Positions 1 through 64,000 of a stretch of DNA of 64,000 bases are shown piece after piece. The notes beneath the pieces were generated by a model that saw only the letters and a list, made by a program, of their open reading frames with translations, did no database searches and was not told the DNA's origin. The DNA is taken from assembly GCA_039621445.1 (NCBI GenBank), contig CP154954.1, positions 13,510,716-13,574,715 on the forward strand. The letters are read 5' to 3'. How positions within the stretch are numbered: the stretch's first letter is position 1; the number at the start of each line of letters is the position of its first letter. Origin of the DNA: Euglena gracilis (lineage: Eukaryota). Made by a program: the position numbers and the translations under genes.

Positions 1-81
1 TGGAGACAGCGGAATTTGGCTGATGGCAAGAGCGTGCGTGTGGCGGTGCTCGGTGTGGCTGCAGCCCACGCCATCGCATGG

Positions 82-3000
82 GGCTGCTGCTGGGCCCAAA
101 AATGCTAAAGCATTTGCCTCCCAACCGATCACAGCAGTTCATAGCTTTGGGACTGGAAATGACATGTGCATTTTGCCTGGTGTGTCCTGGGGCTGCTGGG
201 CCCAAATTTGCTTTTGGAAAGTGCCTCCCAACACGAAAATGGTGTGGCAAAAGGGGCTACCTGGCCCGAACTTTCCAGCAACGGACTCCCAACCCAAACA
301 AAAGCACAAACTGCGTACCTTGAACCTGAACACCTTGACTTAACTGAATGCCTTGAGTTTTCTGAGATGTCTCTTTTCTGGGAATTCACTTGGATTTTCT
401 GGCCTCAGCCCTTCAAATACCACTTTTTTGTAATCCTTCCGCCGGAACTTCCACCAGTAAAACCGAATGCAAGGCATCAAAACAAAGTCTTCCAAGACGT
501 CTTTAACAAGGTATTCAGCTTATTGCCACCTACAAAGTGAAATGGCAATTTTTGCAGTGAATTAAGCTTCGCTCTTCCTAATTTTTGCTGTAGCCAGCCG
601 CCATCCCACACACCCCTCCCAGGCCAATGCCGACAACCTACGAAGTTAGGCGACTGGCGTTGATCTGGGGATTTTGTTCTGAGGGTGGTTTTTGTTGGGG
701 GGGGGGCGCTGTCGAGGGTGTAATGTACAACAAAACCCAGTTAAAGCGTAAAGCAGCTGCTGCCAGCAATCCCAGCCAATACAACACAAATCCATGACCC
801 CCCCTTGCCCACTCCTGGGCTCATTTGTGACGCCATCTGGGGAACCTGCGGTTTCCACCCAGAAACCACAAGTTATCCCAGAAGGCCCCCCAGAAGCCCA
901 GGCCGGCTCGGGTTTCCAAATGTGAATGCCAGGGCTGGGCCCCCTTGAAGCGGCACCCACAAATTGGAAGGGCCAGGAACCAACAATTTTCAAAATCCAA
1001 AATTGACATTGAAATTTTGACAATTGATTCTGCAAATCTTTTTTTTTGACATGGACATGTTGAACTTTCCTCTGCCCAAATTGTGTGCATTGATCCGAGC
1101 CGAATCAGGTTGTAGGGGGGGGGGCCAATCTGGCCCCCACTTTGTCTTTGCCATTGGCAGATCTGACATTTGCAGGTTTTTCTGTAGCAATTCTTGTACT
1201 CCCCAGCCAGCATGAATCCTTCCCTTTCAGCTACCTTCAGCGCCCAGGGGCCACAGACATTTGTAGGGTCTTTCCCCAGGTACTTGACACACTGCCTCAA
1301 ATTTTCCTTTTCAATCTGCTCCTCCCTGCGCCTTGATTCCTCCATCAGCCAATTCATTGCGCCAAACCTTCCCAAAACCACAGCAAGAAACAAACCAGAA
1401 GTCAAAGCCCCAAAGGGTTCATACTGCTTGCCACCTGCACAAAGTTACAGATGACAGATTGTGGAATGTACAAATTAGGAATCTCTGGCCTGGCTCTGCT
1501 TAATTCTGCTGCACATCTGGGAGCGAATCCCACACTCCCCTCCTCAAAAAGCTTCCCAAGCTATGTCAGCCTTTGGCATCTGGGAGTCGCTCAAAGATGG
1601 GCTTCACCTGTGCCACGTGCCTTTCTCCCGCCCTCGAGCCACACAAGTCGTTTTTCGAGCAATTGCCGACCCCACCATGCCACACCCGTGCATGCCGTGG
1701 CCCACTGCCTGCGGTTTGTGCACAGGGGGCAATTGGTTCCCTGGAGCAATGGCTACCTGAGCAATCGTCGAAGACGTGCCACCAGGGCCTGCCACACAGG
1801 GGGGGGGGGTTTGGGGCAAAAGTTACCTGGTCAATCATCCCGGAAGATGTGCCACCAGGACTTGCCACACAAACCGGCATGCCACTGAAAATTCGACCCG
1901 GAGCTTTCGACAGGGGGCAAAAAGAACAAGGCAATCAGGTTAACACCCGGTCCGCTTAGTCCTCGAGTCGCTTGGCAGCCTTAAGCTTCAGCCTTCTCCT
2001 TCTCCGCTTCCAATTGGTCGTCTCATTCTTCACTCTTGACTTTGGTTCGTCTGCACCTGGCTCAGCCACATCCTTCTTCGGGACTTCCCAGTTGAACGGT
2101 TCTTCCTCGTCGGTGGACTCGCATCTGACCTTTGACAGCTCCTTCTGGCTTGCTTCTTGCACTGCATCACCAGCATGTACACCTGTGGCATGCACAGCTT
2201 GAGCATCTTCTCCATCACCACTTCTGGCATGCAATGGGTCCCCATGGCCCAGCTGTACATCACCACATCCGCCTTCATCAACTTCAATGTCACCATGTCC
2301 AGGGCTGTAATGCCCGATGCTGGCATTACACACCTCAGCATTCCTTGACTTGTCATCTTCAGCATGCACAACTTGGACATCTCTGCAAGGCTCATGAACC
2401 CTTTGTGTAGGGGGGGGGCCAATCTGGCCCCCACTTTGTCTTTGCCATTGGCAGATCTGACATTTGCAGGTTTTTCTGTAGCAGTTCTTGTACTCCCCAG
2501 CCAGCATGAATCCTTCCCTTTCAGCTACCTTCAGCGCCCAGGGGCCACAGACATTTGTAGGGTCTTTCCCCAGGTACTTGACACACTGCCTCAAATTTTC
2601 CTTTTCAATCTGCTCCTCCCTGCGCCTTGATTCCTCCATCAGCCAATTCATTGCGCCAAACCTTCCCAAAACCACAGCAAGAAACAAACCAGAAGTCAAA
2701 GCCCCAAAGGGTTCATACTGCTTGCCACCTGCACAAAGTTACAGATGACAGATTGTGGAATGTACAAATTAGGAATCTCTGGCCTGGCTCTGCTTAATTC
2801 TGCTGCACATCTGGGAGCGAATCCCACAAGGTACCATTGACTGCCAAAAGGATTTGCAACACAAATGGACAATTGAAACTTATTTGCACACTGTGTGGTG
2901 TGGCATAAGGGGCTGCTGGGCCCAAAAATGCTAAAGCATTTGCCTCCCAACCGATCACAGCAGTTCATAGCTTTGGGACTGGAAATGACATGTGCATTTT

Positions 3001-6000
3001 GCCTGGTGTGTCCTGGGGCTGCTGGGCCCAAATTTGCTTTTGGAAAGTGCCTCCCAACCCGAAAATGGTGTGGCAAAAGGGGCTACGTGGCCCGAACTTT
3101 CCAGCAACGGACTCCCAACCCAAACAAAAGCACAAACTGCATCCCTTGAACCTGAACACCTTGACTTAACTGAATGCCTTGAGTTTTCTGAGATGTCTCT
3201 TTTCTGGGAATTCACTTGGATGTTCTGGCTTCAGCGCTTCAAATACCACTTTTTTGTAATCCTTCCGCCGGAACTTCCACCAGTAAAACCAAATGCAAGG
3301 CATCAAAACAAAGTCTTCCAAGACGTTTTTAACAAGGTATTCAGCTTATTGCCACCTACAAAGTGAAATGGCAATTTTTGCAGTGAATTAAGCTTCGCTC
3401 TTCCTAATTTTTGCTGTAGCCAGCCGCCATCCCACACACCCCTCCCAGGCCAATGCCGACAACCTACAAAGTTAGGCGGCTGGCGTTGATCTGGGGATTT
3501 TGTTCTGAGGGTGGTTTTTTTTTTTGGGGGGGGCGCTGTCGAGGGTGTAATGTACAACAAAAACCAGTTAAAGCGTAAAGCAGCTGCTGCCAGCAATCCC
3601 AGCCAATACAGCACAAACCCATGACCCCCCCTTGCCCACTCCTGGGCCCATTTGTGACGCCATCTGAGGAACCTGCAGTTTCCACCCAGAAACCACAAGT
3701 TATCCCAGAAGGCCCCCCAGAAGCCCAGGCCGGCTCGGGTTTCCAAATGTGAGTGCCAGGGCTGGGCCCCCTTGAAGCGGCACCCACAAATTGGAAGGGC
3801 CAGGAACCAACAATTTTCAAAATCCAAAATTGACATTGAAATTTTGATAATTGATTCTGCAAATCTTTTTTTTTTTGACATGGACATGTTGAACTTTCCT
3901 TTGCCCAAATTGTGTGCATTGATCCGAGCCGAATCAGGTGCCATTGACTGCCCAAAGGATTTGCAACACAAATGGACAATTGAAACTTATTTGCACACTG
4001 TGTGGTGTGGCATAAGGGGCTGCTGGGCCCAAAAATGCTAAAGCATTTGCCTCCCAACCCATCACAGCAGTTCATAGCTTTGGGACTGGAAATGACATGT
4101 GCATTTTGCCTGGTGTGTCCTGGGGCTGCTCGGCCCAAATTTGCTTTTGGAAAGTGCCTCCCAACCCGAAAATGGTGTGGCAAAAGGGGCTACGTGGCCC
4201 GAACCTTCCAGCAACGGACTCCCAACCCAAACAAAAGCACAAACTGCATACCTTGAACCTGAACACCTTGACTTAACTGAATGCCTTGAGTTTTCTGAGA
4301 TGTCTCTTTTCTGGGAATTCACTTGGATTTTCTGGCTTCAGCGCTTCAAATACCACTTTTTTGTAATCCTTCCGCCGGAACTTCCACCAGTAAAACCGAA
4401 TGCAAGGCATCAAAACAAAGTCTTCCAAGACGTTTTTAACAAGGTATTCAGCTTATTGCCACCTACAAAGTGAAATGGCAATTTTTGCAGTGAATTAAGC
4501 TTCGCTCTTCCTAATTTTTGCTGTAGCCAGCCGCCATCCCACACACCCCTCCCAGGCCAATGCCGACAACCTACGAAGTTAGGCGGCTGGCGTTGATCTG
4601 TGGATTTTGTTCTGAGGGTGGTTTTTTTTGGGGGGGGGGGCGCTGTCGAGGGTATAATGTACAACAAAACCCAGTTAAAGCGTAAAGCAGCTGCTGCCAG
4701 CAATCCCAGCCAATACAACACAAATCCATGACCCACCCCTTGCCCACTCCTGGGCTCATTTATGACGCCATCTGGGGAACCTGCGGTTTCCACCCAGAAA
4801 CCACAAGTTATCCCAGAAGGCCCCCCAGAAGCCCAGGCCGGCTCGGGTTTCCAAATGTGAATGCCAGGGCTGGGCCCCCTTGAAGCGGCACCCACAAATT
4901 GGAAGGGCCAGGAACCAACAATTTTCAAAATCCAAAATTGACATTGAAATTTTGACAACTGATTCTGCAAATCTTTTTTTTTTGACATGGACATGTTGAA
5001 CTTTCCTCTGCCCAAATTGTGTGCATTGATCCGAGCCGAATCAGGTACCATTGACTGCCCAAAGGATTTGCAACACAAATGGACAATTGAAACTTATTTG
5101 CACACTGTGTGGTGTGGCATAAGGGGCTGCTGGGCCCAAAAATGCTAAAGCATTTGCCTCCCAACCGATCACAGCAGTTCATAGCTTTGGGACTGGAAAT
5201 GACATGTGCATTTTGCCTGGTGTGTCCTGGGGCTGCTGGGCCCAAATTTGCTTTTGGAAAGTGCCTCCCAACCCGAAAATGGTGTGGCAAAAGGGGCTAC
5301 GTGGCCCGAACTTTCCAGCAACGGACTACCAACCCAAACAAAAGCACAAACTGCATACCTTGAACCTGAACACCTTGACTTAACTGAATGCCTTGAGTTT
5401 TCTGAGATGTCTCTTTTCTGGGAATTCACTTGGATTTTCTGGCTTCAGCGCTTCAAATACCACTTTTTTTGTAATCCTTCCGCCGGAACTTCCACCAGTA
5501 AAACCGAATGCAAGGCATCAAAACAAAGTCTTCCAAGACGTTTTTAACAAGGTATTCAGCTTTTTGCCACGTACAAAGTGAAATGGCAATTTTTGCAGTG
5601 AATTAAGCTTCGCTCTTCCTAATTTTTGCTGTAGCCAGCCGCCATCCCACACACCCCTCCCAGGCCAATGCCGACAACCTACGAAGTTAGGCGGCTGGCG
5701 TTGCCCTGGGGATTTTGTTCTGAGGGTGGTTTTTTTGGGGGGGGGGATGCGCTGTCGAGGGTGTAATGTACAACAAAACCCAGTTAAAGCGTAAAGCAGC
5801 TGCTGCCAGCAATCCCAGCCAATACAACACAAATCCATGACCCCCCCTTGCCCACTCCTGGGCCCATTTGTGACGCCATCTGAGGAACCTGCGGTTTCCA
5901 CCCAGAAACCACAAGTTATCCCAGAAGGCCCCCCAGAAGCCCAGGCCGGCTCGGGTTTCCAAATGTGAATGCCAGGGCTGGGCCCCCTTGAAGCGGCACC

Positions 6001-6968
6001 CACAAGTTGGAAGGGCCAGGAACCAACAATTTTCAAAATCCAAAATTGACATTGAAATTTTGACAATTGATTCTGCAAATCTTTTTTTTTTGACATGGAC
6101 ATGTTGAACTTTCCTCTGCCCAAGTTGTGTGCATTGATCCGAGCCGAATCAGGTACCATTGACTGCCCAAAGGATTTGCAACACAAGTGGACAATTGAAA
6201 CTTATTTGCACAGTGTGTGGTGTGGCATAAGGGGCTGCTGGGACCAAAAATGCTAAAGAATTTTCCCAACCGATCACAGCAGTACACAGCTTTGGGACTG
6301 GAAATGACATGTGCATTTGCCTGGTGTGTCCTGGGGCTACTGGGCCCGAATTTGCTTTTGGAAAGTGCCTCCCAGCCCAAAATGGTGTGGCAAAAGGGGC
6401 TACGTGGCCCGAACGTTCCAGCAACAGACTCCCAACCCAAACAAAAACACAATCTGCAGAACACTGTCACATAATCTGTTCCAAATGCCTTTCAACCATC
6501 CAACACCCAGCTGCAAATTACATCACCAAGCTGCAGCATGAGCAGGGTGTCAATCAGCAGCACATACCACATCTTACTGCAGGTTCTGGAGGTTGTTGAT
6601 CCTCCTCCTGCTGCTGCTGGCAGCTCCAGCTGCATTTCAATTCTAAATGTCCTCCTTCGATGGCTCATTCACTGATACTTGAACAGCATGCCTTGGAAAA
6701 CCAGAATACCTTGAGTATTCTGAGATGTCTCTTTTCTGGGAATTCACTTGGATTTTCTGGCTTCAGCGCTTCAAAATACCACTTTTTTGTAATCCTTCCG
6801 CCGGAACTTCCACCAGTAAAACCGAATGCAAGGCATCAAAACAAAGTCTTCCAAGACGTTTTGAACAAGGTATTCAGCTTATTGCCACCTACAAAGTGAA
6901 ATGGCAATTTTTTGGTTGAATTAGGCTTCGCTCTTCCTAATTTTTGCTGTAGCAAGCCGCCCTCCCAC
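82..6968. repeat. Tandem array of a ~1107-bp unit (about 4 full or near-full copies plus diverged partial copies)
   Basis: CCGAGCCGAATCAGGT recurs at ~1095, 3924, 5031 and 6139 (period 1107-1108 apart from the insertion at 1111-2828). The same short ORFs recur in each unit. The last unit is diverged and interrupted at ~6450-6700. Confidence 0.92.
1111..2828 (-). mobile_element. Non-autonomous LTR element (TRIM-like, 1718 bp) with self-complementary PBS
   Basis: Near-identical ~423-bp direct repeats at 1111-1534 and 2406-2828 with TGT...ACA ends. PPT GAGGAGGGGAG (minus strand, 1535-1545) abuts the 3' LTR. 4-bp TSD AGGT at 1107-1110 and 2829-2832; the empty site CAGGTACC is seen in other array units. 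No pol motifs. Confidence 0.88.
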
Positions 6969-7746
6969 ACTGGTATGGTTGCCAAGATGCCCCCAAAGAA
7001 CCTGCCAGTTGTTAGTACTTAGTAGCACCAATGGTGCAACCATGTGGCACGTCAACCCCGCCAGCGCGTCCGCAGCACCACGAAAACATTTATGGTTCAC
7101 AAAATTTGCATGGTACATATTGCACATTAAGTGGTGTGTTCCATGCGCATTTGCAAAGTTTACCGAATAACACACTTGGTGCAACCTCTGGAGTGTCTGC
7201 AACATGGCGCTATTTCGCGCCCGGGCCCAACCTCAATGAATACCACCGATGGGCCACGGGTTGCTCGGAAAGATTTTCAAGGAGCCCTCGCAATCGCGAA
7301 CAAGGTAATGTCCGATTGGGACGGTGACCACACAACGCATGGAAACAATTTTTCCGCGACTGAAAATAATACTGGGATTTGAAGGGACCAACCCAAGACA
7401 GAAACCCGGAGGTATTTCAAGATGTAGTTTATTGATTGACCACCAAAGGATGAAAAAGAACGCGCCAGACAATTGGTCATTCGCGGGCGCATTTCTTTGA
7501 GGACTTGGTCGATCAATATGCTTCATCATGCTCTAGTCTAGTTTCCAGAATCAATCTGGAAAAAAAAATGGAGACAATCACGTCCCCCGGACCGCAAATG
7601 GAAGCCGATCCACTTTTGGTACTCAAAGTGGCTTTGGTTGGCAGCCGAAGTGGATGAGTTTGGGGAAACACAAACCAAGAAACGACTTGATGCAGTATTT
7701 CTGTGCTACATCCCCAAAATCATTAAAGGAATTGACCGCAGCAGGG

Positions 7747-7956
7747 TGTGTGCGGCGGACGGCAGAGCCTACGACAGTGGTAGGTGTGCAACAGCAGGAC
7801 CAGTGTGGTCCGGATAGATTATTGGTTAAGGTGTTGGCCTCACACGCGGGAGGTCGTGCGTTCGAGACCCAGGTCCCCCCGTGTGAGTCGCGGTCGATCA
7901 CGTACGGGCAGACGGCATACCGCGGGGATCGATAGGCTCACCTTCGTCCGTGTACG
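7747..7956 (+). mobile_element. 5' LTR of a tRNA-containing TRIM (truncated copy A; internal part continues to ~8069)
   Basis: Homologous to 11082-11271, 11607-11815 and 18725-18932. Followed directly by PBS TGGTAGCAGAGGA, then ~100 bp matching the internal region of copy B. Confidence 0.85.
7807..7880 (+). pseudogene. tRNA-Val(CAC)-derived segment inside an LTR
   Basis: A-box-like TAGATTATTGG, anticodon arm GCCTCACACGC, variable loop GAGGTC and B-box-like GTTCGAGACCC. The acceptor stem is imperfect. Confidence 0.75.
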
Positions 7957-7969
7957 TGGTAGCAGAGGA
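7957..7969 (+). promoter_or_regulatory. Primer-binding site, initiator tRNA-Met type
   Basis: TGGTAGCAGAGGA is complementary to the 3' end of an AGCAGAG-type tRNA-iMet and lies directly after the LTR. Confidence 0.85.
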
Positions 7970-8069
7970 GCCCGACCAATGGCACACGAAACCGGACATT
8001 AGAGCCTGACCCCACGACATGTGGAAGGCAGAGACAGATGCGCCGAGTCTTGAGAAACTGGAACTCCTA

Positions 8070-9396
8070 GGCGAGCGGCAGGGCGACGATCGGTCCCCCC
8101 TACACCTTCGGCGGCCACTTCGGTGTGCCTGCCGGCAGGTGGAGATGAAGAACACCTGCAGAGTGAAGGCGATGGTGAAGGGGCGGATAATGTCCTCTGC
8201 GCTGCTCTTCCTACTCCTGCTCAGCCCCAACCAGACGACGCACCCGCAGGGGATGTACGTATGGTTTCACCGCCTGTGCCGTAGGCTGAACCACAAGTCG
8301 ACGTGGCTGGTATGGTTGCCAAGGATGCTCCCAAAGAACCTGCCAGTCCCTCAGTTCGCCCCTCATTACGAGGCCGTGTGCTCGGCGCCGTGTTGAATGG
8401 CATTACTACCGTGGCCGCTGCACTAACGCCACGAAGTGGAGGTGCGGAATTAAGCCCCGCCTCTGAGGCTGTGGAGGTACCAGATGTTCTTGACCCTGCA
8501 CATCCATCTCCTGCAACACTGCAACCACTGACAGGGGATTAACCACAACCGACAGAGACATCCTTCGCACCTGATACAATCAAAGAACCTCCTGCAGCAC
8601 CTGCGTCAACAGTCACGTCACGGAGGATTAACCTCCAGTGGCAACAGCAGCCGTCGAGATCGAAGTGAGGGAAATACCCCACGACCACCGACACCGCGCA
8701 GGATCCCAGGAGTACCGAGGACGATGGCAAAGTTTCTGGGAATGCCAGCAGCTGTGGAAGCACCGATTCTGGTGTCGACAACAGTACCGCGTCCCGTCGG
8801 GCACTATGAAACTGCACGGGCGGCTGCCGGCAGAGCAGTACCAATAACGCGCGTCACCTCCTCGGGGTGTCATGCGACATGAGTAGGCCGCCCACATCGG
8901 CTCTTGCCCCAGCAGTGCAGGGATCCAAGCCGGGTGCTACACCCTGTTAGCCCCCTGCTAAAGGCAGCGATGGGAAACCACCACCGAAAGACGGCACTGG
9001 TGGCCAGACCGAGTACAGCCGAAAGGCAACGACGGTGCACGACTATTCGGCCGTCGATTCGTTGGGATACGGCGAGAGCAAATCAAAAGGTAAGGCTCGT
9101 GACGGCCAAGCACAATCGTCTGCCGCAATGGCGACGGGCGAGGAGCAGGACGAAATTGCTTCGCTCCCTGCGCCTCCGGATGCCCAGCTCTGTGTCAAGG
9201 ATATCTTGACCGGCCTAGGAACCGTAGAAGCACGGACGAAGCAGATGGCTGCTATTCAGCACCAGAAAGGGTCACTGAATAGATGGATTCAGCAGTTGTT
9301 CGTCAAAGGAGAGCCCTTCCACTATGCCCAATAGCATACTTTGACGTTCTGGAACAGCCACTAACCCCGAGTACTGGCATTGTTCTTCAGAGAAGA
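8070..9396 (+). pseudogene. Decayed 5' part of cargo ORF-X (homolog of 29070-31310), split by a nested insertion
   Basis: Translation LNRWIQQLFVKGEPFHYAQ*HTLTFWNSH*PRVLALFFRED aligns with LNKWIEPLFFNDQKHNYYVRHIWRFYNARSPRVFAQYLGET. The upstream part is Pro/Thr-rich. Confidence 0.75.
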
Positions 9397-9880
9397 CGTG
9401 TAACAGGCAGCCGTAATGCACACGTACTGTGTATGCAGGTATAAGACTACGGCCAGATTTAGTTCTCAGCCTCATACACAGTACTTTGTTGGATGGCATT
9501 CCTAAAGATGGCCGACGTCCTGAAATAGTCAGCCACGCTCTATAGAGCAAAGCCTTATTTGGTTCTTCTCTCCACAGGTATTATTATTTATTCTCTATTC
9601 TCTGTTCTTTATTCTCATCTCTTTATTCCCTGTTGTTTTCTTCGGTTGTCATCATGTCAAATTCGCTCATTCAAAGTGCTGAAAGGACTGCCAAATCACC
9701 TGTCGTTTGTTTGTCACCTACAAAAGAGCTTTCTTGCCTGCCTTGTGCTTTGCTTGTTAAGCTTGTTAAAAGGAAAGTCAACGTTTCAGGTTCTTTTTGT
9801 GTCTTAATGCCAATTTTAGTTTCCTAAGTAGGCGGCGCAACCAGAGGTGAAAGCGAGGAAAGCAGGGTTGGACGTACACT
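9397..9880 (+). repeat. 5' LTR (CGTGTAAC...GTACACT)
   Basis: Direct repeat of 15661-16128, with many substitutions. Confidence 0.85.
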
Positions 9881-10559
9881 TGGAAGCATTTAAGTTTTTG
9901 ATTTTTTTGACCTCAAACGGTTGTGTGGTACACTGACTATTGGCGATACAGGCACCACAAGCCGTTTACGGCAAGAGCCGTACACACGCACGTCTCATCT
10001 GAAGGTTTTGATCATTGTACGATGCTTCAACCCTCAGAGTTCAGGACTCTGCATACTATTTTTATTTAGCTTTCCCCCTTTTTTTTCATTTGTTCCCCCA
10101 TATTACACTTGGTTTTGGTGGTTCATACAAAAATGCAGAGCACAACGCCAAGGTCCACCGACTGCGCCGCATTGGTTGGTGCACTTCGAGGACTTGAAGT
10201 TGCGGCATCTTTGACAAGCTCCAATGTGCATTCCCAACCCCAACGGGGCACGCGCAAAGCATTGTCACTTAACAGGTAATCCCCCTATTCAGTGTGTGAC
10301 ACAACTATTGGTGTCTGTGTCGAGTAGCCATCCCCCTTCCTAAAGGACTCCCCACACGTATCGGTGTCACGGATTAGGGAGCAGCCCAGTGCCAAACGGG
10401 CACAACCACGGTTGTTGGAAATCCGATCGGCTGACGGCTATTCCCCCCGGCGAGAAGTATTGGTGCCGATAGCACATTTAACCCCGAGGCGGTTGTGCCG
10501 CGACAACTTTTTGTGCAGGGTTGGTTTTAAACAGCATGTGTTTTTCAAGCCCACCCCTG

Positions 10560-11081
10560 CACTTCCCCACCCCAAATCCGACTGGACAAATACCGAAATC
10601 AAAAATGATGTGGGGGAGTTGGTAAATATTTACAACATCCTGTTACCGTGAATCAGAGAATTGTCGCAAATCTCCCAGTGGAGCACCCCCTTATGTGTAA
10701 ATCTCCCATGTACACCAATATGTAGCAGACTGCGCTATGACACCTAAAAAGGTTTTGTATTTTGATGAAAACAACCAAAAGGTCGTATTAAACAAGCTGG
10801 ATTTCCTCTAGGCTTATGTCCGTGATGTTGGTGAATTCCTTTAATGAGGTTCGGGATGTGGCACAGAAATACTGCATCAAATTGTTTCTTGGTTTGTGTT
10901 TCCCAATCCTCATCCACTTCGGCTGCCAACCCAATCCACTTTGAGTTGCGGGATTGTGTCTCACTCATGGCTTCAGTCACTTTTTGGAAGTGTTGTGGCA
11001 AATGTTCTTGCAAATGTGTCTCAAAACCTTGGCGCAAATTTACCAAATCCACACTGGTGGAATGAATTGACCGCAGCAGGC
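10560..11081 (+). pseudogene. gag-like coiled-coil ORF remnant containing a 235-bp inversion
   Basis: VHQYVADCAMTPKKVLYFDENNQKVVLNKLDF matches VQQCVADCATALNKVLQFDEDNQKHVFTKLEY of ORF 59940-60512. The next homologous block lies on the minus strand at 10834-11068. Confidence 0.72.
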
Positions 11082-11815
11082 TGTGTGCGGCGGACAGCGT
11101 GTGCAACACCAGGACCAGTGTGGTCCGGATAGATTATTGGTTAAGGCGTTGGCCTCACACGCCGGAGGTCGTCTATTTGAGACTCAGGTCCCCCCGTGTG
11201 AGTCGCGGTCGATCACGAAAGGGCAGAGGGCCTACCGCGGGGATCGATAGGCTTACCTTCGGCCGTTTACGTGGTAGCAGAGGATCCCGTCCAATGTCAG
11301 ACGAAACCGGACATTAGAGCCTGACCCCACGACACGTGGAAGGCGGAGACGGATGCGCCGAGTCTTGGGAAACTGGAACTCCTACACCGTTCCAAAGTCT
11401 CAAACCGATTCAAAGGGTGACGCTTCAAGGCGACAGAGCACGTAGAAGAGTACAACACGTAAACTGCCGGCTATAGTAAACCCGAGATGCAGAGGCCGGC
11501 AACCTGGTGTTGCAGTACTTGTGTGAGGCACTATCCAACTCCGTCCGTGTGAGGCATACCCCGAGATGCAGGGGCCACGGCCACGGTGACGCCCTTGGGA
11601 GTGGAGTGTGTGCGGCGGACGGGATGGCGTACGACACACTACAGTGGTAGGTGTGAGACCAGTCTGGTCCGAATAGATTATTGGTTATGGTGTTGGCCTC
11701 ACACGCGGAAGGTCGTGAGTTCGAGACCCAGGTCACGCCGTGCGGCTCTTGGTCGGTCCCATACTGGCAGAGGGCATACCACGGGGATCGATCAGCGCAC
11801 CCTCGGCTGTATACA
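11082..11815 (+). mobile_element. Complete TRIM (734 bp) with tRNA-Val-derived LTRs
   Basis: 5' LTR 11082-11271; PBS TGGTAGCAGAGGAT 11272-11285; PPT GGGAGTGGAG 11597-11606; 3' LTR 11607-11815 (TGT...TACA). TSD CAGGC/CAGGG (CAGGG at the equivalent flank of copy A). Both LTRs carry GCCTCACACGC and a B-box-like motif. Confidence 0.85.
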
Positions 11816-12949
11816 CAGGGCCAGCAGCGCAGCGGCGCGCTCCGGGTGGCCAACAGGCCACACCCCCACCTGTGCCCGTTGTGTCTGCCTTGCCGGCCAA
11901 ACCAGCGCCAACGGCGCAGCCGCCCTGCCGGCACCAGCAAAAGCAGCGCCAAAGGCGCAGGCAATGTCAGTACCGCAAACCCTGGAAGCACCAACGGTTG
12001 CTCCATCCCAAGACTCTATCACGAAAATACGTAGTGCGCCACCACCTGCTGAGCAGTAATTTGCAGCTCATAGAACCACACCAGCGCAGTATCGCGAATG
12101 TTCGGACGAAAACCTCATGCGGATAGCCACCGAAAGAGCAGCTCAAAATAAAATGATTGAACTGCCTAGAGGCCAAACCCTCCCTAATAATAGTCCACCG
12201 CTATTGGCGGATATGCAATATCAACCTGCCGCATACCCAGCATCCAAAATGGCATATGCCCTACAAGAACTGCTCGGACGAGCAACTGATATGAATCCCG
12301 CCTTCTAGCGTCCAACCTCAACCCCTACAAATAAAATGAAGCCAGAAAGGAACTTTCCCGAGTACGATTGGGATTAGGTTATGGCAAAGGTGCACCCAAG
12401 CGAGCACCTGCTGCACGCCAGAAAGACCAAAGCAAAGGCCAAAAAAAGCCTATTCCGTGACTCATATGAGAATGATATGGAAGCTCTATTATTATTATAT
12501 TATTCAATGTGATCATGATCTCGATTTCGATGGCATATGCAGGTTACAAAATTAACTCATTCTACCCGTCCTCGGGTCTTCTCCTGTCATCCCTGTGACA
12601 AAGCAGCTCGATAAGGAGCGTTCGCGTCAGTTCCACCATGATAGAACTTTGTATGTCTTTGAAGGTAACGTCGTCACTGGTCCGATATTAGGTGCCAGTA
12701 TTCTGCCATGTCTGGTTCGTGGCGGGATACCCCACACAAGATTTCAGTAGGTTCGTTAACTCATGTGGTTACCCTTACCTCTAGTGTGGCCTAGAAGACA
12801 GATAACGTACAGATAAAGACCAACTGGGAGTCCCTGGTGATGCACCACCACCCGTATTCGGACGTGGTCGGCTTTACCGGGGGACAGCATATTTTTGCAC
12901 CTATCAGAGCAATTGCGCGAGAAGGCCCTGTGCCAACAACTACAGCGGA

Positions 12950-14800
12950 TCGCCCACATTCACCTACACTCTCACCGGAAACAGCTGAGGACAGTGAACA
13001 GTGTGACGCAGAGGGCGGTCAAGTCCGAATGAAACGCTTGGAGCACATCTCTGCTGAGGAATCTAAGTATGCAGATGTCCCAATAGCCCTACTGGGCTCC
13101 AGGACAACTCTGCCTCACGTGGGAGATGAAAGCCATAGAGCTAAGTCCCCAACACCCGAGGCCGAACGGCCGCTGGTACCACCGGTACCACACGTCTCCT
13201 TACCTAGAGTGCCAATGGCACCACCCACAGAACCCGTCACATCAACGAAATCTCCCACTGCAGTTTTCGCTGGTGTGCTACAGGGATTGTCAGCAGTAAT
13301 GTCTGCTGTCTTTGCTGTGCTGACCCCTCGGGGTTCCCCAGCACCATCGCCCCCTGAAACATAAATGGGTTCCTGCTGAGGATAGCAGCTCAACAGAAGC
13401 ACAGGCTGCCGCCACAGCTCAAATGGAGGAAGATGTGCCAGGTGCTAAGCCAGGAGCTCAAGCCTGGCCAACAGCAGAAATGCAACAACCTCCTGCCAAG
13501 CCGGCATCCCAGACACCACCAATGCCGGAAAGACTACTGCCTCCGGCGGATCCCCGAAAGAATACTGATACGGCAAGAAAACCAGGGCCCCTAAAGTCAA
13601 AGCCCTTGCCGAGGGCACTTGCGAGCCCGCTGAACGGCGGCAGGATGACAAGCCACCGCCTCCTGACGCAACTGGCTCTGGTACAGGCAATAGTCCCACT
13701 ACCACATGACCAGCAATGTGGCTGAAACATCCACAGGAACTAAGTGCAAACCTACCATCACATCGTTTCTGTACAGTGTCCCTGACGAGGCCGAAGAGCA
13801 GCCTTGGACACAGGACGTACTTTCCAGAGTCGACGCCCTGCAAAAACGTCGGGCTAGGATCAACATGATCCGCAACAGCAGTGGTCCCTGGCAGAACAAG
13901 TGGATCAATCCCTTGTCCCAGAAAAAACAACTTGGTGTTTTCACCACCAGCCACTTTTGGCTTTTTTGGAATGTGAAATCTCCAGGGGTATCCGCCCAAT
14001 GTTTTGGAGGAATTTTGCCCCGTATTTCCAGGAAAATGACCGACAATTGTGGTTATGCACAGCATGCCACAGGCTTTGCAACGATGTGCTCGCCGTGCAT
14101 ATATACACACGCAACCCAGATAGCATAAGCTTCCACCATGATGTATATGTGTGCAATTGCGCAGTCTTTATTTGCAGTGACTTACTGGCATGGTCAAGAA
14201 TGGACATTTTCTGCTGGAAAGAAAATAAATATGACAAGGACATACCTGTCCGTTACATCGACTGCCTAACAAGGCAAAATGTCTGGCTTCGTGCCGATGG
14301 CAGTATGACTAGAGGCTTTCCGGAAAACGAAGACCATCTAGTCGAAATTAAAAAAGCACTGTAAGTCCCAACTGTATATTTATCAGTTCGCAAAATTCAA
14401 CGGTGCACACCGCTATATGACAGGCGGAATCACCAAATATTTTCATTTCGACAGGGCAGTTGTCCGGCTCACAGTCGACTCTACTGGAAAGGCCAAAGTG
14501 CCATACGCTTTTCAGATTTCCAATTAGGATTGGGTGATATACCAATTGTTTCAGGAACATCTCTGCAGAACTGGTCACACTATCTTTGCTGCCTGACTAA
14601 CCACCTGCGGCATATGACCTCACTTGTACTGAGCGGGTAAGAGATATCTTATGACCATTTACCATCCGAGGACGAGTCACAAACTGTCACTGCATGGCAG
14701 ATACTGCCCCCCGATGATAGAGATTATTGAAAGTCCCGAAGGCACTTATGATCGTTGATCAAGCCTGGCTCCGAAGCCGATTTTGTTCCGGAGATCAAGC
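12950..14800 (+). pseudogene. Frameshifted copy of cargo ORF-X
   Basis: NKWINPL, WLCTACH..AVHI, FHHDVY, DIPVRYIDCL and WLRADG..ENEDHL align in order with 29070-31310. Multiple frameshifts and stops. Confidence 0.8.
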
Positions 14801-15660
14801 CAGCCAAAAGAACTGCCGTCTGTGCAATCGATACTCCAGGCCGACACACCACAGGTCTATTGTCCCTGTGCTGACAGTTCTGTCAGACCTATACTGCCTG
14901 TATGCAGTATCCGCACTAGGCACATCTGCCAGTATGTAGTTGTTATAGGTACGTCGCCCCTCTCTTTTTGGCTACCGCCGTGGTTACCGAGGTATAAGTC
15001 TCTGGGCATACCCCATCAACAACACGTTGTCCGCTGCGCCCTGTGAATCCTTCACAGAGGTATGCAACGCCAGTAGGAAGACGCACAGTGTACAGCGCGC
15101 ACACCGTAAGAATAGTTACCAACTTGTCACTTTTTGGGCCTGGGGCCCCATAAGACTTCCGGGCTGCAAAGATTCTGCCTAAAGCCTTTTGACCAGCCCC
15201 ACACACCTCTCTCATTTCCCCCAATGGGCAAAGTGGCCGTCGCGGCAGTTGATTTGGTAGGTAGATCTTTCTTCCTGATCCGGTATGACTGGACAGGTGC
15301 CCCTCCTTCCACACCCTACACTGCATTCCCTTCAGATTACGGAATGAGACCTCCCTGAGTGTCATGGGCACACCCCAATCAGGGTAGATGGGACTTTCTG
15401 GAAAAGAAACCTTCCAGCCACATTTTCCCACGGTCTCTTCCATTTCCACCCCTTTGCCGCAATAGGTAGGCAACGCATGAGCAGTTAACCCCTTTTGTAT
15501 GTTTTTGTATTATTCATCACTTTCTTTCCCCACACCCCTTGTGACAGGAGAACCAAAAGCCTCATACGGCTCTGTGGCAGATCCCTGCCACCAGGACTGT
15601 GTCAGGCAATCCTACTGGCCTGGACAAACAGGGAAATCGGGAACAGCCCTGGAGGGGGAA

Positions 15661-16128
15661 CGTGTACCAGGCAGCTGATTTACGGTGTATGAAGGTGTAA
15701 AACTATTGCCAGATATAGTTCTGAGCCTCATACACAGTACTTTGTTGGATGTCATTCCTAAAGATGGCCGAGGGCCTGAATTAGGAACCCACGATCTATA
15801 GAGCAAAACCATATTTGGTTCTCCTCTCCACAGTTAGTATTCTTTAATCTCTATTCTGTTTTCATTATCGTCTATTCTTTATTCTCCGTTTTGTTCTTCA
15901 CTTGTCTTCAAGTAAAGTTTGTTCATTGAAAGGCCTGAAACGACTGCAAATTAATCGGCGTTTGTTTGTCAGCTCCAAAGAGCTTTCTTGCGCAGGATTG
16001 TGCTTTGCATCTTAAGCTTGTTAAAAGGGAAGTCAGCGCTTCATTTGATGTATATCATTTTTCTCTACTTTCTTAAGTAGGCCGCGCACCAAAGGTGAAA
16101 GCAAGGAAAGCAGGGTTGGACGTACACT
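15661..16128 (+). repeat. 3' LTR (CGTGTACC...GTACACT)
   Basis: Preceded by a PPT; direct repeat of 9397-9880. Confidence 0.85.
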
Positions 16129-16133
16129 GAAGA

Positions 16134-17070
16134 CTGTGTGGGGGATTTCCAGCACGGCACGTCTTTTGCATGGACGTGCACTTTGTGCCACTATGTGCGC
16201 CACAACCACCTCCTTGTGCATGTGTGCAAGCGGCAAGTGCAATCTCGGTCGTCCCGCCACAGGGCATATGTGCTGAACTGCGTGGCTGTCGTATGTAGCG
16301 AGTGTCTGAACCTCTGCAAGCACAGCTTTAACTGCTCCTAGAGTGAGAATGCTCACGGCAGGGAAATCCCTTCCCTGTGCATCAACTATGTGGGTGCCAA
16401 GTTCGTGCAGACAGCCGGTAGCCGGTGGCACGGTCACCACCACTGTCGCCCATCACTGGGAGACGTTGGAGAAGTAGAAGAAGGAGTACAAACAGTTGGA
16501 AGGCTGCCTGAAGCACTCCGAATTCAAAAATGCAGAAAACTACAACCACACGGGAATGCCCCTGAGTTCCAGATCGACGGTTGGGCAATGCGTCTCGCGG
16601 TCGAGGATGGTGCCATGGTAAAAATGCCTTACCACTGGTCCGACCGGGAAACAACGGTCCCCGTCGTTATCCATAGGTCATAATGGCGGACACGCCCTGC
16701 CGTACTGGCCACTCAAAGAACACCACTTGGTGCACATGGGCTGGTTTTAGGTTGTATGTATTACGGCACCACACGGCAAGGACTCGGACAGCGAACTGGA
16801 CGTACGACGTCAAACTCAAGCAGTATCCGGGGATCACCCACCCGGCGTGTGCAAACGACCCCGGATGAATTATATCATCTGGCGGGTGATGCTGACTAGA
16901 ATTGTCTGGGATCAGCTCCAACGGTATCGTCAGCATCATACTGTATGTACCAGGGAGAAGCATACGGACCGTTGGATCAAGGAGTGGGATACTCCAGCCG
17001 TTGATGTCTCCAGCCGTTGATGTCAACAACCCGTAGCACAAAAGCATCTGAAGCGAAGTCACTCCGCCGC
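16134..17070 (+). pseudogene. Decayed 3' part of cargo ORF-X (continuation of 8070-9396)
   Basis: AWTCTLCHYVRHNHLLVHVC...AVVCSECL aligns with TWLCTVCHNIRNSTPAVHVC...ALICGDCL. FQIDGWAMRLAVE matches FQTDSGGIRLAVE. Confidence 0.78.
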
Positions 17071-18027
17071 GTTCTCCGCCCCGGTCGAGGACCCATTAGG
17101 GGGCCGTTAACACCACTGCTGCCGTGAAGTGCGCTTAAGCCTAGCCGATAAAGGCAGGTGAGAGAACTGAGAGTACCAATGCGGTCTTTTCCAGCGCATT
17201 TGTCAGTTATTCGCCTGACAGCGTGGTATTACACCGCACTATGTACCCATATGGGGGAGAATGACTTTCCTCTACCCTGTTTCGGGTCGTCCCCCGAACA
17301 CCAACCCTTTGCGTTGTTTGCCGCCAGTAACTCTCAACCGTGGTGCTGCAATGTGCAGGATTCTGTGCGCATGCACACAGACGTTTCTCAACTCTCGTGC
17401 ACGTGTGACGCACGCAGCGCACAGGGCCGACAGCCTACTTTCCTTTCCTTTTCTTTTCGGCCATTTGACGCCATAAGGCTGTCCAACAGCACAACTTTCC
17501 TTTTCCAAAGCCACCCCCGCCCACCACTCCTATCTACTTTCCCCCAAGGGCAAAATGATGGGTTAGGCAGTTGGTTTTGTAGAATATGTTTTCTTTTGCG
17601 TGGTCAGGTTCGACTTGCCATGCCCCATGCCCACATCTGACTGGTCAGAGGTCCCTTCCTTTTCCACAACATCCATGTAGTTTTTCCTGGAATGCCCGTG
17701 TACCCAACCCCAAGTGCCTTGGGTACACCCAAATTAGTTGGATGGGTTTGCTTGGCTAGGAAACCTGTCAACACCATTTTACCCCTGATGGACTAAAATA
17801 TACTTCATCCTTAAGTCACTGCAGAGTAATTGAAACCATTTTGCGTGTTTTCGTATTTTTGGGTTCCACTATTCTCTCCCTCTAATGAGTGGATCCTCGT
17901 GCGACGGGAAAGGGGATCCTGAGAATGCGTCAGGGTGCACCTCACACAGACCAGGTCTGTGTCCGGAGTCCTTCTGAACAGAATGCCTGGTTCAGAAGGT
18001 AGATCGGGCATAGCACTGGGAGGGGGA

Positions 18028-18328
18028 TGTGTACCAGGGGTATGCTATCTGCTCTTCCGATGAGGAAGTCAGTATGAGAGCAGATCCTATTAGGATCTTC
18101 TCAGCCCCCTTTCTCTCTCCACAGGTGGTAGTCTGCTTATATCTTTTATAAAGTGTGCACCATAAAATCAACTGTGATTTTTCCTTTTGTATCCTTCCCT
18201 GTGCTTTGCGTCTGCCGTGCGGGGAGCTAAAAGGTGTTTTTCTGCTCCTCTCATTTTCAGTCGCCTATGTAGGTGCGACAAGATAAAGCGAGGCTTTTGC
18301 GGGCAACAGGGAACATGAGATGTACACT
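18028..18328 (+). repeat. 3' LTR of the host ORF-X family element
   Basis: PPT GGGAGGGGGA directly upstream; ends TGTGTACC...TGTACACT. Homologous to 58800-59127. The upstream region matches 15540-15660 and 31580-31693. Confidence 0.8.
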
Positions 18329-18724
18329 AGATTCCCCAAAGACAGGGCATCCCTTCAAGAAGATCAACAGCATACCCTGAGGGCCCTAGGGGTGAAAACG
18401 GAACCCTGGTGAAGCCATCTGGGCATATAAATTACATGGATGAAAAGTCCGGATAGACCCTCCTGCTCCTGAGGTTGTAAATAAGTCGAATATGACAGCA
18501 GAAGAATGTTCCCCAGCAACTTGTTAATTAATCAAAACTGGCGTTCAGCCCCCGTGGGTAAACCCACCAAAATTGTCAATCCATCCAAAAAACGGAGCAA
18601 ACTTTGACACGAACCAGCAGAAACAATCCTGCAGGATTACAAAAAAATCTGGTTCAATAAAATTGGTGGAGAATTTGAACACCCAACACCTAATCCCATG
18701 GTTTTTTGTTTCGAAAGCAGAAGG

Positions 18725-18932
18725 TGTGTGTGGCGGACGGGATAGCCTACGACGGTAGGTAACCCGCGCGTAGTACAAAGCCGAGTATCGCTCGAGTAAC
18801 TTATTCGGTAAGGTGCTGTGCTCACACGCAGGAGGTCGTGGGTTCAAGACCCAGGCCCCGCCTTGTGAGTCCTGGTTAATCCCGCACGGGAAGATGGCGT
18901 AAGAGGGATCGACCGGCGCGTGCAACTACGCA
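18725..18932 (+). mobile_element. Probable solo LTR of the tRNA-containing TRIM family
   Basis: Starts TGTGTGTGGCGGACGG and contains GCTCACACGCAGGAGGTCGTGGGTTCAAGACCC. Flanks are GAAGG/CAAGG. No PBS follows. Confidence 0.72.
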
Positions 18933-19120
18933 CAAGGACGAAGACACTGTTTGGCCGGACCTTATGCATGGTTTCCCGCTTGGGTACGTGTCATGGCGAG
19001 TAGTAGGAGCTTCCTCACCGTGGCCGTCCAACAGCTAGTGGTGAAAACCTACATACAGAAGGGAGGCAGAAAAAGTGGAGATTAATAAGCGGCTGAAGGG
19101 AACTGAAGCGGGAGTTCTCA

Positions 19121-19250
19121 GTGAAACCTTTCAAGCTGGATAATATTCAGCATATTTCTCCGTTCTGGAGAAAGGCCACTGCGCTGCCAAATAGGCCTCA
19201 AGGACACATACTTGCACACCACTGTGAGCCAGGCCCTAAGGGCGCCTTTT
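19121..19250 (+). pseudogene. DIRS/Ngaro-like reverse transcriptase fragment (motif A region)
   Basis: Reads KPFKLDNIQHI / SVLEKGHCAAK / LKDTYLH across frameshifts. Homologous to the minus-strand RT remnant at ~58300-58400. Confidence 0.6.
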
Positions 19251-19879
19251 TTAAGACATCACAGTTTCGGGGCCAAAAAGGAGGTTTTGGGGTGAAATTT
19301 GGCCTGTGGTTGCCTGAGTTCTGGAGTCCCATCCCCCTGCCCATTTTCTCACAGATGGAGGGGGGTTGGGGAACAAAACCTCCACTTCTTGGCTTTCTTT
19401 GTTGATTTGTTGATTTTCCATTGCAATTCCAAACGTAAATCCAAGGCTTGAATTGACAATGATATTTAATTGTACTTGCACCATTTCACAGAATAAGAGG
19501 AAAACCCTGTGAGAGGAATATGATTTTGATGCCTTTGATGGGCAGTTGTATTTTGGTTTGAGTGCGCTGATTCCTAAGGGCTCTCCAAACCCAAATTCTT
19601 GCCCATTGCATCCAGACCAATCAACTCAAGTCAAAGTAAAAGGTTCCCCCCTTAATGATGATAAATTTTACTGAATTCCATCATTATTGAGTTTTTCAAA
19701 CGCTTGCAACAACTCCGGGAACTCTGTCGTCAACCTCTTAAAATTATGTTCCAAGCGCTTGCAAGAGGTCTCACCAAATCCAAAATTTTTCCTTAAAACT
19801 AAAGGAAAAATGCATAAAAAGGTTAAAAAAAATGCTAAATAGACCCAAAATAACCGTTTGGGAATACCTAACCTCACCC

Positions 19880-20400
19880 AATCCCTCTCCTTGCACAACC
19901 AACGCATGGGCGCCTTGGGGGAGGAAATGTTTAGTAAAATGTTCATAAAGCCTTAAAATTAGAGCTAAACGGCAAAAACTCCTCAAAGGGTCGTTAAGAT
20001 GCGTAATCACAACCTTGCCCAGATCCTTTTTTATAGTCTTTACTTTTTGATACTTGTGGTTTTCCTTCTTGGAAACTTTTGTTGAAAACCCAGGTGATTT
20101 ACTTCCTGGGTCGGGTGCACAGTGTACTTTTTTGTGTGTATCTTGAATCCTCAACTGATATAAATCCCTGTCGACTGTGTACGCATAATTTTGCAAAACG
20201 CGTTTGGTGGGGGCCAGCTATAAAATGTCGTTCCAAGGTATACGAATACCTGTATGCCCCATTTTCTCATCAGCTTTTCGAATGTTTTCATGACACCCAT
20301 GAAGACTTAAGGCATGATATTTGGCCGAAACAGCCGGACTGGAACTCCCAAGTCTGCTTCCCCAGATGTCATGGGGGCCAATTTGTGCAGGAAAAATAAC
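19880..20400 (-). pseudogene. DIRS/Ngaro-like reverse transcriptase remnant
   Basis: WEFQSGCFG / NIMP*VFMGVMKTFEKLMRKWGIQVFVYL(DD, frameshifted) / GFKIHTKK..HPTQEVNHLGF, which is the RT motif spacing of tyrosine-recombinase retrotransposons. Confidence 0.72.
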
Positions 20401-21739
20401 CGTTCAGGTGCCACAGAATCTGCCGGGCAACGAATGCCGCACGCAAAAACGGGCAAACTTTTCAAGGCTTGGGAAAAAAGCAAAGCCACAACACAGAGGA
20501 AAGGTTCAGAACTCCATCTTGTCATTGTCGAGGGGGGAATGGTTGCAGCGGCTCCATCGACAACTTGGACATCTCAGAATTAAGCATCAGTCTCCTCTGC
20601 CTTCTTAGACTTGATTGAGTGGGCTTCAGACGAACTTCTGTCTTCATCTCATCTTCCACATCACATTGCTGAACATTGCATTCCACATCCTGCAGCATGT
20701 CATCTCTGGCAATGTCTTCGTCAGTCTGCACCCCAATGTCAGAACTTGTCATCACACATTGCCTCCCATGGCATTTACAGCCGGGGTACAGTCGCAGCAG
20801 GGGCTCGTCAGTGAACTGTCTTCCATGAACTCTCTTGAATCCATTCTGACTTCTCCTTGATGTGCACAGCACACATAGGCATTCCAAGCAGTAAGACCAT
20901 TCATTCCTCAAGGCCAAACTTGCACCTTTCACACATGCCAGCTTCAGGCCATGGCAACTGCACAAATGGCTGAACCACACACAGACACAGACAGAGATCT
21001 TGCTGGCGGGCATCCCACCTTGACTTCTCTGGTGGAGGTTCCTCTGGGGGCGAACCACTGATTGTACAGGGCTGAATACACTGATTGTGTCGGACTGAGT
21101 GCTCCTCCGCCGCTATTCCCTGGTCTGGCATGTGCCAATCAGACGTTCCGAAACTTGAACTTTTTGCTTTTTTCCCCTTGGGTGCCAGTTGCCAAAATAA
21201 TTTTAATAGCACGAAGCAGTCCCTAAAATGCAGAACAATGCATTGCCAGGATGTGAATTAGGATCTTCCTCTCCGCGCGACTGTCACAGGGTGTTGGCTC
21301 TCACTGGTTCAGCTCAGCAGGGAAGGGGTGAAACCCCAAAGGCACTCCCCTTGGAGATCCCAGTGACACTCCCTCAGGGGTGGGGAGGGTCCACTGGGAG
21401 GTTCCTCCTTGGAAATGATGGCCCAGTTCCGGCCACAGGGGGGGGCCAGAATAGGAATAAAACTTCCGACACAAGTCGGCACGAGGAGCCAAAAAACAAC
21501 ACTACGCCGGAAACTGGCCCGGCTCGGGGGTTTCCGCCTCACCCCAGCACTGCCGTGAAACATGGTAGCACAGGATCGAAACAATCCAAGCATGTTATAG
21601 GCATAACTGACTGCCATTTTAGGCCAAATAAGGTGCAACCGAACTGGCCCTGCCTTTTTCAATGACTTTCACGAACTCTGTGTGCAATTTTTTGGTCAAA
21701 AACTCAGCAGCCCTCTGGGATTCAAACTCCAAATCCGAG

Positions 21740-23700
21740 AGAGCCGCTGTCCGTGTCCCAGCGCAAACCGTCGTCCTCCGCGGTACAACGTGCACCGTCC
21801 CACCCGCAGCCGTCCCGCACGCAAGTGCAGCAGTCCGCGCTGTCGTCGCATCCGTCTGCACCGGCATTGCGTCCCCCCAGCACCGCCGCCCCACCAGCGC
21901 ATTGATCAGCACAGCACCCGGCATCACACCCGCAAGCCGCGACCGCCGCCAATGTTCAAGCCGCCAGCACCAGTTCCGGTACCGGTGGCTTCTGCTCAGT
22001 CTGTCCGAGTCCAAGTTCGACCAATCTCCAAAGTGACTGTGCCAGTGTCAAGCCAGCCGCTGTGTGCCGGAGGCACCGAACCGCAGTGTGCAGAAGGCAC
22101 GGTGTACCAGCAAGCCGTCCATCCCAACCCATTGCATGCCATGCATCAGACACCCGCGGTGGCGTTTGCCACCGGGATGTCTCACCAGCCAGCCTTGCAG
22201 CCAACAGCCCACACTGCCGGCGGGCCCCCGCCGGTGGTGCAGTCCGCGGTGTGGCAACACCGGCGGACCCAGCCAACCCGCCCGCGTCGCGGCTCCGACC
22301 CGAGCTGCGGCCCGTGCGATCCCGCCCGGTTCCGACAAATGCAGCACCGATGCTCCTCATGCTTGCGGGGGCTGGTGTGCCCGCACCCGTGAGGGGAACC
22401 GCCATCCGAGAACTCCAAGCAACCACCCTGCCGCTGGCGGCTCCCAGCTGCAGATACTGCCACCGCACCTCCTGGATACCCTCTGGGGGTGGCATCCGGG
22501 CCGGATCTCGCATCCTACCTCCGTGAGGTGGAGGGGATGGTCCACCTCCTTAGAGTGGCGCAGGGGGTGGCGCTGCTGCGGAGTACGGTGGATGAGGCGA
22601 CGGCGTTGCACATCGACCTGATGGTGGAGAACTACCCGGAGATGCCGTTCGAGGAGCTGTGGGCGGGGCTGGACATGGAGCTGGGTGGAGACGACCGAGA
22701 AGGTCTACGAAGAAATCTCCGTCTCCTCAAGGTGGTGACGCGGGGCAAGCTGACGGAAAGACAGTGGCGGGAGTACTTTGTCAACGCCAAGGTGGAGGCG
22801 ATGCAAATCGGCTCATAACGGACGTGGAGCTAGCCCGCCTGGTGGTGGACCAGCTAGGCCAGCCATGGAGAAAGCAGCTGGCCCATGCGAAGGATCGGCG
22901 CCGTGACCACGCGGCGCTGTTCCTGGAAGGCCTACCGGAGGATGTGACGGTGGCGGAAGCGACGGAGATGGTGGTGGAAGAGACGGGCGTCGTGCCGAAG
23001 AAAGTGGATCGCCAAGGCCGAGGAATCAAGGTGGTCCCAGTGGATGCCGACCACCGGGCGGCCGTCAAGGCGGTGTACGACCGGCAGAAACTGTCTGGTG
23101 GAGCCATAGTCCGGGTGGCACCCGACACTGTGGAGTCCACCGCCACCCCAGTCAACGACCTCATGGTGCGGTGGCTGAGGGTGGATGGGCGACCACGAGC
23201 CGGTCCATCGCAAGCCGGCAGCACCCACGAGATGGCAGCGGGAAGTGGACGTCGAAGATGACGATGACGAGACCGACACCAAGGCCAATCAAGGATTCCA
23301 GGAGGAGTCCAACATCAAGGAAGTGAAGAAGGAGACGGGGAAGAAAGAAAAGAAAGGCAACACAAAGAAGGTGGACGAGACCAAGGACCCCAACGATGCA
23401 CAAGGCTGGGCTGGCCGAGGCAAAGGCAAACAGCAGCCATGGAATGAAGAATGAACCGGCAAAGGCGAAGCCCAAGGGAAGGATGGTGGAAAATGCAAAG
23501 GCAAGGGTAAGGGGAAAGGCAAAGGCAGTGAGAATGGTTCCGGCACAGGTGAAGCGGCCGGGACGACATCGACGCTGCAATGACGGGGCCGTTCAGGTAC
23601 CAAGGGGAACGGCCTGGACCGGCAGTCAACCCCCCAGCCGACATCCGCACCAGGGAGACGGCTGGTAAGAGCAGTGGAGTATGAAGAAGAAGGATGGCGG
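21740..23700 (+). pseudogene. gag-like region of a Ty3/Gypsy element (frameshifted)
   Basis: GC-rich coding-like sequence with a Pro-rich N-terminus, helical ORFs at 22489-22818 and 22659-23261, and a KGKGKGKG tract. Lies upstream of an aspartic protease motif. Confidence 0.55.
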
Positions 23701-24082
23701 CTGGTCCAAAGAAAGAGAAGAGGCAGGAAGTCTCCAAAGGAAGGGGTCAGACCCTGCCTGCGGCAGGTGTCGAAGGCGAAGCCGACACCATCCTCCCCAT
23801 CAACATCACTGAGTCTGCCGAAGTCAAAGGTGACATCATCAACTCCGACAAACCCGAAGGTGACATAATCGTCCTCATCAACGCCGACGGAATAGGCAAC
23901 GAAGAGTCGGCAAGAATCGTCAGCAACAGCGCTGACAACATCATCACCGAAGGCATCATCAAGTATCCACAAGACACCACCACAAGAAAGACAAGCACCG
24001 GCGAAGGAGGTGAAGAAAAGCACCGACGAAGAAGGAGAGGAAAGAGCCGATTAAGAAGGCCGCGAAGGAAGAGAAGGAAAGA

Positions 24083-24569
24083 TGGGCGCTGGACCTGTTC
24101 TCCGGAACGGCCAGTGTCAGAAGAGCGATGGCGAAGATGAGCTTCAAGGTGATCAGCATGGACTGGGACGAGCAGTGGAAGGCGGACATCGTGGCCGACG
24201 TGAGGAAGTTGAGGTACATCGCGGCGTCCCTGCCCTGTACCGAGTACTCCACAGCCCTCACCACCCGCAAGACCAGGCTGCGCCTGGTGAATTGAAAACC
24301 CGAGGTTCGGCTTGCTGCGGTAGCGACGAGTCCTGGCGGCGTGCGGTACATGGATGTGGACTACTGCCGCTTCGCGGAGTATGGCTATCGCAAGCCGTCC
24401 CGCTTCTGGGCTGGACGACGTCATCTGCCGTGTAAAGTGCAGCAGCATGGTGGAAGGACCAGACGGCGAATTACGACACCGGCTGCAGCTGGGAGGCACT
24501 GGCGGCGAGCGCAGGTGCACAAGGGAGGAGGCCTATTGCATCCCGGAGGGGGTGGTGCGGTACCTGTGA
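24083..24569 (+). pseudogene. C5 cytosine DNA methyltransferase domain within a retrotransposon polyprotein (disrupted)
   Basis: Ordered motifs: ALDLFSGTASV (motif I), VISMDWD..ADIVADV (II/III), AASLPCTEYS (IV, catalytic PC), W*IENP (VI), DYCRFAEYGYRKPSRFW (VII/VIII) and AYCIPEGVVRYL (C-terminal). Contains deletions, stops and frameshifts. Confidence 0.85.
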
Positions 24570-24699
24570 CTCGGGGTGAAGGCACAGGAAGAAGTGGCGG
24601 CGGCGGAGGAGGCGAACAAGAAGCGGAAGGTGGTGGTGCGGCCGTGGGAGAACCTCCCGAACCGGCCGTTCACGGTCTGTCCGACAGAGAACCGTGGGG

Positions 24700-24963
24700 G
24701 GTGTAACATACTGCTGATGGACGTGGAGGTGGAGGCAGGCGGGATGAAGACCCAGGCGAAGGCATTGATCGATACAGGGGCGCAGACTTCCCTCGCGAAA
24801 TGGAGCTGTTCCCGAAGTCGGTGTTCCACGCGACGGCGAGACCCTTGGTGCTACGCACGGTGAGCAGGGAAGCACCACCCGGAGGACAACGAGAAGCAGA
24901 GCTGAATCTGTCCTTCGCGGCCCAGACTGACGACGAGGAGCGGAGACCAACGTCGTGGACAAC
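24700..24963 (+). pseudogene. Retropepsin-like aspartic protease (truncated by a LINE insertion)
   Basis: KALIDTGAQTSL at ~24760-24795, followed after a frameshift by PLVLRTVS..PGGQRE. Confidence 0.8.
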
Positions 24964-27510
24964 GGGGGGGGGGGTTCGGTCGGAGCGGCGAGGAGGGCCT
25001 CACCGCCGGGCGCTGTCTTGGCCGTGATGACCGTGATTACCACGATGTCAAGCGCCCCATCCCTCCTCCATTAGGTCGGTGGACCCTCAGCCGCTCGACC
25101 ATGACGGGGTAGTGGGGGCTTCACAGGTTGTCGCCAACAGTCCAAGGTGGACTGACGCATCGGTGGGGGGACGTCGGCATCGGCGTCCGGGGACCGCGCC
25201 GTGGCTGACGACCTCGGCGGGGCTGGGTGCTTGGCTAACGCTGCGCGTGCCGGAGGGGGTGTCCGCCGCCTCTTTGCTGGAGCCAGGTCCTCTACTGCTC
25301 GAGCCCACCGGTGGTCCGCCTCTTCCGCCGGCGCGGAGACCCGTAAAGACGACAAGAAATCCTTCCATCGCTGCTGGAATAGCTCGTATCAGGCAGCCGG
25401 CTCCCCAACGGTGGGCGACACGATCTGCACTGGCCAGCGCTGGTTGTGGCTGTCCCGAGGCCAGGTCCCAGGGCACCGACCACGTCTCGGGGGATCATGT
25501 AGTCCCGCAGCTCGGCGTCCATGCCCACCTGGCGGCGCAGGCGTCCGGTGAAACCCAGGACCAGCGCGGACTCCGAGCTGGCCGCCGTGGATTGGAAGGG
25601 CATGCCGTTGTCCACTTCCCACAGCAGCCGGAGTGCGTTGCTCGGCAGCCCCTGCTCCACTGCCGCCGCCCGCAGGTGGGGGTGGTACCACAGCCAAGCA
25701 TCCAGACCAGCATCCACCTTCGCGATGGTTGCCACGGGGCGAGGTTCCGGACGGGCAGCCAGCTCTCGCTCAGCTCGTCGACGCCAGCGGTCTGCATCAC
25801 GATGCACAGTGGGGGTGCGGTTGTACAGCCACCGGCCGCCACACAATGAGTGCCGCTGGAGGGGGGGGCTCAGGTCCACGGAGCCCACCAGGTTGGCCAG
25901 CGCCTTGGCGAAGCCGGACAGGCAGTGAGCGGGCAAGGAGCCAGGGGTGGTCGTGTAGTGCTTGCCCACCAACTACTCAAAGAGGTCCAGAAAGTCCTCC
26001 GAACGGCTGCCGCGGCTGGCGGGGCAGACCACAGTGTGCTCCCGCAGTAAGACAACTAGGCGTGACTGCAGCCAACACCGCCTGGGGCTACCGCACGGGG
26101 GGGCCTGCGGGGGACTGGCTGGTGCCAGCGGGGCATTGGGGCGCTGGCGCTGCTGAGGCTCCCGGGACCGCAGCTCGGGGACTCTGAGACGCAACTCTTG
26201 GGGCAATGCACACGAGGAGCTGCTCGCCGCCGGGGCGGAGGACACGACTGGGGGGGCTGCTGTGGGATGGTCGGAGGGCGTGCGGCCAGCATCGGGGAGG
26301 TGGCCATGAGCTCACCACGACGGCGAAGGAGTTCCTGCCGTGCGCTCAGCCAGGGCCACGTGCAGCGCGGGCATGAACCGCTTCGCATCCGCCACTGCGA
26401 GAGCGTGATAGTGCAGCACGGTGGAGGGGACCAGCGCCGCCAGCAGGGGGAGGCAGTGCGCCGTCAGCCAGGCCGGTGAAGGGGGCGGCACACTCTGCTT
26501 CGAGGTGGCGCCCACACATCCAGCAGGGCCGGGAGGGGGGGGCAGCGCCGGTAGCCGGACAATCCATCAGCACGTGGGAGTCGTCCTCCACCTCCACCCC
26601 GCAGCACAGGCAGACAGGGGACAACACCCTGCCCGTGCCTTGTCGCGCCATATGCTCCTGCGTAGCGAGGCAGCCATCACGTACACAGGCGACCCACTTG
26701 ATCACCCGCGGGGCCACCATGTGCACGAAGCCACCGGACTGGACCACCGGCTGGCGGAAGATGGTGGTGGAGGAGGCCCAGTGGAAGTCCAAGCCCACGG
26801 GGAACAGGATGTCCAACCGTGGGCGAGGTCCCTTGGAGGACCACAGTCGCCGACAACGTCGCCTCCATGCCACCGGGATGGAGGAAGCACCCGACGCACT
26901 TCCACACGATCCGGGCAGCGAAGCCGACGCGTCTCCGGCATCGAGCCCCAGCCACGGAGGAGCTGTAGTGCGCACAGCGAGGCGGTGAGGACCTGAGTTG
27001 GCTGCAAGCCCAACGCCAGCTCCGTGGCGAGCAGCTCGCAACGGGTGCTGCTGAGCGGTGCGGGGACATGGAGCAGCAGGGACTCACCATCCACCGGACG
27101 CCATACCGCCGCACCTCATCCTCCGGCGGAGACCAAGCCGTCCGTGAACACCGCCTGCTCATGGGCGTCGTTGATGTCGTCTGGGGACGGCAGGGACGGG
27201 CCGCCAGGGACAGCTCCGGCAGCAGCCGTGACCAGGATGCGGAGCGGCTGCACTGCGCGTTCCGCTTGACGGAACAGCCCACCGCCGCAAGACCAGGGGA
27301 CGCTTGAGCACCACCGCGCCATCCCCTTCCGGCAGCACGACCGGTTCGTCCGCCGGACCCACCATCGGGACGTCCTCAGGAGGCCGGACAGACGGCGAGG
27401 TTGTCTGCGCCGCCGCTTGCTTGGCCAAAGCATCAGCAGCATCATTGCATACCGCCTTCGGCAGCCCGCGCTGGACACCACGGTCGTCATGCGCCGGCAC
27501 TTTCTCCACA
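24964..27510 (-). mobile_element. 3' portion of a LINE (RNase H end, CCHC finger, long C-terminal extension), frameshifted
   Basis: VEKVPAH...CNDAADALAK (RNase H end) and CLCCGVEVEDDSHVLMDC (C-x2-C...H-x4-C). Stop at ~25071, then a ~100-bp 3' UTR ending in a C11 run. Confidence 0.8.
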
Positions 27511-27609
27511 CAGTGGAAGATGCAGCAGCTGCTGTGTACAAACTGGGGGAAGGCTGTGGCAGTTGATAAATGGTGGTCCATGGGATAACCCCAGATGGCA
27601 ATTGAGCAT

Positions 27610-27790
27610 TGTCTGTGCAGGGTAGTCTCTCTCCTGCCCATAGTCCTGCTGCTGCAGGGGTCTTCTCTGTGCAGGGTTCTCTCTCTCCTGCCCATACTCG
27701 TGCTGTTGCAAGGCTCTCCTCTGTGCAGGGTATGCTCTCTCCTGCTGCTCATACTCCTGCTGCTGTTGCAGGGATCTTCTCTGTCCAGAG
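27610..27790. repeat. ~57-60-bp tandem repeat, 3 copies
   Basis: CTGTGCAGGGT..CTCTCTCCTGC..CATA.TC.TGCTG.TGCA recurs three times. Confidence 0.8.
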
Positions 27791-28055
27791 CAATCTCTGA
27801 CAGGTCTGTCCTGATCAGTCCTCCTCCAGTCTGGAGGGAAATCAGTTGCACTCCTCCTGTCCAGAGGGTCACTACCACGCTGTACAATGATCTATTTCTT
27901 TCAGGGATTCTGCTGCGACTTCTTGTCTGTATTTCCCAGTACTCAGCTCTTCTTTTCCTGTCAGCCTGCTTTCGTTCCCAGCTTACGAAAGCCAGGATGG
28001 CATCGACAATTTGCCGGGTTTCTGGCAACTACTTTTCTGGCTCGGATTTCATTGC

Positions 28056-28784
28056 ATGAACTTCGGTTCATTTGCAATGCCCGCCAGTAAAGCGCACTAC
28101 TTGCCACATGTAAAGCTACAATACGGATGGGAATCAGCCCCTGACGCACTGAATACAATGTTCGACAATATCCGAAAAATCGGACCACAAGGAATACAAT
28201 GGGAAGTATTCCCACTTCCAAAGGATATACAGTTGGTGACACACGAAATGTTCTGTTACAATTACCAAATTTTCCTCAACGAACACTACGGCCCCCACTT
28301 CCAAGTGGTCGGAATCGACCTGACATACCCACAAAAATTCGTCGTTTGGTGCACACACTGCCTCCACAAGTTCCCCGTGGACTTCTGGGGCTTTGGTGTG
28401 CGCGGTCGGACAACCGACCGCCCAAACGCACAAAGGGCGCAGCCCCACCAACGGGAATTGGCGGAGGCCCAACAACAACGAAGACTACTTGGACACATCT
28501 GCCACAATCCCCTCGAAGTTAGGGAAATAGGATACGCCAGACGAAACCACCGACAAATGCTTCTGCACATGCAGACGTTCCAATGGAGAGCATGGGTGTC
28601 CTATGCTCTGGAAATCTACAATTTATTCAACCCAAAACAACAACTCCCACAGGAATACCTCCCTCTTCGACCTGAATGGGACGAAGACGGAAAACGGAAG
28701 TACATCAAACGCCTGTTTGGCGAAACCCTCCGAAGAGAGGATTTTGCCCCATTTTTCAAGGGCAAACGCACAAATAAGGAGTAA
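28056..28784 (+). CDS. Unknown protein ORF-Y (~242 aa), cargo of an LTR element
   Basis: Open, non-repetitive frame with globular-looking composition and WCTHC and HICH motifs. Lies just upstream of ORF-X on the same strand. Confidence 0.55.
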   Translation: MNFGSFAMPASKAHYLPHVKLQYGWESAPDALNTMFDNIRKIGPQGIQWEVFPLPKDIQLVTHEMFCYNYQIFLNEHYGPHFQVVGIDLTYPQKFVVWCTHCLHKFPVDFWGFGVRGRTTDRPNAQRAQPHQRELAEAQQQRRLLGHICHNPLEVREIGYARRNHRQMLLHMQTFQWRAWVSYALEIYNLFNPKQQLPQEYLPLRPEWDEDGKRKYIKRLFGETLRREDFAPFFKGKRTNKE

Positions 28785-29069
28785 AAAAATTTGTCGGATG
28801 GCAAAACTTCCGTCTGCGACCACGTATAAAACTCCCTGAACCCCAACCTGCGGAGTCCGAGACAACACAGTCTGCAGCTGAACAACCTCCAACGGCTGCA
28901 CAATCTACAACGTCAACAGCCAAAGCAGCAGCGAAGTCTGCAACCAAACGTTCGGAAGAACGTTTGGCACAACCTCCACCTACACCTACCATGTCTGTGG
29001 AACACATTCCCGTACACTCTTCAGACTCTTCGTCGTGTTTCCTCTTCTGGGTCATCCAGCGATGAGGAA

Positions 29070-31310
29070 ATGGAAGAAGGGACAGACAATGAACACAGTA
29101 CACGCTCCGTCTCCTCCGCATCTGTGGAGTCTGAACCCGAAGATGCCGGCGTACAACATGCTCTAAGGGCCGAAGTGCCAGTTACAACGCCTGCTCAAAC
29201 ACGACCACAAACACCATTGCCAGACGCGGAACCTGACGCGCCTGCAGAATTTACAATGGCCGAAGTGCCTGAAGACTCGGCCGCAGCGCCTTCGGCAGAC
29301 GTGGTTCCACCTACTCCCGCACATGCGGAAGCTGGACAGGAAGCAACTGATGCTGAGATAATCGCATTTCGCGAACTGATCACAAGACAACAACGGGAAG
29401 GTATCGAAAGATACCAAGACCCCGACGACTTTATACTCATACCACCACAAGTTGGACGCGCTGCAGAACGCGGAAGCGTCCGAAGTGGCGTAGCCTCGAT
29501 GGTTGCAATGTTGCGATCGAGATCTTCCTCTTCCACGCGAAGTCCCCGTGACACGGGACTTGGCGAACAACCCATACAAGAAGCTCCGGCTTCAGCCCCG
29601 GCATTGGCAGCAGACGCGGCCAGTTCTACTGCTGACGCCCACACACCCGAAGCGGTGACAACAACCGAATCGACTACGGTCGAACAAACGCCACCACATG
29701 ACACAACACCCGTAGTGGTACACACACCTGAACAGGTGGTACCGACGGCTCCTGACGTACCACCTACCACCACACCAACGGTCAAACCTGCTCCAAAGTC
29801 GCCTGCAGAATGCCCCCTTCCGCCACAGCGGAAAGAGAAAGGCAGTAAGCCTAAGGCTAAACCACAGCCTGCAGAACCGTGCAAACCTGCTGAACGACAC
29901 AACGAACCAAAACCACCTCCACCTGGGAGTGGTAGCAAATCAGGAAAGCGGGCGAAGACCCTAGCTGCTACCACACCAGCTCCAACATATACCGAAGTGG
30001 CCGGGAAAGGCCGGGTCACTTCTACCCTCCGAGGTAGAACTCGACAAGATACAACGTCTGAGACCTCGCAAGAGGAAAACATGCCGGTTGACGATAATGC
30101 CACCCTTTGGCATGAGGACATTATCTCCAACCTGCCGAGCGTCGAAGAACGCATTGCCATGATACAATCAGCCCGCGAACGCGGAATTTTGTTGAACAAG
30201 TGGATTGAACCACTCTTCTTCAACGACCAGAAGCATAACTACTATGTTCGCCATATTTGGCGATTCTACAATGCCAGATCACCAAGAGTGTTTGCCCAGT
30301 ATCTTGGGGAAACATTCCTGTTTGACAATAGGCCGAATGGCCAAACAACTTGGCTCTGTACTGTCTGTCACAACATTCGTAACAGCACGCCAGCTGTGCA
30401 TGTCTGTTATGCAGACAACAAACGGAAAAACTTTCACCACAATGAGTTCGTTCCACACACAGCCGCTCTGATTTGCGGTGACTGTCTCCTTACCTGGAGA
30501 CAACTGAACAACTTCCGGTGGTCGGAAGAAGACAGAGACCGTGACGTACCTGTTTTCTGTGTCAAGTGCCTACGGGCAGACATATGGTTGCCCGCAGATG
30601 GCGGAAATCTCAAGATCGTACCCGGAAACGAGGACGTTCTGGAAGATTTCCTGAATTTCTACAAAACAAAACGACAAATGTACCAGCACAAAAGCTTCAA
30701 GAAAGCTCAGGCTTTTGACCGCGGCGGAATCGCCTTTGACTTCCAAACTGATTCCGGCGGAATCAGACTTGCTGTGGAATGTACAAAAGGGCGATTGCCC
30801 CTACTCTTCAATGATGACGACTGGAAACGAGTCATTTACCCACTCTTTACAAAGCCTTCAACGGTTTCTGAAACCACACAACGATGGTTATTGCCTGACT
30901 ATCCACCTGAACGACATGGTTACGAACATTATTCAGAATGGGTTGGTACCATTCTGAAACCACACATAACCCGCTGTGCCTATGCATCCCGCGCGCACAA
31001 CGTTGATTTCAACGCTCTGCCTGGGATGCCACCACAGGTACCAGCAAAAGATCCAAGATGGAACTATTACATATGGCCTGCAACTTTTCCGAGAGTTCTC
31101 TGGGAAAATTTGCAGCTTTACCTCCACAAGCGAGCTGAAACGCTCAAAACCGAACTGCCCAGGGAAATACAAGAAGTCAAAAGTTGGGTTATCCCACGGA
31201 TCAACATGGATGATCCTGACAAGGATACCCTAGACTTACGTCCAACTGAAATGACCTTGGTACAAGACCCACACATGGGTGAGTACTTCAAGGAAACCCG
31301 CAAACGTTGA
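29070..31310 (+). CDS. Unknown protein ORF-X (746 aa): disordered Pro/Thr-rich N-half and CxxC-rich globular C-half
   Basis: Long open frame with motifs CTVC..HVC, CGDC and CVKC. Two diverged homologs in this window are conserved at protein level. Ends ~380 bp before the PPT and 3' LTR. Confidence 0.8.
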   Translation: MEEGTDNEHSTRSVSSASVESEPEDAGVQHALRAEVPVTTPAQTRPQTPLPDAEPDAPAEFTMAEVPEDSAAAPSADVVPPTPAHAEAGQEATDAEIIAFRELITRQQREGIERYQDPDDFILIPPQVGRAAERGSVRSGVASMVAMLRSRSSSSTRSPRDTGLGEQPIQEAPASAPALAADAASSTADAHTPEAVTTTESTTVEQTPPHDTTPVVVHTPEQVVPTAPDVPPTTTPTVKPAPKSPAECPLPPQRKEKGSKPKAKPQPAEPCKPAERHNEPKPPPPGSGSKSGKRAKTLAATTPAPTYTEVAGKGRVTSTLRGRTRQDTTSETSQEENMPVDDNATLWHEDIISNLPSVEERIAMIQSARERGILLNKWIEPLFFNDQKHNYYVRHIWRFYNARSPRVFAQYLGETFLFDNRPNGQTTWLCTVCHNIRNSTPAVHVCYADNKRKNFHHNEFVPHTAALICGDCLLTWRQLNNFRWSEEDRDRDVPVFCVKCLRADIWLPADGGNLKIVPGNEDVLEDFLNFYKTKRQMYQHKSFKKAQAFDRGGIAFDFQTDSGGIRLAVECTKGRLPLLFNDDDWKRVIYPLFTKPSTVSETTQRWLLPDYPPERHGYEHYSEWVGTILKPHITRCAYASRAHNVDFNALPGMPPQVPAKDPRWNYYIWPATFPRVLWENLQLYLHKRAETLKTELPREIQEVKSWVIPRINMDDPDKDTLDLRPTEMTLVQDPHMGEYFKETRKR

Positions 31311-31693
31311 GGGTTTCCTACATCGTACAATCAGCTACGGCTGAGATGGGCGTAGTCCCACATAATGAGCGAAGTCTCGAGCGTGAATACGCACTTAATC
31401 ATCGCGTTCAACACCGTTTCAAGACCCTGTGGCGGAATCGCCTTAAGTTCGGTCGATAAAATGTTCATCGCGAAGACTCAAGACTACAAAGACACTACGG
31501 TGTCAAGTAAGAAGACGCACAAAGCACAGCGTGCGCGCCAGAATTCTTTTGCGCTTTGTGCTCCAAACACGGTAACCGTAATTGGGAACCAGACAATGGT
31601 ATCCTGGTACTGTCTCCCTGAACCTGGGACTGTGCCTGGCATCCCGACTGGCCTGGTCCAGAAGGGAAATCGGGCAGAGCCCTGGGAGGGGGA

Positions 31694-32125
31694 TGAGTAC
31701 CAGGCAGCCATTCTGCCATAGCACTGTGTACCAGATACAATGGGCTACGGCCTACAATCTGGCTACGGCCGGGCTGTACACAGTGGCATGGTTAAACCGT
31801 AAGACAAAGAGAGAATCTCAGAGCTAGCGAAAGATTAGCGAAAGTAACTGGTTCCTAATTCAAGATTATTGGGTTTAGTGCTTTGCAATTCTCTTTTGGA
31901 ATTCTGAGGGCGAAGTCCCATTTGTGTACAAGTTTTATTTCTTTCTTTTACAAAGATCGAAAGAGCAAAAGTCACTTTCAAATAAGGGACTGCGGTCCCA
32001 CCAATTCTTCTGCTTGTGTGCTTTGCATTCAAAAGTGGAAAAGGGAAACAAATTTTACTGTTACTCCCCCCACGGGCTTTTCGGGAGGAAAGCATAAGTA
32101 GAAAAGCCGGGGTGGGACGTACACT
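31694..32125 (+). repeat. 3' LTR of an ORF-X family element
   Basis: PPT GGGAGGGGGA upstream; ends TGAGTACCAGGCAGCC...GGACGTACACT, as in 15661-16128. Confidence 0.75.
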
Positions 32126-33117
32126 CATCACGTCGGACCGGGGCCCCCACTTCGGGGTGGCCTGGTGCAGGGCCATGTGCAAGGCTGGGGGTGCGCCACG
32201 CCTTATCCCAGGCGTACCACCACGAAGGCAACGCCCGCTCGGAGGTCCTCGGCGCACAGATCCAGAAGCGGCTGAAGAAGCTGAAGGCGGCGGAGGGCGT
32301 GGCGTGGCCGGAGGCGCTGCCGCGAGCCCTGCAGACCCGGCAGGTGCTCTTCGGCCGCGAGCGGTGGTACGACGGGTTGCCGTACCAGCCGCCCACGCAG
32401 GCCGAGGACGCAGTGGCCTTCTTCGAGCGCATGCAGGACATCGATCGTCGTGTCGCAGACATCTTGAACGAGGAGCACAGCAAGACAGCCGAGACGGTCA
32501 ACAAGCGGCGGAAGGAGCTGCCGGAGCTGGACATCAACGACAAGGTCTGGTACCTCCGCCCGTGCACCCGCTCTGGCGAGAAGCTGGAGACTTACTGGAT
32601 CGGGGCGTGTGTGGTGGCAGAGCGCACCAGTGAGCACACGTACGTGCTCCAGATGGAAGACGGCCGGAGGTTGGTGGCCCACCCATCACAGCTGAAGGGC
32701 TACCACCACGATCCGGCCCTCATGGGGCCACCGCTCCGTCTCTTCCACTTCCACCAATCCAGGGGGGAGGAAGGTTCCCGGCTGGACGGGTGGGAGGTGG
32801 AGGCGATGATCACCCACCAGCGCGATGCTAACAGCAACCTCAAGTTCCTCGTCAAGTGGCTGGGGTACGAGGAGAAGACGTGGGAGCCGCTCAGGCACTT
32901 CTTCTACCGGTACGCCTCCCTGATTGTGTCGTACTTCGTCGAACACGACAGCATGGAGGACATCTTGAAGTACCGCTCGAGGTTCCCGGAGGAAGCCCAC
33001 ATCGCCATATGCCACGGCGTGGAGACGGAGAAGGATAAGGAGAAGGAGTTTGGGATGTCCTGGGAGGAGCCACCAGAGGAGTGGATGTTGCAGGAAACCG
33101 AGGACGGAGACGTATGA
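32126..33117 (+). pseudogene. Ty3/Gypsy integrase C-terminal half plus chromodomain
   Basis: ITSDRGPHF and SQAYHHEGNARSE (integrase core), KVWYLRP..KLETYWIG (GPY/F-like), and WEVEAMITHQ..LKFLVKWLGYEEKTWEP (chromodomain). Confidence 0.88.
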
Positions 33118-34229
33118 CGAGAAGGTGATGATTCTGATGGAGACGATGACGAAGGTGATGGAGGAGGCGAAGGAGATCGAGACCAAGCAGACGGAAGAGA
33201 CGCTGGCCCGGCGGGTCCCCAACAAGCGGCCCACCCCAGCTACCCGGTAAGGGTCCACCGGCAGCCCGCGAGCGGCGAGCGCACCGTCTCCATGCGATCC
33301 GCGTCGGCGAGGGATACGCTCTCCCGCACTTCCCTTGCCGCTGCCCCACCGTCCACCACCCCATCGTTCCCCATGTCCCACGCGTACCCACCCCGCAGTC
33401 CAGGCGTACCTCAGAGACCCGGTCCCGAAGTCTCCCGTGCCCCCACGGGTAGAGGTCGCCGCCCCCGCATGTCGACCCTCAGGGACGCCCCAGCTCAAGA
33501 TCCCCCCCTCCCACCATGGGCCCCGTTCCCGTGCACCCCCAGGACCCGTCCCTGCGGCGAGGGGGCACCAACACCGGAGAACGTGCCCCTGCATGGCCAC
33601 GGTGCGACGCAGCCCTTCCTTCCCAACAAGGACGCCACCCCAGCCCCCTACCCACACTCCATTGGGAAATGGAAAAAGCCTGGTGTCAAACTGGGATATT
33701 TACAATGGTGGTCGTGTTCCAGTTCATCTTTCTGTTCCTTCCCCTCGCCTTCGACGGTCAGGACAGGCGGCTGGCAGCGCGCGCGCAGGAGAAGATGATG
33801 ATGCTCTGCTGTCGTCGTGAGGATATGCTGTGACGTCGGCGGCAGCTGGTTTCATCCCCTTTTGACCTGATGGCTACTGTGGATACTCTCACCCACCAAC
33901 CCAACCTCTTACACTGGTGTGCCACCCCTTCTCTTCCCCAACCGAAGCTGAGTCACGGTGAGCCTGGCCGAGGCCGAGCCAGGAGAAGGGAGACGAGAGA
34001 GAGCCCAGAGAGTAGAGACAGAGAGAGGAGAGCGAAGAAGCACGGGGCGAAAGCCCCGGAGACAGGCGAGCAAAGAAGGAGAGGAAAGGAGAAAGAAAGG
34101 GACCCCACCCCCAAGGGGAAACGACCAGGGGACCCGAGGGGGGGAACCCAACCGACCCCGGGGACAAGGGGGGCCCAGAGGGGACCCAGGAAAGCCCAAC
34201 ACCCCAGAGGGTGGGCACCCAAGAGCGGC

Positions 34230-35306
34230 CCAGAGGGGCCGTTCAAGAACGGGCCGTGGGGGGCAAGCACGTCCCAGAGAGGACGGCAAAAATGGCGGCC
34301 GGGCGGTCGCCCAGAACCGGGGGAGAGCCGTAAAGCAGCCCTGGGAGGCCGCCCACGACCCCAGAGGGTGAAGGGCGCCGAAATGAGGCCCAGGGCGGCC
34401 GCCCACGACCTGAGATGGGGGGGGCGCCGAAAAGCGGCCTGACCCCGGGTAGGGGGGGGAGTGGGGGTGAATAGAGGCCCAGGAGGGCCGCCCACGACGC
34501 CAGAGGGGGGGGGGCGCCGAAAAGCGGCCCAGGGGGGCCGCCCACGAAGCGGGGGGGCGGAACCGAAGAGCTTCCCAGGATGGGCCGCCCAAGACCACCC
34601 CGGGGGGGGGCAAGCACAGCCCGAGGGGAACGGCAAAAAAAAAGGGAGCGGCCGGGGGGCCGCCCCGACCCGGGGCGGGGGGACCGAAGAGCGCCCCAGG
34701 GAGCCTCCCACGACACCAGAGGTGGGGGGGCCAAAAAGAAGCCCAGGGGGGCCGTCCAAAAAAGGGGAGGGGCACAGAAGAGCGGCCCAGGGGGGCCGCC
34801 CAAGACCACCCTGGGGGGGCGGCAAGCACGGCCCAAGGGTGCCGGCAAAAAAAAAGATGGTGGCCTGGGGCCTCCTAAGACCACCCCGCGGCGGGGACCG
34901 AAGAGCCGCCCAGGGGGGCCGCCCACGACCCCAGAGGGGGAGGGGGCTCCGAAAAGCGGCCCGACCCCGGGAAGGGGGGTGCGAAAAGCGGCGCAGGGAT
35001 GCGGCCCACGAACCGGGAGGGGGGGGCACCGAAGAGTGGCCCATTGGGGCCGCCCGAGACCTCCCGGGGAGGGGGGCGGGCTCCGAAGAGCGGCCCAGGG
35101 CGGCCGCCCAATACTACCCCGGGGGGGGCAAGCACGGCCCAGGGGGGCCGGCGAAGAAAAGAGAGAGGGAGAGTGGCCGGGGGCCTGCCCAGACCCGGGG
35201 GGGGGGGAGAGCACCCAAGAGCAGCCCAGGGGGGCCGCCCACGACCCCGGAGGGGGGGGGGGCGCCGAAAAGCGGCTCAGTGGGGCCGCCTACGACCCCA
35301 GGGGGG
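34230..35306. repeat. G/C-rich satellite (AAGAGCGGCCCAGGGGGCCGCCCACGACC-type subunits); continues at 43243-43400
   Basis: Many degenerate copies of the motif separated by G runs. Confidence 0.85.
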
Positions 35307-36292
35307 TGTTGGGGGGTCCGGGAAACCTGCGGGAAGAACACCCACTCCGCTGAAGGGGGGGGTGAGGCTTCCCATGGCGAGTCCGCTCATCCCGCGAACA
35401 AGGTGAAGAGTGAGGAGAAGTTGTCCCGCCCCTCCTGAGGTTTGGGGGGGGCAAGTCCTTGGGTGCCTCCTGCCGAGGCGGAAGAAGTGTTCCTCTTGGC
35501 ATCCCCACGGGGGGGGGATTCAAGGTCTTTCTGAGCGCTAAAAGGGGGGGGGGGGTGTGCGAGGAGTCGCTATGACCGCACATAGCCCCTGCGCCTCCCG
35601 AAAGGTGAATGGCCGTTTGTTTGCAAGCTTGTGCGAGCCAGTGTGTGACCCTGTGGTTGGTTAAACTGGCCTGTGACCTGGAATGATAGGGGAGAAATAT
35701 CTTTGCACTTTGGATTTTTCTTCCGGGATGAAAGTTGGGTTCTCACATACGGAATAATGGCCAGAGTCATTTTCCAGAGTGTGGGACCTGGGGGACAGGG
35801 CGCAGGAAGAGAGGAGGGAATGACGCCAAAGGTAGGGAGTGCCTTAGCATAGGCTCCTATCCTAATCTGTGGCCATGCCTAATCAGTAACCTTCCAATAA
35901 CCCAGCCAGCACATGCATAAGTGTGAAAAGGGCAGTGGGCAGTATGGGGAGGTGGGGGTTGGTAGGGCACATGGTCTCATGGAGTTGCCCGCGTTCTGCA
36001 CATTTGTTTTTCATGTTCCACTTTCCACAGTGGGTTTCCCAGTTTTCCAAGTTTCTCAAACATGCAAGTCGTCAAGATTCTTGGACTATGAAACATCATT
36101 GAAAGAAGTCAAGGAATTCAATCAAAGACATTGTCAGAAGTTGAAACCACGGTAACATTCGTCGGCTGAACGGTCGCTCGTGAACCTCCATCACCTTTGT
36201 TTTGTTGGTTGCGAAGTCAGGTTGTTTTGCCTGTTTGTTTGGGTTTTGTTTTCCCAACATAGACCTTGGATTTACCCAGAAACAGTCTGGAA

Positions 36293-39200
36293 ATGTTTCA
36301 TCCGGGAGGAATGGTGTGGGGTTGGGAAGGAGTCCAGATGGCGGGGAGTTCTTTCCCCCCCCTGGACTTGACAAGGGGGTTGGGTAGGAATCAGGGACCT
36401 GAGCCCACCCTGGTTTTACCCAGAAGTGACCCAGGTATGTTTGGGGATATGCAAGGGGGGGTATGCATGGAGCTTGAAGGGATTCGAGTTTGTGTTGGAT
36501 CCCCTGAAACTGAGGTGGGGAATAAAGATCCTATGCCGCCGGAGGCCCATCCCGGGTTCCCCCTGTGCGGGGGGGCGGGCGCGGGGTGGGCGTCCCGCGC
36601 GAACATGGTAGCAGAGGTTTGTGATTCGACCATGTCCGTGAACATGGTCGCAGAGGTTTGTGATTTGAACATGTCCGTTCACATGGTCATAGATGTTGGT
36701 GCATTTACTATGTCTTTGGGCATGGTTGCACAGGTTGATGCAGTGATTTTGTCCCCGGTGGACATGTTTTCAGCAGGGGTTTATCCAACTGACATGGTCC
36801 CTTTGGAGGTAATTATGGAAGGGTCATTTTTGCCTTTGCCAGAAACAGAAATTTGTTTTTTTCTTGCCCCACCACTATCAATGGTTCAAGACACCCCCAC
36901 CGAATCACCTGTGAATTCCCAGGTGCTGCGAGAGGGCCTAGAGGACCGAGGCCCTGGCCTGGAGGCCACAAGTCCAATTGGCCGAGGACCGAAATATTAT
37001 CAATTGAACGAGGAAGGCCGACGGGACCAGAAGCCCAGCAAGCAAGACGACGAAGTGGCAAGGTGTGACGCTGGTGTTCAACAATTTTCAGTCCCAGGGG
37101 GTCTGGAAATTAGGGGGGCTGAGTCGCAATTTATGATTGGAATTGCACAGCCCAGCCCAACGCCAGCTCAGTGCCAGCCACAGCCAGCAGAAATGAGTCA
37201 GCAAGTTTTTACCCACGAGAGTTTGGGAGTTGAAGCCCGTTTGCAATTTCAATTGGGAATTGCATTGCCAAACGCAGGGCCAGCCCAGCCCCAGCCAGCC
37301 GTCAGGGGGCCAGCCCAACTCCAGCCAGCTGGAGCAGGGATAGCTCAGCCAGTTGCGCAGGAGTCAGCCCAGCCCCAGCCAATTTTGCAAGGGCCAGCCC
37401 AGCCAATTATGCAGGGGCCAGCCCAGCACCAGCCAAACGCAGGGCCAGCCAAATCAACCGGCCCGCAGTTTTTGGGTCAGAGGAGCCCAGAAATTGCAGT
37501 GCCCCAGTCAATTACACACGGGCCAGCCCAGCCAACCATGCAAGGGCCAGCCCAACCCCAGCCAATTATGCAAAGGTCAGCCCAGCCCATCATGCAGGGG
37601 CCGACCCAGTCAATTGGCCAGCAGTTTTTGGGTCAGAGGAGCCCAGAAATTGCAGTGTCCCAGCCAATCATGTACGGGCCAGCCCAGCCCATCATGCACG
37701 GGCCAGCCCAGCCCATCATGCAGGAGCCGGCCCAGTCAACCAGCCAGCAGTTTTTGGGTCAGAGGAGCCCAGAAATTGCAGAGCCCCAGCCAATTACGCA
37801 CGGGCCAGCCCAGCCCATCATGCAGGGGCCGACCCAGTCAATTGGCCAGCAGTTTTTGGGTCAGAGGAGCCCAGAAATTGCAGTGTCCCAGCCAATCATG
37901 TACGGGCCAGCCCAGCCCATCATGCACGGGCCAGCCCAGCCCATCATGCAGGAGCCGGCCCAGTCAACCAGCCAGCAGTTTTTGGGTCAGAGGAGCCCAG
38001 AAATTGCAGAGCCCCAGCCAATTACGCACGGGCCAGCCCAGCCCATCATGCAGGGGCCAGCCCAGCCCATCATGCAGGAGCCGGCCCAGTCAACCAGCCA
38101 GCAGTTTTTGGGTCAGAGGAGCCCAGAAATTGCAGAGCCCCAGCCAATTACGCACGGGCCAGCCCAGCCCATCATGCAGGGGCCAGCCCAACCCATCATG
38201 GAGCCAGCCCAGCCCATGATGCAAAAGCCAGCCCAGCCCATCATGGAGCCATCCCAGCCCATGATGCAAGAGCCAGCCCAGCCCATCGAGCCAGCCCAGT
38301 CCATGAGGCGAGAGCCTGCACAGCCCATCATGGAGCCAGCCCAGCCCTTGATGCAAGAGCCAACCCAACCCATCATGGAATTGCCAACCCGGCACCGGCC
38401 AATTGTCGTGGGGCCAGCCCAGCAGCAGTCAGTGGTCGACAGCTCAGCTCAGCCACAGCCGACTGTCGACAAGCTAGACCAGCTCCAGTCAGTTACACAA
38501 AAGACAGCTCAGCCGACCAGCCAGCATTGTTTTGGTGAAAGTGGTCTGGGATTGGCAGAGTTGGGGAGGGTCCGTGGGCCAGTTTCAGAGAAGCAATTTC
38601 ACCTGGGAAGTGCATGTTCAAATAATCATAGTCCGACCTCTCCCCAATCAGTTGCCCCAGAGTCAGTGTGGTCAGCCGGTGAACAATCTTCTAGTCCAGT
38701 CGTGGAGCCAGAATCAGAATTGCAATTTCAGGCAGGATTTGCAATGTCGGCAGGGACAGCAGGCACAGACGTCAGTCCTGCTGGCTGGGCCAACAGAATG
38801 CGTCTGGCTTCTGAAAGGGTGGAAAGATTTCGTGCGGAGGCTGGAAATTGCAGGGAAAAGAGGTTGGCATGGTCTGAAATGTTGCGGTCTTGTTCGGATC
38901 GCATGCATTCTATGATGGAATTGGGTGAGCAACTTTCGAGTCACAGTCCACCTTGTCTTTTTACCCCAGCCACCCCTTCTGCGAGTTCACAAGGCATATG
39001 TCACGGGTCGAGTGGGCAGGGGGCAGCCCAGCCCTTGCCAACTCAGCCCCAGCAAGCTGCAGGGGGGCCAGCCCAGTCAGAACCGACTGCTCGGCCAGAA
39101 CCGACAGTTCAAGACCTAGTCCAGTGGGGCAGCCAGCAGAATTTCAATTTTCCATCCAGGGAATGTCCTGCCGTCAAAGGACGATTTCCTGTGATAGGAA

Positions 39201-39412
39201 TCGGGGTGAAGGCAGCAGGGAGGGGGGAGGATTTAGTGGGGGTTGAGGCCGAACCCCAGCCCCCCATTCCATTGGTTTCAGCTTTGCCCAAACCCACCGC
39301 GAGTTTGATAGCCCAGCCCAGCATGCCCACCGGGGGTTCGGGAAACCCACAAGATTCCCTGGGTGGGACAGGTCTTGGGCAGAGTCAGGCATCGAATGTG
39401 TCACGCATGTAG
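36293..39412 (+). CDS. Gln/Pro-rich repeat ORF (~1040 aa) inside an LTR element, function unknown
   Basis: Open frame from the end of the 5' LTR through the PBS. In-frame 21-bp units (PAQPIMQG-like) and longer units (QQFLGQRSPEIA) at ~37140-38400. Confidence 0.5.
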   Translation: MFHPGGMVWGWEGVQMAGSSFPPLDLTRGLGRNQGPEPTLVLPRSDPGMFGDMQGGVCMELEGIRVCVGSPETEVGNKDPMPPEAHPGFPLCGGAGAGWASRANMVAEVCDSTMSVNMVAEVCDLNMSVHMVIDVGAFTMSLGMVAQVDAVILSPVDMFSAGVYPTDMVPLEVIMEGSFLPLPETEICFFLAPPLSMVQDTPTESPVNSQVLREGLEDRGPGLEATSPIGRGPKYYQLNEEGRRDQKPSKQDDEVARCDAGVQQFSVPGGLEIRGAESQFMIGIAQPSPTPAQCQPQPAEMSQQVFTHESLGVEARLQFQLGIALPNAGPAQPQPAVRGPAQLQPAGAGIAQPVAQESAQPQPILQGPAQPIMQGPAQHQPNAGPAKSTGPQFLGQRSPEIAVPQSITHGPAQPTMQGPAQPQPIMQRSAQPIMQGPTQSIGQQFLGQRSPEIAVSQPIMYGPAQPIMHGPAQPIMQEPAQSTSQQFLGQRSPEIAEPQPITHGPAQPIMQGPTQSIGQQFLGQRSPEIAVSQPIMYGPAQPIMHGPAQPIMQEPAQSTSQQFLGQRSPEIAEPQPITHGPAQPIMQGPAQPIMQEPAQSTSQQFLGQRSPEIAEPQPITHGPAQPIMQGPAQPIMEPAQPMMQKPAQPIMEPSQPMMQEPAQPIEPAQSMRREPAQPIMEPAQPLMQEPTQPIMELPTRHRPIVVGPAQQQSVVDSSAQPQPTVDKLDQLQSVTQKTAQPTSQHCFGESGLGLAELGRVRGPVSEKQFHLGSACSNNHSPTSPQSVAPESVWSAGEQSSSPVVEPESELQFQAGFAMSAGTAGTDVSPAGWANRMRLASERVERFRAEAGNCREKRLAWSEMLRSCSDRMHSMMELGEQLSSHSPPCLFTPATPSASSQGICHGSSGQGAAQPLPTQPQQAAGGPAQSEPTARPEPTVQDLVQWGSQQNFNFPSRECPAVKGRFPVIGIGVKAAGRGEDLVGVEAEPQPPIPLVSALPKPTASLIAQPSMPTGGSGNPQDSLGGTGLGQSQASNVSRM

Positions 39413-40857
39413 CAGACGCTCGGATAGCAGTGTTGATTCCCCATTTCCAGATCATGGGGGTTCCGCAAGGGGATTTGCCGACGGCACATCCTCCCCCGCC
39501 ACCGTTGGATGCCCAGGAGTTCCCGTGGGATGGGGGGGGAGGGTTGATTTTTCTGCCATCAGTGACTCTGAGTCCAGTGTTTGATGGGGGGGATGAAGAT
39601 TTTCGCACGAGGCTGAAAATCGCTGGTGTGGGAGCCAGAACCCCCCACGCCCAGCCAATTTTGGGCACGTCCCTTGGGACTTTTGCAGAAAGTTCCATGT
39701 GTTTGGGGTCTGCCACGTTTCGGGATCCCTCAACAGCCCAGTTCAGCTGCCAGGGAGATCAGAGTGCATCAAGGAGGGTGATTGTCAAAATGAGAGGGCA
39801 GGATTGTGTACTCGCCCAAAAAGGAAAAAGCCAGCATCGGAGGGGGGTCCCCCCTGCAAAGGCCTGAGTAGGGGGGTCGCAGCCCTGTGGGGGCAAGTGT
39901 TGTGCAGTCTCGACTCCAGGTGAGGAGTTGAGAGGTGTTGTCCATCATTTTGTTTTGCAGCCCTGTGGGGGCAAGTGTTGTGCAGTCTCGACTCCAGGTC
40001 AGGAGTTGAGAGGCATTGTCCGTCATTTGGTTTGCTTTGTCCATGCGAAGAATCGGTGAAAGGTGAAGAAAGCTCTCCCAGCGGAGGGAGCATCCAGCGT
40101 GTGTTGAGTCCTCCAGGGGGAGAGACACTTGGCTTGCATGAAGTCTTCCCAGCGGGGAAGCCCGTTTTTGGTGAGTCCTCCCAGCGGGGGGGAACACCAA
40201 CCGATGAAAGGGGCCTCTGGGGGGGAGGCAACTGTTTTCAGGGAGACCTCCCAGTGGGGGGGGGGTGTCTTCCGGTGGTCAGTCCTCCCAGGGGGGGGGG
40301 AACACCAACCGAGGAAAGGGCCCACCTGGGGGGGGGGTGGCTGTGACCTTGGCAACCCCAGGTGGTGCAGCCCGAGAAACAGCATTTTGTGGTTGTGAAC
40401 CTCTGGGGAGGGAGTTCACCCATCCTGGAGCAAGGTTGGCGTGCAACCATGGACCTGGGGTGGGCATCGAAGATTGTCGAGGGGGCATTCTTGTGTGGTT
40501 GGTTCTGCAGCTCTTCCGAGTTGGATTGTATGTTGTGCCCAGTTGGGGATCTTGTGTTGGGTGACGTGGAAAAGTTTAATTTGAAGTTCGGTTCAAACAT
40601 GAAGTCCTTATTCCCCTGGAGGAGGGGACCCTGCAGAGCTCAGGTTGCAGAAAAGGTGAGGGCCGGACTTCAAAGGGTGCCAAGCCTGGGGCTGGTCAAT
40701 AGGGAGTCCCTACCCCGCCTGCTGAAGCAGGTCGGAGTGAAAAGGGTGCGACCCCCCCAGACTTTCAGTTTTGCAGTTTTTCCGGAGTTGGGACCTGTGA
40801 TGTGCCCAAATTCGGTGGAGACTCGGATTCAGAACCGAAGCACGCAAGGAATAAAGA

Positions 40858-41510
40858 AACCTTCCTGGGGGAGGGGGTCCCGAGAGCACCCCCTACCTGA
40901 CCCAGTGGCCAACGGAGTCAGAACCCCCGGAGGACGATGGGGGGGGGGAACCATGCGGGAAGCAGGGCTGTGGGTGAAAACCCTAACGGCAGGTTTCGGG
41001 TTCACCTGTGAAAACCCCACCCTGTGACCAGAATGGTGTGATCAACGGGAGGCATCCGGCGAATAGTCCTGGGGGAGGGGGTCCCGAGAGCACCCCCTAC
41101 CTGACCCAGTGGCCAACGGAGTCAGAACCCCCGGAGGACGATGGGGGGGGGGAACCATGCGGGAAGCAGGACTGTGGGTGAAAACCCTAATGGCAGGTTT
41201 CGGGTTCACCTGTGAAAACCCCACCCTGTGACCAGAATGGTGTGATCAACGTGATCGCCTTCCCAGAGGGAGGCATCCGGCGAACCTTCCTGGGGGAGGG
41301 GGTCCCGAGAGCACCCCCTACCTGACCCAGTGGCCAGCGGAGTCAGAACCCCCGGAGGACGATGGGGGGGGAACCATGCGGGAAGCAGGGCTGTGGGTGA
41401 AAACCCTAACGGCAGGTTTCGGGTTCACCTGTGAAAACCCCACCCTGTGACCAGAATGGTGTGGTCAATGTGATAGCCTTCCCGGAGGGAGGCATCCGGC
41501 GAACCTTCCC
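40858..41510. repeat. ~210-235-bp tandem repeat, 3 copies, inside the LARD
   Basis: CCTGGGGGAGGGGGTCCCGAGAGCACCCCCTACCTGACCC at ~40865, 41068 and 41289. Confidence 0.88.
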
Positions 41511-43899
41511 GGGGGGGGGGTCCTCGAATGATCAGGCTTTCCCAGCGGGGGAGGCCGCTTGCATGTTGAGCCCTCCCCACGGGGGGGGGGAATTCGTTGA
41601 GAACGGTGCCTTCCTAGCGGGGGAGACATCTTGAAAATGTGGGGCCCTTTCTGCGAGGAGGTCCGTCAAGACCTCCCGGGGGGCAAACGCCAGTGAACGA
41701 GCCGTCCCAGGGGGGGGGGGCAGCCCCTGATGAACAGGTTTTCCCAGCGGGGAGATCGCCTGCATGTGGAACCTTCCCTCCCAGCGGGGGGGGGGGGGCG
41801 TCCCAGAAGTGTCCAGGTGAAGGTGTCGGTGCTTCGGGCCGACATCAGATTTTTTTTGGTGGAGTGAGGCAGGTTTCCGGACCCCGCCTCCCTACGGTCG
41901 GTTGAGTGTAGAAGTTTCTGGGAGAAACTTTTTGAGTAGGGGGGTGTTGGGGGGTCCGGGAAACCTGCGGGAAGAACACCCACTCCGCTGAAGGGGGGGG
42001 TGAGGCTTCCCATGGCGAGTCCGCTCATCCCGCGAACAAGGTGAAGAGTGAGGAGAAGTTGTCCCGCCCCTCCTGAGGTTTGGGGGGGGCAAGTCCTTGG
42101 GTGCCTCCTGCCGAGGCGGAAGAAGTGTTCCTCTTGGCATCCCCACGGGGGGGGGGGATTCAAGGTCTTTCTGAGCGCTAAAAGGGGGGGGGGTGTGTGC
42201 GAGGAGTCGCTATGACCGCACATAGCCCCTGCGCCTCCCGAAAGGTGAATGGCCGTTTGTTTGCAAGCTTGTGCGAGCCAGTGTGTGACCCTGTGGTTGG
42301 TTAAACTGGCCTGTGACCTGGAATGATAGGGGAGAAATATCTTTGCACTTTGGATTTTTCTTCCGGGATGAAAGTTGGGTTCTCACATACGGAATAATGG
42401 CCAGAGTCATTTTCCAGAGTGTGGGACCTGGGGGACAGGGCGCAGGAAGAGAGGAGGGAATGACGCCAAAGGTAGGGAGTGCCTTAGCATAGGCTCCTAT
42501 CCTAATCTGTGGCCATGCCTAATCAGTAACCTTCCAATAACCCAGCCAGCACATGCATAAGTGTGAAAAGGGCAGTGGGCAGTATGGGGAGGTGGGGGTT
42601 GGTAGGGCACATGGTCTCATGGAGTTGCCCGCGTTCTGCACATTTGTTTTTCATGTTCCACTTTCCACAGTGGGTTTCCCAGTTTTCCAAGTTTCTCAAA
42701 CATGCAAGTCGTCAAGATTCTTGGACTATGAAACATCATTGAAAGAAGTCAAGGAATTCAATCAAAGACATTGTCAGAAGTTGAAACCACGGTAACATTC
42801 GTCGGCTGAACGGTCGCTCGTGAACCTCCATCACCTTTGTTTTGTTGGTTGCGAAGTCAGGTTGTTTTGCCTGTTTGTTTGGGTTTTGTTTTCCCAACAT
42901 AGACCTTGGATTTACCCAGAAACAGTCTGGAAATGTTTCATCCGGGAGGAATGGTGTGGGGTTGGGAAGGAGTCCAGATGGCGGGGAGTTCTTTCCCCCC
43001 CCTGGACTTGACAAGGGGGTTGGGTAGGAATCAGGGACCTGAGCCCACCCTGGTTTTACCCAGAAGTGACCCAGGTATGTTTGGGGATATGCAAGGGGGG
43101 GTATGCATGGAGCTTGAAGGGATTCGAGTTTGTGTTGGATCCCCTGAAACTGAGGTGGGGAATAAAGATCCTACGCCGCCGGAGGCCCATCCCGGGTTCC
43201 CCCCCGGGGGGGCGGGCACGGGGTGGGCGTCCCGCGTGAACAGGGGGGGGGGTCGAAAGGCGGCCCGACCCTGGGGGGAGGGGAGGGGGGGCGGGCGCCC
43301 AGACCCGGGGGGGGGGACCGAAAAGCAGCCCAGGGCGGCCGCCGAAGACCACCCCGGGGGAGGGCAAGCACGGCCTAGGGGGGGGTCGGACAAAGGGAGG
43401 GGTTCTTGAACTCTCTAAGTCATGGAGGTGTGAGGGTTTTTGGGTGGTGGAGCCTTTGGTTGGACCAAGGGCAAGTGCGTGAATTCGCACGCACGCGTTT
43501 TTTTTGCTTCACAGGTTTCAGGCGCCGCATCGCCGTCGATAACCTGCTCGAGCGCTACGCGACATTTCCAACCTCGTGACCGCTCGATGACGGTGCTCGT
43601 GCCTTTTTTGACGTGGGTGGGTGGAGCGTGGTGTCGGGTTGGCTGAACTCCCCAGGGAATTCCGTTCACCCCCTTTTTCTTTTTTCTTCACTTTTTGAGA
43701 TCGATCCAAGAGGTGTGAATTTCTTGAAAGGCTAAAATAAACCCGTTTTTTGTATGGGCGAGGAAGGGGTCTGGAAGGGGATCGAAGCGTGGGCAATTTT
43801 GATGGTAAAACCAACGACACGTTCCGCCCCATGCGTTTTTCGTCAATTTTCGAATTTTTCTTGCCAAGGGGAGGTGCCGACCATTGGGACCCAATGATG

Positions 43900-44390
43900 A
43901 TGTCAAAGGTGGTCGGAAGGGAGAGGTAACATAGGAGCGAAGGAAGGGCGCCCATGATTCACTTCCGCCCCACCCCCTGCCATTTTCGCCGAGTTTTTTC
44001 TAATTTGTGATGCAAGGAAGGGTTGGTGACGATCATTGGTACCCCGTGACAATGCCGAAGGTGGTCGGATGGGAGGGGTAGCATGGGTGCGAAGGACGAA
44101 CACCTAGTTTTCACTTCCGCCGCCCCCTTTGGCATTTTTGTCGCTTATTTTCTTGGATGCCGACAACTTGAATGATCCGGAGGTGGTCGGGAGGGGGTGG
44201 TGACATGGGTGTGAAGGATGGGCACCCATGGTTCACTCCGCCCCTCCCTTCTCTTTTTAGTCATCTTTTTGAACTTTTTTGAAAGGGGAGTAAACGACGG
44301 TGGAAACCATTTGAATAATACAAGGGTGAACAGGACAGGGTGATGGCATGGGCGTGATGGATGACGGCCTATGGTCCGCTCCCCCCTCTT
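43900..44390. repeat. Degenerate ~120-150-bp tandem repeat
   Basis: GGTGGTCGG...CATGGG.G.GAAGGA...TTCACT(T)CCGCC at ~43908, 44060 and 44182, with a weaker copy at ~44335. Confidence 0.65.
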
Positions 44391-45201
44391 CTTTTGTCCG
44401 GGTCGGACTCTCTTGGAAAGGTGGATCAATGGAATGAATTCTCACATGCATCCTACCTCTTCCCACTTCTTCGGATGAGGAGAAGGAGACCGGGGGTCAG
44501 GGACGCTCGCATGCGCCCTTGATCGAACTTGTGAGACTTTCGACTCCGAAAGCCATGACGGGTTTTTTTTTTCCTTTGATGACGCCCATTGGATACTTGG
44601 GTTGGTGGAAATGGCTCAAGATTTGAGTGGGTAGAAGGGGAAGTCTTTGGAGGTGAGGGGAATTTTGTGGGTCGCCGACCATTTTGGCCCTTCGCCCCCC
44701 CGTTTTATCTTCTCGTTTTTCCTTCGGGAGATTTTGTGTTTGAAACCTTTTCGGTTGAACATCCTCCGGTCCCCCTTTTTCTTAGTAGAGGGACAGGCAA
44801 TCAGAGGTTTTTGGGCTAATATCTTAAGTAGGGGGTGTCTTGTTGGGACAGGAGGTGTATTTTGGCCCTTCTTGACGCCGGCCGTACCGATTGGTCGTTA
44901 GAAAGGGAAATAACCTGATTGGAGGATCCCCTCGACCACTCATGGGGGAAAAGAGTGGATTTTTGGTGGAGGAGAAGGCTAAGCCCCCCCATTGTGAATG
45001 GTGGTGGTCGTATCTTTAACGGTTTGCGATGCGTATTTTTGTGTTTTTTTAAGGGAAGCGCAAGGCAGATGCCCCCCCCCCCCGGTATCAGTTTGGTCCT
45101 TAACCCAACGCTTCCCTTAGACACCGAAGGCGCCGCTTGGGTCCATGTGCTATTTTTTGGAGGCAAGGGACTGTTCTTATGCGCTAAAAGCGGCAATGGT
45201 T

Positions 45202-47358
45202 GTGGGGAGGAATGAAAGCCACGCAACTCCAAATTTTGGGTTGGAGAATAGGGAGCGAAAATGGTTAGTGACCTGCGGGGTTGAATACACCACGTTGTGG
45301 GTAACATCGTGGTGAGCGCCCGGCTGGGCGCCGGACGCGCATACCCGGAATGGGTGTGGGGAAGATGACCCAGAAAAGCCCGCAGTTAGCGCGGTAGGAA
45401 AGGGGTATGATTACTTCTCAACTTTCTAGTCTCAGGTGGGTCTTTGTGGTCACGTTATTTGGATCATCTGATTATATCAATTGAATCTTTTGATCACATT
45501 ATCGTGGACTATTTTTTTCTGGCTATTTGGCATTACCATTGGCGTTGTAAAGTTTTTGGCGTTGACCAGCATATGTGGCACGTAGTACATCTTCACGCAA
45601 CTTGAACAACACCCAAACTACCCTCCTCGATGCCTTCCATTTTTTGTGCAATCGTTTCTTTTTTTTTAGGAAATGGAGATCCAATTCAAAAAAAGATATG
45701 CGCAAGACGGCAAATGAAATAGGAAAGAAGCGCCGGCAGGAGGAGCGGCACCTCCTCATGGCAGTGTGTTGGGTTGCATGGAAAAAAGGGATCTGGGTTG
45801 GGAGGAGGACTTAGAGATGGGTGGTTGGGCTCAGGGAAAAGAGGATGCGAAGCCGGATGTCGTACTACCTCGAGGCAAGCCGTCCAGGGGGGAAGGGACA
45901 CCGAGGGCGAAGCACAAAGACATTGTGAGGTCATGCCTTGCTCGCCGGCGGTCTGTTGTGACTGTTTGGTGCGCTGGGTTAGGAGGACCCGCTTAGTGCT
46001 GCCTCGCCGGAGTTGGCTGCGTTGTCTCCGACGTGGCGACCGTGGCGGAGTTTCTTTGCCTGGGTTGGTCCGCCCCACACCCCCCCCCCTGCCCCCCATC
46101 TTCTGATCGAGGGCGTTTGAAGACAAATTTTCATATAAGGGTGGGGGGGGGTCGGGCTCACAATGTCTTTGTGCCTCGCCCTCGGTGTCCCTTCCTCCCT
46201 GGTCGGCTTGCATCGAGGGAGTACGAGACACCTCGGGCTCCTCACTTTGCAATTGTGAGGCCAGATTGTGCACTGAAGGAAGGTGGGGAGGAATGAAAGC
46301 CACGCAACTCCAAATTTTGGGTTGGAGAATAGGGAGCGAAAATGGTTAGTGACCTGCGGGGTTGAATACACCACGTTGTGGGTAACATCGTGGTGAGCGC
46401 CCGGCTGGGCGCCGGACGCGCATACCCGGAATGGGTGTGGGGAAGATGACCCAGAAAAGCCCGCAGTTAGCGCGGTAGGAAAGGGGTATGATTACTTCTC
46501 AACTTTCTAGTCTCAGGTGGGTCTTTGTGGTCACGTTATTTGGATCATCTGATTATATCAATTGAATCTTTTGATCACATTATCGTGGACTATTTTTTTC
46601 TGGCTATTTGGCATTACCATTGGCGTTGTAAAGTTTTTGGCGTTGACCAGCATATGTGGCACGTAGTACATCTTCACGCAACTTGAACAACACCCAAACT
46701 ACCCTCCTCGATGCCTTCCATTTTTTGTGCAATCGTTTCTTTTTTTTTAGGAAATGGAGATCCAATTCAAAAAAAGATATGCGCAAGACGGCAAATGAAA
46801 TAGGAAAGAAGCGCCGGCAGGAGGAGCGGCACCTCCTCATGGCAGTGTGTTGGGTTGCATGGAAAAAAGGGATCTGGGTTGGGAGGAGGACTTAGAGATG
46901 GGTGGTTGGGCTCAGGGAAAAGAGGATGCGAAGCCGGATGTCGTACTACCTCGAGGCAAGCCGTCCAGGGGGGAAGGGACACCGAGGGCGAAGCACAAAG
47001 ACATTGTGAGGTCATGCCTTGCTCGCCGGCGGTCTGTTGTGACTGTTTGGTGCGCTGGGTTAGGAGGACCCGCTTAGTGCTGCCTCGCCGGAGTTGGCTG
47101 CGTTGTCTCCGACGTGGCGACCGTGGCGGAGTTTCTTTGCCTGGGTTGGTCCGCCCCACACCCCCCCCCCTGCCCCCCATCTTCTGATCGAGGGCGTTTG
47201 AAGACAAATTTTCATATAAGGGTGGGGGGGGGTCGGGCTCACAATGTCTTTGTGCCTCGCCCTCGGTGTCCCTTCCTCCCTGGTCGGCTTGCATCGAGGG
47301 AGTACGAGACACCTCGGGCTCCTCACTTTGCAATTGTGAGGCCAGATTGTGCACTGAA
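45202..47358. repeat. Apparently identical 1081-bp tandem duplication
   Basis: 45202-46277 is repeated at 46283-47358. The ORF track shows identical ORFs offset by 1081. Confidence 0.93.
45860..46226. repeat. 367-bp segment bounded by ~70-bp inverted repeats (MITE-like or foldback); second copy at 46941-47307
   Basis: 45860-45929 is the reverse complement of 46157-46226 with few mismatches. Confidence 0.8.
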
Positions 47359-48456
47359 AAAAGGGGGGCCTGGTCATTATCCAAAGCACCTTGGGCACAA
47401 AGTCTTTGATAATATGCTGTGAAAGCCTCCACCTCCTTCCACTGACCAATTTCACAAACTTCTTGGGCAGAAAGGCAGGCAGGCTTTTTGAGTCGACCAA
47501 CTCCTGCCCCTCTCGGTCGTTTTTGCTTTCGTGCTTTATTTTGCTTTGACTAAAATTTGCCATGTGCAGTTTTCCCCTGCACCCACCCCTCACAATGGGG
47601 GCGACACGCGGACCAAAAGCAGCACTTTTTTGGAGAAATGGACTGCGTATCACATGGCCAATTGCAAAAAAAAATCCTTATGTGACAACAGTGTTCGTGA
47701 ATGCGCTGAGAAGCGGGGCAGCCCTCTTCCACGCTTTTGGTGTGTTCTGCAGGGGGGAGGGCATGGGATAGGAGGCTCCGTGCCCTGCTGCACCAAAATT
47801 TCTCTTCAGCTGTCTTGCTCGCCGTCTCCCTCTTGAACTCTGATTGAGAATTTTTCCTGCAGCTGGTCAAGTCAAGTAAACCTGCAAGTTGGAACTTCTG
47901 GAGGCATGCAAAGGGCACCGGGGCAAAACACAATCTCAGTCATTTCAATCACCGTTATGGGCATGAAGACATTGTTTTTTTCCGGCACGTTCGCTGGCCA
48001 GTTTCTGAATTTTTTTTACATCCAAATAAGTAAAAAAAGGGACGGGTGACACAGGGTCCCTGGAAACGCAATATCGGCAGTGAGCCGTGGTTCGCAACCG
48101 CAACCTTCGGGCGTGGTAGGACCTGCCACGTGTGAGGAAAATAGCCTTCTGACAGAGGGTGATGAACGCCACCAATTTTTTCGACACCGATGAAGCCTAA
48201 CTAACAACCGCCCCTAAATCCTTGTCGAACGTGTAACTGCCCCCTTCCATTTATCGTCCTTCCGCCAGTGGGTTTTAAATCCAGTTTGCAGGACGTTTTG
48301 GCTTTGATCTGGTGAATCTTCCCTTTTAATGTATGCCATGTTTCCATGCGCTGTCAAACTCGGTGTACATTTCGTTTTACTCATATCAAGTGGATGTGTG
48401 CTTTTTGGTGGCAATTGCAATTACTGATAGTGGCACTTCCGAAATAAAAAAGAGAA

Positions 48457-48875
48457 TAACCCCCCCCCCCAAATACAAACCCCCCCGAAATACAAAACCA
48501 CACACAAATATAAAACCCCCCCTGAGGACCTTGAAATCCCGCCCGAATATAAAACCCCCCATCTGGCGCGAAGCACCGGAAGTAAAAAAACTTCGACAAA
48601 ACCTCTCCTGAAATTGTGATTTTTGGCAGATTTGGCAGCCATTTTTACCAAAAACGTGTGAAAATTGCTCCTTCGCCCGAAAAGTGAAATTTTTGGACCC
48701 CCAAGGGTGGGTGTATTTGTGATTTTGGACCAAAAAAGTGACTACTGGATCCTACCAAGAAGTTAATTTTCCAACGGAATATAAACCCCCCCACCGAAAA
48801 TAAAACCCCCCGTGGCGTCTTGAAATTTCTGCCCAAATATAAAACCGGCAGGGTTTTGTATTTGGGGGGGGGTTA
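48457..48875. mobile_element. MITE-like element
   Basis: Terminal inverted repeats TAACCCCCCCCC(C)AAATACAAA and TTTGTATTTGGGGGGGGGTTA, with subterminal AATATAAAACCCC repeats. No clear TSD. Confidence 0.65.
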
Positions 48876-49289
48876 CTAATGTGAGTTCATTTCTTCTGTT
48901 TCTGTGTACCTGGGCTTTCCTGGATGTCTTTGGACTTACTTCTGCAGGAAAACCATGACTTCCTTCTTCCCCAAAGACACAAATCTCATCACTCACATCT
49001 GGTGGAAGTTTCAATCTCATAAAGGTGTCATCCAGCGTCTGCAATCTCACATTGCAACCTCTGTCGGCTTGTACACACTTGGGCACAGGGGCATCTTCAC
49101 AGTGTCCTTCTTCCCGGGCTCAGACTGTCGATACCTGGTGCAACCTGATGCACCCTTTATGTGTTTACCCCTTGTGCCCTCCCCTGCCCCGTGTGACAGA
49201 ACCTCACCGTACCCCGTATCCCCCCCAAACGCCAGACCTGTCACACAAGCCCACGACGTAAAGAAACCTTCTATAGCCGGAAAGCCTCC

Positions 49290-50850
49290 CACCAGGTGAC
49301 CTCGTTCACTAGCTGCTCGAAGATCTTAGTGGCAGCGTGCATCTGAGGCCAAACAAACCTCACAGCACAAATGTTTTTCGGATGACATGAAACAAAGACC
49401 ACAGTCCCTTTAAACGCTGGGCAAGCTCAAAGGGACTGTCCTTCGCCAAGAAGCCGGAGATGTCAGAGTCATCCATCCGCGGGAGCGTGCATACCCAGTC
49501 GCATTCACAATTTGGTCCGGGGTGAGATTCGTCCCGTGGTACGAGTGATGAAAGAGGTGTGCGCCGGGACCTTTTCGTTCAGGGGGGGGAGACGGGGTCC
49601 TGCACAAGGGAAAAACTTAGTGGGGAACTCTTTTGGAGGACCGGGACCTTTGTGCACGGGATTAAAAGCAAGTGATGTCGTTGTTCTTGGACCAACTCTT
49701 ACATCGTCTACATTTTAGATGCTGAATTGATGCCGTGCCTTTGTTCCACATCACGGGGGCTGTCATTTCTGCATATCCACACGTTATGACAAAAATCAGC
49801 AAAGACACGGGAAGTGGTCAAAGCAATGACACCGCATTCCAGCTCCTTCTGTGCATGGTCGATGGCCTCCAAAAGTTTTTGGCCCAGCCGTTCCGCATTA
49901 TGTGGTTGACCACTTGTGTCCTCGGCAAACAGCAGGTAGCGTGCCCCCTCAACTTGAATGCTTGTGACCAAAGTTGGGTCTGGGCAGAACATGAAGGGGG
50001 GATAATTTATTTGAGCGTACAACATTTTTGTACAAAGGACTTCATTTTGCAGTTGTTTTTGTGGCAAAAAAAATGTGGTTTTACATCAAAGAATGCATGT
50101 ATTATGCTGTGGTGGGGAGGGGAGTCTACTCCGCCCCAGGCCGAAAAAAAACTATCCCCGCACGGGGTCCGGGACCCGAGAAACCCCTCGTAGGCTGCCA
50201 GAAACATATCATTCCCTATCACCAAAGCGGATAACCTTCACCTTCTCCAATTCCACAACGTCCTCACTCGCATCTTGCGCTGCCATGTCCAACCAATGTG
50301 CGGTGGCATCAGGTCCAGCAGGGGCCGTCCATCCATCCATTTCCAGGGATGCAAACTTACCTTTCAAACGGGAGTTAAAAATTGAATTGTTTGATAAAAA
50401 TACGGTCCAACAGCTCACTCCTTGGGGAAACTCGTTCTGCCGGCCTGTACCCCGGCCTACACCTCCATCAAACGGCGGAATTCCGGGTGTTTCACACAGC
50501 TGGACGGCAAGTTGGCATCCACCGGGAAGCGGCACAACTGTTCGTCCAAGGCCTGCTTCGTTTCCTTGTCGGCTACGACCGGCTGCAAAATCGCCTGCCT
50601 TGGCCGTTTCCTTGGGGGTTCTGTGATGTTCAGCACCAGTTCTTCTACAGAAGATGAAGATGATGGTACTGCTTCTGTCAACACGGTACGTATCAATCCC
50701 TTGCAGCCTTGTGCATGGTTCTACGTCCGCTGGACCAGGGGAACCATCTCTGTGTCGCACCCCCGACAAGTAGCACGAGTGCGCCCACTACACAGTTGAT
50801 GTTTCACGAAGCAAACACCACGTGCCCGTCTTGCACCATGCATTGTGCTG
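49290..50850 (-). pseudogene. hAT-family transposase remnant
   Basis: BED-like finger ATCRGC..MVPLVQR..NH..GC, then ANLPSSCVKHPEFRRLM, SLEMDGWT, DTSGQPHNAERL and a C-terminal AASER. Fragmented. Confidence 0.78.
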
Positions 50851-51449
50851 AAACAACATAAGAGGGCGTGTCAAGACAAGGACGGCGGCCTAGGAGGATC
50901 ACTCGGAGCCGAAGTTCCTGGTGGTCAGAGGAATATACAAATCTTGGTGCAAGGATGTAGGGAAGAGGGTGGGATGAGGCAGCGTTGGTCGTTGAAGTGT
51001 CCCGGAAGAAATAGCAGAGTGGGAATGAGGGAGGGAGAAATAAAACGGTAAGCAATTCCCAAGGGAACAGCAGCGGGGGTAGGGCAGAGTCCTGGAAGGA
51101 GAAAGCTGATGTGTTAGGGAACAGTTGTGTCGGGATGGGGGATGGTGTATTGTGCCGGGGGAAAGGGCTTTGTTTCAGCTGAGTAAGGGCTTTGGGGTCT
51201 GTGTGAGCTCGGTCTGTTTGCTTCAAAATTTCAGTTTTTCATATAGTGTTGTTTGACGTTTTTGGTCATGCTGTTTTTGCTTCGTTGTGTTTTTTCTTAT
51301 GCATATGGATGGAGTGTTATTTTGTCTTCTGCCCTCTGTCGTTTCTTTGTTGGCGTCATCGCTTGCCGGGCCATGGGTATTGCATTGCACATCCTGGCTG
51401 GACAGGAAGCACCTGGGGTCCTTGTGGCCCAATATATGTAGTTAACCGC

Positions 51450-51830
51450 ACATGAGAAGCCAGTGTGCGCAGGATGCAGACAGAAATGGATTGCAAAAAG
51501 CGTTCCACTCTCTCGGCTTTGATTTCCATGATTGTGGTATTTTCCGCCTAAAGTCAGCGGATATGATGAAGCAACGGACTGCCTTCACTGGTCATGCCTC
51601 CCCATGGATGAAGAACCAGTGCCGTAATGTCCCATCGGACTCTCTCACAGGCCACCGCATATTTTTTGAACTTGGATTGTTCTTCGCGTAGCAACATTTT
51701 CTTGACAGAGTGCTGTGAGGTGCGTGGTTCAGAAGTTCGCAATGGGTGCACAATAATAAGATCAGTAGCCAAAGGTGGTCCTCCCCTCCACGTGTAAAAG
51801 AAGTCGGGAGCCATCATGCAGTTGGGGTTC
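51450..51830 (-). pseudogene. Restriction-like endonuclease C-terminus of a non-LTR retrotransposon (CRE/R2-type)
   Basis: PDFFYTWRGGPPLATDLIIVHP...EEQSKFKKYAVAC...LVLHPWGG, followed by QSISVCILR; this is a PD..D..K..KY pattern. Confidence 0.75.
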
Positions 51831-53471
51831 TTTAGAGGAGGTAATACCATCCCAGAGGAGGCAATATCAGGCGTAAACACGTCAGATTCGCGGCGGGTGG
51901 CACAGCTTCACCCAGACCGTGCCCCGGGCCCAGGGTATCGTCACTTTTAGCCCTCGCCACAAGAGGAACACCCTTGTGACTTCCTGTGCCTCCACAGGTC
52001 GCGTCCGGGTTATACTGCCGGAAGTATACACTGCGTGGTACGTCACTTTTTGGTGGTTAATGGTTAGAGGAAAATGGGCAAAACCCACTTTCTATAAATA
52101 AGGCGGCGGGGGGTGCGTTGGGTGTTTGCCTGGCGCGGCGTGTTTGTGTTTGGTGTGTGTCTGGAGGAAGAAAAACGGGCAAACCCCACTTTCAATACAT
52201 AACGCGGGGGGGGGTGGCGTTGGGTGTTTGCATGGCGAGGCGTGTTTGTGTTGCAGTGTGTGTCTGCTCAATGTGCTGGGTGGCTGGGGGTGCGTTTGCC
52301 CCGCTATGTGTCTGCTCTATGTTCGCATTGTGTTCTTCTTATGTCAGGTTGGGTGTGGTTGTTTCAAGGCTTTTTGCTGCTTTTTGCCACTGTCTTCTCG
52401 GTCTTTTTTGTGTCAATTGGGATCGCGAGGGAATTCGCCTAGGACCCAAGGACGGCTGCTGTGCTATTCCTTCACTCTTTTTCAGGCCGATGCTTCGGTG
52501 TTTGCTTCGTCTTCCTGCATGTGGTTTCCTGCTGCATCAGCGGTGAGTGTCCACCACTCCCATTTTGGTTTTCTCGTTTCGTGGAACCCCGCATCCATCG
52601 CTGCTGCCAATTGTCTTGCTGTGTCTCGTGCTGAGACGAACGTCAATTCGGCCCAGGCGTTGTTATGCTGCACGGCAACTACCTCTTGGGCTTCTATGAT
52701 AGTGTCTTGCAAGATTCGCCGAATGAGGTCAGTTCCCTTGCCTGTCCATCCACTCCAAGGGTGTGTTACAGCAGGGATCAACTTGTAACCAACCCTTGAG
52801 CATCGTTGTTCATACTTACTGGTTTTTTGGTCTTCAGCTTGCTTGACGGTTCTTTTGGCTTATTCGGGCGACGTTACATTATCTCTCAGGTGGAGGGGAT
52901 GCACGCATGTCGAGGCCACAGCCACGTTTTGGCATTGCGAACGATGAATCAGCATATTGGCCGGTGTGTCGTTTTCTGGGAGTGCTTGCTTTTTGTGCGG
53001 TGTGTCCCCCTCTTCGCATCAGTTCCAGTTGCTTTTCTTGGAGGTCACAGTGTCTCAGGGCAGACTCTGAGAAGGTACCGGGTCAGGTCTGATTCCTTCT
53101 CTCTTTCGGGAGATGTTTGTTCAGCTCCATCTTTCCAAATGGGTGAGTGACTCTTTCCGGGTCACCGAGGCCGTCGGGTCGGTGAGTTGCAACATCCGGG
53201 CAAGGTCAGTGCTCAACCACGGGTCCAACCTGGTGACAGCCAGGTTGAACCTACAATCGAGCCCTCACGCCGTGGGAACGCTGAAACTGAGCGTTCAAAC
53301 GTGCAGCGCCATGGGAACTTCCCGTGGTACCACGGCCATTCCTAACCCCACCCGGCAGCGCCGCCGTGCCGTGGCTGGTTCGAACCTTACACCAGGATTT
53401 GAACCTGCGCGTCCAGCGGATGGTACCGATTGAAGCCGGCCATCTGTCCGCTAGACTAACGCAGAGAACAG

Positions 53472-56400
53472 TGTGCGCAGCCGGAAGCAGGACCTGGGCG
53501 CAAATTTTTTGTGAATTAGGACTGAGTGCGCGCGCTGACTTCCGGCGCCTGGTACATGTTTTATATCTTTTTCACAGGCAACCCTCATGAGACAATTGCA
53601 GGGATGGCAACCCCTGTTTATCCATTAAATTGATCAGGAGTTTCCACTTGGATGACAGAAAGGCTGGGTGTGAGTTGCGACCCCCTTGCCTGGGTTCAGA
53701 TTTGTTATTTGACTGTGTGCAGGCTTCTTTTCGGGTGTGTGCTCCGGCTCCCCATGTTGAGGAGTTTGGCATCAGATTTTGCTAGTTTCTGTGAGTTATT
53801 CTGTGACTGTGCACGCTACATTTCCCCATCTCCCCTGCCATTGGTGTTGGTGCCATGCCTGGGAAGAGGAAAGATTGGTACCCAAAGCGCAAGGGAGAGG
53901 GAAAAAAACCTGCGCCAACGGAGGTGGCGGACAGGTTTCACAATTGTCTCACAGTGGTTGATCCAGCATTGACATTGACACAAGTGCCATGTGTAGGAAT
54001 CAGGCCTTTTGGTGGCCAGTTGTCTACAGATGCCCAGTCCAGCCATTGTCAGTCTGGGAATGTGCCAGTTGGCTTGGAGCCAGTGGGTGATTCAACAGTT
54101 GCAGACATGATGACACATTCCGTCATTGGGGATAGCTTGATGACACATTGCGGCATTGGGGATGGCATGATGACACATTACGGCATTGAGGATGGCTTGA
54201 TGACACATTCCGTCATTGGTGACGGTTTGATGACACATTCCGTCATTGGCGATTCTGGCATCATTGTGTGTCCTGGCATGCCAGAACCTGGCATCACACC
54301 CCACGGTGGCATGCCGTTTGATGGGCTACGAAAGGGTGACCACATTGGTGATGGTCGGCATCATGCACTCACCTGGAATGCCGGAACCTGGCATCATTCC
54401 CATTGGTGGCATGCTGGATGACGGCCAACGAGAGGGCATCGGAGACTCCCATGACGACATTCGTGACGTGTATGATGATGGCCGTTCTGTCCAAGTATTC
54501 CAGACACCGGCCCATTGCGATGGGTTTTGTTGGGCAGATCACCCCTGCCGGTGCCAGAAACCAATGGAGATCCAGGGAAGCAGCCCAATTCAACGCCACT
54601 GGAGACCCGTATGCTGCCATCATGGCCAACATCGTAAAGGCGGCACAGCAGGTAACATGGCAAGAGACCGAATCCCCGCATGCTTCGGCCTGGGAGTTTT
54701 CGGTGCTGGCCATGATGGGGCTTGCAACCCCAGGGGCCGCCGAAGCCCCGTACATTTTCTCAGGGAAGCCGAAGGAGAAGTCCCCATGGACATCGCCGCC
54801 AGCCTCGAGGCCTCCAGGCGGGCCAACCATGAGTTCACCTTCGAGGCAGAGGACGCCCACTGGAGGGCCATGGCGACGGCGAGACCATTGACGGGAACGG
54901 AGAAGCGGTGACGCCGACCATCCCATCTCGAGCACCACCGGGCCACATTGCCCATCATGCCCAGAGGGTCGCGGGTGTGGTTGCTGCATGTGTTTGGGTT
55001 TTAGAAAACGAAAGGGGTGCCTCAACCCGAGTCGAAGAGACGGGACTGGACGGGGCGAAGAGTTCTGTCCAGGGGATTCTACCTTAGGGGATCTAAGGGG
55101 ATAACCATTGGGGAGTGGTTGGGAGTGTGAGTTTTTCGCCCCTCCCAATTCAGATTTGAGACATCGTGAATTAAGTTTCCAGTTGGGGGTGTGAGTCCCG
55201 ACCCCTCCCATCTGGGTCATTGTGCATTTTGGTGTTTTGCTTCGGGAGCGTGTGTCACGGCCTCCCGAGAAAAGTGTCCCAGTGTTCAAGTCCAACAGTG
55301 GTAGAAAGTGGGAATTGTTCTTGTACCCTGTGTGTGCCGAGGCCCCAGGGTGGTGAGGAGAGTCGTGTATTTTGGGGACAGCCCTGTGAGTGTTCCGAAC
55401 CCAGGGGTTTATTTCTGTCAGTGGAGCTTATTTTTGTATATTTTTTTGGCCAACATGGAGTTTTTCCCAGTGTGTGTTTCGACCCCTGGGCGTTTTTGCT
55501 GTGGATTCTGCCAGTTGTCCTTGTATCCTTGTTTCATTCTTCCCCTCCCCATGCGAAGTCCAAACAACGGAATTTGCAAAGCCTCCGACAGGTGATCGGA
55601 GAAACCCCCCGGGACGAGTCTCGACCTCCCGAGGGACAAGACGGCGGTGGCCTTCGACGACGGAGCCGTATTTTTTGCAGCCGACCCATTATTCGCCTTA
55701 GACCAGATTCATTTCCTATTTTTGCATTGTATTCTGAGTCGTTCGGTTTCTTATTCCCCCCCTCGGGGTGGGTTTCGACGCCCCCGGAGGGGAGGAAGGG
55801 GGAAGGGGACGTCCCAGACGAGGGCAGTTTGACCCCCCCGGGCAAGTTTCCACCCTCGGGGGGGACGGACGGGACCCCCCCGGGGGGACGGACGGGACCC
55901 CCCCGGGGCGAATTTCGACCCAGGGGGACAGACGCCCCCCCCCCTTGGGGAAAAGGCCAAGGAAGTTCAGGCTGCACAGGAGTCGTTTATAAATTGCCCA
56001 GCAGTTTTTGTGGCGAGGGGAGTGTGCGCAGCCTGAAGCAGGACCTGGGCGCAAACTTTTTGTGAATTAGGACTGAGCGCGCGCGCTGACATCTGGCGCC
56101 TGGCGCATTTTTTATATCTTTTTCACAGGCAACCCTCATGAGACAATTGCTGGGATGGCAGCCCCTGTTTATCGATTAAATTGATCAGGAGTTTCCCCTT
56201 GGTTGATAAAAAGGCTGGGTGTGACTTGCAACCCCCTGGCCTGGGTTCAGATTTGTGATTTGGCTGTGTTCAGGCTTCTTTTGGGGTGTGTGCTCCGACC
56301 CCCCCTTTTGGGGAGTTTGGCTTCAGATTTTGCTGGTTTCTGTGGGTAATTATGTGATTGTGCACGCTACGTTTCCCCATCTCCCCTGCCATTGGTGTTG

Positions 56401-56491
56401 GTGCCATGCCTGGGAAGAGGAAACATTGATACCAAAAGCGCAAGGGAGAGGGGGAAAAACCTGCGCCAACGGAGGTGGCGGACAGTTTTCA
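53472..56491 (+). mobile_element. Non-autonomous LTR element (~3.0 kb) with self-complementary PBS
   Basis: ~470-bp direct repeats at 53472-53940 and 56023-56491 (TG...CA). PPT GAGGGGAG precedes the second repeat. Flanks ACAG/ACAT may be a 4-bp TSD with one mismatch. No pol motifs. Confidence 0.8.
54100..54260. repeat. 30-bp tandem repeat, 5 copies
   Basis: TGATGACACATT(C/G/A)CG(T/G)CATTG recurs every 30 bp. Confidence 0.88.
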
Positions 56492-57919
56492 ACATCAGTT
56501 AAGAACCAGGATCTCTTTCGCGATGTGAATGGTTGGAAATGTGGTTTAATACGGTTTTTTTTATTTAACTCCTCCGAAGTGTTTAAAATTCAACCCCTGA
56601 TCCCTCGAGGCAAACCGACAAAGGACGAAGGGACACCGAGGGCGAAGCACAATGGCCTTGTGAGCCCGAACGTCCCACATGAAAAGAAATTTTGTGTCCA
56701 AGAGCCCTCAGTCAGCAGGAAATGTGGGCCAGAGGGACGAGAGAGGGGGGCCACACTCAGGGGAAAGAAGCAACGACGCCTCGTCGGAGCTGCATCCTCA
56801 GCCAACTCCGGCGAGGCGAACCCAGCAGGGACACCAAACGGGGCACACCAATTACTTCGAGGGAGCACGAGGATCCTCTGGCTCTGCACTTTACGCTTGT
56901 GAGGGCTGCTTGTACATTAAAACTAGGGAGGCGAGGACATTTTACAATTCACCTCGGCACCAAGTCGTTGATAATGGGCTGCAAAATCCTCCAAACCCCT
57001 CCACTGGACAATTTCACTTCTTGGGCAGAAAGGCCCAATTTTTTGAATTAACCAACTCCGTTAAGTGAAACGGAACCCCGTCACCTGGGGCTTCAATCTT
57101 TCCTTGGCCAAATATTGTTTTGTGATGGACGCAATTGTGTCTGCAGTTATGGCCTGAAGAGGGGGTAGGAATTTGGCCTGGGGGGTTGGGGGTTGTGGCG
57201 GTCGACCATGGTCGGCCCACGGTCGCCTCGGTCGCACTCGGTCGTGGATCGGTCGATGTCAAAAAATGTGTGCCCAGGCAAGTTAGCGCAACATACACAC
57301 AAAAAGAGTTGCAAACATAAGGTATTTTGTTATTTTAGTGCCGACGAACAGTTGCCTACGGCGCTACATGGCAAGAAAAACTCAGTAGGACATACCCAGG
57401 GCGACCGAGGGCGACCGCAGCGACCGTGTGGGGTTGGTACACCCCTCCCACCCTCCATTTCCAAGAGGCTCACCACGCCTTCCCCCCCCCCCCTAGCCAG
57501 ACCCCCTCGCCACGCCACCTGTTACAATTTTGATTTTGCAACCATGGTACACCCCTCTTCCCCGCCATCTGAGACCCCCTCGCCACGCCATTTTCCCGAT
57601 ATTCCCCCCCCCTATTTGGACCCCCTCTCCACGGCGTACCAACCCCCCCCCTGGGCCGACCATGGTCACACTGGTGGTTCGTTTGATCTGTGCCAGGTCT
57701 GTGGATCGATGTAAAGAGAGGATTTGTGAGCAAAAAAAAATTGTATGTACAAATGTCATTGGACACAGACGCCTTTGCCAGCCCCAGGAGGGTTGTGAGT
57801 GGTTTCCAGATCTTTAAAGGCCCTTAGAAACGGCAGGGCCAATCCGTTGCACCTTATCTGGCCCAAAATGGCAGCCGGTTTCCTTTTTGACATGAAATGT
57901 TTTTCTTCGCACATTTTTT

Positions 57920-58480
57920 CCTAGATCCCTTTTTATAGTCTTGACTTTTTGGACTGGCACGTGCAATTTTCTGTCCTGTAAATTTTATTGAAAACCCAAA
58001 TGATTTACTATCTGGGATTGATAGAATAGATAGGCTGCAGGGTGGACTTTTTTGTGTTTTATTTTGAACCCCTATTTTACTAATTCCCTGATCACAGTGT
58101 TTAGATGATTATGCAAAATGTGTTGCGTTGGTGCCACCAGAAAAACATCGTCCAGGCAAATAAAAACCCATGTGCCCCTTTTTTTCCACAGTTTTTCGAA
58201 CGTTTTCATCACACTCATTAAAATTTGTTGCATCAAGTTTAACCAAAAGCAGCCTTCCTTGGAATTCCCAGGTCTACCCCCACACTGGATGCCTTAAGCG
58301 TGGCCTCAAGGCCTGGCCCACTGGGATGTGGAAATTGGCATCTTCGAAATCTATTTTGGCCGCCAACCGCCCTTTCTCCAGAACAGAAAAATGTGTGCCT
58401 AGCTTGGAACTGTTGATTTGGTTCCTTGCAGACGCTTATCAACAGTTTTCCGCCCTTGCCGGTTCAGTGACCGTGCACAG
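57920..58480 (-). pseudogene. DIRS/Ngaro-like reverse transcriptase remnant
   Basis: AAKIDFEDANFHIPV and VMKTFEKLWKKRGTWVFICLDDVF. DNA-level homology to ~20018-20350. Confidence 0.78.
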
Positions 58481-58799
58481 AATGGGCTGTCCGCTAGGCT
58501 GAGTGAGTGAAAAAGGTCTCACGGCGCTCTGGTCAAAATTGGCACACCCACCTCAACAATTTCGTTTTTTTGTCGCTTTAGGTCCTTGAATTCAACCAGA
58601 ACCTGGGTTCCGACAGCAAAGTAAAACAGAAATTGGGAGGACGGCCAACTTTTGGGGGGTGCCTTGAAGCAGTAGGGGAGGGAGGAGGAAAATCCTGGTT
58701 AACTTTGTAAAAAGGGTAATGGGGAGGAGCGGAACAACTTCTCGAATTCTTCGTGTAATCCTTCTTGCTTGCCCTTTTTTCGAACAGAAATTGCCGTTT

Positions 58800-59127
58800 C
58801 GTGTACCAGGAGTATGCTTCTGTCCACTTCCGATGAGGAAATTAGGATGCAAGCAGATCCTATTAGGCTTTCCTAATGTGTGCTCCTTCTATCTCCACAG
58901 GTGATATTCTGTTATATTCTTATTCTTTGTTTGTTTTCCTTTTCTCTGGACCCCACTTAGTTAACCAGTCCGACCTCCCCGCATCGCTCTGTGCTTTGCT
59001 TGTTGGGAAGTTGGGAAAAGGGTTTTTTCTGTTACTCTGGTTCTCAGTTCCCAAGTAGGTGCGCCAAGGCGAAAGCGAAGGCTTTTTTTGGGGATTGGGA
59101 AAGGGAATTGGGAATCAGACGTAAGCT
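58800..59127 (+). repeat. 5' LTR of an ORF-X family element, followed by PBS TGGTAGCAGA (59128-59137)
   Basis: Homologous to 18028-18328; starts CGTGTACCAGG. Confidence 0.82.
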
Positions 59128-59338
59128 TGGTAGCAGATTGGTTTGATCCCTCGCTGACTGGCAGCGGGGAGCCCCTGCTCCGTTATTGCACGGTTGCAGC
59201 GTCAGCTTTAGGGTTCTCAACGTCTAAGCAGACGAGCAGGCTCCGGAAGGGTCTCTACGGTATCACCCGTTACAGCCCCTCTGGTGCCAACACAACTGAT
59301 TACTTTTGTGGGTTTTTTGCTGTTTTTGCAGTCAGAAA

Positions 59339-62303
59339 GATGCAAAGCACAGGCCCCAACCATCAGTTGAACTAGGCCTTATTACAGGCGTCATTGCAAG
59401 ACATTGACCAAGAATCTGGGGATTGGAAGCTTTTATGTGAAACTGCTTCCAGTTCCCACGCCTATGAGGCACAAATGGGTTGGTTCAATTGTCACAATGG
59501 CAACATTTGTCATCATTGACAGTGGTCGGCGATGAGCCCTCCACATCATTGGATTCAGAGGCTAATGCGGCCTCTTCCGCACTCACCTTACCACAACGGG
59601 GGTATTGGCCTCTGTCTGCATCAACCGTGCTGCTGCGCACACCAGAGAGACCCGTGGTGGTTCCGTCACCTGGCTTCTCTGGTGTTGGTGGGCTAGAAAC
59701 ACCTGTTTCTTTCAACCACCACCAGCTCTCCCACCTGCAAGCCCTTACAGAGCTTTGCCATCACCACCCGGTCCTGGGTGTTATCCCACACTACCTTGGC
59801 AACCGGAGACTTGCCTAGTGGTACCGGAATTCTCTGGTACATCCCAACCCATGGACGGCTATGGGAATGACATTGGGGACCCCCTCACTGCTGAGGATGT
59901 GCAGGATATCGTTGCCCAGCTTCCAGGGGTCACCCCCTTGTGAGGCAGTTCAACCATGTGCAACAATGCGTTGCAGATTGTGCAACCGCACTAAACAAAG
60001 TGCTTCAGTTTGATGAGGACAACCAGAAACATGTCTTCACCAAGCTGGAATACTGCTGGAATTACTTGCAGGAAGTTGGCAAATACGGTCAGCGGAATTT
60101 CGAAAGTGCGGGTATTGACGTTGCAAACTTTCTGGATTCCTTTGACAAAATGTGCCAACAACTGGCACAAAACTTCCGGCAAATTAGTGAATGCATGCAT
60201 GAAGCGGAAATGCGGAATGACTCCAAGTTTATACACTTGCATGACTCACTACAACGACTATCAGGACAAACTGAGTCCTGTTCATCAATGTTGTTGCATT
60301 TGCAACAACAGTGGCATGCACGAGAGTCCTCGTCGGCAACAACCAGCGGTGGTGCATTTGTGTCTGTGGACCACTTAAACACCCTATCCGGCACTTTTTA
60401 TGAATCGCAACACCGCATTATGCAGTTGTGCAATGAAACGGAAACGTTTCGACAAATCCAGTCACACGCCAACGAGAATTTTGCTCCCCACACGTATGTG
60501 CGGCAGTTGTAGGAGCGACTTTCCAGTTTGGAACAGAAAACCTGCTATTGTGACGCGAATCAGGTTGGATTATCCAATCTGAGCGAAAACGTCGCGGAAG
60601 TACCACAACGGCAGGAGTCCATGCAATTGCAGTTGCATTCCGAAATTAGCGGTATTAACTCGGCCATTGCGGGCTTGCAACAAAGTGTGCGCGGTCCGAG
60701 GGTGCCCGCCCCAAGGTGGGGTCCCAAGGGGGCCCAAAAAGGCCACGAAGGGCCGGGAGGGGGCTCCAGGGCCCTCAAGGGCCTTTTGAGGCCTCCCTAG
60801 CCCCCAAGGGGGCCCCACAGACCGTTTGGAGCAAGCCAAGTGAAGGTAAAGGAGGGGGTAGGTTGAGGGGGCCAACAGGTAAACCCAAGGGGATGTGCAA
60901 GCCCCTCCGGGCTTTGCGCAAGCATGCGCACCCCCTTGATGGGCGCTTGGGATGGCGCAATTCATTTAGAAATTCGCAAAGTATACCAAGTAGCCCCCCC
61001 AGCTGTGGCCTCCCCCAATTGTACATTTTCTTGGGGTTTCCCCCTTGGTGATATAGCGGGGTAGGGGTGGGTGTTGGTGTAGCCGGAGATGTTGAATAAT
61101 GGGGGGAAGACATACTTTTGCCTCAACAAACGAACTTGAGTACTTGATGAATGAGAGTTGAACTTGAATTTTTAATTAATTCTTTCCTTGATTTGTCTTT
61201 TGCAATGCACAATTGAATGACAATGTGAGAACACAGTCGATAGAGTAAATGGGGCTCAAATGCAAACCATCCTCGCAGGTTGCGCCACAAGGGGTCCCTT
61301 CACAGGGCACTCAGGAGGGGCAACCCTTACAAAACCTATTCCGCAACTTTCTAACCGAGTTCCGGACATTAGCGGTATTCAAACAGCTATTGGGGAACTC
61401 CAGACCCGGTATGCATCGGTGTCTACCAAAGTAACGGAAATGCAGTCACTGCTTGCAGGTTTCAGTTCCCGGATTACCGAGAAACCAGATTTCAAAGCAT
61501 TTTATGACAAAATGCCCACGGGTAATCATGAAACATGAAACCTTGCAAGATTTCTGCAACAGCATATTACGGCTTGAGGAATCAGTGAATCGGAATGCCC
61601 GATCCACGCAAGGTGAGAATACCAGGTTGGATGAGCAAATTTCTGCCTTGCTGGATAACCCACAACCCGGAAATTTCCCCGTGGGTACCACAACCGCGTT
61701 GTCGGATAACCCTGCACCGGTAGCACCCACCACCACAAAACCAAGGTGACACCACCTTTGCGAATTCTCTCAAACGCAGTGAAAGCATTAACGGGACAAC
61801 TGCAATCATTGGATGAGTCTCACTTGAAAATTGTCCAAGATGTTACCGTAATTTCCGAAAGGATTCTGCATTTGGATGACGTTTCCCGTTACCGCAAGCG
61901 TATTAGCGCTTTGGAGGAAGATGTTAACCATATTTTCGGCCAACTTCAACTCGTTGAGCATTTGGAACAAAGTCTGCATGACTTGTCTGTGGGTTTGGAC
62001 AATTTGTCCAACCAACAGCGGGTTTCACACCGCAATTCGGCAGTATGCATTGCTGAAGATGCGCCAAATGTTCCAGGGTCGTGTTTCCATAACCCGATTC
62101 TAGGTGCACATGCACCACCACCACCCGTGTCCTTCGTGTTACAATCCGCGATTCCGCGAATTGTGCCACCACTGGCCTTGCCCATAAGCCAAACCCAGTT
62201 TTCGGATAAATTTCCCATTATGGGAACCGAATTTTCGGAAAGCACGGCGATTCCCCTAGTCTACACCAAGAAATCCAAATTTCCATACTTGTGCGCAGAA
62301 TGA
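59339..62303 (+). pseudogene. gag-like coiled-coil ORF remnant (stops, frameshifts, insertion at ~60695-61245)
   Basis: A chain of helical ORFs downstream of the LTR and PBS. Protein-level match to 10560-11081. The gag identity is inferred from position only. Confidence 0.6.
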
Positions 62304-64000
62304 GCCAAACCCGTACCGGGGGTGGCCATATTCCGCGGGGCCTAATGTCAGAATCCTTTTAATTCGCACACAACTTTTGTCGTGAAAATGCCCGACGAAT
62401 ACGGAGTGTTTGCGTGATAAAACCCTGACCTCTTTTCACCATATTTTCATGAAAGTTCCAATTAGGATCAGCCTATGCTAGCGCAGGCGACAACGCCAAG
62501 GACTTCCTAGTTGGGTGTCAGGCGGGTGTATCTTCCTCTTGGAATTCGTTGATTATCTTTATTCTAACTCAAGATTCAAGCTATTTGATGGACACTGAAT
62601 GCATTGGTATTGGATAGTTTGAAGATTGAAGCAGGTATGTCCATCCGAAGGTGTCCTTTTGAAGAATTTTTCTACTGGTCTTTTCTAGTGCATCTGGACC
62701 ACTTTCAAAAATGTGGCATTTTCTCCAAAATTTGGTCCCCTGTGTATTAATTTTGAGGGCCACCATCTTGTTTGGCATGTCTTCTGCTGGGGGTCCTATT
62801 TTTATGTCTTTTTCTGAGCGTTATCAAGGTTTTCTGGTCGTGTTTTACAGTATTGTAACTTTTGCTGCCATTTCACAGAGCTCCATCTGCAGCTCTCTGT
62901 CTTTCGCCTGACGTTTTAAATACATTTTGGCCTTGCATTCCGTGTTTTCTTGCTTTTGTACTTACTTTCCTTCGCCTTCAAACTGCAATTCTGTAAATTG
63001 AACACATTGCATTGCATTGCGTCATGTTTTTTAGTGGTTCCACATTGCATGTCGTCTGTTTGTCTTTCATCCGTCATCCCTGACTCACAGGTTGAAGAGT
63101 GAAGAAACAGAAGATGAACCAAGAAGAGAGTAATGAAGTTAGGGTTTTCAGAATGTTTTTCTCAGGATCATGTGGTGTTTTGCGAAAGAAACACAGGACC
63201 CTGCCGCTGTAAATTGCATCTTCTTTGTTGCGACGTTTGCCTTTCCTTTGGTGCATTCAACAAGGTTGTTTCACTTGTTTGTTTTTGCCAAAAGAACTTT
63301 GGTTGTTCTGCGTTTCAGTTCTGAAAGCTTTCTGTTGAGACCACCCAGTTTGCGGAACACTTTTAGTGCCACAGGTGGAAACCAGTTTTGGTTCCCCAGG
63401 TGGGGACCAATTTTGGTGCCAAGGGTTTTTTTCTTGGGAAGGGGCGGGGGGGTGTTCAAAAGAAATTTATTGGTCCTTTTTATTTCCAGTCCAAAACTGA
63501 AGAGGAATTAGGCCGAATTCAATCCGTTTTTTTTCCAGAGTGGGGCTTTATGGGAGTGAATTCCCGGCAAGCCGGCTTTCGCACCGGTCGCCGGCAACAA
63601 AAACAGTTCAGTTTCTGTCTTTTACTCAATGAAAACGAACTTTTCATGCTCCGACAATTTACTCATTCAATTACGTGACACTTTTCGGCCTTGACTATTC
63701 CAGTACCGGAGTTCCTACTGCTCGCCGTTGAAGCGTCCGCCAGCATGGATGCTGTGATTAAACCTGTCGACCGCAGCCGTCGAGCGTAGTAAAAACCGGC
63801 GATGTTGGGCCGTGATGAATTTGCTCCACTTCGAATTTAGGCGCCCCCAGGTACACCGGAAGTAGGCCATATGTTGCATGCGCGACATACCCGTACACCG
63901 GAGAGTCCCTGTGTTACGGGTGTTTGCAACAGGGTTTGCGACCGGATTTTCGGTACCGGGATTCACCCTCACCAGAAAGTTCAGTATTCTGACAATAATC

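Follow-up and report, generated by a model that had tools for sequence, protein, structure and literature searches.

A probable Helenus-type miniature LTR retrotransposon, now dead, with a tRNA-Val(CAC)-like segment in its LTRs

Introduction

The question raised by this locus is whether a short stretch of DNA bounded by two similar repeats (positions 11082-11815 of the window, by which we mean the whole 64-kb stretch that was analysed) is a non-autonomous miniature LTR retrotransposon (TRIM), and whether its LTRs are built around a gene for tRNA-Val(CAC), as the original prediction for this DNA proposed. The first description of TRIMs with tRNA-derived sequence in their LTRs dates from 2024, when they were named Helenus (Kojima 2024, Biology 13:119, PMC10886601), so the class that the prediction had named is in print. 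Apart from that paper, no other description of the Helenus/TRIMp3 class was found in the literature, and the remaining reports were papers that cite it.

According to the sections of Kojima 2024 drawn on here (PMC10886601), Helenus elements occur in rust and agaric fungi, in six animal phyla and in Selaginella. They are 311-1263 nt long, and their TSD measures 5 bp in the fungal and plant elements and 4 bp in those of animals. Their primers are varied, and the fish families, which have the 4-bp TSD, use His, Leu or Lys primers. The same sections state that most Helenus LTRs are tRNA-derived, keep the promoter boxes and encode no working tRNA, and that Pol III transcription is unproven for Helenus too. 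Fish Helenus LTRs are aligned there to human tRNA-Val-CAC (Figure 2c of that paper), and the locus studied here was predicted to resemble the same tRNA.

Results

Architecture of the element

The features of the locus are collected in Table 1. The 734-nt stretch consists of an LTR, a primer-binding site (PBS), a non-coding core, a polypurine tract (PPT) and a second LTR, and the TRIM structure that had been predicted was borne out in each of its parts, with the LTR pair, the PBS, the PPT and a 5-bp duplication of the flanks all at the expected coordinates. In terms of the TSD, the prediction held for the presence of 5-bp flanks and failed for an exact match, as one of the five bases differs. 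The segmental duplicate described below has retained the flank CAGGG, which is the right flank of the full element, and the original TSD was therefore probably perfect (5/5). The flanking 5-mers of all copies are similar purine-rich words (CAGGG, CAGGC, CAAGG and GAAGG), which makes the TSD weaker evidence.

Table 1. Positions of the features of the element and of its related copies in the window
Feature	Position	Strand	Remarks
Left TSD, CAGGC	11077-11081		Agrees at 4/5 with the right CAGGG; paralogous flank 7742-7746 is CAGGG
5' LTR, 189 nt, starting TGTGTG	11082-11270	+	Missing 20 nt compared with the other copies; B box decayed
tRNA-like stretch in 5' LTR	11123-11195	+	A box TAGATTATTGG at 11130-11140; anticodon loop CTCACAC at 11154-11160
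PBS, TGGTAGCAGAGGAT	11272-11285	+	1 nt past the 5' LTR; complement of the initiator tRNA-Met 3' end
Internal region, 311 nt, non-coding	11286-11596	+	No Pfam family in the scanned ORFs that overlap it
PPT, GGGAGTGGAG	11597-11606	+	Purines at 9/10 positions; adjoins the 3' LTR
3' LTR, 209 nt, TGTGTG...TATACA	11607-11815	+	From repeat finding, within-window BLAST and MAFFT
tRNA-like stretch in 3' LTR	11667-11739	+	A box at 11674-11684; loop at 11698-11704; B box AGTTCGAGACC at 11718-11728
Right TSD, CAGGG	11816-11820		Compared with the left flank
Segmental duplicate of the 5' part	7726-8069	+	Flank 7726-7746 (21 nt), LTR 7747-7955, PBS 7957-7969, internal region to 8069
Diverged fourth LTR copy	18725-18932	+	Flanks GAAGG (18720-18724) and CAAGG (18933-18937), alike at 4/5; perfect B box GGTTCAAGACC

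The two LTRs of the element are 79.9% identical (K2P 0.236). The 5' LTRs end in TACG, while the 3' LTR ends in TACA. The divergence of about 20% between the LTRs, together with the loss of 20 nt and the ruined B box in the 5' LTR, indicates that the element is dead.

Repeat finding, BLAST and MAFFT alignment identified four copies of the LTR unit of about 200 nt, all on the same strand and starting at 7747, 11082, 11607 and 18725, and no more in the 64 kb. The claim that four diverged LTR copies share a common core was confirmed, in that CTCACACGC is kept in all four.

Primer-binding site and iMet-primed LTR elements

The prediction that the element is primed by tRNA-iMet agrees with the sequence of the PBS. 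Its 14 contiguous nucleotides are the first 14 of an 18-nt PBS that was designed in PMC1797187 as a complement of the human tRNA-Met(i) 3' end, and they also agree with an iMet reverse primer in PMC7744096. A PBS of this human type is compatible with an animal-like initiator tRNA in the host, which the sequence alone would not prove.

Matches to the 12-mer of the PBS are not scattered over the window. When one mismatch was allowed, five matches were found compared to 0.28 in shuffled sequences, and the three exact ones (7957, 11272 and 36606) each lie 0-1 nt past the end of an LTR. One of the matches with a single mismatch, at 21563, directly follows the sequence ...AACA. The exact match at 36606 is part of another LTR element, which is 7.9 kb long and lies at 35307-43242. 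In it, the PBS, the same as that of the miniature element, directly follows the LTR-terminal CA. The LTRs of this larger element (35307-36605 and 41945-43242) are 99.2% identical over 1311 aligned nt, and its flanks (GGGGG on both sides) form a G-run that is consistent with a 5-bp duplication. The exact PBS at LTR ends and the near identity of the LTRs at 35307-43242 argue that iMet priming is habitual for the LTR elements of this genome and that such elements have been mobile recently. An element of this type would be the sort of helper that a TRIM needs.

No intact reverse transcriptase or integrase was found in the 64-kb window. A chromodomain integrase at 32121-33114, of which the C-terminal two-thirds are kept, is the only pol remnant in it. 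For this fragment, 18 relatives with 37-48% identity were found, all of them metagenome proteins, and the taxa in the protein atlas were mixed. Pfam scans of the ORFs of the window, performed with 8 and then with 150 of them, returned the Chromo domain and otherwise only weak matches below threshold. An ORF of 826 aa in the window had no match in the protein atlas, and its C-terminal 386 aa had no homologue.

The LTRs contain a tRNA-like segment but no tRNA gene

A tRNA-like stretch of about 73 nt begins 41-61 nt inside each LTR and makes up about one third of it. Its parts follow each other as in a tRNA, with an A-box-like TAGATTATTGG, a stem that closes the 7-nt loop CTCACAC, and a B box. 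The stem has 5 bp in the copy at 11123-11195. The loop places CAC (Val) at the anticodon position, and the predicted Val anticodon arm is therefore present, as a Val(CAC)-type loop within a tRNA-like stretch. In terms of the promoter boxes, A- and B-box-like motifs had been claimed for every LTR, and this was true only in part: both boxes stand at tRNA spacing in two of the four copies, and the B box of the 5' LTR is decayed. Box A reads TAGAT...TGG in three copies, with one mismatch to TRGCY...YGG. The GGTTC of box B is exact in one copy of four (GGTTCAAGACC at 18725), agrees at four of five bases in two (CGTTCGAGACC at 7747 and AGTTCGAGACC at 11607) and is lost in the 5' LTR, which has TATTTGAGACT.

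The distance from the start of the A box to the start of the B box is 44 nt, which is the spacing found in tRNAs. A pattern of an A box, 30-36 nt and a B box occurs in the window only at 7815-7868 and 11674-11727, compared to 0.08 occurrences in 50 dinucleotide shuffles; this pattern is a loosened form of a generic consensus, and the two matches lie in homologous copies and count as one event. Within the LTR, conservation is highest in the tRNA-like core, where the mean column identity is 89%, compared to 68% for the alignment of the whole copies with their flanks.

Further resemblance to tRNA-Val was seen in published fragments. The 11-mer CCTCACACGCG stands in a list of tRNA fragments, and the excerpt of the same list used here contains a 5' Val-CAC fragment that ends in the overlapping bases CCTC (PMC12025293). 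When the fragments were compared by hand with the copies, 18-19 of 24 positions agreed for the 24-nt fragment and, ungapped and in register, 21 of 34 for the 34-nt 5' fragment.

The stronger claim, that the LTRs are built around a tRNA-Val(CAC) gene, was rejected. ARAGORN called no tRNA at the default threshold or at thresholds lowered to 90%, and at 80% its calls were inconsistent. No match in the window reached the Rfam gathering score, which is 29 for tRNA. When matches up to E = 10 were admitted, the Rfam tRNA model recognised 11123-11191 (16.7 bits, E = 1.8) and 18795-18863 (13.5 bits, E = 4.7), that is, two copies of four, and it found no match in the copies starting at 7747 and 11607; these E-values are corrected for 4227 families, although tRNA was the sole family under test. 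By the covariance model, then, there is no significant tRNA match, and the tRNA part of the original prediction formally falls. The secondary structure leads to the same result. In a canonical cloverleaf, 60.7% of the cells pair, compared to 27-52% in slid controls, and the pairing of the acceptor stem is just 46%. There were no compensatory pairs among the four sequences, which is uninformative as to covariation. Between the 5' half of the stretch and a human tRNA-Val primer from the literature, 17-18 of 30 positions agree, which is the background level, as seven positions in the window reach 18. The honest reading of these data is that the stretch is the relic of a decayed tRNA or of a tRNA-derived SINE, which keeps promoter-like boxes and no longer folds as a tRNA.

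Proposed mode of action and the role of the tRNA-like segment

The active ancestors of this element would have used an RNA that starts inside the 5' LTR and that is reverse-transcribed from an initiator tRNA-Met annealed to the PBS at 11272-11285. Plus-strand synthesis would then start from the PPT, and a presumed helper, an autonomous LTR element, would provide in trans the integrase that inserts the DNA and creates the 5-bp duplication seen in the flanks. Priming by tRNA-iMet, the start at the PPT and integration in trans are taken here from the established biology of LTR retrotransposons. The LTR segment itself would descend from a tRNA with a Val-CAC-like loop or from a tRNA-derived SINE. 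Its likeliest role in the active ancestors would be that of an internal RNA polymerase III promoter, for which we put the chances at about even. If transcription was by Pol III, the U3/R border would fall some 10 nt upstream of the A box, near 11113-11123 in the 5' LTR and near 11657-11667 in the 3' LTR.

The 734-nt element lacks a run of four T residues, and downstream none follows before 12892, so that transcription of this copy by Pol III would meet no nearby terminator. By our own arithmetic, about 0.8 such runs are expected for an element of this length and composition, and their absence is insignificant either way.

A tentative alternative is that the element is a TRIM in which the tRNA-like stretch, an old SINE or tRNA fragment, is a mere passenger, and that its active copies were transcribed by Pol II. 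The absence of a T4 terminator in or near the element would fit with this, and so would the state of the boxes, as the A box has A in place of the usual C and the B box begins with CG or AG in two copies and is ruined in one. In addition, the 41-61 nt of conserved LTR that precede the tRNA-like part could hold a Pol II promoter. However, a passenger would not be expected to be the best-conserved part of copies that have diverged up to a K2P of 0.36, or to hold its A-to-B spacing at 44 nt, and the boxes are likewise conserved in the Helenus LTRs reported in the sections of Kojima 2024 considered here (PMC10886601).

It is rather unlikely that the likeness of the LTR to a tRNA is a chance resemblance. 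Every covariance-model score is below threshold, the 5' half does not rise above background against the tRNA-Val primer, and the four copies, being homologous, amount to one event. A chance origin would nevertheless have to bring an A box, a stem-closed CTCACAC loop and a B box together within 73 nt in the order and at the spacing of a tRNA, and the Rfam E-values carry a penalty for thousands of families when one family was being tested.

Related copies and local rearrangement

The region at 7726-8069 reproduces the 5' part of the element. Compared with 11082-11384, its LTR is 92.1% and its internal part 93.0% identical, and the first 99 nt of the internal region recur in it at 7970-8069. Past 8069 no similarity was detected (alignment score 44, compared to a shuffle mean of 44.1). 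The upstream flanks are also alike, at 19 of 20 aligned positions (7726-7745 and 11061-11080). Because the 21-nt flank is shared, 7726-8069 is best seen as a segmental duplicate that was made after the LTRs had diverged, and not as a separate insertion. In terms of sequence identity, the LTR pair of the element is less alike than 7747-7955 and 11082-11270, which may point to a chimeric or recombinant origin; the shared flank and the duplication explain why 7747-7955 is closer to the 5' LTR than the two LTRs are to each other. The order of events would thus be insertion, decay up to the present LTR divergence (K2P 0.24), and then duplication of the 5' part with its flank to 7726-8069. An inverted repeat of 117 nt (7621-7737 and 10830-10946, 90% identity) also indicates that the area has been rearranged.

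The copy at 18725-18932 is the most distant of the four, with a K2P of 0.34-0.36 to the others. There is no PBS beside it, and as it also has flanks of its own that agree at four of five bases, it is probably a solo LTR. In the 64-kb window the family is represented by a single full-length copy, a duplicated fragment and a probable solo LTR.

Very improbable is a reading in which 11082 and 18932 are the two ends of a single degenerate LTR element of about 7.85 kb, with 11607-11815 as an unrelated LTR that is nested in it or was brought in by recombination. A purine-rich run, GAAAGCAGAAGG, does lie just before 18725, and the CAAGG after 18932 agrees at four of five bases with the ancestral left flank CAGGG. 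However, the PPT of the short element adjoins 11607, the near pair of LTRs is less diverged (0.24) than any pair that includes 18725-18932, this last copy has its own flanks, and the scanned ORFs between the two LTRs (11816-18724) are without a Pfam match.

Least probable of all is that there is no LTR element and that two tRNA-derived SINEs inserted in one orientation, at a distance of about 340 nt. In favour of this, the units have tRNA-like A and B boxes and are just 80% identical to each other, and 11082-11384 is nearer to 7747-8069 than to 11607-11815. Against it, the tRNA-like part lies within the unit instead of at its 5' end, an A-rich or simple-repeat tail is absent, and a 14-nt iMet PBS lies 1 nt past the first unit and a PPT adjoins the second. 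The 5-bp duplication brackets the pair, and the second unit, 11607-11815, taken as a solo unit has flanks (TGGAG and CAGGG) alike at only two of five bases. The likeness of 7726-8069 takes in 21 nt of flank, as expected of a duplication and not of a SINE subfamily.

Beyond the window, degenerate patterns of the LTR core found no relatives in the metagenome contigs and prokaryote-genome contigs that were scanned. RNA reads on 10980-11900 numbered 0, 0, 3 and 4 in four runs; all were 90-95% alike to the locus, and six of the seven lay only partly on the stretch. These few reads do not bear on the expression of the locus itself. As a faint hint of further members, reads of this likeness would stem from other, diverged copies of the family. 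A dinoflagellate spliced-leader motif had no match in the window.

Discussion

Taken as a whole, we consider it probable that 11082-11815 represents a non-autonomous miniature LTR retrotransposon of the Helenus type, in a copy that is now dead and that would have moved and decayed as set out above. With Helenus, as described in the sections of Kojima 2024 used here, it has in common the two short LTRs, the PBS and PPT, the short TSD and the lack of coding capacity. Both also have in their LTRs a tRNA-like stretch that encodes no working tRNA, with A- and B-box-like motifs that in the present element agree with the Helenus boxes (TRGCY...YGG and GGTTC) in part. The element, 734 nt long with a 189-nt and a 209-nt LTR, also falls within the reported size range. 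The difference is that the combination of a Val-CAC-like core, a PBS for the 3' end of iMet and a 5-bp TSD is not described in those sections.

The relationship to the published families was examined at the level of short words. Six words from the LTRs (tgtgtgcgg, gcggacgg, attattggtt, ggcctcac, ctcacacg and cctcacacgc) and the PBS 10-mer tggtagcaga had no occurrence in the Kojima consensus file (DataS1.fa), where words split by the breaks at column 70 could be missed. One fungal Helenus family in that file shares just the first 9 nt of the PBS. As none of the six LTR words occurs there, the element, by this comparison of k-mers, probably represents an undescribed family. Judged from sequence and from the 2024 survey, it would probably be filed best as a new family of the known class Helenus and not as a new class.

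Comparison with other short elements helps to place it. With Cassandra and Ajax, the element would share the design of a Pol III promoter derived from a small RNA inside the LTRs of a TRIM, which is putative in this case, but the LTR sequence of those elements is derived from 5S rRNA, whereas here it is tRNA-like. Membership in Cassandra/Ajax was rejected, as Rfam found no 5S rRNA match in the window or in the copies, either at the gathering score or at E-values up to 10. The tRNA-derived SINEs (SINE2) are likewise short, non-coding and repeated, and contain A and B boxes in a segment related to tRNA. In contrast to them, the tRNA-like part is internal here, there is no LINE-type or A-rich tail, and two units enclose a PBS and a PPT, with a fixed 5-bp duplication. 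SINE2 membership was thus rejected too, given a tRNA-like head that lies 41-61 nt inside the unit, the missing tail, and the PBS and PPT found here. Ordinary TRIMs of the Pol II type resemble the element in architecture, size, iMet PBS and 5-bp TSD, but differ in that the LTRs studied here have a tRNA-like core as their best-conserved part.

A more far-reaching proposal is that this is a TRIM lineage of the Pol III type that arose independently in a eukaryotic group for which none has been described, having captured a tRNA-Val(CAC)-like SINE in its LTR and been moved by iMet-primed elements. We regard this as possible, though doubtful.

TRIMs with Pol III promoters blur the boundary between SINEs and LTR elements and lead to inflated predictions of tRNA genes. 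For annotation, the LTRs of 11082-11815 should be treated with this warning in mind, as they hold a tRNA-like relic and no tRNA gene. With this copy, one more probable family is added, with a combination of Val-CAC-like core, 3'-iMet PBS and 5-bp duplication that is unlisted in the sections of the 2024 survey consulted here. As the copy is dead and nearly alone in the window, its value lies mainly in its use as a seed for genome-wide searching, and each further lineage of this kind helps to test whether such elements have originated repeatedly by the capture of SINEs.

Rearrangement around the element

Two arms of an inverted repeat are located just upstream of both copies of the 5′ part of the element (the decayed 734-nt miniature LTR retrotransposon), that is, upstream of the element itself and of its segmental duplicate. 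This 117-nt repeat points to a duplication with inversion. A direct duplicate of approximately 480 nt was also found within the rearranged area, but it has no relation to the element. The coordinates of these and the other features of the window are listed in the table.

Features in the window
Feature	Positions	Description
Tandem array	86-6970	unit ~1.1 kb, 5-6 copies, 97-98% identity
Inverted repeat	7621-7737 + 10830-10946	117 nt, 90% complementary
Short hairpin	7796-7812 + 11655-11671	GACCAG, 2-3 nt, TGGTC
Direct duplicate	9396-9880 + 15660-16128	~480 nt, 79% identical, offset 6.25 kb
Open frame	28830-31307	826 aa, cysteine-rich C-terminal half
Integrase, C-terminal part	32121-33114	chromodomain-bearing (Ty3/gypsy-type), 5′-truncated
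LTR element	35307-43242	7.9 kb; LTRs, PBS, PPT, G-run flanks
Internal ORF of LTR element	36263-39409	1049 aa
Tandem pair	45202-47368	unit 1086 nt, 2 copies, 99.7% identity

In the LTR copies, the short hairpin sits right on the 5′ boundary of the tRNA-like segment, and three of the four retain it. Another LTR-end-like site was observed at 21556-21590, where the sequence ending in GAAACA is followed immediately by TGGTAGCACAGGAT, an initiator tRNA-Met primer-binding site with one mismatch.

Other repeats and coding remnants

The tandem array carries an extra 267-nt piece (6704-6970), and each unit of the tandem pair contains a 70-nt inverted repeat. The 18 relatives of the integrase fragment, with identities of 37-48%, are all unnamed metagenome proteins. 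For the 826-aa open frame, no Pfam family was assigned and the atlas search returned no match, while its C-terminal 386 aa had no homologue among the 5.8 billion proteins searched.

A young LTR element

The 7.9-kb LTR element is young, and its two 1.3-kb LTRs are 99.2% identical. The LTR-terminal CA is joined without a gap to the primer-binding site TGGTAGCAGAGG, the polypurine tract is GAGTAGGGGGG, and the element is flanked by G-runs (GGGGG/GGGGG). The Pfam search gave no match to reverse transcriptase or integrase, and the protein encoded by the element's internal ORF is repetitive and proline/glutamine-rich. The whole has the appearance of a large non-autonomous (LARD-like) element.

Follow-up and report, generated by a model that had tools for sequence, protein, structure and literature searches.

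A family of chromovirus-type Ty3/Gypsy retrotransposons whose Pol opens with a compact C5 cytosine methyltransferase domain, and the remains of this domain in a disrupted copy from Euglena gracilis

The Pol polyprotein of the retrotransposon family described here starts with a compact (~205 amino acids) C5 cytosine methyltransferase (MT) domain that is in frame with the aspartic protease. The family was recognized from a single damaged copy in a stretch of 64,000 nucleotides of Euglena gracilis DNA (contig CP154954.1, positions 13,510,716 to 13,574,715 of the forward strand), referred to below as the window, and all coordinates are positions in this window unless a protein is named. We place a probability of about 0.85 on the combined identification of the domain as a C5 methylase and of its location at the head of Pol, between a putative gag and the protease, in a chromovirus. 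The window copy is dead and does nothing; it is probably best described as an old member of the chromovirus-type Ty3/Gypsy LTR retrotransposons that has been disrupted internally.

The remains of the MT domain extend over 24074-24566 of the plus strand in four pieces that lie in alternating frames. The first (24074-24292) carries LDLFSGTAS and SLPCTEYS in one frame, the second (24291-24320) reads IENPRFGLLR in a frame different from that of the first, the third (24329-24409) contains DYCRFAEYGYRKPSRFW at 24359-24409, and the fourth (24414-24566) contains CRVKC..RHRLQLGG..YCIPEGVVRYL. Motif I (F-x-G-x-G) is represented by LDLFSGTAS, in which the final Gly is replaced, motif IV, the Pro-Cys with the catalytic Cys, by SLPCTEYS, and the glutamate of motif VI (E-N-V) by IENP in a shifted frame. 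The initial annotation had reported an ordered set of C5-MTase motifs on this strand ~200 bp ahead of a protease; all of them are present at 24074-24566, and the protease motif DTGA lies 205 bp after the last MT codon. These ordered motifs are real MT remains and are far beyond chance. In tblastn comparisons, residues 69-211 of a related protein, P0002, match 24074-24409 (E 3e-31) and its residues 170-342 match 24285-24794, which includes the start of the protease (E 1e-24); P0004, P0008, and P0012 also match the MT remains. The first piece alone matches the phage protein family phrog_757, "DNA methyltransferase" (E 3e-4), and none of the three MT-bearing frames of the window matches Pfam PF00145 at E≤1. 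Because the copy is fragmented, this failure is a property of the wreck and not of the family, and the profile check proposed in the initial annotation, negative for the window's own pieces, is positive, although marginally, for intact relatives (22.9 bits for P0002, with a cut-off of 22).

The damage to the copy can be read against P0002, P0004, and P0008. Relative to these proteins there are three stops (24293-24295, 24321-24323, and 24567-24569), four frame changes (near 24285, 24325, 24410, and 24800), and two internal deletions, one of ~11 residues after ..RKLRY and one of ~20 residues before IENP, so that the earlier description of the copy as disrupted is borne out. In addition, ~7.1 kb of foreign DNA (24965-32120, not assigned to a strand) replaces the end of the protease, the reverse transcriptase (RT), RNase H, and the N-terminal half of the integrase; RT and RNase H, missing from the window copy, are present in P0008, and residues 985-2122 of that protein have no tblastn match anywhere in the window. 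Within the foreign DNA lie a LINE-like zf-RVT remnant (26349-27083, minus strand) and two plus-strand open reading frames (27891-28781 and 28830-31307) with no match to a Pfam family, and its summed contig depth in one DNA run is several-fold different from that of the element.

The architecture of the family is established by relatives in which these parts are uninterrupted. P0002 (343 residues), found among three relatives in a word-indexed protein search with the first MT piece, has an uninterrupted MT domain followed by the same protease start as the window. HMMER, run exhaustively with P0002 as the query, matched 2767 cluster representatives at E≤1e-3; a threshold of E≤1e-10 left 1282 of them and one of E≤1e-30 left 155. 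Pfam was then used to scan 20 of the longest of these matches. The order MT, protease, RT, RNase H, integrase, and chromodomain is that of P0008 (2513 residues), which has a DNA_methylase match at residues 627-730 (25.3 bits), DTGA at residue 920, and matches to RVT_1 (88.6 bits), RT_RNaseH (77.7 bits), and Chromo (28.2 bits), together with a match to rve of 27.6 bits that is under the cut-off of 32.6. P0012 has the order MT-RVT_1-RNase H and P0004 the order MT-RVT_1. A metagenome scan with P0002 as the query returned one contig, L001, of 2.4 kb and 98% identical to P0002, in which a single open frame of 648 codons runs from a basic linker through the MT to the protease; upstream of it lies a Lys/Gly-rich frame closed by an in-frame TGA. 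The proposal that a Gypsy-type lineage carries its own methylase between gag and protease is supported, with a putative gag, by the occurrence of the same order, in one frame, in L001 and P0008. Residues 629-984 of P0008 match the window at 24089-24964 and residues 2123-2463 match it at 32121-33090 (E 2e-65, tblastn); since one protein thus matches both the MT/protease and the integrase/chromodomain fragments, a one-off insertion, or a family whose intact members lack the domain, is ruled out.

Upstream of Pol, a putative gag remnant occupies 22393-23583 of the plus strand in at least two frames (22393-22818, 22596-23261, and 23179-23583) and ends in a Lys/Gly-rich tail. The designation as gag is suggested by its position upstream of Pol, by this tail, which has a counterpart in L001 in a tblastx alignment, and by the in-frame stop that aligns with that of L001; these features agree with the earlier view of the region as gag-like, but homology does not confirm it, as no Pfam family was matched and no homologues were found in the "longer" or "near" length classes. 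Its single-sequence fold is poor (pLDDT 37). The stop, a TGA at 23581-23583 on the plus strand, is in the same alignment column as the TGA of L001 (446-448) and is flanked on both sides by coding sequence conserved between the window and L001, including, after the TGA, the shared EEEGWxxVQRKRRG (tblastx). A hairpin downstream of the TGA is not significant, being no better than in shuffled sequences (z −0.62 and −1.75).

The basic N-terminal linker of Pol follows at 23584-24073 (plus strand); it contains the conserved EEEGWRLVQRKRRG, is frameshifted after ~23868, and at 23683-23724 has 12 of 14 residues identical with L001 (tblastx), with 92% identity over 36 nucleotides by blastn. After the MT remains, further linker and the first half of the aspartic protease lie at 24570-24964 (plus strand), with DTGA at 24771-24782 in the sequence ALIDTGAQTSL, and the match ends at a run of G near 24960; this region aligns with P0002, P0004, and P0008 in tblastn searches, the alignments of residues 170-342 of P0002 and residues 724-984 of P0008 covering the linker and protease. 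Beyond the foreign DNA, 32121-33117 (plus strand) encodes the C-terminal half of the integrase core, an SH3-like region, and a chromodomain of the same element family, and is matched by P0106 (E 4e-46, tblastn) as well as by P0008. The chromodomain is recognized in the window itself (PF00385, 27.8 bits, cut-off 25.1) as well as in P0008, so that the association of a chromodomain integrase with the methylase-bearing lineage, which had been proposed initially, holds; no rve match is found on the window because only the last part of the integrase core is left. A repeat search and blastn with a word size of 9 revealed no pair of direct repeats flanking 21000-34000, and the LTRs may have decayed or been lost. 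Rfam and tRNA scans, and a search for the dinoflagellate spliced-leader motif, gave no matches.

The assignment of the domain to the C5 methylases is based on profiles, conserved residues, and a predicted fold. PF00145 is matched by the intact relatives P0002, P0001, P0008, and P0012 with 22.9, 23.7, 25.3, and 27.2 bits, respectively, and at E≤0.001 by 101 of 150 family members (best 3.4e-11); these scores are marginal, 22-29 bits for most relatives, and cover only positions 2-136 of the 324 in the profile. Residue conservation was examined in the best 150 relatives, with P0001 left out, and counted over the rows that cover each column. The catalytic Cys of the Pro-Cys motif and the Ser four residues after it are each kept in 146 of 146 rows, the Glu and Asn of ENP in 147 and 131 of 148, and the Phe and Gly of motif I in 114 of 119 and 118 of 120. 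Also conserved are Cys197 (144/145), Cys225 (121/127), Cys229 (122/125), and His242 (114/121), which sit in a short stretch that replaces the target-recognition domain and probably bind zinc.

It should be noted that the structure considered here is an AlphaFold2 model of a relative, P0002, built with 54 relatives, and not of the window copy. The model has pLDDT≥90 for 193 residues, and the means of 10-residue blocks are at least 89 over approximately residues 71-270. The top rows listed in a Foldseek search are all DNA cytosine-5 methyltransferases (DNMT3A/B/C, DNMT1, MET1, and DIM2; best E 7e-8), and C5 methylases fill the first 14 rows of a VIA all-against-representatives alignment, matched along residues 65-275, among them DNMT3B (Z 14.3, 200 residues aligned, rmsd 4.8), DNMT3A (Z 14.1), M.HhaI (Z 12.8, 196 residues aligned, rmsd 3.6), and a prophage methylase (Z 12.7). 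Generic Rossmann methylases align over residues 69-216 only, with Z up to 10.6; the model has the two-lobed fold of the C5 methylases, with the C-terminal strands that lie outside the Rossmann core present as well (65-273). When the A2 family profile was compared with structure chains, DNMT1 was matched at E 3.5e-5 and no DNMT3 chain was matched at E≤1. The domain shares homology with the C5 methylases and, as modeled, their fold. That live copies encode an active DNA methylase we consider somewhat better than an even chance.

The closest sequence relatives of the domain are viral. The best curated family for P0002 is phrog_757 (E 5e-18, 66 bits, compared with 22.9 bits for PF00145). Among phage genomes, 48 records match by tblastn, all at less than 60% identity, and of the 15 listed, those with an annotation bear the name DNA methyltransferase or C-5 cytosine methyltransferase; the product of gene Bcp1_133 of Bacillus phage Bcp1 (221 residues) is 32% identical to P0002 over residues 67-212. 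Queries of viral contigs with single proteins found nothing, but an alignment of 12 small complete family members (~200-220 residues) used as the query of IMG/VR was successful: a relative is encoded in 202 of the 293 candidate stretches, and 79 loci were retained. In the 4 of these 79 loci that were inspected, picked for long contigs or giant-virus bin names, a stand-alone methylase reading frame of 205-209 residues matches PF00145. The neighboring genes encode an NCLDV major-capsid N-terminal domain, a family-B DNA polymerase (PolB), and an SNF2 helicase in L052, a Pox_A22 resolvase in L026, ribonucleotide reductase in L005, and dynamin and DnaJ in L004. P0002 shares 40% identity with the methylase of L052 (E 1e-29). 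The earlier suggestion that the domain resembles prokaryotic or viral methylases more than DNMT1/3 is therefore correct for sequence, where phrog_757, the giant-virus contig, and Bcp1 are nearest, but not for fold, where DNMT3 chains score highest. As a separate observation, the nearest clusters in a language-model atlas are viral clusters of 213-246 residues, which serve as leads only.

Relationships were examined in a quick maximum-likelihood tree of 139 rows, rooted on the single phage protein of Bcp1 and constructed without DNMT1/3/5/6. The rows comprise the 110 of the 150 family members in which the domain has 165 or more residues (the remaining 40 being left out), the MT remains of the window read through with X at each break, the 27 of the 79 IMG/VR loci with near-full coverage, and Bcp1; retroelement context was defined as the presence of a protease motif or a Dam motif or a length above 600 residues. 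All 24 rows with retroelement context, together with the window, fall into one clade of 86 rows (SH-aLRT 98) that contains none of the 27 viral rows, and the viral rows and most of the small complete proteins form a grade beneath that clade. The window joins P0002, P0004, and P0005 (SH-aLRT 97-98), and these in turn join P0008 (98). In this quick tree, with its one-phage root and without DNMT1/3/5/6, a viral-to-retroelement direction of transfer is suggested rather than proven; the domain was probably captured once from a stand-alone methylase of the giant-virus type. The family is large, constrained, and apparently of viral origin.

Within the family the position of the domain varies. Among the proteins of the clade that is sister to the group with the window, the protease precedes the MT domain, and some of them (P0054, P0013, and P0018) also have a Dam-like adenine methylase, as does P0074, with the order Dam-PR-MT-start of RT, where PR is the protease; P0019 has the order Dam-MT-PR. 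A Dam domain is present in 5 of 150 family members and coexists with an aspartic-protease motif in one protein in P0019, P0054, and P0074. In P0106 the MT precedes the integrase core by ~290 residues and no RT intervenes, the stretch that separates them resembling, by eye, the N-terminal region of integrases, and in P0113 the MT domain is joined to a PHD finger.

Sequencing reads show that many similar copies are present in the genome. In one DNA run from the same organism, at a likeness of at least 90%, the summed contig depth of the element parts is ~33,000-59,000, as compared with 45-63 for clean single pieces, a ratio that is not to be read as a copy number; contigs with loose ends at the deletion points of the window indicate that other copies continue differently there. 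In samples of ~5% of each of three RNA runs, compared at 90% likeness with this dead copy, there is zero depth over the MT and protease part (24038-24905), and the sole peak (23170-23603) arises from reads that fit the Lys/Gly-rich tract only and continue into unlike sequence. The observed/expected ratio of CpG is 0.87 in the element parts and 0.67 in the window, so that heavier decay of CpG is not apparent in this copy.

In the mechanism that we propose for live copies, the MT would be made only within Gag-Pol, by read-through of the conserved in-frame TGA, and its location at the head of Pol would tie the amount of enzyme to this read-through; the case for read-through draws on two sequences, the window and L001, and P0008 was called as one uninterrupted reading frame. 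The domain would be packed into the particle with the element RNA and then cut free by the protease, and with S-adenosylmethionine it would generate 5-methylcytosine on the new cDNA or on DNA beside the integration site. The conserved Cys3-His cluster, at the position of target recognition, would be the site of contact with DNA. A new copy would thus arrive bearing the host's own mark. Self-methylation of the cDNA as the role of the domain is put forward tentatively, at rather less than even odds.

Several other readings have to be weighed against this one. That the motifs are a chance run, or that a methylase was inserted into this single copy to produce a chimera, might be thought of since the window pieces miss PF00145 and the copy is a patchwork with foreign DNA; this is refuted by the tblastn match to P0002 (E 3e-31), by the same order in one frame in L001, P0008, P0004, and P0012, and by the double match of P0008, and the linker and protease are conserved alongside the MT, so that it retains hardly any credibility. 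Low Pfam scores might likewise suggest a pseudo-enzyme retained for DNA binding or for particle structure, but the near-invariance of the catalytic Cys (146/146), the ENP Glu (147/148), and the Phe (114/119) and Gly (118/120) of the cofactor loop is not the pattern of a dead fold, and we regard this possibility as very improbable. A more substantial alternative is that the domain is a DNMT2-like m5C methyltransferase acting on the genomic RNA or on a tRNA primer. DNMT2 chains share the fold of the P0002 model (Z 9.5-10.5), the target-recognition region is tiny, the domain would share the particle with RNA, and, in the text of de Mendoza et al. (2018, PMC5890265), RNA methylation is raised as a possibility for the orphan SymbioLINE-Dnmt; nevertheless, the nearest sequences are DNA methylases, those of phages by depositor annotation and those on giant-virus contigs, and DNA methylases outscore DNMT2 in the fold search, which leaves action on RNA improbable.

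An enzyme that is active on DNA might also have a purpose other than marking its own element. Acting in concert with the chromodomain integrase, it could methylate host DNA around the insertion site and so establish heterochromatin or enlarge it; alternatively, it could shield the cDNA from a host nuclease or deaminase. Phage and giant-virus methylases of this kind are usually tied to the protection of viral DNA, and it is among these that the relatives of the domain are found. That both P0008 and the window combine the MT with an integrase bearing a chromodomain also speaks for a role of this sort. Options of both kinds are listed by de Mendoza et al. in the text of their paper (PMC5890265). 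The data do not separate these roles from self-methylation of the cDNA, and both may hold; taken by itself, a host-directed or protective role appears unlikely, though less so than action on RNA. Self-methylation of cDNA, with the qualification already given, is the role that we favor.

Cytosine methylation is a classic host route to the silencing of transposons, and a transposon that carries its own methylase reverses the usual picture. A broader interpretation, which we advance with some hesitation and hold to be a little less probable than its converse, is that an ancient and extensive clade of LTR retrotransposons acquired a miniature cytosine methylase of the giant-virus type once and later changed its place relative to the protease (giving MT-PR, PR-MT-RT, and MT immediately before the integrase), with some lineages pairing it with a Dam-like adenine methylase. 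Such elements would write DNA methylation with viral rather than host enzymes and would constitute a class missed by standard DNMT surveys, since their scores are at the edge of PF00145; surveys of the DNMT repertoires of eukaryotes may overlook the family. It would also provide a concrete link between the gene pools of giant viruses and retroelements, and a highly conserved domain of ~205 residues should be easy to express and assay.

Retrotransposon-encoded DNMTs have been reported previously, as the initial annotation noted for dinoflagellates and charophyte algae; the text of de Mendoza et al. (2018, PMC5890265) describes three layouts, SymbioLINE-Dnmt, SymbioDIRS-Dnmt3, and KnitGypsy-Dnmt3, in LINE ORF1, DIRS Pol, and one Gypsy element with a Dnmt3, respectively, and discusses them mainly as thefts of host genes. 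The arrangement found here is a fourth layout, in which the apparently viral source, the place at the head of Pol, and the chromodomain integrase in the same protein are new. A compact virus-type DNMT ahead of a chromovirus protease was not found described in the full-text literature that was covered, which excludes subscription journals and Repbase, and the text available from Morozov et al. (2019, PMC6338049) and from a 2025 survey (PMC12344493) contains no further retrotransposon-DNMT layout; within the same coverage, in which the layouts of de Mendoza et al. are the only ones described, the earlier suggestion of an undescribed architecture stands.

KnitGypsy-Dnmt3 of Klebsormidium nitens is similar to the present family in its Gypsy domain set, in the presence of a C5 methyltransferase within Pol, and in the conservation of key catalytic residues, but, according to its description in the text (PMC5890265), its methyltransferase is of the Dnmt3 type and taken as host-derived and the element has DIRS-like repeats, whereas the domain described here is a compact virus-type MT (phrog_757, with giant-virus relatives) and is accompanied by a chromodomain integrase. 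In the present family the MT stands at the very beginning of Pol, ahead of the protease; in this respect KnitGypsy-Dnmt3 was compared through its text description. SymbioLINE-Dnmt of Symbiodinium is likewise an orphan DNMT outside Dnmt1/3, is present in hundreds of retrotransposon copies, and has a viral source put forward as a possibility by its authors, but is part of LINE ORF1 and not of an LTR element, the comparison being one of description and not of sequence (PMC5890265). It is the only other orphan-type retrotransposon DNMT assayed in yeast, where neither it nor KnitGypsy-Dnmt3 produced DNA methylation, a result that the authors call inconclusive (PMC5890265). SymbioDIRS-Dnmt3 and the Dam-like methylases of DIRS elements (PF05869) resemble the present system in having a methylase in Pol and a cDNA that is made before integration, and differ in that DIRS elements have a tyrosine recombinase and lack a protease (PMC5890265).

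With the chromoviruses, the family shares the order of protease, RT, RNase H, integrase, and chromodomain, as seen in P0008, and the chromodomain and C-terminal half of the integrase that persist in the window. Ordinary chromoviruses are not known to carry a methylase. With the viral methylases, namely phrog_757, Bcp1_133, and the giant-virus reading frames of 205-209 residues, it shares the size of the domain and a set of motifs, LxLFxGTxS, SPxCTxYS, IENP, YCxY..KPT..W, and the Cys/His cluster; however, the viral enzymes are encoded by free-standing genes in the genomes of DNA viruses, whereas the domain described here is fused into the polyprotein of a retrotransposon.

In the window, the Lys/Gly-rich tail of the putative gag is separated from the beginning of Pol by an in-frame TGA (23581-23583), which aligns with a TGA at 446-448 in L001, a 2.4-kb metagenome contig, where it has the same position. 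The two copies are only ∼55-60% alike, yet the TGA is aligned in both, and this sequence comparison therefore suggests programmed stop-codon read-through. Hairpins downstream of the TGA were no better than those of shuffled sequences.

In the methylase domain, a near-invariant set of three cysteines and a histidine (residues 197, 225, 229, and 242 of P0002, an intact 343-residue relative) is located where the usual target-recognition domain has given way to a short segment and is probably a zinc site; its counterpart in the window is at 24365-24367, 24426-24440, and 24477-24479.

A very high-copy element on the plus strand (27891-32100) accounts for the bulk of the foreign DNA that interrupts the Gypsy copy. 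For this element, the summed depth of contigs from one DNA run at ≥90% likeness, which is not a copy number, is 160,000-640,000; its two long ORFs (297 and 826 residues) match no Pfam family. A GC-rich, LINE-like remnant on the minus strand (25000-28030) has a zf-RVT match (E = 7.6e-4) and an RNase H-like stretch read by eye. Elsewhere, two 1.3-kb direct repeats (35300-36605 and 41938-43242; 99.2% identity) flank a repeat-rich ORF of 1049 residues (36263-39409) and are candidate LTRs of a young element, and a tandem array with a unit of ∼1.1 kb (96-98% identity among copies) is present at 86-6458.

Free-standing methylases of the compact family, 205-209 residues in length, are present on the IMG/VR contigs L004, L005, L026, and L052, where the adjoining genes, taken together, include the giant-virus hallmarks major capsid N-terminal domain, PolB, and Pox_A22. 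In P0106 (850 residues), the methylase domain lies upstream of an integrase and chromodomain with no RT in between, and in P0113 (479 residues) it is fused to a PHD finger; the latter may be host-domesticated or a different mobile form. P0019, P0074, and P0054 are each a single polyprotein in which the compact cytosine methylase and an aspartic-protease motif occur together with a Dam-like adenine methylase (NPPY/F motif in all three; PF05869 match in P0019 and P0074), so that, as judged from these matches and motifs, an LTR-type element of this kind contains two different sorts of DNA methylase. Dam had earlier been linked to DIRS elements (PMC5890265).

Follow-up and report, generated by a model that had tools for sequence, protein, structure and literature searches.

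A conserved 3' gene, intact in one copy, of an apparently pol-less LTR superfamily in Euglena gracilis

The intact gene and its element

The window analysed here is a stretch of 64,000 nucleotides of the Euglena gracilis genome. It contains an intact open reading frame, ORF2, in a repeated LTR unit designated copy A, with the following features.

27983..32125, forward strand: copy A repeated unit, delimited by a step in summed contig depth and by loose ends at 27983 and 32125
28011..28784, forward strand: ORF1 of copy A, 257 aa, frame open from 27891, in the same repeated unit as ORF2
29070..31310, forward strand: ORF2 of copy A, 746 aa, intact, stop codon included (translation)
29070..30101, forward strand: N-terminal half of ORF2, residues 1-344, acidic and rich in Pro, Thr, Ala and Ser (composition)
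30102..31307, forward strand: conserved C-terminal domain of ORF2, residues 345-746 (Pfam, PDB sequences, alignment of relatives)
30357..30569, forward strand: putative double zinc module (invariant Cys/His in alignment A1)
31615..31693, forward strand: DNA block conserved among copies A, B and C, ending in the polypurine tract GGGAGGGGGA at 31684-31693 (DNA comparison)
31694..32125, forward strand: 3' LTR of copy A, 432 bp (LTR comparison, depth step)

A sequence-only reading of this DNA had claimed an open ORF of 746 aa just before a polypurine tract (PPT) and an LTR. The ORF was recovered at exactly this length, at 29070..31310 on the forward strand, within a stop-to-stop frame of 826 codons (28830..31310); at the local base composition, an open frame of 746 codons has a chance probability of 1.8e-15. 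The PPT and the LTR were likewise confirmed, "just before" being an approximation, as 374 nt separate the ORF2 stop from the PPT of copy A.

The encoded protein passes from an acidic, low-complexity N-terminal half through a basic linker (residues ~241-325, by net charge per 40-residue window) to a domain of ~400 residues rich in Trp, Cys and His (14, 9 and 15 residues, respectively). With a pI of 4.9 and 76% disorder-promoting residues, the N-terminal half is probably disordered, as had been proposed, a judgement made on composition rather than with a disorder predictor. Every motif quoted for the protein (KWIEPLF, WLCTVCH..VHVC, FHH, ICGDC, CVKC and WLPADG) was found in the ORF2 translation. 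The claimed absence of a TM segment agrees with a highest 19-residue Kyte-Doolittle mean of 0.85 and, with an N terminus that is acidic, ORF2 has neither the signal peptide nor the TM anchor of an envelope-like protein. The short helix described for the disordered part held only in part: its strings are present in the two further copies introduced below, C (at 8378) and B (at 13263), while copy A has a weak counterpart, GVASMVAML at 29487, whose distance to the domain is similar to that in B and C.

Copy A is 5'-truncated or interrupted at ~27983, with no 5' LTR or second LTR copy in the window, and the sequence of other genomic copies continues upstream of this point. The frame of ORF1 is still open at the truncation, and ORF1 may represent the C-terminal portion of a longer ORF that begins farther upstream. 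Homologues of ORF1 were found neither in protein searches nor in copies B or C, so subfamilies evidently differ in content. From one DNA run, 13,419 contig pieces match positions 27000-33000 (3,926 at ≥99% identity, 5,283 at 95-99% and 4,210 at 90-95%), and the summed depth, a rough measure, steps up ~20-fold at 28005 and down again at 32225. Contigs from the presumed-RNA runs X15, X16 and X19 also cover ORF1, ORF2 and the LTR; their RNA label is a guess, and strand and level are unreadable from them.

Related copies and pol content

Searches with tblastn, tblastx and a family profile located two further copies of ORF2 in the window, B and C. Of its 1,589 stop-to-stop ORF pieces (≥25 aa), eight matched at E≤0.001, all eight within A, B or C. 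A fourth element, E, was recognised from its LTR.

8378..9396, forward strand: ORF2 remnant of copy C, 5' part, ending at the insertion of element B (similarity searches)
9397..16128, forward strand: element B, old and complete, 6.73 kb (LTR pair, target duplication)
13263..15000, forward strand: ORF2 remnant of element B, 3' limit approximate (tblastn, tblastx, family profile)
16134..17017, forward strand: ORF2 remnant of copy C, 3' part (similarity searches)
18019..18328, forward strand: PPT (18019-18027) and 3' LTR (18028-18328) of copy C (motif and LTR comparison)
58800..59149, forward strand: 5' LTR of element E (58800-59127), followed by the putative PBS TGGTAGCAGATTGGTTTGATCC (LTR comparison)
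59895..62303, forward strand: decayed 5' ORF of element E, helical/coiled-coil (sequence reading, Pfam scan)

The two other copies had been described as strongly diverged in DNA, and so they proved: A, B and C can be aligned as DNA only over a block of 54-94 nt just 5' of the PPT, where they are 78-89% identical. A hairpin was predicted in this block, but none of its 22 pairs covaried among the only three sequences compared, and the idea of an RNA structure there was dropped. The sequence GGAGGGGGA lies directly 5' of the LTR start in all three copies, as expected of a PPT. The PPT/LTR-start motif occurs three times in the window (15652, 18019 and 31685) against an expectation of 0.02, and each ORF2 copy lies 0.4-0.9 kb upstream of one. 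The LTR of copy A starts with TGAGTACCAGG, as against TGTGTACCAGG in the other copies, and ends with GACGTACACT; the LTR termini of the family are TGTGTACC...GTACACT. Only the 3' LTR is visible in A and C, and only the 5' LTR in E.

Element B is complete. Its LTRs (9397-9880 and 15661-16128) are 80.7% identical over 457 nt, and a target duplication of 5-6 bp, GAAGA(C), flanks it at 9392-9397 and 16129-16134. The 5' LTR is followed by a degenerate PBS-like sequence, TGGAAGCA, and the ORF2 of B is frameshifted with several Cys ligands mutated. The element was inserted inside the reading frame of copy C, splitting the ORF2 remnant of the latter. When B and one target duplication are removed, the frame of copy C runs uninterrupted, as it does in P0002, a protein from an E. 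gracilis transcript that aligns collinearly with the decayed copy C across the insertion site.

Over 118 nt, the LTRs of element E and copy C share 78% identity, and element E runs off the end of the window with 4.9 kb present downstream of its PBS. A putative PBS of the TGG type, TGGTAGCAGA..., follows the LTR end in E as well as in further genomic copies, and B has a degenerate form of it; this PBS may resemble the complement of the initiator tRNA-Met 3' end. Scanning the window for tRNA genes and for Rfam families gave no match in either case. Positions 59908-60086 of E are homologous to 10660-10838 of B, both 780 nt past the LTR end, and the two elements thus have in common a helical 5' ORF at an equal distance from the LTR. 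This ORF matched no Gag, capsid or CCHC family. In E it is interrupted at ~60.66-61.1 kb by a GC-rich stretch that looks like an insertion.

The pol content of the family was examined by Pfam scans of the forward frames. All three frames of 7000-21000 proved free of Pfam families, as did the internal sequence of B (9881-13500, in chunks of ~600 residues, E≤0.1), and the three frames of 58600-64000, covering E, gave only coiled-coil noise; such long-frame scans are less sensitive than those of single ORFs, a weak zf-RVT match having been caught once and missed once. Gag, protease, RT, RNase H and integrase are hence unrecognisable in the whole of B and in the 5' part of E, neither of which qualifies as an autonomous element. 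Elsewhere in the window, C5-methyltransferase-like motifs at 24089-24250 were considered and set aside, Pfam giving them no backing.

Once ORF2 and the short repeats inserted into it are set aside, ~2.3 kb of internal sequence is left in B, which leaves no room for a pol gene. That B and E show no gag, RT or integrase argues for placing the gene in a pol-less family mobilised in trans, and against its being the cargo of an autonomous element. The earlier description of ORF2 as "accessory cargo" is weakened to the same degree, and its placement as a protein-coding gene of an LTR family stands. In B and E, on sequence grounds, ORF2 is among the few genes that such a pol-less family conserves. 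Pol-less status is read from B and E and would extend to A's own subfamily only tentatively, copy A being 5'-truncated. Element B, with LTRs 81% identical, could be an internally deleted derivative.

These last points bear on the foremost competing explanation, namely that ORF2 belongs to an autonomous LTR retrotransposon as a genuine accessory 3' ORF, its protein modulating the host (silencing, chromatin or targeting) rather than building the particle; gag-pol would then precede ORF1 in full-length A-type elements, with B and E as deletion derivatives. An upstream pol in A-type elements is possible, since copy A lacks a 5' LTR and other copies extend past 27983. The ORF1 frame left unclosed at the truncation is compatible with it, as are the position of the gene directly before the PPT in all three copies and the extra domains reported on Euglena LTR elements in the accessible part of a preprint (bioRxiv 10.64898/2026.05.21.726589). 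Against these observations stand the complete element B, with neither room for pol nor a trace of it, the absence of pol from the 4.9 kb after the PBS of E, and the nine homologues discussed below, which reach at most 380 aa and carry no RT or integrase fusion. We regard the accessory explanation as rather unlikely.

The C-terminal domain, its relatives and its conservation

The domain had been called a conserved unknown without gag, pol or env motifs, and database searches bear this out. ORF2 matched no Pfam family at E≤1, and ten members of its family matched none consistently at E≤5; a profile search of PDB sequences with the domain gave a single chance match, to an antibody chain (E = 1.3). 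Neither a capsid match in Pfam nor a CX2CX4HX4C zinc knuckle, as expected of Gag or nucleocapsid, was found in ORF2. AlphaFold models were obtained, with a pLDDT of 34.7 from the single sequence and 40.8 with a 14-row alignment, both too poor for a fold to be read from them.

An exhaustive search of 1.84 billion proteins (representatives), which set no length limit, recovered nine relatives of the domain, all short. Seven are from short contigs of public assemblies (ENA, JGI/IMG, Logan) and two are E. gracilis transcripts, 70-74% identical to copy C and 57-70% to copy B. Word-indexed protein searches yielded no relative with the domain, none with ORF1 and, with profile A1, only the already-found P0008. 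Protein-atlas look-ups led to unnamed or bacterial clusters at values within the noise range (0.78 for the domain, 0.89 for ORF1). No relatives were present among 152 peptide-pattern matches in metagenome contigs, where a DNA pattern for the PPT block had no matches, or among 46 pattern matches in viral contigs, and the family is not described in the literature searched. By these comparisons, the C-terminal domain is a member of no described family.

The transcripts raise the question of whether a host gene was captured by an LTR element, in which case they would be products of the cellular gene. The lack of relatives of the domain among known transposon proteins would also suit such an origin. 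It is nevertheless improbable, as the three copies in the window share one position within elements that have diverged but belong to a single superfamily, P0002 and the decayed copy C remain collinear over the insertion site of B, the DNA-run contig matches are very numerous, and a tiny, patchy family of nine fragments among 1.84 billion proteins is unlike a conserved cellular gene.

The motifs of ORF2 are retained in relatives at 20-45% identity. In pairwise comparisons, pS is 0.73-0.86 and pN 0.37-0.47, synonymous sites being saturated and non-synonymous sites unsaturated. In all four pairs, codon position 3 shows the lowest nucleotide identity, and the order of identity is 2>1>3 in three of them. 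The excess of pS over pN, the low identity of position 3 and the retention of motifs together support the view that ORF2 has been held under protein-level constraint, in line with the earlier description of the gene as long-selected.

Nine Cys/His residues of the domain, spaced C430-x2-C433-H434-x9-H444-x-C446-x22-C469-x2-C472-x24-C497-x2-C500, are invariant in the 4-5 informative homologues of alignment A1. They would fit two zinc sites, which makes the zinc binding suggested at the outset plausible. The arrangement resembles RING/PHD cross-brace fingers in having at least eight Cys/His in four pairs. In the cross-brace spacing, C-x2-C ... C/H-x(1-3)-H/C-x(2-3)-C-x2-C ... C-x2-C, pairs 2 and 3 are, however, separated by 2-3 residues, whereas 22 residues lie between them in ORF2, and the Pfam match is not significant: a zf_RING-like match in one of ten family members has an E of 1.8 and is noise. 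Other invariant sites are Asp561, Arg566, Glu570 and the block PGMP.Q...P..N..IWP.

A pair of the FHH type could hint at an HNH-type site. Such a reading of FHH was dropped, as both His vary among homologues (N/T and T/Q in P0004 and P0008). More generally, the domain might be a new enzyme of mobility (a nuclease, a recombinase or a substitute for integrase), as the other invariant sites look like functional ones and the putative zinc modules adjoin them, and this we consider very improbable: no catalytic family was matched in Pfam or PDB sequences, the FHH pair is variable, and the 5-6-bp target duplication fits a DDE integrase, which yields duplications of that length.

Proposed role and known systems

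The reading that we favour, and hold with about even confidence, is that ORF2 of copy A is an intact copy of a conserved 3' gene of a pol-less LTR superfamily, for which an element-specific RNA-binding or particle role is the most likely. Autonomous elements would supply the copying and integration enzymes in trans. A gene kept for long in pol-less elements would be expected to act on RNA or particles of the element itself, and the ORF2 product may thus be an element-specific RNA-binding or particle protein, Gag- or nucleocapsid-like by role and not by ancestry, steering the borrowed polymerase and integrase onto the element's own transcript. Counter to a Gag-like role, ORF2 lacks a CCHC knuckle, matches no capsid family and is found at the 3' end of the element, where gag is not normally located. 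The chromatin or anti-silencing role first proposed for the protein is speculative.

A broader proposal, which we put forward only tentatively, is that of a new, lineage-restricted class of retroelement protein. Here a Trp-rich module with two zinc sites and no CCHC knuckle, preceded by a disordered arm, would package or recruit for pol-less LTR elements, allowing them to out-compete their enzyme donors and explaining part of the unclassified Euglena repeats. In the accessible part of the genome report, the E. gracilis genome measures 2.37 Gb, of which more than half is repeats, and unclassified repeats make up 32.7%, or about a third (PMC11252322). A very abundant LTR family that either lost its polymerase or never possessed one, and that retains a large orphan protein under selection, poses the question of what a parasite of parasites must encode. 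Should ORF2 specify a packaging or recruitment factor, its protein would be a new solution for the job of Gag. Under this reading and the host-directed one alike, the protein profile offers a means of annotating a repeat class missed by standard libraries.

Several known systems offer points of comparison. Firstly, barley BARE-2 and plant TR-GAG are non-autonomous LTR retrotransposons in which a protein gene, that for Gag, is retained at the 5' end. The likeness to the Euglena family comprises LTRs, a putative PBS, PPT and target duplication, the absence of an RT and integrase of their own, the keeping of one or two ORFs, mobilisation presumably in trans and possible high copy number; however, BARE-2 and TR-GAG keep a recognisable 5' Gag, whereas the best conserved gene of the Euglena family is 3' and matches no Gag, capsid or CCHC family. 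Secondly, LARD and TRIM elements are also pol-less, but their interiors are non-coding, while the Euglena family keeps a constrained gene of 746 codons. Thirdly, extra 3' ORFs are found in elements of the Ty3/gypsy type, such as insect errantiviruses (env) and plant Athila/Tat (env-like ORFs). Like ORF2, these are the last gene before the PPT and 3' LTR; ORF2 differs from them in having no signal peptide or TM segment and no sequence similarity, and in that no pol lies upstream of it in the complete copy B.

The comparison nearest in host is with the Euglena DAM-LTR and "EpiLTR" elements, which, in the accessible part of their description, are LTR elements with RT, integrase, chromodomain, DAM and DNMT (bioRxiv 10.64898/2026.05.21.726589). 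The ORF2 family has none of these modules and its domain is undescribed. Both are nonetheless LTR retroelements of one host lineage with unusual extra protein modules, as far as that part of the source describes them, and ORF2, if it were to encode a host-directed accessory factor, would add to the collection of such modules reported for Euglena retroelements.

The ORF2 gene and its protein family

ORF2 of copy A, the intact copy, lies among nested, clustered LTR elements of Euglena; it is an orphan gene with an undescribed protein domain.

Features in the window (coordinates, strand where assigned, description)
29070..31310, plus strand: ORF2 of copy A, 746 codons
13263 to ~15000: ORF2 remnant of copy B, frameshifted, some Cys lost
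8378-9396 and 16134-17017: ORF2 remnant of copy C, in two parts
31615-31693, 15582-15660 and 17985-18027: conserved block before the polypurine tract (PPT), the only DNA shared by A, B and C
31694-32125: LTR of copy A
9397-9880 and 15661-16128: LTRs of element B, 80.7% identical over 457 nt
58800-59127: 5' LTR of element E, with the LTR end plus TGG at 59118, then the primer-binding site (PBS) TGGTAGCAGATTGGTTTGATCC (22 nt)
26349-27710, minus strand: LINE-like remnant, weak zf-RVT match (E = 5.7e-4, below the Pfam cut-off)
32126-33117, plus strand: integrase-like gene end and chromodomain (Pfam Chromo, E = 2e-6), frameshift after SDRGPHF...

The gene lies in a stop-to-stop opening of 28830..31310 and is real, beyond chance; given the local base composition, a frame this long would stay open by chance with a probability of 1.8e-15. 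The sequence-only reading had placed it at precisely these coordinates, and every motif listed there is found in the translation. The N-terminal half (residues 1-344) has a pI of 4.9, lacks Trp and is made up to 76% of disorder-promoting residues; the C-terminal half (345-746), which forms the conserved domain, has a pI of 8.3 and contains 14 Trp, 9 Cys and 15 His. The protein is also, as had been claimed, devoid of a transmembrane segment, since the best 19-residue Kyte-Doolittle mean is only 0.85.

At E ≤ 1 Pfam returned no match to ORF2, and at E ≤ 5 no Pfam family recurred consistently among the ten family members; a PDB-sequence profile search gave a single chance match, while word-indexed searches and a protein atlas added no relatives. 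HMMER, run exhaustively against 1.84 billion cluster representatives, recovered nine relatives, the longest at most 380 aa, two being E. gracilis transcripts (EukProt) and seven coming from short contigs; none of the nine is fused to another domain. No relative is 50% or more identical to the copy A domain (best, 41%) and, because any nearer protein would be represented there by a cluster of its own, the A subfamily is absent from the searched collection. The relatives place the host as E. gracilis or a near relative of it.

Where at least four sequences cover a position, the invariant Cys and His residues are C430, C433, H434, H444, C446, C469, C472, C497 and C500 (C-x2-C-H-x9-H-x-C-x22-C-x2-C-x24-C-x2-C), accompanied by L375, N376 and W378, by D561, R566 and E570, and by the block P651-G-M-P-x-Q ... 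P662 ... N665 ... I668-W-P ... W678. This spacing would be compatible with two sequential, putative zinc sites. It matches neither the RING/PHD cross-brace nor the CCHC knuckle. Structure predictions were of low confidence (pLDDT 34.7 and 40.8).

Between copies, pN is 0.37-0.47 against a saturated pS of 0.73-0.86, and codon position 3 is the least identical in all four pairs (order 2>1>3 in three), in alignments whose protein guidance favours both a low pN and the position-3 pattern. As the motifs are in addition kept at 20-45% identity, these comparative signatures show a long protein-level constraint on ORF2, in agreement with the long selection first proposed.

Related copies and the architecture of readable elements

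Besides A, exactly two ORF2 copies, the decayed B and C, were found in the window by tblastn, tblastx and family profile, and the eight of 1,589 ORF pieces scoring at E ≤ 0.001 all lie within A, B or C. Two further copies, strongly diverged in DNA, had thus been rightly noticed from the sequence; the short amphipathic helix said to be kept in the disordered part is present in C (8378) and B (13263), whereas copy A, about as far from the domain, has no more than a weak equivalent.

DNA similarity between copies is limited to a block of 54-94 nt, 78-89% identical and ending in the PPT, whose conservation suggests a cis-acting signal. A hairpin predicted before the PPT was rejected, with 0 of 22 pairs covarying across three sequences. 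The motif GGAGGGGGA then (T/C)GTGTACCAGG occurs three times (15652, 18019, 31685) against 0.02 expected, each time 0.4-0.9 kb past an ORF2 remnant, and the alignment of four ends gives LTR termini that start (T/C)GTGTA and end GACGTACACT.

Element B (6.73 kb, 9397..16128, plus strand) is complete, carries GAAGA(C) on each flank and is located within the reading frame of copy C. Once B is removed along with one of the two duplicated target sites, copy C reads ...E-D-C-V-G-D-F..., paralleling EDCVLDF of P0002, an E. gracilis transcript protein of the family that aligns with copy C on either side of the junction at 70-74% identity. The flanks and the restored frame are direct evidence of integrase-type insertion of B and of the nesting of one family member within another's gene.

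A short interspersed repeat family (7784-8069, 11099-11384, 11606-11814, 18723-18919; 62-92% identical) lies in and around B and C, with inverted members at 7621-7737 / 10830-10946; its translation has a tRNA-derived look, but ARAGORN and Rfam found no tRNA or RNA-family match in it. A tandem array (1-7100; unit ~1,107 bp, copies 95-99% identical) stops near the point where the 5' part of copy C is lost.

In E, a fourth element of the same superfamily, the PBS may resemble the 3' end of initiator tRNA-Met; the LTR-end-plus-TGG arrangement recurs, degenerate, in B at 9871. B and E have a common segment, 780 nt past the LTR end (DNA 65% identical; 51% over 45 residues), which opens a helical, coiled-coil-like ORF traceable in E to ~62.3 kb. 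A GC-rich stretch at ~60.66-61.1 kb that interrupts this decayed ORF looks like an insertion. E is cut by the window end, the expected position of ORF2 falling beyond 64000.

The readable architecture is accordingly LTR, PBS, leader, helical 5' ORF, ORF2, a trailer of 0.4-0.9 kb in which the conserved block lies, PPT and LTR, and the plus frames of its readable members hold no Pfam-recognised RT or integrase, a result to be taken with caution as B is old and E incomplete. With stops read as X, no Pfam family was found in the three plus frames of 7000-21000, in the B interior at 9881-13500 (~600-residue pieces, E ≤ 0.1) or, the coiled-coil artefact NPV_P10 aside, in the three plus frames of 58600-64000; scanning long frames in this way detects less than scanning ORFs singly, one weak zf-RVT match having been missed. 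Because ORF2 and trailer fill ~2.7 kb and inserted short repeats ~0.75 kb of B's 5.78-kb interior, too little space is left for a pol gene.

Limits, neighbours and abundance of copy A

No second copy of A's LTR occurs in the window, contig depth in one DNA run rises ~20-fold at 28005 and drops at 32225, and upstream of 27983 other copies run on with letters unlike the window; copy A is therefore 5'-truncated or interrupted. Depth is highest over the first LTR part (31623-32024), roughly two- to threefold that of the interior, and in other genomic copies (contigs, public runs) the LTR end is followed by TGGTAGCAGA... The same run yielded 13,419 contig pieces matching 27000-33000 (3,926 at ≥99%, 5,283 at 95-99% and 4,210 at 90-95%), which points to a large and recently active family, although copy number cannot be read from the summed depth of contigs.

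ORF1 (257 aa, 28011..28784, plus strand) is part of the repeated unit and has no homologue in B, C or the databases searched; no stop closes this frame before the point of truncation, and ORF1 may therefore be the last part of a larger gene. In copy A it shares a frame with ORF2, two TAA codons lying between, which is not so in most copies. At 29035-29036, upstream of the ORF2 start codon, one base is missing in most other A-family genomic copies (depth 50,669/59,025 in run X1).

To the left lies a GC-rich nest including the minus-strand LINE-like remnant, whose tail we take by eye to be RNase-H-like and matches no Pfam family. Immediately to the right is a chromovirus-like GC-rich element with a putative integrase end, read from the SDRGPHF... 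motif, and a chromodomain; copy A seems to be inserted into it.

Two other loci were noted. At 24089-24250 (plus strand), LDLFSGTAS and PCTEYS resemble motifs I and IV of C5 DNA methyltransferases, a reading that would suit the Euglena 'EpiLTR' elements of a preprint (bioRxiv 10.64898/2026.05.21.726589); Pfam DNA_methylase gave no match on 24059-24520. Stretches of at least 509 bp at 35300-35808 and 41938-42448, 100% identical and 6,638 bp apart, enclose an open frame of 1,049 codons (36263-39412), without a Pfam match, in which 102/126-bp tandem repeats occupy 37444-38316; the arrangement may reflect either a duplication or an LTR-type element of very recent origin that carries a further orphan gene.

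Proposed role and known systems

LTR elements of the ORF2 family insert with a 5-6-bp duplication, and readable members retain the ORF2 gene. Pol-less elements would use RT and integrase from other elements, and the persistence of a gene through the divergence of pol-less subfamilies would favour a part in the element's own propagation. The ORF2 protein may bind its own element's RNA or build the particle, the common means to that end and the tasks performed by Gag in gag-only non-autonomous plant elements, and its basic linker, leading into a putative double zinc module, would be compatible with nucleic-acid binding. We consider the chances about evenly divided that ORF2 belongs to a pol-less family and supplies its own-RNA or particle protein, the identity of the family being included in this judgement; a specific packaging role, taken alone, is judged less likely than not.

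Somewhat less probable still is that ORF2 is an accessory 3' ORF, directed at the host, in an autonomous element; the anti-silencing function initially suggested would come under this reading. Full-length A-type copies would then have pol upstream, as they could, copy A being truncated where the ORF1 frame is open; B, as read, lacks the room. A captured host gene is improbable, and a new enzyme marginally more so.

The nearest counterparts in architecture are BARE-2 and TR-GAG, non-autonomous LTR elements that retain a protein gene, although neither ORF of the present family is recognisable as Gag and its best conserved gene is the 3' one. A literature search of titles and abstract openings found no published description of the family. 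Euglena LTR elements with chromodomain, DAM and DNMT (bioRxiv 10.64898/2026.05.21.726589) are pol-bearing and unrelated to the ORF2 gene. From env-like 3' ORFs, ORF2 differs in its lack of membrane features and of an upstream pol in B, but it is like them in position.
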